Shown one piece after another: positions 1 to 34,881 of a stretch of 34,881 bases of DNA. Position 1 is the stretch's first letter, and the number at the start of each line of letters is the position of its first letter. A model generated the notes under the pieces. It was given only the letters and a program-made list of their open reading frames with translations, made no database searches and had not been told where the DNA came from. The DNA comes from a virus (lineage: Duplodnaviria; Heunggongvirae; Uroviricota; Caudoviricetes). The position numbers and the translations under genes were made by a program. Where the stretch lies: IMG/VR virus record IMGVR_UViG_3300028591_000140; one strand, given 5' to 3'.

Positions 1-59
1 ATTTTTCACACGACCTTGAGAAAAACCAGTGCTTTCAATGCTTTTAGGGTCCGAATAAA

Positions 60-87
60 GTGGGTTCGAGTCCCACCACCGGCACCA
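60..87 (+). other. attP core: 3' fragment of a tRNA (T-arm, acceptor strand, CCA), probably tRNA-Leu
   Basis: GTGGGTTCGAGTCCCAC-CACCGGC-A-CCA is a T-stem-loop plus acceptor 3' strand, discriminator A and CCA. Upstream nt 1-59 do not form D or anticodon arms, so this is not an intact tRNA. The Leu assignment is from recall of Firmicutes tRNA-Leu ends. Confidence 0.85.
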
Positions 88-93
88 AACGGG

Positions 94-132
94 AGAGCCT
101 TGAACTACAATGGTTTGAGGCTCTTTCCTTTT
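94..132 (+). terminator. Intrinsic terminator-like hairpin after the tRNA 3' fragment
   Basis: AGAGCCT(94-100) pairs with AGGCTCT(118-124), extended by TGAAC/GTTTG; followed by TTCCTTTT. Confidence 0.6.
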
Positions 133-281
133 ATTCATGCGGGTTTCCGGGTTTTCTGCCTGCAAGGATTCGTTCAGTCGTGATCGACCTATTTCACACG
201 AAAATGAGAAAATTTCACACGAATTTTCACACGCCGAAAGAGGCTGCGAACCGATCGAAAAATCAAAGTAGTTGTAAATGA

Positions 282-321
282 CTCTCCCCAAAGCCGTAAC
301 AGACTCTGGGGAGAGCTTTTT
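282..321. terminator. Hairpin at the end of the minus-strand gene block; possible terminator
   Basis: CTCTCCCCA(282-290) and TGGGGAGAG(307-315) form a perfect 9-bp inverted repeat; T-run at 317-321 on the plus strand; adjacent to the stop of 320..580. Confidence 0.6.
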
Positions 322-580
322 AATACTCCAAAATAGCGATCATCGTCTCTTTATTTCGATGAACGGCCTTGATCTTCTTTCGGAGATACGACTCATTGAG
401 GGCCAACTTGATCCGAGTCAGACTGCCCTCAGCAAGAGTCTTTCCTTTTTCTTTTACCACAAAATGGTAAGTATCAGTCTCAGAGAAATCACAGAGGTGA
501 GTCGGATCCTTCGGAGGCTTGACCGGCTGAGCAACAGCAGCCTCTCTTTTACGTTTCATCAGCTCAGAGTAATAACTCAT
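320..580 (-). CDS. Hypothetical protein (86 aa)
   Basis: ORF whose start overlaps the stop of the upstream gene by 4 nt; no recognisable motif. Confidence 0.7.
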   Translation of the reverse strand: MSYYSELMKRKREAAVAQPVKPPKDPTHLCDFSETDTYHFVVKEKGKTLAEGSLTRIKLALNESYLRKKIKAVHRNKETMIAILEY

Positions 581-1251
581 TCACTGTACCTCCAATAGTG
601 TGTGGTCGGGGTGATTGTGTAGGCATCTTTCAAGAAGAGTTGTCCGTCTATAATCTCAATCCAAGCATATCGCCAAGAACAAGGACGTTCTGAGGCATTA
701 TAACAAAGATCAACAACTTTCTCGGCAATTTTATAGTAATCACTGACAACAGGAATTGTGTCATCGGCTTGATAAGCGATCCACTGACCGGGCTGATCCA
801 GAATTTCATCGAATGTACCACCAAATTCAGGATGAAGCTCACGGTTGTAGACACAAATGCCGTATGTAACCAGATCGAAATAATCGAAGTTAAAGTCACG
901 AGCTTTCTCAAACATCTGAGCAAGCCGTGTAATTTGGTGCTTGCGTTTCGTTCCCTCATCCATCATCTGAAGGGTTCTCTCGGCGGACTCGGCTGCTCGC
1001 TGCTCTTCGAGGGCCTGCTTGTATTCCTCGATAGCCTCAAAACGAATCTGGCTGACAGAGTCTTCGAGCTTTCTTTCACAATTATTGTAGCCGAGCATAT
1101 AGCCTACGAAGCCGCCAAAGAGAGCAAATACCATAATGATGGCTATGAGAAACCACTGATCCATCCCAATCGGACGAACCAACTCATTGTGGATTCGCTC
1201 CTTAATACTCGCCCAAAATGCACTTACTTCCATTTTGAATGTCTGATCCAT
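577..1251 (-). CDS. Membrane-anchored SleB/Hydrolase_2-like cell wall hydrolase
   Basis: N-terminal hydrophobic helix (WFLIAIIMVFALFGGFVGYMLGY), charged coiled region, then LAQMFEKAR...CVYNRE...FGGTFDEILDQPGQW, resembling the SleB pattern LA..aEA...V.NR...FP.T..eVi.Q.gQF. Start placed at ATG 1251 behind the AAGGAG SD (track start 1272). Confidence 0.6.
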   Translation of the reverse strand: MDQTFKMEVSAFWASIKERIHNELVRPIGMDQWFLIAIIMVFALFGGFVGYMLGYNNCERKLEDSVSQIRFEAIEEYKQALEEQRAAESAERTLQMMDEGTKRKHQITRLAQMFEKARDFNFDYFDLVTYGICVYNRELHPEFGGTFDEILDQPGQWIAYQADDTIPVVSDYYKIAEKVVDLCYNASERPCSWRYAWIEIIDGQLFLKDAYTITPTTHYWRYSE

Positions 1252-1277
1252 CTTGCCGATTTCTCCTTTCATATTAC

Positions 1278-1315
1278 AAAAATGAGAGAGCCTGTCCTTT
1301 TGGATAAGCTCTCTC
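1278..1315 (-). terminator. Intrinsic terminator after the HhH gene
   Basis: GAGAGAGC(1284-1291)/GCTCTCTC(1308-1315) stem with inner TCC-TTTT-GGA; on the minus strand followed by ATTTTT, just past the stop at 1321. Confidence 0.75.
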
Positions 1316-1320
1316 GACTT

Positions 1321-1527
1321 TTACTTCTTGCCGTACAGGTCACATGCAACCTGCATGATAAGAAGCGCGGCCTTTCGACCGATGCCCGGAATACGCAGCA
1401 ACTCATCCAGAGTAGTGTCCAGAAGTGCATGCCCTTCCATCAGCTTCATCACACGTTTGGCCTCAGATTTGCTGGACGCGTACTTGAGATAACGCTCCTC
1501 CAAGGTCAGTTCTTTCTTTTCGGCCAT
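1321..1527 (-). CDS. Small helix-hairpin-helix (HhH) DNA-binding protein
   Basis: LDELLRIPGIGRKAALLI matches the HhH consensus L..lpGiG.k.A..I. Confidence 0.7.
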   Translation of the reverse strand: MAEKKELTLEERYLKYASSKSEAKRVMKLMEGHALLDTTLDELLRIPGIGRKAALLIMQVACDLYGKK

Positions 1528-1545
1528 GATAATAAGCCTCCTTTA

Positions 1546-2382
1546 TTATTCAATCACGGCAACTGTGACCGTGAGTTTGATCTTCTTGTTCTCGTACTTA
1601 TGAGCGAGGAACTGGAGAGCCTCGAGATCAAAGCCGTCCATCTCAAGCATGAGATCACGGAGATAGCTCGGCTGAGTTTCACAAGCGAAGCCAGTAGTCT
1701 GAGGGAGATCCACTTTCTCGTTGAGATAATAGCGGACAGTTGCCTCTGGAATATGCAGGTCGGCTGCAATGTATGGGATTGTCGTACCAGCCTCGCGCAT
1801 AGCTCTGGCCTTTTCGATCATCTCGTTTTTCGCCTTCGCCACCTCTTCACGACGTTCTCCAATGGTGACAACACTTTTCTTAGCATCCTCAGCCAAAGTT
1901 TTAAGCGACGGCAGAGGCTGTCCGGTGATTGGCTGCTCGGGATCAGTTTCAGGCTGAGCAGCTTTACGCATGTCATCCACCAGACGGATACGGCCGACAT
2001 GACCACCATGGTGCTTCTCGACCTTGAGTTTCTCCATAAGTCCGGCTTTCATGAAATGCTTGCGAAGAGTCTGATCATCCTTTTTGCCAAAGAGAGTCAC
2101 AGACAGGGTGCTCAGGCCAATGTTGTAATGCTCGCTCATGCGATTGATGTACTCAACCTGAATGTCACTGGGCATAGCCAGAAACTCATCCCAGGAATAA
2201 AACTCGCTCAGTTTATAGTTGATAACGCTGCCATTCATCGCTTTCAAGTCCTTTCTTTTCATAGTCTCGTAAGGGAGACTGCACTTCTTACTCTTGGCTC
2301 CGCATTTCTTGTTGCGGGAACCTCTTGCAATACGTTTCTTTTCTCGAATGTCCGAGTTGAAAACATACTCAATCTCGTTCAT
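1546..2382 (-). CDS. Hypothetical protein with C-terminal HTH-like segment
   Basis: MREAGTTIPYIAADLHIPEATVRYYL is HTH-like. Start placed at ATG 2382 behind AAGGAG (track start TTG 2448). Confidence 0.7.
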   Translation of the reverse strand: MNEIEYVFNSDIREKKRIARGSRNKKCGAKSKKCSLPYETMKRKDLKAMNGSVINYKLSEFYSWDEFLAMPSDIQVEYINRMSEHYNIGLSTLSVTLFGKKDDQTLRKHFMKAGLMEKLKVEKHHGGHVGRIRLVDDMRKAAQPETDPEQPITGQPLPSLKTLAEDAKKSVVTIGERREEVAKAKNEMIEKARAMREAGTTIPYIAADLHIPEATVRYYLNEKVDLPQTTGFACETQPSYLRDLMLEMDGFDLEALQFLAHKYENKKIKLTVTVAVIE

Positions 2383-2487
2383 CGGGGGGGGGCACTCCTT
2401 TCGAAAAATTAATAGCAGACTCCGAATTTTCGGATTCGCCCTCAACAAGGGCTATCTGCTTCATTAAAAAGAGTGTATTTCTTGCGA

Positions 2488-2712
2488 CTACTTGGCTTCC
2501 TGATTATTTACAACTTTAAAGACAATTTGCTTGTGGGCTGAAATATCATCGTACTCCATCCCAAGATAGAAACGGATTCGCTCATCTCCGTCTTCATTTG
2601 TTTCCAGAAAAATTGTGCCATCATTAGGCGTATGTTTGAGGGCATTCCCGATGAAAACACCGGCGATCATCCCTGCAAGAAGCATACCTAATGCTAAAAG
2701 AACTGTTTCCAA
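2488..2712 (-). CDS. Small protein with one N-terminal transmembrane helix
   Basis: SD AAAGGAG upstream; hydrophobic VLLALGMLLAGMIAGVFIG. Confidence 0.75.
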   Translation of the reverse strand: METVLLALGMLLAGMIAGVFIGNALKHTPNDGTIFLETNEDGDERIRFYLGMEYDDISAHKQIVFKVVNNQEAK

Positions 2713-2740
2713 TTCTAAATACTCCTTTCAAATCTACACG

Positions 2741-2776
2741 AAAATCCCTCCCGAGAGATTGTACAGACGGGAGGGA
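2741..2776 (-). terminator. Intrinsic terminator after the lysis cassette
   Basis: TCCCTCCCG(2745-2753)/CGGGAGGGA(2768-2776) perfect 9-bp stem, followed by TTTT on the minus strand. Confidence 0.75.
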
Positions 2777-2893
2777 CTTGGGTCTGGTAACTACCTTACC
2801 ATTTTGAATTTACCTCTGAGACTTTCTCCATCTCTGCCTACAAATCAAGTCTAATCAGACGAATGTTAGCAGATGATGCTTTCTGAGATGTAA

Positions 2894-3184
2894 TTAAGCG
2901 CCGAGAGCGTTCTTCAGCTCCATAACGGCCGATTCGATCGTGACCTTCAGGTCCTCAGCATTCAAATGAAAGCCCTTGGACTCCAGATACTCACTGACAT
3001 AAGCGAATTTCTCTGCACCCATGCCATGCTCTTTGAAGATCATCTCTGCGGCATAGACAGCCGCTTTTGCCCACTTCTGAAGTCGTCTTTCCTTGAGGAG
3101 AGGAATCAGATAGCGAACAGCCAGTGCAACCAGCAGGAGGATGAGTGCACTGAAAATAGTGGTAAGATCAATCTGGGTAGTCAT
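2894..3184 (-). CDS. Holin, LL-H family
   Basis: One N-terminal TM helix then KWAKAAVYAAEMIF...GAEKFAYV...IESAV, typical of LL-H holins; downstream of the endolysin. Confidence 0.85.
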   Translation of the reverse strand: MTTQIDLTTIFSALILLLVALAVRYLIPLLKERRLQKWAKAAVYAAEMIFKEHGMGAEKFAYVSEYLESKGFHLNAEDLKVTIESAVMELKNALGA

Positions 3185-3435
3185 TTGTTCTTTTCCTCAT
3201 CTTTCTTATAGCGTTCATATGCTTCGATTTCCCAATCGTGATCCTGATGCCGAACTTTCGATGTCTTTATCCACCCAAGCACACCACATTCTCCCACCAC
3301 CGAGGTAAACCAACAGGTCACCAGCGTGTCCGGAATAGCATAATGGGTGTGAAAGAGATAAATCATTTCAATCGTAAATGCGACAGTCAGGATCCCGATA
3401 AGAGCCAAAATAAAGTTGGAGGTTTTCATGCTCAC
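3181..3435 (-). CDS. Small two-TM membrane protein in the lysis cassette (holin-like or accessory)
   Basis: Two hydrophobic segments and a charged C-terminus; 4-nt overlaps with both neighbours. Confidence 0.65.
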   Translation of the reverse strand: MSMKTSNFILALIGILTVAFTIEMIYLFHTHYAIPDTLVTCWFTSVVGECGVLGWIKTSKVRHQDHDWEIEAYERYKKDEEKNK

Positions 3436-5054
3436 AGATCCTCAACGTCAGCAGCATCGACCCAGCCAAAGACATTTGACCCGCCATTTGTTGCATGAGC
3501 CAGGTAGTAAGGATGTGCCTTCCCTTTCTGGACAGTTACGACGCGAGCCTTGCCGGGAGTAGCAGGCTGACTCATTTTAGCAGTGGGGCTCATATACTGC
3601 TTGTTGCCAGTGAAGTTCACGAAATTCCCGATCTTGAACTCAGATATTCCTTGCGGAGTTAGTGTGAACCCGGGAACTGTAGGTGTGGTGCTCGGCTGAG
3701 CCTGAGACTGTGCAGGCTTCATAGCAGCAAAAGTTGCCGGACCAAAATATCCACATTCCGGAAGATTATGGTCATACTGAAACTGCTTAAGGGCAGCTAG
3801 AGTATCAACTCCAAAGTCGCCATCAGTCCCATCATTGCCGACATCATAGCCAAGCTCGATCAGCCGATTCTGCATAGCAGCGACCTGCTCATTTTTATCA
3901 CCAAGACGAAGGAACATGTTATTCACAATGTTCATGTCTATGTTGATAGTAACGGCAGGCTCCTGAGAGGCAGTTACATTACCCGCAAGCTCCCAGATCG
4001 GAATGCCATAACCAGCAATACGGCCATCATGTATTGAGTAAGTCATTCTTGCCACCCGGTCCATGATGTTGCCTTCAATAGTCGTGATCTGGTCACCGTT
4101 CACAGCCTCGACGATGCCCGTATGATTGATCTGCCCAGCATTGTCATAGAAGAAAATCTGAGCACCAGGTATCGGAGTCTTAACAAAGCGCCCAGATGCC
4201 TGGTAGTAGTCCTTCGAGTATTTGCATCCAGCACCAGCAGAATTCTTCGGCTGGCAAAGCATCTTCATAGCTGTATCAGCGCCAAAGCACTTCATAAAGA
4301 GCCAGTCCACAAATACATCGCACCAAGCCGCTCCCTGTTTCTTTCCATTATAGAAAGACTGAATCTCATCAAGATCCCGAGCATACTTAGTCCAGTTGCC
4401 TGTTCCAGCGTTGGCATTCTTATCATCGAGACCGACGCCAGACATCTTCTCATGATAGTCAAGCTCGGATCTTGCAAGTGCCAAAACCTTTTCAGCAGCC
4501 GCATTCACACTTCCATTTTGATTTGCCGTAGTGGATGACATGGTGTCACCACCTTTCTGCTTCAATTTCTGGTACCACTCGTTTGCATACTGAAGACGAT
4601 CGGCCAAATTCTGAGCCTTCTCCTGAGGATTCTCCCACTCATAGAGCAGAGTCTTGGTCAAAGCATTCAGATCATGGCTTGTCTGGAGCTGACGCCAAAT
4701 CCCGGGAAACTTTTTATAAAGTTCCCAGAGCATAAAAGCTACCATGTTTTCCATGTTGCCGATGGAAGCTCCACGATTTCTCGTAAACTCCAAGTAAGAG
4801 GTTTTACGGGATTTCTCGGTAAGCTGATAGAGACCATAGCCAATCTCATCAGTGGCAAACTGAGTATAAGTACCGTTATCGACTGCACGAGTATAATCTT
4901 CATCAGACCAACCCATGCCATCTTGCACATTGTTTACGATGAAGTGACTTTCCTTTTCAATTTGACCGAAAAGGGCCGCAATTCCTTCAAGCGTAAAGCT
5001 GACTTTTTCACATTCAGTTTGAATGTAGTCAGCAACTTGCTGCTTGTTACTCAC
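3432..5054 (-). CDS. Multidomain endolysin: phage-tail-lysozyme-like domain, CHAP, peptidoglycan-binding domain, SH3-like domain
   Basis: GIAALFGQIEKES...GYGLYQLT...RK (lysozyme-like); AWCDVFVDW...HTGIVEAV...TTIEGN (CHAP Cys/His); LRLGDKNEQVAAMQNRLIELGY...DGDFG..T..ALKQFQ (PG-binding); C-terminal VFGWVDAADV. Confidence 0.9.
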   Translation of the reverse strand: MSNKQQVADYIQTECEKVSFTLEGIAALFGQIEKESHFIVNNVQDGMGWSDEDYTRAVDNGTYTQFATDEIGYGLYQLTEKSRKTSYLEFTRNRGASIGNMENMVAFMLWELYKKFPGIWRQLQTSHDLNALTKTLLYEWENPQEKAQNLADRLQYANEWYQKLKQKGGDTMSSTTANQNGSVNAAAEKVLALARSELDYHEKMSGVGLDDKNANAGTGNWTKYARDLDEIQSFYNGKKQGAAWCDVFVDWLFMKCFGADTAMKMLCQPKNSAGAGCKYSKDYYQASGRFVKTPIPGAQIFFYDNAGQINHTGIVEAVNGDQITTIEGNIMDRVARMTYSIHDGRIAGYGIPIWELAGNVTASQEPAVTINIDMNIVNNMFLRLGDKNEQVAAMQNRLIELGYDVGNDGTDGDFGVDTLAALKQFQYDHNLPECGYFGPATFAAMKPAQSQAQPSTTPTVPGFTLTPQGISEFKIGNFVNFTGNKQYMSPTAKMSQPATPGKARVVTVQKGKAHPYYLAHATNGGSNVFGWVDAADVEDL

Positions 5055-5117
5055 TTATGATCACCTCAATCCTCTTCCAGAAGACCGGAGTAACACTTTT
5101 CGTCATCGTCTTCCATA

Positions 5118-5264
5118 TCACATAGCGGGCGCAGGTCTCGGGCCGCAGATCTGAATGGCCTCGGCCTCAGTGATGTCTCCGTTGTCGACATAGGCCCAGA
5201 CTTCAACTGCGGTGATTTTGTGGAGACGATAACGGGTTCTGATGATTGGAAAAAGCTTAGACAT
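5118..5264 (-). CDS. XkdX-like small phage protein (48 aa, absent from the ORF track)
   Basis: My translation: MSKLFPIIRTRYRLHKITAVEVWAYVDNGDITEAEAIQICGPRPAPAM. The V..G.IT..E...I.G pattern and position after tail genes fit XkdX-type proteins. Confidence 0.7.
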   Translation of the reverse strand: MSKLFPIIRTRYRLHKITAVEVWAYVDNGDITEAEAIQICGPRPAPAM

Positions 5265-5268
5265 AGGT

Positions 5269-5574
5269 TTAGCCCTCCGTTAAGATGAGAATGAGCGCCT
5301 CCAGGTCAGAGACTCTATCCTCCAAAGTTGGTTCCTTGATGTCCACCTTACCGTATTCCCACCAGGCAGCAAAATTAGCTTCGATTTCAGCAAGAGTGTC
5401 AGTCCTGTCCTCAGGCATAAAAAAGACGACCTCGTCATAGACAAAGCCGACACCCTCCTCAGGATCTTCCACCTGCCTAATATTGTCTGCCAGGCATACT
5501 CTGGTTTTTCCCTCCGGATGCTCAAGTGTAACGCGCGAGGGATTGGAGGCGGATTTCGTGTCTACTAACAGCAT
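5269..5574 (-). CDS. Hypothetical tail-associated protein (101 aa)
   Basis: Strong SD AAAGGAGTGG; C-terminal EPTLEDRVSDLEALIL, typical of the small gene preceding XkdX-like genes. Confidence 0.75.
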   Translation of the reverse strand: MLLVDTKSASNPSRVTLEHPEGKTRVCLADNIRQVEDPEEGVGFVYDEVVFFMPEDRTDTLAEIEANFAAWWEYGKVDIKEPTLEDRVSDLEALILILTEG

Positions 5575-6739
5575 GAGATAACCACTCCTTTGTGTCCATG
5601 GCAGTTCGTCTGCTCCAATGAGCGACTATACATTTTGCCATTTTTAGGATCTCAATTACATGATACTTCCATTGAAGATGCTTACTTGTAGTCTGTTTGA
5701 CATAACCATATCTCGAAACCAGATTAGCAGCTCTCTGCCTCTGAATCGTACCGGTATTTTGAAGTTCTGTCCAAGCTCGACTATAACATCGTGCAATTCG
5801 CTTAAATACTCGTGGGCGAATCGTGGTATAAGTGCGATGAATCTCGAACCCACCCATATCAACGGCCGGACAACCGCGATAACCCGGTCTTGGCATATGC
5901 CTCGCTCGTCGTTCATCCTCCATGCTGTAAAGCTCAAGGATTGAACTTGTTTGCTTAATCTTCAGCTTCATGTTGTTATGAAACCATTTAGATAAAGCGG
6001 TGATGGCTTTTCTGGCTCCAGTTAAGGTTTCTGTGAGAATGCAGAAGTCATCCATATATGTGACAACCACTGAGACATAAGGATGAAATTTTCCTCGACG
6101 ATAAGACCCTTGGCCCATCAAATCTCTGATTGCATAGCTCATCATAAGATTAAACAACCAAGCATCAATGTAGCCGCCGATAATCAGATGTCCACCTGGA
6201 GCAAGATCTCTCAGATACTCAAGACCTTTGATGATCCATTTGCCACGAGGAATCTCTTGCTTTACTACTTTGATAACATCGTCATACATGACACTTGCAT
6301 AGGCATGAACAACGTCAGTCTTAGTAGCATAATTAATATTATATTTCGTTCTGCGAAGATACCAGCCGATTTGGTTTTTGAGCTTTGTTTGGCCTCTTCC
6401 GGGAATACTGGCATGTTGCGTAGGCAGAATTCGTGCGTGAAGAAGAGGATCCAGACCAAGTTTCACCACATGACCGAGAAGCTGATGGGCGATTGAGAGA
6501 CTCGCTATATCTCGCATCTTGTGGGTCATACCATCCGGCCGGGATTTAATGACAACTGGGTCTATATCTTCAATTTCATTTCCATCCATAAGATCTTCAA
6601 TCATCTGATCGACAAAATAGGCTATTGCATCGGTGGCCTCCATCTTGTAAAGAACAGACTGATTGAGCGTGTCAGCAAAAATCTCATAGCGTGGAACGCC
6701 GGAGTATTTTTCAACAAAACGAATGACATCTGTGCGCAT
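5522..6739 (-). CDS. DGR reverse transcriptase (probably extends upstream to ~6814-6820)
   Basis: Catalytic YMDD (6047-6058); HASIPGRG and KTDVVHAYASV RT motifs; adjacent to the TR. Confidence 0.95.
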   Translation of the reverse strand: MRTDVIRFVEKYSGVPRYEIFADTLNQSVLYKMEATDAIAYFVDQMIEDLMDGNEIEDIDPVVIKSRPDGMTHKMRDIASLSIAHQLLGHVVKLGLDPLLHARILPTQHASIPGRGQTKLKNQIGWYLRRTKYNINYATKTDVVHAYASVMYDDVIKVVKQEIPRGKWIIKGLEYLRDLAPGGHLIIGGYIDAWLFNLMMSYAIRDLMGQGSYRRGKFHPYVSVVVTYMDDFCILTETLTGARKAITALSKWFHNNMKLKIKQTSSILELYSMEDERRARHMPRPGYRGCPAVDMGGFEIHRTYTTIRPRVFKRIARCYSRAWTELQNTGTIQRQRAANLVSRYGYVKQTTSKHLQWKYHVIEILKMAKCIVAHWSRRTAMDTKEWLSHAVSRHEIRLQSLARYT

Positions 6740-7011
6740 CCATTTACGGTCAAAACAGGTGTCTACTGCTTTGTAAGCCAGATCATGGCTGTATCGGTTA
6801 AAATGTTGTTTCGTAATTATTCCTGCCTTTCTTTTCAGCGAGTGACTTTCGGTTAGACGATGACCTTAAAGCAGGCCCCGCCGCTCTACTACTTGCCACG
6901 TGACAGTGCCTCTCAGCACAGCACCCTCTTCGGTTCTCGTTCCCTGATGATTTTCATTTGGTGGGTTTCAAGACGCAATATCAGAAGATCTCTTCCTTTG
7001 TGTGTTCTTAA

Positions 7012-7156
7012 GAAAGACGCGGACGACCATTCCAGTTCGAGTTCGAGGGCGTATTGTTGCCATTCTCGTAGGCCAAACCAGCATTCGCCCCATTGTTCAA
7101 GTTACCGTAACGCCAAGGACAACGAACGCCAGCAGAGTTCGTACCGTTGAAGCCGC
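7012..7156 (-). repeat. DGR template repeat (TR), 145 nt
   Basis: Rich in AAY codons (conceptual translation GFNGTNSAGVRCPWRYGNLNNGANAGLAYENGNNTPSNSNWNGRPRLS); 29 adenines on the minus strand; aligns to 7381-7522. Confidence 0.97.
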
Positions 7157-7318
7157 CGTTTCGCGCCGTGAAACCCGTAAATTTATACTATCATTTTGAA
7201 TTCTTCCAGATTGAGCTCTCATGAACGAGAAGCGAACACACTCTAAAACAGAAAGGCAGATAAAGAGCCCTCTGGAAGAATTCTTAGGAACTTATCAAAT
7301 GTTACATTTTAAAAAGGT

Positions 7319-7354
7319 AGGGGCTGCCGCCCCTGCGGCCTGCTTACGCAGTCC
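7319..7354 (-). promoter_or_regulatory. DGR target-recognition hairpins 3' of VR
   Basis: Minus strand: AGGGGC-GGCA-GCCCCT (7319-7334, GRNA tetraloop) and GGACTGC-GTAA-GCAGGCC (7337-7354, one mismatch, loop contains the target stop codon). Confidence 0.75.
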
Positions 7355-8978
7355 ACACACCCCGCTTTTTGCCCGAGCCCGAAAGACGCGGACGACCATC
7401 CCAGGCCGAGGCCGAGGGCGCAGAGCCATGCTCGTAGGCCAAACCAGCACCCGCCCCATTGCCCAAGCTACCGAAACGCCAAGGACAACGAACGCCAGCA
7501 GAGGCCGCACCGAGGAAGCCGCTCTTAAAGTAAGTCGAGGTGGACCCACCCAAAACTTCGGGGAACAGAACAGCCTTCGAAGTTCTAACAAACTTCTTGG
7601 GATAGTTCCAGCCCTGCGGCATCTGCTCATAGATAATGCCAGTATTCTCGTAATCCGAAGTGATGCTACCGGACAGCTTCTCGGAATTGCGGCACTCATA
7701 GACTGCATAGTCACCCTTCGAGTTGGCAAAATTCGTGACATTGTACAGCGGATCAAGGCCAATGTCGTAAGCACCGGACATCATTTCAACGCCCTGCACA
7801 CGCATCGGATTCTGACCTGCGGTCAGGCTATGGCAAGCGCCATCCTTATGACCGGGCAGATTCTCCGTATTACCAGAGTTCCAAGGCATCGTGCAAATCT
7901 TGGTAGCAGTCGTAGTGTCAAAGGCTTCGCCGTCAACATTCACAGCGATATATGTGGTACCCTCGACGGTGACTTCCTCCTTCGAGAGAATCGTCCGAAC
8001 ATTATTTACTCGATCAGACGTGCCAATGGAAATGTTCGAACCAATCTGAAGGTTATTCGCCGAGGCTGCGGGAAGGCATACACGAGTTACGCCAGTCTCA
8101 GCCACAGGAGAAGTATAAGTAAAGTTGTAACTCTGGCAGCCTTCGCAGATCGCAGAGTTCTCCAGATTGAAATGACGGAGTTGCCACATATCCAGAACCC
8201 AGATAGCATCAGCATCATTCCAAAGTCCTTCATAGGCATCCATAGCCCTCGCTTTCGTCAGACCCGCAGTAGCAGCAGCGAAAATATACGGCTTCTTACC
8301 AGCGCCACTGGTCAGCTTCGTGCCATCATTAGTCAGACTGCCAGGGAAAGTCGGACGCCAGGTCATGAAACGCTTCTTGTTGGTGGTCGGATCGACATCA
8401 CCGGCATAAGGCTCATAACCGGGATACTGCTGAGTGGCCCAGGACTTGTAGCTGTAATCGCCTTCATCCCACTCCTTCTTCCAGAGAGCCATGCAGAATG
8501 TCCAGACAGGGGCAATCTCGCCGCTCAGGTCAAACTCGTTATCCAGACCCTCAATAGCCAGAATATTCATCGTGCCATCTGCCAGAGACAGAGCATTGGC
8601 ACGAATATACCAGGTCATTGGGTCCTCATCAGCCCAGTCTTTCACCGGCGTAGTGGTGTCGGTGCAAAGCTGAGCAGGCTGCTTATCGGCCAGATCGTCG
8701 ATCGGCGTCATTACCGGAGAGGAAGAAACAGTATGCTGATAATACTTCAGCGTATACTTCTTTTCTTTCCACTTGTCGGCAAGCATGGAGAAGAATCTCT
8801 CGAGATGCTCATACTTGGTTTCGCCATCGACCATAGAGAGATCCCACCAGTCATGAAAGACCGAGCTGGTGTTGGTGCCGTCAATCACGAAGATGGACTG
8901 TCTGGCAATCTCATCCTCGAAGTAATAAGTTTTTCCGTCAAGTAAAGTGACATTAGAAAGTTCAAGTCTGTCAGACAT
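7344..8978 (-). CDS. DGR target protein; probable receptor-binding/tail-fibre protein with C-terminal C-type-lectin-like fold
   Basis: Contains the VR at its C-terminus; NPMRVQGVEMMSGAYD resembles the CLec/Mtd-type core; lies downstream of tail genes. The receptor-binding role is inferred. Confidence 0.85.
   Translation of the reverse strand: MSDRLELSNVTLLDGKTYYFEDEIARQSIFVIDGTNTSSVFHDWWDLSMVDGETKYEHLERFFSMLADKWKEKKYTLKYYQHTVSSSPVMTPIDDLADKQPAQLCTDTTTPVKDWADEDPMTWYIRANALSLADGTMNILAIEGLDNEFDLSGEIAPVWTFCMALWKKEWDEGDYSYKSWATQQYPGYEPYAGDVDPTTNKKRFMTWRPTFPGSLTNDGTKLTSGAGKKPYIFAAATAGLTKARAMDAYEGLWNDADAIWVLDMWQLRHFNLENSAICEGCQSYNFTYTSPVAETGVTRVCLPAASANNLQIGSNISIGTSDRVNNVRTILSKEEVTVEGTTYIAVNVDGEAFDTTTATKICTMPWNSGNTENLPGHKDGACHSLTAGQNPMRVQGVEMMSGAYDIGLDPLYNVTNFANSKGDYAVYECRNSEKLSGSITSDYENTGIIYEQMPQGWNYPKKFVRTSKAVLFPEVLGGSTSTYFKSGFLGAASAGVRCPWRFGSLGNGAGAGLAYEHGSAPSASAWDGRPRLSGSGKKRGVWTA
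7381..7522 (-). repeat. DGR variable repeat (VR), 142 nt, at the 3' end of the target gene
   Basis: 20 substitutions versus TR, all at TR adenines (11 A>G, 6 A>C, 3 A>T), plus one 3-nt deletion; all non-A positions outside the deletion are identical. Confidence 0.97.
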
Positions 8979-8992
8979 AAATTATCCCCTCT

Positions 8993-9214
8993 TTACGATT
9001 TGCGCTTCAGTGTGACGTTTTTGCCAGGAACCGCACCGGCTGCGAACTCGATCTTGAGGTTCTTACCAGTGACAGTCGTTTTTAGTTGCGGTGCTGTCCC
9101 AACGTCATCAAGTTCGCCTGCATATTTAGTAGGGTCGAATGGCTCTCCGCCACCCCCGCCATGTTCATCTGTATACTTGCGGGCGAGAGCAAGGGTTTCC
9201 ATAGAAATCGACAT
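8993..9214 (-). CDS. Hypothetical tail-region protein (73 aa)
   Basis: SD-preceded ORF within the tail operon; MSISMETLALARKYTD start and Gly linker. Confidence 0.7.
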   Translation of the reverse strand: MSISMETLALARKYTDEHGGGGGEPFDPTKYAGELDDVGTAPQLKTTVTGKNLKIEFAAGAVPGKNVTLKRKS

Positions 9215-9230
9215 AGAATATCACCCTTCC

Positions 9231-9425
9231 TTACTGCTTGAGCCACTGACTGTTCTCAGCGTCCCACATATAGATGTTACCGGTATCCATTTCATAGAAA
9301 ACGGATCCATTCGGAATGCCCTCTTCTTTTCCGATCGAATTAACATGGACAGTCGGCTTTTCATCAGTGGAGAGACCACGATAGTTCAATTCCCACTGTC
9401 CGATTTCTTTCGTAATCATGGACAT
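9231..9425 (-). CDS. Small conserved phage protein (GLSTDEKP...NGSVFYEMDTG...W type)
   Basis: Motif recognised from small tail-region proteins of Firmicutes phages; function unknown. Confidence 0.75.
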   Translation of the reverse strand: MSMITKEIGQWELNYRGLSTDEKPTVHVNSIGKEEGIPNGSVFYEMDTGNIYMWDAENSQWLKQ

Positions 9426-9680
9426 TTACTCCTTTTCGCGTAATTTAAAGACCAAATTCTTGGGATTCTCAGGATTGACAAAACAGGTCAAATGCCCAAG
9501 ATCCCAAAATTCTCGATCTTCTTTGGTAACCAAAAGGTCTTCCGCGGCCAGATTCTGCTTTACAGCTTTTGTCAGTGCGTCAATCGTGGTCTGTGATGCT
9601 CCACGCTCAAGATGGCCTGACAAAGTTTGAGGCTGACTCAGATGACCGACAAGATGCTCGGGAGATGAGAGATTGCCCAT
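9426..9680 (-). CDS. Hypothetical protein (84 aa)
   Basis: Abuts both neighbours in the operon; SD GGAGG upstream. Confidence 0.65.
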   Translation of the reverse strand: MGNLSSPEHLVGHLSQPQTLSGHLERGASQTTIDALTKAVKQNLAAEDLLVTKEDREFWDLGHLTCFVNPENPKNLVFKLREKE

Positions 9681-9682
9681 AC

Positions 9683-10015
9683 TTAGTCAACCTCCTCCAG
9701 CAGTTTCAGTTTTGCCTTGCTTATGAACGTATCCACATCGCCATCTGCGAAGGTGATCTGAATATCATAAACAAAAGTTCCCGGAGCTTCGAGATCCTTT
9801 GTATCTGCGGGATCAAGCACCAGGAACTGTGTTTCATTGGGAATAGTCTTGACAAGGAGAGGCTCTTCATCAGAATAAGCCCGCTTCATAGCAAATCGAA
9901 TAGAATCGCCATCCTGCGGTACATACTCCTGATCCTGTGCATCATACATGGTGACCTGAGTACGTAGGGTATCGCCTCGTGTCATTTTGATTGTAGTTCC
10001 GTTTATCTCAACCAT
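9683..10015 (-). CDS. BppU-like/Ig-like baseplate-associated protein
   Basis: IKMTRGDT...IRFAMK...LDPADT..L...YDIQITFADG.VDT beta-sandwich pattern. Confidence 0.6.
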   Translation of the reverse strand: MVEINGTTIKMTRGDTLRTQVTMYDAQDQEYVPQDGDSIRFAMKRAYSDEEPLLVKTIPNETQFLVLDPADTKDLEAPGTFVYDIQITFADGDVDTFISKAKLKLLEEVD

Positions 10016-10018
10016 AAC

Positions 10019-10540
10019 TCAATCCTCTTCGCCTTCCTTCAGAAAGCTGTGTTCCTGAATGCACTTCTCATACAGTCTTCGGATCTCTTTAATAGCGGCT
10101 TCGATAACACCATTCTTAATATCATGATCTTGTATGTAGCGTTCATAATAATCACACTGATGAATGACGAAATCGAACTGCTCTTTTGTATGCCGCCGAC
10201 TATTCATACAGGCATTACAAAAGTCTAAAATATCTCGGCGTATGTCCTGAAGATTCTTGTTTTCAGACTCCAAAACATGCGCCGAGAGATCGGACTGTAG
10301 TTTATCAACTTTTTTGTCAACTGACTGAATCTTAGCATCCATGGACTCATTAAGGGCATCAATCTTAGTGTCAATCTTGTCATTGAACTTTGATCCGATC
10401 CACTTAATAAGACTGCTCCATGGATTCCACTTGATCTTAGGGAAGATCTCAATACCTATTGAGGTAAGAAAGACGATCACGCCCCAGAATGTGACTTTGT
10501 TTGTAAAGCCAAGCCAACTGATGAATTCTTCGAATGTCAT
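10019..10540 (-). CDS. Phage membrane protein with N-terminal TM and coiled coil
   Basis: Hydrophobic FWGVIVFLTSIGIEI, IKWNPWS, heptad region, then RRDILDF...HTKEQFD...YERY..H...NG. Confidence 0.7.
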   Translation of the reverse strand: MTFEEFISWLGFTNKVTFWGVIVFLTSIGIEIFPKIKWNPWSSLIKWIGSKFNDKIDTKIDALNESMDAKIQSVDKKVDKLQSDLSAHVLESENKNLQDIRRDILDFCNACMNSRRHTKEQFDFVIHQCDYYERYIQDHDIKNGVIEAAIKEIRRLYEKCIQEHSFLKEGEED

Positions 10541-10553
10541 GGCCTTACCCTCC

Positions 10554-10967
10554 TTAGTCCATCGGTGTCAGCGTCAGATTCTTTCCGTGAACTGTAAAGA
10601 CCACACCGCTAATAGTGTGCGTTGCAAGCCATTCGTTAACGGCTCGCTCGACTTCCACCTGAGCGACAGGCTCTGTGTACAGTTTACCTTCTGCATCTCG
10701 GCCTACTTCTTTGGTCATATATGCGGTCTTATCAACGGGCATATAGGGAGGAATGCGATTCAAGACTTCTTCGATTGCATCAATACGCCTGTAGAGAACC
10801 TTGTTCTGGACAGGGTTTTCAGAGTCCTTGTCCAGATCAGGGTCAATTACAACGTCACGAGTCGGGAGATTCTTGAGCTTGATCTTATACAGATTTGTTC
10901 CACGCTCAATTGGGATTTCATCATCCCCTGTGGGATTAGCTAATACAGGGAGCTGATCAATAAGCAT
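10554..10967 (-). CDS. Hypothetical tail-region protein (137 aa)
   Basis: Contains IDPDLDKDSENPVQNKVL, a motif I recognise from tail-fibre-associated proteins. Confidence 0.7.
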   Translation of the reverse strand: MLIDQLPVLANPTGDDEIPIERGTNLYKIKLKNLPTRDVVIDPDLDKDSENPVQNKVLYRRIDAIEEVLNRIPPYMPVDKTAYMTKEVGRDAEGKLYTEPVAQVEVERAVNEWLATHTISGVVFTVHGKNLTLTPMD

Positions 10968-10973
10968 AGGTCA

Positions 10974-11174
10974 TCACCCCATATTGTCAAGAATAGACTG
11001 TGCGCCCTGCATCAGAGCAGTGGCCGAAGCCTTCAGATCCGCATCAGTGATGATACGGTCAATGCGCTTGTTGTCGGCAATCACGGTGCCCTGATCGTCA
11101 ACTTCGGAATAGTTGATAGACATGCGAGTCCCGACCAGGTCCTGAAAAACAGTAACACCAGCTACGAGTTTCAT
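10974..11174 (-). CDS. Small conserved phage protein (66 aa)
   Basis: SD GGAGAG; start overlaps the stop of the large tail gene; RMSINYSEVDDQG pattern. Confidence 0.75.
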   Translation of the reverse strand: MKLVAGVTVFQDLVGTRMSINYSEVDDQGTVIADNKRIDRIITDADLKASATALMQGAQSILDNMG

Positions 11175-14100
11175 GTGCTTTCTCTCCCTTCTCTTAGATT
11201 TTGCAGGTAATTATTACTTACATCGGCAAAGTTATCTTGATTTTCAGGCATAGCAGGTTGCATAATACCAAAATTCTTGGTCTCATTTTGAAGTCGTGTC
11301 ATACCATAGCCTTTTTGCTTTGCTTTCATTTCCCAGCCAAATGTGAGCCCAGGCGTTCCTTGAACAATAAAGTATCCGGAAGCTCGGGTCTTGACAAAGC
11401 ACTTGCCATCGCCATATTTCTGAAGAAAGACTTGGTATTGACCATCTTCAATAGTTTGTGCAAAGATCGGCTCCAACCAAACGTAGCAGAGGCCATCTTC
11501 GCCAATTTCTCCTTCACCAACATCACCAAACATTGGCGTTGGGTTTTCGTATGCATATAGGTAGCGCCGTCCATAGTCATCCGTATCAACAATTCGAGGT
11601 TTAGTGCCTGTGCAGGCCAAGTTACCAGAGACAGCTAAATTACCATTGATGTTAAGACCTCGCCCACCAGTCCCGGTCCACGGATTCACGGAGGCAATCG
11701 TTGTCCAACCCGACGTAGGAGATGATGGTGTTAGCCCGAGATCAATGAATATCATGCCAGCATTGATACGGACACGCCCGGCATAATTAGTGTATCCGGT
11801 AACATACATTCTTCCTTGACTTAGAAATGTGTAACCAGTTGTACTATCATCACTTGATACACCACATAAAACAACACCAGGATTTGGTGTATTTGCAGCA
11901 TAATAGGGCTTGCTATATTGATAAGTTCCACCATCATGATATTTCAAATATGCAAGTGCATGACCGGTAGCACCACCTGTAGTTGCTGTGAATTCCCCTA
12001 AAAGAAAATCGCCAATTTGACCAGCTTTAGTCTGAAAATAACCAGTATTCAAATTCCAGTAATTCTTATAGGTAGTGCCTTTATCCTTGATGATACCAGT
12101 GGCAATCATCGAAGCGTTTATGTAAAGGCGACTGTTTTCCAGATAAACACCTTCATTATTACTATTATTCGTAAGCCGGTTATAAATCTCAAGCTGAGTC
12201 AGTGAATCATCCAGTGTTTTAGTAGCTTCGTTTGCGCCATTGATGGCATTTGCGCAAATGGGAGTAGTATAGGTAATGCGATAAGTTCCTGTCTGAGAGT
12301 CAATATCTGTCCAAGTGATTTTTGATCTTGTCCAAATATACTTACCTTGCTCCCACGCAGGCTGAGTTGCTTGCCATGAACCACCAGTACAGCTTGAACT
12401 TGATGTGGAAAGATAGTATTGTTCACTCACATCTCGGACACCAATACCTTCTTCACCATAGACGCCAATAATAGTTGGGTCAGATTCGTCTGGATCACCA
12501 GAGGTGTAATTAATAGTCTCATAGTTCCAGAGATACTTATTAGCTGGTGTCATCGACTGAACGGTTTCTGTCCATCCAGAAGTCTCTTTTGTAACGCCAG
12601 ATCCAGAGGCCGTAGCAAGATAGTGGTTGACTATACTACTAATTCCTTTGCCAGCAGCGCCAGTATTACCATAGACACCGATCACACGTTTGGCCGTTTC
12701 GCTGGTAGACTCGTCACTATAAGTAACGACCTCATAATTCCAGAGATACTTATATGAGGTAGTTAATGTAGGAACCGTAGTAGACCAACTGGAAGGAGCT
12801 GTGGTATTAACTTTACTTCGAGCATAATACTCTGTAATGGAAACAATGCTTCGCCCATCCTCGCCGTTCACGACCAGTTTCTTAATGGCGCTCCATTCAC
12901 TTGCTTTGATCGTATCGGTAGCAGTTGTGTTAGCAGCCGTTGCCTGAATCACGAAACACGGATTACCAGATGAGTCCGAATCCGGAATAGTTTGAGACCA
13001 TCCACTAAATCCGCTGGCAGGAGTCAATGCGCCGCTTGAAAAAGTATAAGTGAGATTACCGGATGGCTTTGTCAAAGCAGATGCCGATGCTGCTCTTGCA
13101 TACAAAAAGACAGTCGCCGAGTTTAAGCCAGGTTCCCCATTCTCGCCGTCTGAAACAAATAGAGTAATATCGCTCCATTCAGATGTAGCAATTGTATCTG
13201 TTGCATCAGCGCTTATCGCTGTAGCCTGAATCACAAAGCATGAATTGCCATTTGCTGCCGGAATCTCCTGAGACCAACCACTGAACCCACTTGCAGGAGT
13301 CAGCGAACCAGTCGCAAAAGCATACATGAGAGTCGCATTTGGTTTCGTCAAGGCCGATGCAGCCGCTGCTCTTGCATAAAGAAAAACTGTGGCAGCATTC
13401 ATGCCAGCCGCAGCCGCTTCGCCATCCTTACCGTTCTTTGCCATCAGAATCGGTGCAGACCATTCGGTGTAAGGGATCGTGTCTGTTGCTTCAGTTGATG
13501 TTGCAGTCGCGGCAGTAACATATAGTGGATAGTCGCCACTCGGAATATCACGACTCCAGCCGGTTGGAAGCTCAGACAATGCATTTGTTGCAAAGGTGTA
13601 AGTCAGAGTCTTTGTCCAGTCGATATTTGGAGCGGCTTGAGAGCGCTTATACAAATACAGAACGACTGTGCTTCGACCGTTTGTGCCAGCTTCACCATCT
13701 GCAACAAGCTTAGAAATATCACTCCATTCACTTGGAGCAATTGTATCAGTCTGACCATCATCACTTACAGCAGTAGCTTGAATAACAAAGCACGGTTTGC
13801 CATTACTGTCTGGAATTTCCTGAGACCATCCGCCAAGAACACTCGGACCAGTCTGTCCGCCTCTGGAAAGTATGCCTGTCGGAAATGAGTAATCCAGTGT
13901 TTGCGTCGGCTTTGTCAAATCAGTCGATGCGTCAGCCCGTGCATAAAGAAAAACTGCTGCTGTACTCCAACTTAGGCCATTCTTCGTGATGCAGACGGGA
14001 GCGCCCCATTCATTTGGAGCAATCGTATCTGTAGAACCTGCGGAATTTGCGGTTGCCGCTGTCGCATACAGATCATCGTCTCCCTCTGGCACGCTTTCAG

Positions 14101-16963
14101 ACCAACCTGTTGGAACAGAAGTTAAATGATTTGTCTCAAAGCTATAAACCAGATCGTTTAGCCAGTCAATACTTGGAGCAGATGTGGCTCTCTTATATAG
14201 TCGAATTGTTGCCACATTCTTTCCATTTGCGCCAGGTGCACCATCTTGCGTTAAGATTACTGGATCCGACCATTCGTTTGCTGCAATATCAACAGAAGCC
14301 TCTGTAGAGCTTGCAGTCACAGCAGTTACATAAAGAGGATTACTTCCTCCAATATAGTCTCTGCTCCAGCCAGTTGGAACAGGGCTTAAACTGTGATCAG
14401 AAAAAGTATAGGTGGTCTGAACATTCGGCTTGCTCGGAGCCGTGGCTGAACGCATATACAAATATATGACAGCGGTATTATACGCATCCAAACCATCTGA
14501 GAGAATCTGCGTAACGTCAGTCCACTCAGTTGCAGCAATTGTATCGGTATCTCCAATAGCCATCGCAACCGCCTGAATCGAATAGCAGGGATTGCCGTCA
14601 GCCACGGGGATACTCTGAGACCATCCAGCAAGACCGGATGCCGGAGTAAGTTTTGCAGTATTAAAGGTATATGTGAGCGCCGCAGTCGGTTTAGCCGGAG
14701 TTGTATTGGATCTTTTATAAAGAACAACCACAGCGGTCTTCGGAGCATCTTCGCCATTTTGGGCCATAACTACAGGAGTTGACCACTCAGTATAAGGAAT
14801 CGTATCTGTATCAGATCTGGACCCAGCGGTTGCAGCCGTTATATAGATCGGATTATCATTATTAGGCAGATTTTTGAGATCATCTACCCAACCAGTCGGA
14901 AGACTTGTCAGCTTATTCGTGGAAAAGCTATACGTCAACATTTGGGTCCAGTCTATTGCGGCCGCAGTCGCAGAGCGCTTATACAAATACACAATCGCAG
15001 AGTTTGTACCTTGAGCACCCTGAATGCAAACAGGATCGGAGTAGTTATTATTCCCATTACCGTCGGTCATTTTGGTTCTCTGCCAAATATACTTACCGAG
15101 TTCCCATGCTGGACTCTCCGTTTGCCAAGCAGAAGAATCTTCTGGAGGAGGTGTGAGACTGGATGTATGACTCGCATACTCAACGTCAACATTTGTGATA
15201 GTCTCAGCTTTCCTCGCAAAGTCAAGAAGGGTATGGGCTGTGGCGGCTTTGACATTAACTCCTGGCTGAATTGTAGCATTCTTTGGGATCGTTGTTGTGA
15301 CCTCATAGATCAGCGTGTCTTGATCCGTCTGAATCTCGATTTTATCCCCAACAGCGTAGTCTCGAGTAGCTGTGTAACCAGTTTCCTTATAAGTATCCAG
15401 CATTGCTGTACTTGACAACCTAAACTCACCAGTTTCGAGATTCCAGTAGTTATAACCCTGAGCATCCGTCAAAAACCCGGTTCGAATGACCGTTGCAGCC
15501 AGATTGACGACATTAATAACTTGTGCGTCAAAGGTACCGTCGATTAGCCAAGCAGAATTGAAAGGCCCCCGATAGCCAGTCGTAGAAAAACCAATTCCAT
15601 TTTGATTTATACGAATGACTTGAACCGCAGTCTCAGTGCTCGGCTTATCCATCACCAAAATCTCTTGCGGTTCGCCATTGGCATTCAGGGTAACTTTGAC
15701 GTATCCGCCAAGGCCACCAGTGATCTTGTCTGTCGCAGAGCTAATCTGCTCATTCACATAGTCGGCAGTCACAGAACGACGAATCTGTCTCTGAATCTCT
15801 TCAAGAGCAGCCTGTGTGTCACTGGCAATCTCATCTGCATAAGAGGTTTGAGGGCTGCCAAGTTCAATCGCGTTATAGCGGTCAAGAAGAACGTTATAGA
15901 CAGTCTTAATAACTTCGGCATCGACCATCACGCCGATCCGAGTATGAATCACGTGGACAATGTCACACAGACTGACTTTTTCCAAAGGAGCGTAATCTTC
16001 ATACTCAGGAGTCTGCCAAAGCGCAACAAAACTGATCTTAATGTTATCCTCAGGAAGCCAAGGCTGAGCAGCCTCGAAAAGCTGTTTCGCTCTGGTCGCC
16101 AGTTGAGCCTGAGTCGGAGCTTCATCGAATTCAGAAGTCAGATCAAGCGGAGCATAGATCATGTTCTCCGAAGAAAACTCGATCGGATGACCCTGCTCGT
16201 CTCGAATGATCTCATCGTTTTCATTAGTCCAGAACACATGCTGAATTGCATCAGACTCACTGACAATTACACCATACTCGTCCAGAGTGACAAGAGTCTT
16301 ATTCCCTTCAGAATCTTCCTTGAACCAATACGGAACAATTGCTGTATAAACTTCACTCTCGTCGTACTCTCTGGTAATATCCGTCAAGTTTTTGCCATAG
16401 CGAATCTCAACACCATGGTCTACGCCACGATGCTCAAGAAAGCTGACATTCCATTTGTCATACTTGAACTCGCCGGGACCATAAAGATTGAGAATTGAAT
16501 CCCCATCTCCGGCCAGACGAGCCTTAATGGAAACCGGATACTCCACATCAAAGTTACTGAGAGTGCCTATATCAGTAAAGAAATTGAAGGGGCAGGCATT
16601 CATCGACTTGGCTTTCAGCATACTCATTGCTTCCGTGCAGCTCGAAGCGTGAAATGGAACAAGTATATGATTGCGAAGCCGATAGCTCAAATGATGAGCA
16701 TAGAATGTAACAATACCATCAATCGGAGCACTGTGCTTGTAGATTTCAAACGGCTGAATATCGCCATTGTCATCATGTGTAGCACCAATCAGTCGCCCCT
16801 CAAAGATCTCCTCAAAATATAGGCCATCAATCGGATACTTGAGCTCACATTCATAGATTCCGTTTCGCTCTTCGGTTACGAAGCAATCGACAGCATCTGC
16901 AAGCCTGCATATGCCCTGCGAGGTGAAGTCTTTTTCAGCATGATCATAGAGAATAGGAATCAT
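11171..16963 (-). CDS. Large tail tip/host-specificity protein (Tal-like N-terminus, 12 internal repeat modules)
   Basis: N-terminal prophage tail endopeptidase-like region (IPILY...GICRL.DA..C.V.EERNG.YE..L.YP); tandem repeats; directly after Dit. Start at ATG 16963 (ATGA overlap with the Dit stop, SD GAGGTGG). Confidence 0.9.
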   Translation of the reverse strand: MIPILYDHAEKDFTSQGICRLADAVDCFVTEERNGIYECELKYPIDGLYFEEIFEGRLIGATHDDNGDIQPFEIYKHSAPIDGIVTFYAHHLSYRLRNHILVPFHASSCTEAMSMLKAKSMNACPFNFFTDIGTLSNFDVEYPVSIKARLAGDGDSILNLYGPGEFKYDKWNVSFLEHRGVDHGVEIRYGKNLTDITREYDESEVYTAIVPYWFKEDSEGNKTLVTLDEYGVIVSESDAIQHVFWTNENDEIIRDEQGHPIEFSSENMIYAPLDLTSEFDEAPTQAQLATRAKQLFEAAQPWLPEDNIKISFVALWQTPEYEDYAPLEKVSLCDIVHVIHTRIGVMVDAEVIKTVYNVLLDRYNAIELGSPQTSYADEIASDTQAALEEIQRQIRRSVTADYVNEQISSATDKITGGLGGYVKVTLNANGEPQEILVMDKPSTETAVQVIRINQNGIGFSTTGYRGPFNSAWLIDGTFDAQVINVVNLAATVIRTGFLTDAQGYNYWNLETGEFRLSSTAMLDTYKETGYTATRDYAVGDKIEIQTDQDTLIYEVTTTIPKNATIQPGVNVKAATAHTLLDFARKAETITNVDVEYASHTSSLTPPPEDSSAWQTESPAWELGKYIWQRTKMTDGNGNNNYSDPVCIQGAQGTNSAIVYLYKRSATAAAIDWTQMLTYSFSTNKLTSLPTGWVDDLKNLPNNDNPIYITAATAGSRSDTDTIPYTEWSTPVVMAQNGEDAPKTAVVVLYKRSNTTPAKPTAALTYTFNTAKLTPASGLAGWSQSIPVADGNPCYSIQAVAMAIGDTDTIAATEWTDVTQILSDGLDAYNTAVIYLYMRSATAPSKPNVQTTYTFSDHSLSPVPTGWSRDYIGGSNPLYVTAVTASSTEASVDIAANEWSDPVILTQDGAPGANGKNVATIRLYKRATSAPSIDWLNDLVYSFETNHLTSVPTGWSESVPEGDDDLYATAATANSAGSTDTIAPNEWGAPVCITKNGLSWSTAAVFLYARADASTDLTKPTQTLDYSFPTGILSRGGQTGPSVLGGWSQEIPDSNGKPCFVIQATAVSDDGQTDTIAPSEWSDISKLVADGEAGTNGRSTVVLYLYKRSQAAPNIDWTKTLTYTFATNALSELPTGWSRDIPSGDYPLYVTAATATSTEATDTIPYTEWSAPILMAKNGKDGEAAAAGMNAATVFLYARAAAASALTKPNATLMYAFATGSLTPASGFSGWSQEIPAANGNSCFVIQATAISADATDTIATSEWSDITLFVSDGENGEPGLNSATVFLYARAASASALTKPSGNLTYTFSSGALTPASGFSGWSQTIPDSDSSGNPCFVIQATAANTTATDTIKASEWSAIKKLVVNGEDGRSIVSITEYYARSKVNTTAPSSWSTTVPTLTTSYKYLWNYEVVTYSDESTSETAKRVIGVYGNTGAAGKGISSIVNHYLATASGSGVTKETSGWTETVQSMTPANKYLWNYETINYTSGDPDESDPTIIGVYGEEGIGVRDVSEQYYLSTSSSSCTGGSWQATQPAWEQGKYIWTRSKITWTDIDSQTGTYRITYTTPICANAINGANEATKTLDDSLTQLEIYNRLTNNSNNEGVYLENSRLYINASMIATGIIKDKGTTYKNYWNLNTGYFQTKAGQIGDFLLGEFTATTGGATGHALAYLKYHDGGTYQYSKPYYAANTPNPGVVLCGVSSDDSTTGYTFLSQGRMYVTGYTNYAGRVRINAGMIFIDLGLTPSSPTSGWTTIASVNPWTGTGGRGLNINGNLAVSGNLACTGTKPRIVDTDDYGRRYLYAYENPTPMFGDVGEGEIGEDGLCYVWLEPIFAQTIEDGQYQVFLQKYGDGKCFVKTRASGYFIVQGTPGLTFGWEMKAKQKGYGMTRLQNETKNFGIMQPAMPENQDNFADVSNNYLQNLREGREST
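12253..15199 (-). repeat. Protein-level tandem repeats: 4 type-B and 8 type-A modules in the tail protein
   Basis: Type A (~85-97 aa, Y.R...TY.F....GWS..IP....DTI...EWS) eight times between 15001 and 12848; type B (~65 aa, W....P....KY.W) once before and three times after. Confidence 0.9.
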
Positions 16964-17682
16964 AGGACATACCACCTCGGCGTGATTTCAACTTTTGTAA
17001 TATCACCGGAAAACGTAAAATTGTTCACACCAGGAACCAGATCCGGATAGTCGATCGTAGAAAGAATGATGTTACGATTCATGGATGTAGCGCCAAAATA
17101 AGCGTTCATAGTCTCGAAATCAAGATCAACGAAGCTTGGAATATCGGAGATAGCAAAGACTGCTCCTCCCATTGTCAGAAGGCCGCTTCCATACTCAGTA
17201 GCATGGACACGAATCAAAGGTTTGGCCGGGAAGAGAGTCGGATTCTCAATAGAGAAGGACGATTCCTCAAATTCCTGCTTAACTTCTCCAGACTTCAGAA
17301 ATCTCTGCGGTTTGCAGTTAAAGACAACATCAAAAGATCCAAAAGAATTGTCAAACCAGACATCCGGATCAAATGCTTCTTTAAAAACAGCCATCCGAAA
17401 CTCGTCGGGATGATACGTGTCTTCAAGCCGCTGATAAGTCCGCTTAGACAGCATAAAGTTTCGAAAAGCAGCGATCTGGTCCTTAAATTCTTCCATGATG
17501 AAAGAAGAGTATTTCAAATCGTAATTCTCGAAGCGCTTGTTGTCGAAAATGAGGTCACCATTCTTACCAGGAATCGGGGTTACCTCAAAAGAATGGGCAG
17601 GAGCTCCAAACGTCCCCTGCCCATTGATGTATAAACCGAAGGTTGTGCTCGGCGTACCGGCAAAAGTAAAATAGTTTCTCAT
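16960..17682 (-). CDS. Distal tail protein (Dit)
   Basis: Position between tape measure and Tal; FTFAG..S..FGL.I...GKNGDL...FNCKPQRF...ENPTLFPAKPLI..ITPRW. Confidence 0.9.
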   Translation of the reverse strand: MRNYFTFAGTPSTTFGLYINGQGTFGAPAHSFEVTPIPGKNGDLIFDNKRFENYDLKYSSFIMEEFKDQIAAFRNFMLSKRTYQRLEDTYHPDEFRMAVFKEAFDPDVWFDNSFGSFDVVFNCKPQRFLKSGEVKQEFEESSFSIENPTLFPAKPLIRVHATEYGSGLLTMGGAVFAISDIPSFVDLDFETMNAYFGATSMNRNIILSTIDYPDLVPGVNNFTFSGDITKVEITPRWYVL

Positions 17683-20600
17683 TTTACATATGCCACCGTC
17701 CTTTGCTTCTTTTTAAACGCGAGTCTGCGTTCAACTGCATCAGCCAACTCTTCGGCACTCTGGCCGGGCTGCTGATGAATGTGGATTGTATTCGTAATGT
17801 TGTTAGTATCGCCGGAACGAATCTCGGTACCATTTTGATTTGCTCCAGAATTCTGCCGTCTGGCGATTACACCGACTCTGGAAACTCCAACAGAAGTGTC
17901 AAGATCCGGGATGCTTCCAGCGTAGGAACTGACATTGGAAAGATCCAAGACAGGACGGATCGTGGGTGTAAATCCAGTTTCCAGAGCACGAGAAATCCGG
18001 CCACGAGCACTGGTGAGAGTCTTATTCAGGCCAGAAAGCATCAGCGAAGTGGTGTTCTTCACATCGCCAATCTTATTCTTAATACCCACAACCATGCCTT
18101 CACCATACTGCTCGCCTTCCCATGTTGCGACTTTGGACGGAGAGTTAATCTGAGCAGTGGACTCGACACCCTCGGCCGCGGCATTTGCAAGAGCAGAAGC
18201 AGCAGACTGAACTTCGCCAAGCATAGACCAAAGACCGTTCGCAAGACCCTGACCAAGCATCTGACCTGCATATTCCCAAGTACCTTGCGTGGACATGACA
18301 GCACTGGATCCCGTATTTGAGATCTCTGTGCCTGCCGAGGCCAAAGCTCCACTCTGAGACTGCATGCCAGCAATCACAACAATGATGAGCTGAGAGCCAT
18401 CATTCTGCCAATCGCCATATGTAGCCTCAATAGCATTCTTGCCAGTAGTCATCAAAGCGGTGACAGAAGTCTGAACTTCGCCATCCTTTGAATTCATACC
18501 GTCAATCATAGACTGGATAAGCTGCTGGCCACCAGACTGAGTCTGAGAGGAAGCATCGCCAAGAGACGTTGTGATCGTTGTGATCATAGTCTGGAAGCTT
18601 GAAGCGAGACCGTCGAGATTGCCCGCCAGATCTTTCTTGTTGAGTTTCTTCAGAGCGCCAGCCAACTCAGCAATACCAAGTGCAGTAGCCGCCCAACTGA
18701 TACCGGAAAGACCACGAACGCTCTCGCCGAAATCTGAGATACCGGTGGAAATATCACTCAGACCAGTCGAGATAGCAGAAAGACCCTGGCCAATACCCTC
18801 ACCGATAGAAGCGACCAAAGCAGAAATCGCATCAGCGATTCCGGTACCGATGGCTGCAATAGACTCGCCAACGCCAGTACCAAGTGCCGCAACAGCCTCA
18901 CCAATTCCGGTGCCCAAGGCAGAGACTGCTTCACCGATTCCTGAACCAAGGGCTGCTACAGTTTCACCGATCCCCTCTCCGATAGAGACAACCAGCTCTT
19001 TGATGCCATTTCCAAGTGTCGGCAGCATCTCACCGATACTGGTGAAGAATCCACTGATTGCCTGACCGATATCGACGACAAATGCTTTGATGCCTGCACC
19101 AAAGCTCGCCAGGGCCGGACCTAAAATCAGCATTGCTACAGCAGCAACTCCAACAGCGGCTGCTAATACCAGTAATGCAGCGGCGGCCACGAGTAAAGAA
19201 CCGGCACCAGCCAGAACCATGGGACCAGCATTTGCTAACAGCAGTAAAGCTGCGGTTACCACAACAAGTAATGCCCCTAAAGAAATAAGAGCCTCAAGTG
19301 CTGCGGTTTCACCAACTAATTTGATGACTGCCATCAACGCGCCGAGAGAAACAGCCATAACCATAATAGCCGCGGCTGCTATAAGCAAGGCTCCAGCAGC
19401 AGCAAGCATCATGGGCGTTTGCTCTTTTAGCACTTTCACAGCAACAATCAAACCACCAAGGGCAACAGCTATTGTGCCAAGCATTGCAGCAAAACCGAGC
19501 AAAGCCCCATCCATTTTGGCAACCAGAGTAAATGCGGCTAAAGCTGCTGCAAGTAAAAGCATTGCGGCTGCAACGATAGCCAAGGATGCTGCGACGGCTA
19601 ACACCTCACCAGCCATACCTTCCAGATAATGAGCGGCTCCGGCTAATATTAGAACTGTAGCAGCTAAAGTGGATATCATCAATGCAAAGCCCGTCCAAGC
19701 ACTCTTCATTTTAGCAACAAGAGCAAATGCGGCTAATGCTCCAGCCATAACGCCCATGGCGACAGCGACAAGAAGCAGAGCCGCCGCAAGGGCAAGGAGA
19801 ACACCGGCCATCTTAGGAAGACTACCCATGTCCATTTTGCCAATGGCTTCGAGATTCATCAGAAGAGCAGCGAGCGCTGTCCCGATAATGCCAACACCAA
19901 TGATCGCATTATCATAATCAACAAATCCGAGAATAAGTAGAGCGCCGGCAAGCATAAGAATTGCTGTAGCAATCTTCTTAATACTGTCAACCTTGATGCT
20001 CTTCTGGAATGTGCTCAGCGCACTTTTTATGCCATCGAGAACACCGCCGACTTTCTTTTTCAAATCAGCCAGAGACTCTAATGGCTCTTTAATAAACTTT
20101 ACAGCACTGGCGATCTTGGTAGCAATCAGAGTCAAGACCCCAACGCCAAGTCCGCCTTTGAACATTTTGCCGAAATCGAAAGACTCTTTCAAGGTAGCGA
20201 ATTTGTCCTTCACCCAATCGACAGCCGTACCAACAGCACCCTTAATGGTTTCTGCAAAATTCTTCAGGCCATCGACAAACCCCTTCAGGAAACCGTCAAC
20301 AGACTGAATGATAGACGACAAGCTTGAAAACTTTTCTTTCAAACTATCAATGTCAACCTTACGAATTGCATCGGCCAGAAGATTAATGAAATCAGCAAGG
20401 CCCTGACAAATCGAAGAAAATGCCTCACTACTTGCGCCAGCCGTATCCATATTGGATGCAAGACCAAACACATCCACGACCAGTTCAGCAATTGCAGCAC
20501 CAACATTGATCAGCGCATCACCAATAGGTTTCATCGCACTGAATAAATTTGTGAAAGTATTGCCGATGAAGCTCAGAATATTTTGAAGTCCGTGAAAAGC

Positions 20601-22418
20601 TGTGACCAATTTCTCGACGGCCACAGTCGGGGAATCTAAGTGATCAGACAAAGTCCCGAGAACATCAGCAAGAGTCTGGCAAACACTTGCCAACACACTG
20701 CCGGAAACTCCAGAGGTATCAAAGCTGCTGTGAAGCTGCAAGAACCGGTCGATAATAGTTTGAACCTTACTGCCAATATCACCGATAGCATCTCTCAAAG
20801 GCTCTGTTGCACTCCAGAGATTCTTCATAGAGTTCATAACATACTCAAGCGCATTGCCAAGTAAACGGCCAATAGACTGGAGTCGTTCAGCCTGCTCAGA
20901 AGTAACTTCGAGACCCATAGAGAACTCACGGATAGCACTGATAGCACCACCGAGCATTGCATAGATCTCTGTATCATCTAAAGGTTCGAAAATCTCCTCA
21001 AAACCAGCTCGAATGTTACCGAGAATGCCAAGGACTTCCTCACCATCTCCACGAATATACGTGAGTACATCCATAAATGAAGAAGCCAATCGTTCTACAG
21101 CATTAAGATTGCCAAGCATCTCACTGATGTCAACAAGTCTCTCAAGTGGTCCAACCAGCTCATCATACAGAAAGTTGGCGAATCCGGTCCAAATATGACG
21201 AGCCTTCTCATAGTCACCGAAGATGTTCTCATATATTTTCATCCAAGTGGTGGAAGCTGCATCCTTCGTAGCATCAATAGCATCTTGAAAAGTCTTGGCT
21301 TCCTGAGCTGCCTTAAAGACCTTAATACCAAATTCAGCAGCTTCAGAGCTTAATACACTGATGCCTGTCTTAAGGTCTTCGAGAGACATACCAGTTGTCT
21401 CTGAAACTTTAGCCAACTCTTCTTCACTGAGTTTTCCAGCTTTGTTCGCTTCGACCAGCTCAAGAATCTCAGTTGCTGTGAGTCCACTGGCCTCAGAGAA
21501 TTTGTACAGAGCATCAGTAACCGCACCATACTGATCAAGTGTAGAGATCAGGACATCAGACGTAAACCAGCCTTCAGAGAGAGACTGAGAGAAATTCTTA
21601 ATGTTGACCTCTGTGCCCTTCATCGTCTGATAGACACCCTCAGATACTTCCTTAAGTTGACCCTGAGCAACGGCAACCTCGAGAACTTTCTGCTTGAATT
21701 CCGCGGTTGCCATGTTTGCATTTTCGATCGAACGCCAGTCCATCAGCTTGACAGAACCTACACCAATCGCCTGTGCAAGGTTATACATTGCTCGAGAAGC
21801 AGAACTGGCATTTTGACCGGAGACAGCCGCCCAGTTTGCAATACCCTGCATGGCGGTAACAGCTTGCTCCAAAGGAATCTGGTTGGAGGTAAATTTGCCG
21901 ATGTTAGAAACCATATCGACAAAGTTATAAGAAGTCTCATCCGTAAACCAGTTCAGCTTGTCCATCTGAGAATTGACAAACTCCATCTGGTCACCGACAA
22001 AACCAAGGGATCTGGCAGACTCTTCCCATGTGTCCTGTGTGGCCGCCATAATAGTCTGGACAGCGGTCGTCTTATCAGCATACTTAGTCCAGCCAGCAGA
22101 CATCGGCTCCATAACTGCAAAGTCCATCAGTCTTTTGCCGAGCTCCATGGCTTTGTCAGTAAGATTCTCCAGTACGCGCATACCGACGATACCCATAGCG
22201 GAAAACCTATCTGCAATTTTGTCTACAGCACTGGAGACATTCCCCAGATTCAGCTTGTTAAAGGCGCTTTCAACATTCGAAATGCCTTTGGTTGCTCCAT
22301 CCAAATTAAGAGCAGCTTTCAGTTTATCGAGAGTAGAGATGGAAGTATGCACATTTTTCTCAAATCGTGCATTGTCAAATCCCATTTCTACGACTCTTTG
22401 GTCGATAACAGGGCTCAT
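17679..22418 (-). CDS. Tape measure protein
   Basis: ~1,580 aa, Ala/Gly/Leu-rich helical repeats; N-terminal IDQRVVEMGFDN..FE; start at ATG 22418 (ATGA overlap, SD GAGGTG). Confidence 0.95.
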   Translation of the reverse strand: MSPVIDQRVVEMGFDNARFEKNVHTSISTLDKLKAALNLDGATKGISNVESAFNKLNLGNVSSAVDKIADRFSAMGIVGMRVLENLTDKAMELGKRLMDFAVMEPMSAGWTKYADKTTAVQTIMAATQDTWEESARSLGFVGDQMEFVNSQMDKLNWFTDETSYNFVDMVSNIGKFTSNQIPLEQAVTAMQGIANWAAVSGQNASSASRAMYNLAQAIGVGSVKLMDWRSIENANMATAEFKQKVLEVAVAQGQLKEVSEGVYQTMKGTEVNIKNFSQSLSEGWFTSDVLISTLDQYGAVTDALYKFSEASGLTATEILELVEANKAGKLSEEELAKVSETTGMSLEDLKTGISVLSSEAAEFGIKVFKAAQEAKTFQDAIDATKDAASTTWMKIYENIFGDYEKARHIWTGFANFLYDELVGPLERLVDISEMLGNLNAVERLASSFMDVLTYIRGDGEEVLGILGNIRAGFEEIFEPLDDTEIYAMLGGAISAIREFSMGLEVTSEQAERLQSIGRLLGNALEYVMNSMKNLWSATEPLRDAIGDIGSKVQTIIDRFLQLHSSFDTSGVSGSVLASVCQTLADVLGTLSDHLDSPTVAVEKLVTAFHGLQNILSFIGNTFTNLFSAMKPIGDALINVGAAIAELVVDVFGLASNMDTAGASSEAFSSICQGLADFINLLADAIRKVDIDSLKEKFSSLSSIIQSVDGFLKGFVDGLKNFAETIKGAVGTAVDWVKDKFATLKESFDFGKMFKGGLGVGVLTLIATKIASAVKFIKEPLESLADLKKKVGGVLDGIKSALSTFQKSIKVDSIKKIATAILMLAGALLILGFVDYDNAIIGVGIIGTALAALLMNLEAIGKMDMGSLPKMAGVLLALAAALLLVAVAMGVMAGALAAFALVAKMKSAWTGFALMISTLAATVLILAGAAHYLEGMAGEVLAVAASLAIVAAAMLLLAAALAAFTLVAKMDGALLGFAAMLGTIAVALGGLIVAVKVLKEQTPMMLAAAGALLIAAAAIMVMAVSLGALMAVIKLVGETAALEALISLGALLVVVTAALLLLANAGPMVLAGAGSLLVAAAALLVLAAAVGVAAVAMLILGPALASFGAGIKAFVVDIGQAISGFFTSIGEMLPTLGNGIKELVVSIGEGIGETVAALGSGIGEAVSALGTGIGEAVAALGTGVGESIAAIGTGIADAISALVASIGEGIGQGLSAISTGLSDISTGISDFGESVRGLSGISWAATALGIAELAGALKKLNKKDLAGNLDGLASSFQTMITTITTSLGDASSQTQSGGQQLIQSMIDGMNSKDGEVQTSVTALMTTGKNAIEATYGDWQNDGSQLIIVVIAGMQSQSGALASAGTEISNTGSSAVMSTQGTWEYAGQMLGQGLANGLWSMLGEVQSAASALANAAAEGVESTAQINSPSKVATWEGEQYGEGMVVGIKNKIGDVKNTTSLMLSGLNKTLTSARGRISRALETGFTPTIRPVLDLSNVSSYAGSIPDLDTSVGVSRVGVIARRQNSGANQNGTEIRSGDTNNITNTIHIHQQPGQSAEELADAVERRLAFKKKQRTVAYVK

Positions 22419-22792
22419 ACTTTGCTCACCTCTTGCCAAGCCTCGTCTGCCAACTGCTCAAAAATTGAAGCAAGTGCAGGATTGATGTAATCGACTCCTT
22501 GGACATACCCACCCGTTCCAGTGCCATGACCCAATTGAAGAATCAAAGCAATGTTCACGCCATTGTTGACGTTGGTATTGTTCCAAGTAATAGAATAGCC
22601 AGTCCCTGTTTTGGAGACTTGATACTCCCAGGAACTGGCCGTTAGTCCGGTATCTTTAGGGGTCGCGGCAGCTAAGGCAGCAACCCCTTTATCACCGTAT
22701 TTGTTTAGAATGCTTCGAATTTCAAACTTTGACATGCGTTTAAACATGCCTTCTGTTCGTTTGAAACTCCCATGATGTTTGATCGTGATCAT
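22415..22792 (-). CDS. HK97 gp10-like tail completion protein
   Basis: ALAAATPKDTGLTASSW...GHGT..GGYVQG.DYINPAL motif. Confidence 0.75.
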   Translation of the reverse strand: MITIKHHGSFKRTEGMFKRMSKFEIRSILNKYGDKGVAALAAATPKDTGLTASSWEYQVSKTGTGYSITWNNTNVNNGVNIALILQLGHGTGTGGYVQGVDYINPALASIFEQLADEAWQEVSKV

Positions 22793-22800
22793 TTCTCAGC

Positions 22801-23337
22801 TCATCCTTTAGAATGTAGAGCCTTCCTTCGAGCAGCATTTAGAGACGCATTTCTTGACATAAGCGCTCTCTGGCTCATTTTCTTCGGAGGCTGACTCTTG
22901 ATACTGCAAACGTCAATCAATGTCAGAAGACGGTTTAGATGCCACTTCTGGCACTCAAAAGGAATTCGTAACGCCACCATCCAATAGTAGATAAGTTCGG
23001 CCGTAACAATTTCTCGATTTGACTTACTCTTATCAATCGGAACAGTGGTGGCAGTCATGGAATCCTGAATATACGCATTTACTTGTTCGATCATAGCCGG
23101 AGAGATACAACGCAAGACGTTTTCATCGACTGTGTTCACAATCATGCAGCGAATATAGTCGAAAGTCTCTTCGTCAGTCTTCTCCTTCTTGGAGAGAAAA
23201 GGCTTATGCCATTTTGACTCCCATTTTGAAAGCGACAGCAAGGAATGCTCCAGAACCAAAGTCTGCTTCTTTACGAATGTAAACTCATTCCTAACCTCGT
23301 CGTAGAGCTCGGTCTCCGGAATGTTTAATAGAAGCAT
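22801..23337 (-). CDS. Putative tail assembly chaperone-associated protein
   Basis: Located between the chaperone and tape measure genes; own SD GAGGA; conserved-looking LEHSL.S.SKWESKW.KPFL and IPFECQKWHLNRL. Confidence 0.6.
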   Translation of the reverse strand: MLLLNIPETELYDEVRNEFTFVKKQTLVLEHSLLSLSKWESKWHKPFLSKKEKTDEETFDYIRCMIVNTVDENVLRCISPAMIEQVNAYIQDSMTATTVPIDKSKSNREIVTAELIYYWMVALRIPFECQKWHLNRLLTLIDVCSIKSQPPKKMSQRALMSRNASLNAARRKALHSKG

Positions 23338-23351
23338 GATGGTTCCTCACT

Positions 23352-23723
23352 TTACTTCTTGTCGGGCTGCGGAATAACTCCGTTGACAAACTTGGCCGCA
23401 TACTCATCGTCAGTGGCCAGCTTCATGTACAGGATCGAGAAAGCCTCAGTCTCACTGAATTCCTTACTCAGTTCAGGGCTCTTCATAAAGCGACGGCCAT
23501 CGGGAGAAATCTCACCATAAGCGTCCAGGATGAACTGCTTGAACAGCTCAACCACGGTTTCCTGCTTCTTTGCGTCAACAATCCGTTTCAGAAACTCAGC
23601 GTAGCCACCGCCAGCATACTTCATCTGCTTCTCAGCGCACTCGGCTTTGGACAGATGGAAACGGAACTCTTCGGTGCGCTCTTCACCGTAGAAATCCTTA
23701 TAGGTAATAGTCTCCTTCCACAT
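23352..23723 (-). CDS. Tail assembly chaperone
   Basis: Immediately after the major tail gene; K.TI.Y.DF.G.ER.E.F.F.L pattern. Confidence 0.75.
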   Translation of the reverse strand: MWKETITYKDFYGEERTEEFRFHLSKAECAEKQMKYAGGGYAEFLKRIVDAKKQETVVELFKQFILDAYGEISPDGRRFMKSPELSKEFSETEAFSILYMKLATDDEYAAKFVNGVIPQPDKK

Positions 23724-23756
23724 GAGTGGATACTCCTTTCAAAGTTCATTTTAAAT

Positions 23757-23793
23757 AGAAGAAGGAGCTGCCAGCCTAACTGAATACAGCTCC
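23757..23793 (-). terminator. Terminator-like hairpin after the major tail gene
   Basis: GGAGCTG(23764-23770)/CAGCTCC(23787-23793) stem; TTCTATTT follows on the minus strand. Confidence 0.65.
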
Positions 23794-23806
23794 ATAGTCA
23801 CATGAC

Positions 23807-24520
23807 TTACGGGTTGGTGGTACCGCTAAGAATCGAAATGACTTCAGCGGGCAGAGGCAGACGAGGATCAACACCGTCGTTACCGCCAGCAGTGGTAGGA
23901 TCCTTACCATAAAGGATATCCTCCAGAGCGGTCAGTCTTGCCTTAAGCTCGGTGGTATCAAACTTGGTAGAGTCAATCTCCATGTGAGCAAAGGGCTTGT
24001 ACTCAACGTCATTGATCTTACCGACTTCGACAGGAACCGTATCCAGCTCCCAGCTCATCTCGGTAGCCTCAGGATCATTGTTAATGGTGTTGTAGGTCTT
24101 CTGAGAAGGAGCGGCCGTAGCACCCCAAATCAGATGCAGAATATAGCCGTAGTCCTCGAACTCGGTATCGTTGCCGATGGTGCTGACAAAGCTGAAGCCG
24201 AAGGGCTTACGGACCTGCTGGCCAACCTTCACACCGGGGATGACAAACGCAGAGCCATCGCACTCAGCGAACTCATCCGGGTAGGTATAGGCATTGATGG
24301 TGGCCTTGCAGTTCTCTTTCGAACGCAGGGACAGATACTTGGTATCATCGGCCCAAATATCGTTGGATTCACCGCCATCAGGAGAAATGTCCACAGAGGT
24401 GAGACCATTCCAGCCAACACCCTTGGGGTATGCAGCACCGACGCGAGGATAGACAACGCCTTTCTTCACACCAGTTTCATACTTTCTCTCGCCAACGGCA
24501 TCCCATACGATTTTACTCAT
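23807..24520 (-). CDS. Major tail protein
   Basis: MSKIVWDAVGERKYETGV..GV.YP...WNGLT.V...P.GGE...A.I.AYTYP.EF..CDG. Confidence 0.92.
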   Translation of the reverse strand: MSKIVWDAVGERKYETGVKKGVVYPRVGAAYPKGVGWNGLTSVDISPDGGESNDIWADDTKYLSLRSKENCKATINAYTYPDEFAECDGSAFVIPGVKVGQQVRKPFGFSFVSTIGNDTEFEDYGYILHLIWGATAAPSQKTYNTINNDPEATEMSWELDTVPVEVGKINDVEYKPFAHMEIDSTKFDTTELKARLTALEDILYGKDPTTAGGNDGVDPRLPLPAEVISILSGTTNP

Positions 24521-24541
24521 ATCGGTTACCTCCGTTAAAGG

Positions 24542-24868
24542 TTAATAGTAGAGTCGGAACAAGTCGTGATGAAGATTGTCAGCCGTATAGGTTCTTTGGT
24601 GCTCGATATGAGAAAAAGACGCCAGTAAGAGATCTGGAATTTCGGAATCTGGATCTCTGGTAATGAACGTCACATCATAAGCAGTCAAGCCAATATACCG
24701 TATATCGTCTGCTCGAATAGCATCACGCTTGGCAATTTTGTAAACTATGCATCCTTTTGGGTCATAGTTTAGATGGACTGACGCCGGGGGCTGAAAATAA
24801 GCATTTCTGGACTCCAAGATCTCGCAGAACTCCTCATGGAGTTGCAGCCGTCTCGCCATTATAAACAC
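24542..24868 (-). CDS. Tail terminator protein
   Basis: Position before the major tail gene; YFQPP....L.Y...IVY...F..R.Y.ADNL.HD.F..YY. Confidence 0.75.
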   Translation of the reverse strand: MFIMARRLQLHEEFCEILESRNAYFQPPASVHLNYDPKGCIVYKIAKRDAIRADDIRYIGLTAYDVTFITRDPDSEIPDLLLASFSHIEHQRTYTADNLHHDLFRLYY

Positions 24869-25172
24869 CCCCTATCGTCAAGATGAGGCGTGGGTACTGT
24901 GTGGCATCCACTTGGGAAACTTTCCAAACAGCACCCAGCCATCGGACGTATTTAATTGTATGGAAGTGTTGCATGGCAAACGGATCAGAGATAATGGAAA
25001 GGCTATTGTTGACATTGATATTGTCATTGGTGCTTTCGCCCGGCGAGGAAGTCTTGTAGTTTTTAAGCACATCCCCACTATAGTTTCTCTCAACGATCTC
25101 ATCTGTCCACACGCCAGGAGAGGTCTCTTTGGGAATGCCATAGCCTATCGGGCCATAGAATTTATTTGCCAT
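24834..25172 (-). CDS. Head closure (stopper) protein
   Basis: After the capsid gene; KFYG.IGY....ET.PGVW...I.E..Y.GDV...SI..DPFA...W.V. Confidence 0.75.
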   Translation of the reverse strand: MANKFYGPIGYGIPKETSPGVWTDEIVERNYSGDVLKNYKTSSPGESTNDNINVNNSLSIISDPFAMQHFHTIKYVRWLGAVWKVSQVDATQYPRLILTIGGVYNGETAATP

Positions 25173-25208
25173 GCAAGCTTACTCCCATTTTGAATTGATC
25201 AGCTAAGA

Positions 25209-27263
25209 TCAGGCAACCTCTTCCTCAAGAACGATGAAGCTCTTGATGCGAGTGGTGGCACCGGACACGCGAGTCTCGATCAGGCTCTTGTGCTGGTTGA
25301 AGTCGATGTCGAACTGCTCGAAGTGGGTGATCTCGCCGCCCTTGGTGGCACCCATGGAGTAGTCAGCCAGGTTACCCAGGATGGCCAGGAGACGGTAGGT
25401 CTTGGTCGTGCCGTTCACGGTCACAGTACGGGTCTTGTTGGCGAACTCGGGAACGTTGAAGACATTCTGAACCTCGAGGGTGGCGTTCAGCTCGGTCTTG
25501 TTAGTGAACATGCGGCGGCCGTTGCGGTCCTTCGCAAGTAGGAGCTTGTTGTAGAATGCCTGAGTGGAGAACATGTCCATAGCACCGGAGCCACGGTAGT
25601 CGATCATAGCATCGAGAATGGCTTCCTCAGCGGCCTCAGCATAGCGGTATGCATTGCCGAAGTTGGCAGCAGTGCCGGTACCATTGGCATTGACATCCAG
25701 AGTGATGACCTTGTGGATGGTGAAGAGCTCATCATCGGTCCAGATCGGGCGGATCTTATCCTCAGCGATCTTATCAGCATCGGCAGCGTCACGACCGTCA
25801 CCGATCAGGACAGCGCGGGCCAGCTCACCCTCCAGCAGCATCTTGTCAATACCGTACTGGTAGTCGATGTAACCGAAGTCCTGAATATCCAGAACGTCGT
25901 CACGGTTCAGAGCGGACTTGACATACACGGTCGTCGGAGCGGTCTCACGCTTGGCGACGTTGTAGCCATCAACCAGAGCCTTCTCCTTGCCCTTGGTCGC
26001 ACCCTTTGCACGGAGGCCCTCAATGTCACGAAGGTCGGCCTGCTGAGTACGGATACGGCTGAACGGGGTCTTGTGGATCTTACCGAGAACCTGCTTCACC
26101 CATGCACGGTCATTGGTGACGATCTCGGGAGCACCAGGACGGACATTGCGGAACTCGGGGAAGAGCAGGTCGATGTTGGCCGCAGTAGCGGGGGGAACGA
26201 TGTAGGAACCAAAGCCGCTCACGGGCTTGGGAGCTACGGGCGTAGGATCGTCGTCGGCGTGGGCCAGCTCATGCTCCGCGGCATAAGCCTCGAAAGCCTT
26301 CTTGAAGCTGCCGCAATCACGAGCGTCAGCGATGATCTGCATCTCATCAGCGTGAGAGAGGAAAGCGCCCTCAGGGGCAGTCTGGGCATCAAACACATTG
26401 TGCTTCATAATATCGTCTCCTTCGAGGTCCGAATGCTCGACCTCAGTTTCTTTGTTGTTGGTTTTGGCGTCCTCAAGAGCCTGACCGATCATGAAATACA
26501 CGACCTGCTTCTGCTCTTCAGTCAGGGAATCGAAGACCTGCTTAACAGTCTTCTCTTTGCCGTTGCCCTCGTCAGTGTCGTCATCATCGGAGTGCTGGAT
26601 AGGCTTCTCTTCGTCGGTGTCAGTGGACTTACCATTGGCTTCCTCCAGTGCCTGACCGATCATGAAGTAGACAACCTGTTTCTGCTCTTCGGTGAATTCA
26701 TCAAAGACATCTTTGACGGTCTTCTCCTTCTGTTCAGTCTTCACGTCATCTTTCTCCTTGTTGTCCTCCGGCTCTTCCTCAGAATCGGCATGACTTAATT
26801 CAAGTCCTTCCTCGCCGGAGAAGATCATGGCCTCTTCGAGAATCGGCTCATCAGTACCGTCAGAATGGGAGAGAACCGGATTGTCGATATAGGCACCAGG
26901 ATTAGCCCCGGCCAGGACAAGACTTACTTCCTTGATCGCGCCATGGAGAACATCTCCACCGCGCTGCTGAAGCTGATTGGCGTAAATAGACAGCGAGGTA
27001 ATATCACCATGCTGCACAAGCGCCTTGGCATACTGGCCCCAGTCCGTCTCATTGAAAGAGCAGTAGGCATAAACACCCTCATCACGATTCTCGAGCAGAG
27101 CGTGACCGAGAACGTTGGTCGGGTCATCATGACGATGCTGCCAAACAAGAGGGACGGTCTGACCGTCGTTATCTTTGAATGCATCCTTACGGATGGTGCG
27201 GCCATCGGAACAACGCAGATCATTTCTGGTTGCCCAACCGCTGAAGTCAAACTTAGGTCCCAT
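25209..27263 (-). CDS. Fused prohead protease - scaffold - major capsid protein
   Basis: N-terminal HK97-type protease motifs (FSGWAT..D..CSDGR.I...AF, VPLVWQH, LSI.A, EVSLVLAGANPGA); acidic linker; C-terminal capsid domain (E.ARA.LIGDGR, FDIDFNQ.K.LIETR.SG). Confidence 0.93.
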   Translation of the reverse strand: MGPKFDFSGWATRNDLRCSDGRTIRKDAFKDNDGQTVPLVWQHRHDDPTNVLGHALLENRDEGVYAYCSFNETDWGQYAKALVQHGDITSLSIYANQLQQRGGDVLHGAIKEVSLVLAGANPGAYIDNPVLSHSDGTDEPILEEAMIFSGEEGLELSHADSEEEPEDNKEKDDVKTEQKEKTVKDVFDEFTEEQKQVVYFMIGQALEEANGKSTDTDEEKPIQHSDDDDTDEGNGKEKTVKQVFDSLTEEQKQVVYFMIGQALEDAKTNNKETEVEHSDLEGDDIMKHNVFDAQTAPEGAFLSHADEMQIIADARDCGSFKKAFEAYAAEHELAHADDDPTPVAPKPVSGFGSYIVPPATAANIDLLFPEFRNVRPGAPEIVTNDRAWVKQVLGKIHKTPFSRIRTQQADLRDIEGLRAKGATKGKEKALVDGYNVAKRETAPTTVYVKSALNRDDVLDIQDFGYIDYQYGIDKMLLEGELARAVLIGDGRDAADADKIAEDKIRPIWTDDELFTIHKVITLDVNANGTGTAANFGNAYRYAEAAEEAILDAMIDYRGSGAMDMFSTQAFYNKLLLAKDRNGRRMFTNKTELNATLEVQNVFNVPEFANKTRTVTVNGTTKTYRLLAILGNLADYSMGATKGGEITHFEQFDIDFNQHKSLIETRVSGATTRIKSFIVLEEEVA
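26470..26729 (-). repeat. Duplicated ~31-aa helical unit in the scaffold region
   Basis: KEKTVKDVFDEFTEEQKQVVYFMIGQALEEA and KEKTVKQVFDSLTEEQKQVVYFMIGQALEDA. Confidence 0.9.
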
Positions 27264-28497
27264 TTTGATTTGTCTCCTTTATTTCATTCTCTGGACTCAC
27301 TTCAGCCTCTTTCGACTGATTCAAGTTCTTATTTCGCAGTTCATCGGCCTTGGGATCATCACTGGGTTTCATACCAATAATGCTTCTTACCTCATTGGAA
27401 GATAGGATTTCATTGCGGGTGAACTTATCAGCGATGTCGGCAAGAGCTGAAACAGGGATAAGCTTGAAGTAATCCTGGAAGAAAGAAATAGACTGCCCTT
27501 GAGTTCGGGCAGCCTTGGTTAAAAATTTTCGCCGCATCTCTTCCACAAAAGCGGTACAGATAACGGCGATGATTCGATTTTGGTAATTACGCATAGTCTC
27601 TTCGTTGGCTGTACCATTGAGAATCTCATTCGTAATACCCAACTGGCCCATCAGTGTCTCAGTCAGATACTTGATTTGATTCATCAAATTGTTTTCAACC
27701 GGTCGATTCAACTGCGTAATTCGCTCAGTTCCATCAGTATAAGCGATGCCATACTTAGAACCAGCAAGCTGCATCTCGATGTCTTTGCGTCGTTTCTCAG
27801 CCTGCTGCTTACGAGCTTCGGTCTTAATAACGTAAGGAAGCTGAATAATCAAATCCAGTTTCCCAGCACTACTCTGCTCATCAACCGCATCCAAAAGATT
27901 GAGTTTCCGGATGAGCCGCTGAAGAGTCGAGTTAGGCTCGTTCATAATGGAGTAGAATGGATTCTCTATAATGGCAACCATCTTTTTGGGAAGAACAACT
28001 TCTCTTCGACGGCCGGTGTTCTCATCATAGAGTTCAACCTTTACATGCTTCGGCATCCATTCTTTGATCTTCCCTGTCCGCAGAGTCTTTATGTCATACC
28101 CATTGGAGAGAAGCGGATTGATGGTCGTATCTACAGGAACGATGGCCACAACACCTTCGTCAAACATAGACATGACAGCATCTTGGATCATTGCACGGCC
28201 TGTCTGATCAACATTAGCTTCAACTGAGAGACAGTTATTCAAGCCAGAGTCGATCATCTCCTTAAATCGGCCTTTATCATCAAGTCGAACATTTCGAATA
28301 TCAACAGATGCTACATCTGCGGCAATACGATTAAATATCGAATTGATGATTGAACGCTCATTACTATAAGAGGAATGGCGTTTGCTCTGATTATAAGAAG
28401 ACCCGCCGTAGTAAAAGTCTACGGACGGGACAGGAGTGGGATCTTTGTTGTTAAAGGCATTCCATGCATGCTGGAGCCTTTCAGTCATTGTGGGCAT
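27253..28497 (-). CDS. Portal protein
   Basis: 414 aa directly before the protease; IA.D.A...I..VR, L..EAN.DQTGR, ENP.Y..MNEPNSTLQRL..KL. Confidence 0.93.
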   Translation of the reverse strand: MPTMTERLQHAWNAFNNKDPTPVPSVDFYYGGSSYNQSKRHSSYSNERSIINSIFNRIAADVASVDIRNVRLDDKGRFKEMIDSGLNNCLSVEANVDQTGRAMIQDAVMSMFDEGVVAIVPVDTTINPLLSNGYDIKTLRTGKIKEWMPKHVKVELYDENTGRRREVVLPKKMVAIIENPFYSIMNEPNSTLQRLIRKLNLLDAVDEQSSAGKLDLIIQLPYVIKTEARKQQAEKRRKDIEMQLAGSKYGIAYTDGTERITQLNRPVENNLMNQIKYLTETLMGQLGITNEILNGTANEETMRNYQNRIIAVICTAFVEEMRRKFLTKAARTQGQSISFFQDYFKLIPVSALADIADKFTRNEILSSNEVRSIIGMKPSDDPKADELRNKNLNQSKEAEVSPENEIKETNQNGT

Positions 28498-28516
28498 ACA
28501 CGGCCCTCCTTAGAAG

Positions 28517-29206
28517 TTACACATCTTTTGCTGCTTCTTCCATGGCATAGGCCAATGTACTCAGAGGAATACCACTGCGAGAAATATTGTTGAATTCTTT
28601 CACAGCTTGCTTATAAGCGGAACTCTTTTTGACAGAAGAATCTTTGATGGCAGAGATTCGCATAGACTTATACGTATCAACAGCCTGCTTGACTCGAGTC
28701 TGGCCAGCTTTGACATACTGTGTACCCTTGTCGAAATCCTTCAGTTTTTCTGAAGCTCCTTTTTTCTCGAGCTTAGCTCTGGTCTTTTCTCTACCAGCAA
28801 GCGTTGATTCGTTCTGCTTGGAAAGCTTTGACTCAAATTTTCCAACAGTCTTCTCAACCTTTGCAATTTTTCGAGATTCTGTAGCCTCTTTTTTGGCTTT
28901 ATCAGCAGCATCTGCTTTTGCCAGCAGCTTATCCTTTACGGCTTTATTGGCCGATGCCATAGCTTGATTGCCATGCTTAGAATAGTAACGCTCATTAACG
29001 TCATAAACTTTAGCGAGTGCTCTCCGAGCTGTTCCACCAACAGAATGATAGTTTTCACCAGATCCCTCGCTAAAATAACGCTTTTTGCCAGCCTCATTGA
29101 AGGTGCCATCAGCATTCTGCCAGCGTCTTACACCCCACTTCATACCCTTGATACCATGGTGCATAAGATCCTCTTCGCGCTGGAAAGAATAGCCATACAT
29201 TTCCAT
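28517..29206 (-). CDS. Basic LxH-HGxxGxKWG leader protein (candidate capsid cargo)
   Basis: EDLMHHGIKGMKWGVRRWQN.DG; Lys-rich. Start placed at ATG 29206 (track start 29218). Confidence 0.8.
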   Translation of the reverse strand: MEMYGYSFQREEDLMHHGIKGMKWGVRRWQNADGTFNEAGKKRYFSEGSGENYHSVGGTARRALAKVYDVNERYYSKHGNQAMASANKAVKDKLLAKADAADKAKKEATESRKIAKVEKTVGKFESKLSKQNESTLAGREKTRAKLEKKGASEKLKDFDKGTQYVKAGQTRVKQAVDTYKSMRISAIKDSSVKKSSAYKQAVKEFNNISRSGIPLSTLAYAMEEAAKDV

Positions 29207-29230
29207 TTTGAATTTCACCTCTTGTGGCGT

Positions 29231-30013
29231 TTAATTCACCGCATTATTGTGCTTCTCGTTCTCGCGCAAAATTTTAGCGAGTTCCTGCTGACGCTGGTAT
29301 TCGGCCATTCGACGGTCGGATTTTACTTTTTGTTTAGCGGCATCTGTCAAAGCATCGCCCTTAGACGATTCATACGCAGATCGAAGTTTCTTATAATCGC
29401 CAGTTAAATATGACATTTTAACGTGGTTTTCAGAATTTCCATACAACGTGTCAATCACTTTTTGGCCAGTTGACATTTTCGACCGCATATCTTTTCGCTG
29501 CTTTTCGAGCATTTGTCTCTTGACAACCGCAGATGTGGCATTTGCTAATTCTTGATTTGCACCAGTGAGATTCTTAAAAATACGTTCGGCCGATGACTGA
29601 CCGGCTTCAATGTCGCGTCTGATAATCCGTGCCAAGCGTATTTCAGCCTGCTGAGAAGTCATGGACTCATTAAACTCTTTTTCAAGCTGTTCATCTTTTC
29701 GTAAAAGTTTATTTGCTTTTTTCTCATCAGAAGCCTTAGCTTTCTCAAGCATTTGCTCTTTTACTTTTCTGTTCGCTTCAGCCATCGCAGAGTTTCCACG
29801 TTTGGAATAAAACCGCTCGTTAATGTCATAAACCTTTGCAAGAGCTCGGCGAGCATTTCCACTAAAAGAACGTTCATTTCCATAACGTTCTCTCCCAGCA
29901 GCCGTCCAAGTTCCGTCCTCATTCTGATAACGACGGATACCCCATTTTTGGCCTTTAATGCCGTGATGCTGGAGAGTGCTCTCACAGGTGAAGTTGTAAC
30001 CGTAATAGTTCAT
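29231..30013 (-). CDS. Basic LxH-HGxxGxKWG leader protein (candidate capsid cargo)
   Basis: STLQHHGIKGQKWGIRRYQNEDG; shares an ARRALAKVYD.NER block with 28517..29206. Confidence 0.8.
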   Translation of the reverse strand: MNYYGYNFTCESTLQHHGIKGQKWGIRRYQNEDGTWTAAGRERYGNERSFSGNARRALAKVYDINERFYSKRGNSAMAEANRKVKEQMLEKAKASDEKKANKLLRKDEQLEKEFNESMTSQQAEIRLARIIRRDIEAGQSSAERIFKNLTGANQELANATSAVVKRQMLEKQRKDMRSKMSTGQKVIDTLYGNSENHVKMSYLTGDYKKLRSAYESSKGDALTDAAKQKVKSDRRMAEYQRQQELAKILRENEKHNNAVN

Positions 30014-30039
30014 AATAGGTTACTCCCATTTAAAAGTGA

Positions 30040-31791
30040 TTATTCAAAAGCGTCACGGTTAGCCTTCCATGCGACATAGGCATCAAGCATGGCTGCCACG
30101 TTATCAATCTTGTCTTGGCGACGCTTCTTTAGCAATTTACGGTTACCATTGGTATCCTCCAGAGTAATGCAGTTACCCATGGTGAAGGTCATGAGCTCCT
30201 GATCAAAGATCAGCATTCGCTCTTCGGCATAAGTCTTTAACTCGCCAAGAGGGACTGACTCGGTCTTGGAGCCCTGAATGACTTTCTCGATACCAAATGG
30301 ACCGTTCTCTCGTTCCCAACGTTCGACAAATTCTTTAGCATTGTACGGGTCAAAGCCAAAACATCGAACATCATAACCAGTCTCGATAATATACTGATCC
30401 AAATCATCGTAGACCTGCATCATGTCCAGCACCGTGCAGTCAAGCACAATCAAACTTCCTTCATTGAGGAAGTCGTTATACTTGATTCGCATAGCAACTG
30501 GCAACTTATTCAGTGTGATCGAAGAAATATAGCTTCGAACCTTTACGCCGAAACCTCCATTCTTCAACGGGAACAAGAACGTGAAGGCACAGAAGTCGTC
30601 TCCCTGTGAAAGGTCTGCTCCAAGAGCACAGGGCATAGACCAGAAGTCTCTTCTTCGATGCGGAAGAGTCTCCTCATATGTAAAGAAGTACGTGTACCCC
30701 TCCATCGGGAGATTAAACCGCTTGGCCAAAATATCGTTCCGTGCTGCGGGAACCTTCTCGGCTCTCTCAACATCACGCTGATAAGTCTCATAGGTGACAG
30801 TTCGCCCAAGATTCGGATTTGCTTTCAGCCACATCTCGGGCTGAGCAACTTCTTTAATATCATCAAGCTTGTAATACCAGATCGAAACATTCGGAGCTAT
30901 GTATTCACCCTTAAGGATGGACATAAGCTCCATTTTGATTGTGTCACCAGCAGCGTTTCGGACAGTACCCTCAGAGCTGGTAGCAACAATCACATAGTCA
31001 TCCAGACCACCTTTGGCTGCACCCTGTTCAAGAGCACCAATAGGATCCTCTCGGATGTCACAGGACAACCATTCGTCGATCGTGGCACACTTCACTCGCA
31101 GACCCTGAAGCTTGTCGATCGCCATAGGACGAATCTCAAGCAAAGAGCCAGTCAAGAAGTTCTCAATGCCCTTCTTTGTGGAAGCCAGTTTGACACGGTT
31201 AGCCTTCGATCCGGTTGTGTTCTGGAGCGAACCTTCCGTTAAGAACTTAAACAGCGGTCCACGGGATCGAACAATTGAAGTTCGAATCGGAGATAAGACC
31301 TCTTCAGACTGTTTCATTGTAGGAGCAGTCGTAACCTGATGAGTCGTAGTCCCATCAATATTGAGGAAATATGACTGGATACAAGAGGCATACATAGATT
31401 TAGCAGCACCTCTGGCTACAATGAGGTACTGCTTATTAATCAGGCGTTGTTTAATTCTCTTATTGACATATCGGCCGCCATGGTTATCCGGATTCGGCTC
31501 ATAGACCGAACGTGTAACAAAGTAATACCAGCCGAAGATCTGTTCTGCCCAAACCTTGAACGTATCAAGAAGCAGAAGGTCAGATCCATCTGTCAGGGTC
31601 AGTTCGTTCTCACAATATCGAATGAACCCCTCGACTGCATCCTCGTCGTAATACACGCCGGGGTTTGCAATCAAGTCATCAATACGGTTCATCTCCATGG
31701 AGATCTCTCGACAAACCGGGATCTCGCCACGAATGACTGCATCCCGAAATTGCCCGTAATACTTCGGGACCGCAGTGTTTGATAAACTCAT
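30040..31791 (-). CDS. terL: Terminase large subunit
   Basis: Walker A VARGAAKS, Walker B ATIDE, nuclease ALGADLSQGDDF and C-terminal KIDNVAAMLDA. Confidence 0.97.
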   Translation of the reverse strand: MSLSNTAVPKYYGQFRDAVIRGEIPVCREISMEMNRIDDLIANPGVYYDEDAVEGFIRYCENELTLTDGSDLLLLDTFKVWAEQIFGWYYFVTRSVYEPNPDNHGGRYVNKRIKQRLINKQYLIVARGAAKSMYASCIQSYFLNIDGTTTHQVTTAPTMKQSEEVLSPIRTSIVRSRGPLFKFLTEGSLQNTTGSKANRVKLASTKKGIENFLTGSLLEIRPMAIDKLQGLRVKCATIDEWLSCDIREDPIGALEQGAAKGGLDDYVIVATSSEGTVRNAAGDTIKMELMSILKGEYIAPNVSIWYYKLDDIKEVAQPEMWLKANPNLGRTVTYETYQRDVERAEKVPAARNDILAKRFNLPMEGYTYFFTYEETLPHRRRDFWSMPCALGADLSQGDDFCAFTFLFPLKNGGFGVKVRSYISSITLNKLPVAMRIKYNDFLNEGSLIVLDCTVLDMMQVYDDLDQYIIETGYDVRCFGFDPYNAKEFVERWERENGPFGIEKVIQGSKTESVPLGELKTYAEERMLIFDQELMTFTMGNCITLEDTNGNRKLLKKRRQDKIDNVAAMLDAYVAWKANRDAFE

Positions 31792-31809
31792 TTTGAATTG
31801 TCCAATCTA

Positions 31810-31838
31810 TTGCATGTGTGCAATTGTTATGGTAAACT
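31810..31838 (+). promoter_or_regulatory. Sigma70/SigA-type promoter for the EcsC-family gene
   Basis: TTGCAT(31810-31815), 17-nt spacer, TAAACT(31833-31838) with extended TG; SD GAGGTG at 31845-31850; ATG at 31858. Confidence 0.7.
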
Positions 31839-31857
31839 TAGGATGAGGTGATGCTAT

Positions 31858-32511
31858 ATGGATGAAAAGAAAGATCGAAAGCAATTACTTAATCCAGAGA
31901 AACTGATGAAAGCTCTGGATTGGCTTTACGATAAAGCGACCAGCGGTGTTTCTGGAGCAGGAGGGTGTTGGAAACTTGCCGAAGATTACCGGAACAAGTA
32001 CAAAGATCCAAAGCTTGCTGCAAAGAAACTGGCTAAATCTCAAATAGCCAAATGTACGCTTTCAGGAACAGTCACCAGCGTCGGTGGAATTATAACTTTA
32101 CCAGTAGCGCTCCCAGCTAACATAACCTCTGTTTGGTATGTAGAGCTCCAAATGATTGCAGCCATTGCCGTGTTAGGCGGTTATGATCCGTCGCATGATG
32201 AAGTGAAAATGCTCAGTTATGCATGTCTTTGCGGTTCAAGCGTTATGGATGCTTTAAGTGCCGCAGGAGCTGACTTTGCCGTCAAAGGCGGTAAAGTCCT
32301 TATTGGAAAAATCCCCGTTGAAACAATTCGTGCAATTAACCATAAGCTTGGCGTGCGATTTGTTACCAAATGGGGCGAGACTGGTGTTATCAACCTCGGA
32401 AAAATGGTGCCCGTTCTTGGTGCTGGCGTTGGCGGAGCATTCGATCTTGTTTCATCCAGCATTGTTGCAAAATCTGCAATCAAGACCTTTGTGGATGATA
32501 AGATTCTTTAA
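31858..32511 (+). CDS. EcsC-family protein (moron, opposite strand)
   Basis: LA.DY...Y....A...L...Q..K...SG.VT..GG.ITLPVALPAN...V.Y....MIAAIA..GGYD; FVTK.G..G.INLGKM.PV.GA.VGG.FD. Confidence 0.85.
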   Translation: MDEKKDRKQLLNPEKLMKALDWLYDKATSGVSGAGGCWKLAEDYRNKYKDPKLAAKKLAKSQIAKCTLSGTVTSVGGIITLPVALPANITSVWYVELQMIAAIAVLGGYDPSHDEVKMLSYACLCGSSVMDALSAAGADFAVKGGKVLIGKIPVETIRAINHKLGVRFVTKWGETGVINLGKMVPVLGAGVGGAFDLVSSSIVAKSAIKTFVDDKIL

Positions 32512-33005
32512 TCCGGAATATAGTCCCAGGTGCCCTTCAGGACATCTACGACTTCAGGTCCATACTCTTTGATCACTGCCGCAGCCTTCTTAGCACCAGC
32601 AATGGCAGTAGCAGGATCCTTAGCCATCTTACCAATAGTCGCGCCAACCACGGCAACTGCAACGGCTTCGGCACTCTTTTCTCCAACTTTCTGGAGAATT
32701 TTCTGACTGGCAGTCTGACCTTGCCTTTTCGCCCCAGCCATCTGCTTGAGTGCATCCTCATTACGCAGACGATTCAGACGATCCTGAAGCTCTCGATCGG
32801 AAAGCTGATCACGATACTTGTAGAGCTCTTTGGCATTCGTGGATTTGACGAGTTCGTCATGAGTCGGACCTTTGGCTTTCTTCTTAGCCTCGCCGACTTC
32901 TTTGCCGCCCTCTCCACTTTTACGGCCTCTCACAGAATATGGCTGAAAGCGACGTACGCCCCATTTCATACCAAGAATCCCATAATGGGCCAGATAATCT
33001 TCCAT
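32508..33005 (-). CDS. Basic LxH-YGxxGxKWG leader protein (candidate capsid cargo)
   Basis: MEDYLAHYGILGMKWGVRRFQ; SD GAGGTGG places the start at 33005 (track start 33053). Confidence 0.8.
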   Translation of the reverse strand: MEDYLAHYGILGMKWGVRRFQPYSVRGRKSGEGGKEVGEAKKKAKGPTHDELVKSTNAKELYKYRDQLSDRELQDRLNRLRNEDALKQMAGAKRQGQTASQKILQKVGEKSAEAVAVAVVGATIGKMAKDPATAIAGAKKAAAVIKEYGPEVVDVLKGTWDYIPD

Positions 33006-33019
33006 AGTATTCCACCTCT

Positions 33020-33364
33020 TTATGGCGTTTCGGCATCCACATTGCCACGCCATTCGAATTCCTTAATGTCTTCTTTGTATGCATTAAGAACGGCTGAACT
33101 CTGCGGAGGATCGAAAACAACCTTAACTTTTTCAAAAATGTAAGTCTTGACCGTTTGGATCTGATCGCCATTAATGAAATCGTCCCAGGTTTCATCTGCT
33201 CCCTCAATCACAAAAGGCTTGTCTGTAGGGCCGACCCCGATCTGAAAGCAAATGCCAAACGCAGAGTTAATAAATAGGATAAGCTCGGGATCGAAGTGAG
33301 TGTAATCTGCTTCAATTCCGAGCATTTTCTTAATAGATGTGAGAATACTCTCCATTTGAGCCAT
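33020..33364 (-). CDS. Head-tail adaptor (gp6/gp15-like), displaced upstream of the terminase
   Basis: SIL.SIKK.LGI...YT.FD..L...INSAF..L.Q.GVG...DPP.SS pattern. Confidence 0.7.
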   Translation of the reverse strand: MAQMESILTSIKKMLGIEADYTHFDPELILFINSAFGICFQIGVGPTDKPFVIEGADETWDDFINGDQIQTVKTYIFEKVKVVFDPPQSSAVLNAYKEDIKEFEWRGNVDAETP

Positions 33365-33375
33365 TTTGATTCACC

Positions 33376-33885
33376 TCATCCACGATTCACAGTATCCTGC
33401 TTGTAGGCCACACGACCAGAAGCATAAACGCCATTACGAACCTTATCCATGTTATAGCCTTGATCAGCCACAGCCATGTAAACGCCCAATTCACCACGCT
33501 TTGCGACGAAGCGAATAGCTCGACCAGATGGTGCTGTGACATCCTTCATAGAAGTATTCATCAACTCAGCCATCTTGCGATTATAGGCGTTCATGTAAGT
33601 GCGGCTGTCTTTGCCGGCTTTAGTGGCTTTTGCCAGAGCACGAAGTTCGCCTTTTTCATACTGTCGCATATCAGACTTAGTTCGCTTTGTGGCTTGCTTC
33701 ATGATAGACTTTTCATGCCTCTTAGCCCACTTCACATCTTTCTTCATAGACTTCTCATCCAGGCGAGCCTTGTGTCGTTTCCCAGCCGCAGTCAGAGTCC
33801 CATCAGGATTCTGGTAGCGTCTGACACCCCATTTCATACCAAGGATTCCATGGTGCATCAGATAGTCTTCAAACGACGGATTCAT
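33376..33885 (-). CDS. Basic LxH-HGxxGxKWG leader protein (candidate capsid cargo)
   Basis: DYLMHHGILGMKWGVRRYQNPDGTLT.AGK; Lys/Arg-rich. Confidence 0.8.
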   Translation of the reverse strand: MNPSFEDYLMHHGILGMKWGVRRYQNPDGTLTAAGKRHKARLDEKSMKKDVKWAKRHEKSIMKQATKRTKSDMRQYEKGELRALAKATKAGKDSRTYMNAYNRKMAELMNTSMKDVTAPSGRAIRFVAKRGELGVYMAVADQGYNMDKVRNGVYASGRVAYKQDTVNRG

Positions 33886-33891
33886 TTTGAT

Positions 33892-34317
33892 CTACCTCCA
33901 AGGGCATGTATCGTGAGGAGACCGAACAGTCGGCTCCGTTGGAATGAGTAAAGACTCGTCCCCATAGTGAATAGCATTATGGGTCGAGTCCATGGTACAG
34001 ATGAGATTCTCAGGATCGAATAGTTTGGGACTTCGATTCTTGACATCATCTATAGTGATGGGATTGAGATGGTGAACGATGATGCGAGCTCCACTTGGGA
34101 TCGGTCGGTCTTCGCAACCGAGATCACAGCCATTATCTCGAATGATGACTTTCCTTCGAGCAGCCCTCCAGTCTTTATCATCGTGATAAAGCTTCTGGTT
34201 TAAGTACCGGTCGAAGCCAAAAGTTGATTCACCAACTTTCCCATCTAAACGGAGATACTCAAAGCGTTCTTCAAAGGTCGGAAGCGAAGACAACTCAGTA
34301 TATGTCAAAGTCTTCAT
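33892..34317 (-). CDS. HNH endonuclease (packaging-associated)
   Basis: RDNGCDLGC...VHHLNPI...NLIC....THNAIHYG; start at ATG 34317 behind GAAAGGA (the track's 34482 extension overlaps the upstream gene). Confidence 0.9.
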   Translation of the reverse strand: MKTLTYTELSSLPTFEERFEYLRLDGKVGESTFGFDRYLNQKLYHDDKDWRAARRKVIIRDNGCDLGCEDRPIPSGARIIVHHLNPITIDDVKNRSPKLFDPENLICTMDSTHNAIHYGDESLLIPTEPTVRSPHDTCPWR

Positions 34318-34663
34318 CGCTCTCATCCTTTCGATCGCCGCGATACTCCTTAAATGCATTGATAGCATTACTGTAAAGCTCTTCGATCCGCTTGGCAGAT
34401 TGGAGAGCTTCTGTCTTTGCGCCATCAAGTTCGATCTTCTTACTGAGCAGTTCAAGCTCTTTGCGTTCTTTGGTCGAACCAAGGCGTAAAAAATGGACTA
34501 CCTCTGCCGAAGTAGCCGTACCATTTCTCAGACGCTCCTCAGCCAAGTCATAAGCCATAGCTATGAGTTGATTCTCTCGAGCCTCAGGAGAAAGTGCTGG
34601 ACGAGTTTTGGGTCTGGCAGAGGTGGTTTGCATAGCCTTTTGGCGAGCCATACCCAACTTCAC
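34295..34663 (-). CDS. Putative terminase small subunit
   Basis: First gene of the packaging operon, before HNH; short helical protein (PEARENQLIA.AYDLAE.RL..GTA). Function inferred from position only. Confidence 0.5.
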   Translation of the reverse strand: MKLGMARQKAMQTTSARPKTRPALSPEARENQLIAMAYDLAEERLRNGTATSAEVVHFLRLGSTKERKELELLSKKIELDGAKTEALQSAKRIEELYSNAINAFKEYRGDRKDESDEDFDIY

Positions 34664-34690
34664 CCCTTCTCTGTGTGAGTTTTGTTGTAG

Positions 34691-34855
34691 TTATTGGACA
34701 CTTTTAGAGACGCTCAAGGCAGGTTAAATATGTCAGAGAGGAACTGTATGAAACCCTTTGAAAGGAGCGGTTGGCAAGACCGATCTGGAGATGAGCAGGC
34801 TGACCATCAAGTGTCATTCGATAATCCCCTGAGCGCCTATAAAAGCGTCCAATAA
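34691..34855 (-). ncRNA. Candidate structured RNA or leader closed by a 26-bp imperfect inverted repeat
   Basis: 34691-34716 versus the reverse complement of 34830-34855: 23/26 identical; two of the three mismatches are G-U pairs on the minus-strand RNA. Confidence 0.5.
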
Positions 34856-34881
34856 AAAATGCCCCCGGAGAATTTTTCAGG
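34856..34881. other. Possible cos/packaging-proximal motif
   Basis: AAAAAT-GCCCCCGGAGA-ATTTTT imperfect dyad at the window end, upstream of the terS-like and HNH genes. The cos role is inferred from position and recall of related phages. Confidence 0.35.

What the first reader, a model, noticed from the sequence alone, without database searches (positions are those of the whole stretch)
26253..33885. Candidate His-specific capsid maturation and cargo-loading system: shared [LIV]-x-H motif in the capsid polyprotein and four leader proteins
Seen: the linker between protease and capsid domains has six [LIV]-x-H-[SA]-D motifs (LSHSD 26859-26873, LSHAD 26784-26798, IQHSD 26586-26600, VEHSD 26427-26441, LSHAD 26346-26360, LAHAD 26253-26267). 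Four separate basic proteins around the terminase begin with a short leader ending in L-x-H followed by [HY]GxxGxKWG[VI]RR (LMH, LAH, LQH, LMH), then diverge. Established: T4 prohead protease gp21 cleaves after [IL]-x-E in scaffold and capsid precursors and also removes the capsid-targeting leaders of internal proteins IPI-III; IPI* is injected and blocks the GmrSD restriction enzyme. Inference: this HK97-type protease cuts after P3-aliphatic/P1-His, an unusual specificity, and the HGxxGxKWG module is a capsid-targeting tag for a variable set of co-injected effectors (anti-defence, DNA condensation or host takeover). It could be usable as an engineering tag.
Basis: partly seen in the sequence, partly recalled or inferred. 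Interest (0 to 1): 0.85.

Follow-up and report, generated by a model that had tools for sequence, protein, structure and literature searches.

The report
Shared His motif: capsid and cargo
In this phage of a gut Firmicute the capsid protein is made fused to its own protease through a spacer studded with a short "hydrophobic-x-His" motif, and the same motif opens a conserved tag on four small basic proteins and marks the joints of their multi-part relatives, so these proteins are probably handled by the head protease and carried inside the virus particle, although no cleavage has yet been measured.

Summary
The gene at 25209-27263 (minus strand) encodes an HK97-type (S78) protease, an acidic helical spacer and an HK97-fold capsid protein. 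The spacer has six [LIV]-x-H-[SA]-D motifs; shuffling gave three or more in 0 of 200,000 trials. Four basic proteins carry Pfam DUF7211, read L-x-H-[HY]-G-I-x-G-x-K-W-G.

New here:
- In 50 related spacers, 90% of His residues have L/I/M/V two residues before them.
- In 50,697 phage records the fusion and DUF7211 occur in the same genera with near-identical counts.
- In 150 non-redundant multi-module DUF7211 proteins, 43% of 197 internal joints carry the capsid-spacer motif just upstream of the tag, against 1.3% expected (p about 1e-103).
- The DUF7211 protein ORF7 of Lactococcus phage 1706 is annotated "structural protein".

I read the motif as the head protease's recognition site and DUF7211 as a disordered cargo tag. 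The following remain inferred:
- cleavage after His;
- cleavage of the tag's own His;
- injection of the cargo.

The scan has reported the same idea before on other DNA (e1-5335038, e1-3447660) and on this genome (e1-1833794). I class it as a new variant of the T4-type head-cargo system.

The parts
25209..27263 (-). Gene for the protease-scaffold-major capsid protein fusion (684 aa)
   Evidence: phrog_3270 E 1e-207; Pfam Peptidase_S78; 244 phage records carry homologues annotated 'major capsid and protease fusion protein'
26871..27263 (-). Protease domain, residues 1-131; catalytic candidates His43 and Ser92
   Evidence: AF2 pLDDT 76-96; HHalign to HK97 gp4, probability 86%, E 4.8e-6, pairs His43 with gp4 His65 and Ser92 with gp4 Ser114; both invariant in 56 sequences
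26259..26870 (-). Acidic scaffold-like spacer, residues 132-335 (pI 4.2): three helical units separated by disordered segments that hold the His motifs
   Evidence: AF2 helices 183-209, 240-268 and 304-331; pLDDT<50 at 132-134, 142-178, 214-235, 269-298 and 336-361; pI
26859..26873 (-). Site 1, LSH133|SD, at the end of the protease domain; His invariant in the family
26784..26798 (-). Site 2, LSH158|AD
26586..26600 (-). Site 3, IQH224|SD, after helical unit 1
26427..26441 (-). Site 4, VEH277|SD, after helical unit 2
26394..26408 (-). Extra site MKH288|NV (M-x-H-N-V-F-D); N289 is at least 90% conserved and F291 invariant in 56 homologues, but the His is replaced by Arg or Gly in some
26346..26360 (-). 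Site 5, LSH304|AD, at the N-cap of the last helical unit; His at least 90% conserved
26253..26267 (-). Site 6, LAH335|AD, the last His site before the capsid N-arm (candidate maturation site)
25209..26258 (-). Predicted mature major capsid protein, residues 336-684, HK97 fold
   Evidence: Foldseek hit to HK97 1ohg, E 1.3e-10; VIA-align Z 16.4, rmsd 6.4, 261 aligned, model 349-683 against HK97 gp5 105-383
33376..33885 (-). DUF7211 protein of 169 aa (pI 10.2), member of a conserved full-length family; tag core LMHHGILGMKWGVRR at 33817-33861
   Evidence: PF23847, 43.1 bits; 22 full-length homologues at 46-86% identity in alignment A4; AF2 gives residues 1-21 pLDDT<50
32508..33053 (-). DUF7211 protein of 181 aa (pI 9.7); tag core at 32949-32993; a start at Met17 (33005) would give the short leader MEDYLAH
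   Evidence: PF23847, 44.3 bits
29231..30013 (-). DUF7211 protein of 260 aa (pI 9.8); tag core at 29930-29974
   Evidence: PF23847, 23.9 bits, E 2.7e-5, below the cut-off; own motif HMM E 1.9e-18
28517..29218 (-). DUF7211 protein of 233 aa (pI 9.9); tag core at 29123-29167
   Evidence: PF23847, 37.7 bits
27253..28497 (-). Portal protein (context; lies between the cargo genes and the fusion)
   Evidence: PF04860 E 4e-17; phrog_12
30040..31791 (-). Terminase large subunit (context; flanked by DUF7211 genes)
   Evidence: PF20441 E 3e-36; phrog_9

Best explanation
The gene at 25209-27263 makes one chain with three parts: an HK97 gp4-type serine protease (residues 1-131), an acidic helical scaffold (132-335) and an HK97-fold capsid protein (from about 336).

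The motif [L/I/M/V]-x-His-[Ser/Ala/Gly/Asn]-[Asp/Glu], repeated in the disordered gaps of the scaffold, is the recognition site of that protease. After the shell assembles, the protease most likely cuts after His (P3 aliphatic, P1 His, P1' small). This would free itself, chop the scaffold into peptides of 11-66 residues, and leave a capsid protein of about 349 residues.

The four basic DUF7211 proteins are head cargo. Their N-terminal 20-30 residues form a disordered peptide tag that begins with the same P3-P1 triplet (L-x-H). Through this tag they are recognised inside the procapsid. In multi-module relatives, capsid-type His sites just upstream of each tag let the protease cut one polyprotein into separately tagged modules.

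After the acidic scaffold leaves, the basic cargo stays with the DNA and probably enters the host with it.

Shown: motif statistics, domain folds, co-occurrence, and junction enrichment. The virion annotation of one homologue is read from a GenBank record. Inferred: the scissile bond, whether the tag's own His is cut or only docks, the binding partner, and injection.
For: 1. Motif in the window: 6 copies observed; three or more arose in 0 of 200,000 shuffles.

2. Motif in the family: of 322 His in 50 related spacers, 90% have L/I/M/V at P3, 81% have S/A/G/N at P1' and 51% have D/E at P2'. The figures are 17%/18%/13% for His in the capsid domain and 24%/26%/9% for other ORFs of the same loci.

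3. AF2 places all seven sites in low-confidence gaps or at helix ends between three helical units. The last site lies 14 residues before the position that aligns with residue 105 of HK97 gp5; from my own knowledge, mature gp5 starts at Ser104.

4. Protease identity: Pfam S78 above the cut-off; HHalign to HK97 gp4 E 4.8e-6; His43 and Ser92 invariant.

5. DUF7211: His at the putative P1 in 174/174 cores (88 loci) and in 329/330 cores (150 library representatives); L/I/M at P3 in 172/174.

6. Co-occurrence: the fusion is in 244 and DUF7211 in 232 of 50,697 phage records. Genus counts are the same: Arthrobacter 95, Gordonia 55, Streptomyces 54, Curtobacterium 7, Rhodococcus 4, Microbacterium 4, Faecalibacterium 2. 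Every DUF7211-seeded viral locus longer than 13.1 kb holds the fusion. Of 23 fusion loci with at least 8 kb upstream, 22 hold 1-7 tags, all upstream.

7. Independent of the tag's own triplet: 11 of 22 internal junctions and 85 of 197 junctions in 150 non-redundant polyproteins carry [LIVM]xH[SAGN] within about 26 residues upstream of the tag, against 1.3% expected (binomial p 8e-104). For junction His residues, P3 is LIMV in 61%, P2 is Lys in 29%, P1' is Ser in 41% and P2' is D/E in 49%, much as in the capsid spacer. One such polyprotein (P0001) sits between a terminase-like gene and a portal plus a fusion with the same spacer sites.

8. Virion: Lactococcus phage 1706 ORF7 holds two DUF7211 modules and is annotated 'structural protein' in GenBank EU081845.

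9. The tag is predicted disordered (pLDDT<50 for residues 1-21), as expected for a peptide that folds on a partner.

10. Cargo-like fusions in relatives: Gln_amidase toxin domain (5), GNAT, ADP-ribosyltransferase exoenzyme, 2'-5' RNA ligase. One portal carries a C-terminal DUF7211 module.

11. Charge: cargo pI 9.7-10.2 against spacer pI 4.2.
Against: - No N-terminal sequence, peptide map or structure exists for any member. The PDB holds no sequence relative of the fusion, and no paper in the library mentions DUF7211 or its motif.
- All DUF7211 tags are homologous, so the match of their L-x-H to the spacer motif is a single evolutionary observation. My rough estimate is a chance of about 0.1 for a conserved 20-mer.
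- The tag's P1' and P2' are aromatic and Gly (95% H/Y/F/W), not Ser/Ala and Asp/Glu.
- Polyproteins keep a separate canonical site 5-22 residues upstream. The spacer between the two His residues resembles the natural N-termini of single-module proteins (for example SDELYH|HG against M..ELYH|HG). This suggests the tag may need to sit near a free N-terminus rather than be cut itself.
- Outside the junctions, His residues of DUF7211 proteins show no motif enrichment.
- Co-occurrence could reflect common descent of one conserved gene block.
- The His at the MKH|NVFD site is Arg or Gly in some homologues.
Confidence: 0.55

Rival explanations
1. Only the canonical [LIVM]-x-H-[SA]-[DE] sites are protease sites. 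The L-x-H that opens DUF7211 is part of a binding peptide and is never cut. The tag must lie within about 5-20 residues of a free N-terminus. That N-terminus is supplied by the start codon in single-module proteins, or by a canonical cut just upstream in polyproteins. The tag binds something other than the protease active site, such as the portal crown, the scaffold helices or the inner capsid surface.
For: The tag's P1'/P2' are aromatic-Gly, against Ser/Ala-Asp/Glu in spacers. Of internal tags, 88% have a His and 43% a canonical site in the 28 residues upstream, and the intervening peptide resembles native leaders. Leaders are short (median His position about 12; some are only M-D-Y-L-A-H). 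One natural portal-DUF7211 fusion exists. The tag is disordered on its own.
Against: The invariance of His and of Leu at P3, with acidic residues upstream, is what the spacer sites show too. Tandem His sites 3-4 residues apart also occur inside capsid spacers. In phage 1706 the residue after the tag's His is Arg or Lys, so that position is not strictly aromatic.
Confidence: 0.3
2. The His motif is not a cleavage site at all. It is a repeated docking or assembly motif, for example multivalent contacts between the spacer and the shell or portal, or metal-bridged His/Asp contacts. The protease would cut elsewhere.
For: No cleavage data exist. His followed by an acidic residue could bind metal. 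The motif also occurs at conserved positions inside the folded protease domain (LVQH85|GD, VLH107|GA).
Against: The motif sits in disordered gaps that delimit each helical unit, at the exact end of the protease domain and just before the capsid N-arm. It recurs at module boundaries of polyproteins. The aliphatic P3 and small P1' pattern matches the site logic I recall for the related T4 gp21 ([L/I]-x-E) and herpesvirus assemblin ([V/L/I]-x-A|S) proteases. A hydrophobic P3 requirement is not expected for metal binding.
Confidence: 0.1
3. DUF7211 proteins are not virion cargo. They are basic DNA-binding helpers of packaging. The copy just upstream of the large terminase would stand in for a small terminase, which is not evident in this lineage. 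They share the motif only by descent.
For: In the window and in phages 1706, Kardesai, Bing and GantcherGoblin, a DUF7211 gene occupies the position directly upstream of TerL. No small terminase was recognised by Pfam or PHROGs in the window. The proteins are basic and helical.
Against: Phage 1706 ORF7 is annotated as a structural protein. There are 1-7 copies per phage, fusions to toxin and enzyme domains, and polyproteins of up to five modules. None of this fits a terminase subunit.
Confidence: 0.05

Closest known systems
Phage T4 internal proteins (IPI, IPII, IPIII, Alt) with the capsid targeting sequence, processed by the prohead protease gp21
   Same: Basic, non-essential proteins and an ADP-ribosyltransferase are loaded into the scaffold core. 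Short N-terminal peptides are removed by the same protease that trims the capsid protein and degrades the scaffold. IPI is injected and inhibits GmrSD (PMC9958956). Cargo here also includes an ADP-ribosyltransferase domain in a relative. The site logic of aliphatic P3 and fixed P1 is from my own knowledge of gp21 ([L/I]-x-E).
   Different: - The protease here is HK97 gp4-type (Pfam S78), not the T4 type, and is fused to the capsid protein.
- P1 would be His, not Glu.
- The conserved element (DUF7211) lies downstream of the putative cut, whereas the T4 targeting sequence lies upstream and is removed.
- No experiment exists for this system.
HK97 maturation protease gp4 and capsid protein gp5 (delta domain)
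   Same: The protease domain aligns to gp4 with the catalytic His and Ser conserved. The capsid domain has the HK97 fold. An N-terminal scaffold-like segment is removed from the capsid protein. From my own knowledge, a short terminal peptide of gp4 targets it, and reporter proteins fused to it, into proheads.
   Different: Protease, scaffold and capsid protein are one chain here. The scaffold is a set of helical units separated by repeated His motifs. A separate family of tagged cargo proteins exists; HK97 is not known to have one.
Herpesvirus assemblin (protease-scaffold precursor with release and maturation sites [V/L/I]-x-A|S)
   Same: The protease is fused upstream of the scaffold. There is a release site at the end of the protease domain and further sites in the scaffold, with aliphatic P3 and small P1' (my own knowledge). 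The phage prohead proteases share the assemblin fold.
   Different: P1 is His instead of Ala, and the capsid protein is also part of the chain. The fold of the protease domain was not tested here; capsid matches filled the fold-search lists.
MuF polymorphic toxins of temperate phages (Jamet et al. 2017, PMC5576092)
   Same: A conserved head-associated N-terminal module is encoded in the DNA-packaging region of Firmicutes phages. It is fused to swappable C-terminal toxin or enzyme domains and is proposed to be delivered with the DNA.
   Different: No MuF domain is present. DUF7211 is a peptide of about 25 residues predicted to be disordered, not a folded domain. It is linked to a protease motif and occurs in several copies per phage and per protein.
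Pfam PF23847 (DUF7211)
   Same: The four proteins match it. The family is uncharacterised.
   Different: Pfam gives no function. The link to the capsid-spacer motif, the polyprotein junction sites and the restriction to fusion-bearing phages come from this scan, not from the literature searched.
Giant phage (phiKZ, SPN3US) head proteins processed by the prohead protease at S/A/G-x-E
   Same: Many head-internal and ejection proteins are cut by the prohead protease at a short shared motif. I did not read the SPN3US paper (PMC5694885), which only appeared in the search list; the motif itself is from my own knowledge.
   Different: Different protease family, a different P1 residue, and no common peptide tag like DUF7211.

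Membership tests
Pfam PF23847 (DUF7211) | Match to the family HMM at or above the curated cut-off (27 bits) | tested here: met
   43.1, 44.3 and 37.7 bits for three proteins. The fourth (29231-30013) scores 23.9 bits (E 2.7e-5), below the cut-off, but matches a motif HMM built here at E 1.9e-18.
HK97 gp4-type prohead serine protease (Pfam Peptidase_S78) | Sequence match to the family | tested here: met
   PF04586 at 22 bits against a cut-off of 21, over residues 23-126. HHalign to HK97 gp4: probability 86%, E 4.8e-6.
HK97 gp4-type prohead serine protease (Pfam Peptidase_S78) | Catalytic His and Ser present (gp4 His65 and Ser114; numbering from my own knowledge) | tested here: met
   The alignment pairs window His43 with gp4 His65 and Ser92 with gp4 Ser114. 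Both are invariant in 56 homologues.
HK97 gp4-type prohead serine protease (Pfam Peptidase_S78) | Assemblin-like fold of the protease domain | tested here: inconclusive
   Fold searches of the whole 684-residue model returned only capsid matches.
HK97-fold major capsid protein | HK97 fold over the whole domain | tested here: met
   VIA-align Z 16.4 to 1ohg_A (rmsd 6.4, 261 aligned) and Z 17.7 to the GTA capsid 6tb9. Foldseek E 1e-10.
T4-type capsid-targeted, protease-processed internal proteins | Cargo shares the protease's cleavage motif with capsid and scaffold proteins | tested here: met
   P3 and P1 of the tag match the spacer motif. Canonical spacer-type sites are enriched at cargo polyprotein junctions, 43% against 1.3%. 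The tag's own P1' and P2' differ.
T4-type capsid-targeted, protease-processed internal proteins | Cargo is present in virions and is proteolytically processed | not testable with these tools
   The only evidence is the GenBank annotation 'structural protein' for phage 1706 ORF7. The paper behind it is not held. No processing data exist.
T4-type capsid-targeted, protease-processed internal proteins | Targeting peptide lies N-terminal of the cut and is removed | tested here: not met
   Sequence before L-x-H is short and variable. The conserved element lies after the putative cut.
MuF polymorphic toxins | MuF (SPP1 gp7-like) domain | tested here: not met
   No MuF family hit in Pfam for any of the four proteins at E<=0.01.

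The most novel reading that the evidence does not exclude
DUF7211 is a pseudo-substrate docking tag. Its L-x-H-aromatic-Gly opening sits in the active-site groove of the protease domain that every capsid subunit carries. Each procapsid would then offer hundreds of identical docking sites, and any protein with the tag near a free N-terminus would be loaded. Polyproteins would be cut at upstream His sites into individually tagged modules. The cargo (basic DNA-binding proteins, toxins, acetyltransferases, an ADP-ribosyltransferase) would be injected with the DNA. If so, this is a programmable protein-packaging system with a protease specificity (P1 His) that I know from no other prohead protease, spread over tens of thousands of phages of Actinobacteria and Firmicutes.
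Probability: 0.2. Interest if true: 0.8.

Novelty: new variant of a known kind. Interest (0 to 1): 0.62.

Why it matters
Protein cargo carried inside phage heads, such as T4 IPI and Alt, decides the first minutes of infection. Outside T4-like and giant phages there is almost no way to predict which proteins are packaged.

If the reading is right, one 25-residue tag plus one protease motif identify the head cargo of a very large siphophage lineage. There are 33,714 clusters at 50% identity in the library. The lineage includes hundreds of cultured Arthrobacter, Gordonia and Streptomyces phages and the Lactococcus 1706 group, where the idea can be tested at the bench.

It would also define a prohead protease with His at P1. 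It would explain why this lineage fuses protease, scaffold and capsid protein. And it would offer a short tag for loading foreign proteins into capsids of Gram-positive phages.

Tried and rejected
- Complex prediction of fusion residues 1-340 with the 169-aa DUF7211 protein gave no verdict (score 0.00, controls not run). This counts neither for nor against binding.
- A covariation test (does the tag's His change when the spacer's P1 changes?) was impossible. The His is invariant in every tag seen.
- No whole genome is held for the window.
- PF23847 was found only in the centre genome itself among the 401 Bacillota genomes searched (none of the 400 sampled), so prophages gave no extra sample.
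- A PDB sequence search with the fusion found nothing.
- Fold searches did not reach the protease domain.
- Literature: no paper contains 'DUF7211' or the motif strings. The phage 1706 paper (Garneau 2008) and the Rhodococcus phage paper (PMC3020559) are not held.
- The Arthrobacter and Gordonia survey papers mention the fusion at most and contain no proteomics.
- Lactococcus phage P087 and Oenococcus phage OE33PA turned out to belong to other head lineages.
- ReqiPepy6 'structural protein' labels are by similarity to phage 1706 only.
- My first guess at the catalytic residues (His54, Ser114) was replaced by His43 and Ser92 after alignment to HK97 gp4.
- Autoproteolysis at His-Ser was considered and rejected, because Ala, Gly and Asn are common at P1'.

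Full report
**What is in the window**

All genes of the finding lie on the minus strand, in this order:
- HNH endonuclease (33892-34482)
- DUF7211 protein of 169 aa (33376-33885)
- connector protein (33020-33364)
- DUF7211 protein of 181 aa (32508-33053)
- a plus-strand EcsC-family gene (31858-32511)
- large terminase (30040-31791)
- DUF7211 proteins of 260 aa (29231-30013) and 233 aa (28517-29218)
- portal (27253-28497)
- a 684-aa protein (25209-27263)

The 684-aa protein matches PHROG 3270, 'head maturation protease', at E 1e-207 and Pfam Peptidase_S78 over residues 23-126.

**Check of the observation**

Shuffling the 237-residue spacer gave three or more [LIV]xH[SA]D in none of 200,000 trials, against six observed. 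Two of the six sites belong to a tandem duplication of a helical unit.

There is a seventh site, conserved in relatives: MKH288|NVFD. The four proteins are basic (pI 9.7-10.2) and the spacer is acidic (pI 4.2). An HMM of the tag finds no further copy in the window.

**Anatomy of the fusion**

I folded the protein with AlphaFold2 using 56 homologues (mean pLDDT 75). The model shows:
- a confident domain at 1-131;
- three helical units (183-209, 240-268, 304-331) separated by low-confidence segments;
- a capsid domain from about 364.

The capsid domain has the HK97 fold (Foldseek E 1e-10 to 1ohg). VIA-align gives Z 16.4, with model residues 349-683 on HK97 gp5 105-383.

The N-terminal domain aligns to HK97 gp4 (HHalign probability 86%, E 4.8e-6). 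His43 pairs with gp4 His65 and Ser92 with gp4 Ser114. That these are the catalytic residues of gp4 is my own knowledge. Both are invariant in 56 sequences.

All seven His sites fall in the disordered gaps or at helix ends:
- one at the very end of the protease domain (His133, invariant in the family);
- one after each helical unit;
- the last (His335) 14 residues before the position equivalent to the start of mature HK97 gp5.

The window has a 28-residue insertion at that point. In most relatives the last His lies only 4-8 residues before the N-arm motif N-I-D-x-L-F-P.

**The motif is a family property**

tblastn finds the fusion in 244 of 50,697 phage records: Arthrobacter, Gordonia, Streptomyces, the Lactococcus 1706 group, Faecalibacterium, Bifidobacterium and others. 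It also occurs in at least 499 viral contigs and in Lachnospiraceae and other Clostridia genomes.

In 50 spacers I counted 322 His residues. The table compares them with His in the capsid domain and in unrelated ORFs of the same loci.

| His residues from | L/I/M/V at P3 | S/A/G/N at P1' | D/E at P2' |
|---|---|---|---|
| Spacers (322) | 90% | 81% | 51% |
| Capsid domain | 17% | 18% | 13% |
| Unrelated ORFs, same loci | 24% | 26% | 9% |

Almost every spacer His is therefore part of the motif. This is what one expects of a protease recognition site in a scaffold that must be dismantled.

By analogy with the related proteases, the cut would fall after His. T4 gp21 uses [L/I]-x-E| and herpesvirus assemblin uses [V/L/I]-x-A|S (my own knowledge). 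That would place the aliphatic residue at P3 and Ser/Ala at P1'. This is inference; no cleavage data exist.

**The tag**

The four proteins match Pfam DUF7211, for which no paper in the library has a word.

- Across 88 loci, all 174 genuine cores have His two residues before the first Gly, and 172 have L/I/M at P3.
- The residue after the His is H/Y/F/W in 95% of cores, but Arg and Lys in phage 1706.
- A library-wide profile search finds 33,714 cluster representatives.
- The tag is usually within about 12 residues of the start codon.
- The sequence before L-x-H is short and variable.
- AlphaFold2 of the conserved 169-aa family leaves residues 1-21 below pLDDT 50. The tag therefore behaves as a peptide motif, not as part of a fold.

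**Co-occurrence**

A 40-residue tag query hits 232 phage records. Its genus counts match those of the fusion: Arthrobacter 95, Gordonia 55, Streptomyces 54, Curtobacterium 7, Rhodococcus 4, Microbacterium 4, Faecalibacterium 2.

Every tag-seeded viral locus longer than 13.1 kb contains the fusion. Of 23 fusion loci with at least 8 kb upstream, 22 contain one to seven tags, all upstream.

It is not met. Shared descent of one gene block could still explain part of this.

**Independent evidence from polyproteins**

All tags are homologous, so the identity of their L-x-H with the spacer motif is only one observation. I therefore looked for the spacer-type motif elsewhere in cargo proteins.

It is not enriched in their bodies. 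It is strongly enriched just upstream of internal tags:
- 11 of 22 junctions in the loci fetched;
- 85 of 197 junctions (43%) in 150 non-redundant multi-module proteins from the library, against 1.3% expected (binomial p 8e-104).

In those 197 junctions, 88% have a His in the 28 residues upstream. These His residues show L/I/M/V at P3 in 61%, Lys at P2 in 29%, Ser at P1' in 41% and Asp/Glu at P2' in 49%. Lys is also the commonest P2 residue in the capsid spacers.

Examples are KIKH|SDDILEH|HG, EIAH|SDDWLAH|YG and KLRH|ADFSSSDYLMH|WG.

One five-module protein, P0001, lies next to a portal and a fusion whose spacer reads VIEH|AD, SIEH|AE, SLTH|AE and FLAH|AA.

So the capsid motif marks the module boundaries of the cargo. 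This is hard to explain unless the same protease acts on both.

**What remains open**

The junction data cut both ways for the tag's own His. The peptide between the canonical site and the tag looks like the natural N-terminus of single-module proteins. The tag may simply need a nearby free N-terminus and may never be cut (rival 1).

The aromatic-Gly after the tag's His differs from Ser/Ala-Asp. The tag could be a substrate, a pseudo-substrate that docks in the protease groove, or a ligand of another head component.

A complex prediction gave no verdict.

**Virion evidence**

In GenBank EU081845, ORF7 of Lactococcus phage 1706 is annotated 'structural protein'. This protein sits directly upstream of the terminase and contains two DUF7211 modules. 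From memory, that annotation rests on LC-MS/MS of SDS-PAGE bands in Garneau et al. 2008; I could not read the paper.

One viral contig encodes a portal with a C-terminal DUF7211 module and a basic tail. This would place the module inside the head.

Relatives fuse the tag to a glutamine-deamidase toxin domain, GNAT acetyltransferases, an ADP-ribosyltransferase and a 2'-5' RNA ligase. That range resembles T4 Alt and the MuF polymorphic toxins.

**Comparison and verdict**

The system works like the T4 internal-protein system, but it is not a member of it:
- the protease is HK97-type and fused to the capsid protein;
- the fixed residue is His, not Glu;
- the conserved element lies after, not before, the putative cut.

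Earlier agents of this scan reached a similar reading on other DNA (e1-5335038, e1-3447660) and on a neighbouring window of this genome (e1-1833794). So the idea is not new to the scan. I found nothing on it in the literature searched.

- the family-wide site statistics;
- the 1:1 co-occurrence in the phage database;
- the junction enrichment;
- the catalytic-residue mapping;
- the phage 1706 virion annotation.

I rate it a new variant of a known kind, with interest 0.62.

Noticed in passing
L109:5239-6891: A viral contig encodes one 551-aa ORF made of a portal (Pfam Phage_portal, residues 56-381), an acidic linker ending DDEMEHFAH, then HGIKGQKWG and a basic tail of about 125 residues. This is a natural portal-DUF7211 fusion. 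It could also be an assembly error.
   Followed up: partly
window 32508-33053 and 33020-33364: The 181-aa DUF7211 ORF overlaps the end of the connector gene by 34 nt if it starts at Met1. A start at Met17 (33005) removes the overlap and gives the short leader MEDYLAH, like the leaders of orthologues.
   Followed up: partly
window 27009 and 26943 regions (residues His85 and His107 of the fusion): Two conserved His residues inside the folded protease domain also sit in motif-like contexts (LVQH|GD, VLH|GA). They may be structural, or they may be self-inactivation sites like the internal site of herpesvirus proteases.
   Followed up: no
window 32508-33053, 28517-30013; phages 1706, Kardesai, Bing, GantcherGoblin (L009, L004, L005, L003): No small terminase was recognised. 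A DUF7211 gene regularly occupies the position just upstream of the large terminase, and an HNH endonuclease is conserved nearby.
   Followed up: no
window 26175-26258 (residues 336-363): Compared with eight homologues, the window's fusion has a 28-residue Pro-rich insertion (ADDDPTPVAPKPVSGFGSYIVPPATAA) between the last His site and the capsid N-arm.
   Followed up: partly
window 31858-32511 (+): An EcsC-family gene (Pfam E 1.7e-8) is the only convincing plus-strand gene in the head module. It lies between a DUF7211 gene and the terminase.
   Followed up: no
window 3432-5054 (-), 5522-6739 (-), 11171-16975 (-): Context genes: an endolysin with Phage_lysozyme2, CHAP and PG_binding_1 domains; a reverse transcriptase (RVT_1), which other notes of this scan assign to a diversity-generating retroelement; and a 1934-aa tail protein with a Prophage_tail endopeptidase domain.
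   Followed up: no
P0001-P0150 (library representatives): The best-scoring DUF7211 proteins are polyproteins of up to 1569 residues with two to five tags. The modules between tags mostly have no Pfam family.
   Followed up: partly
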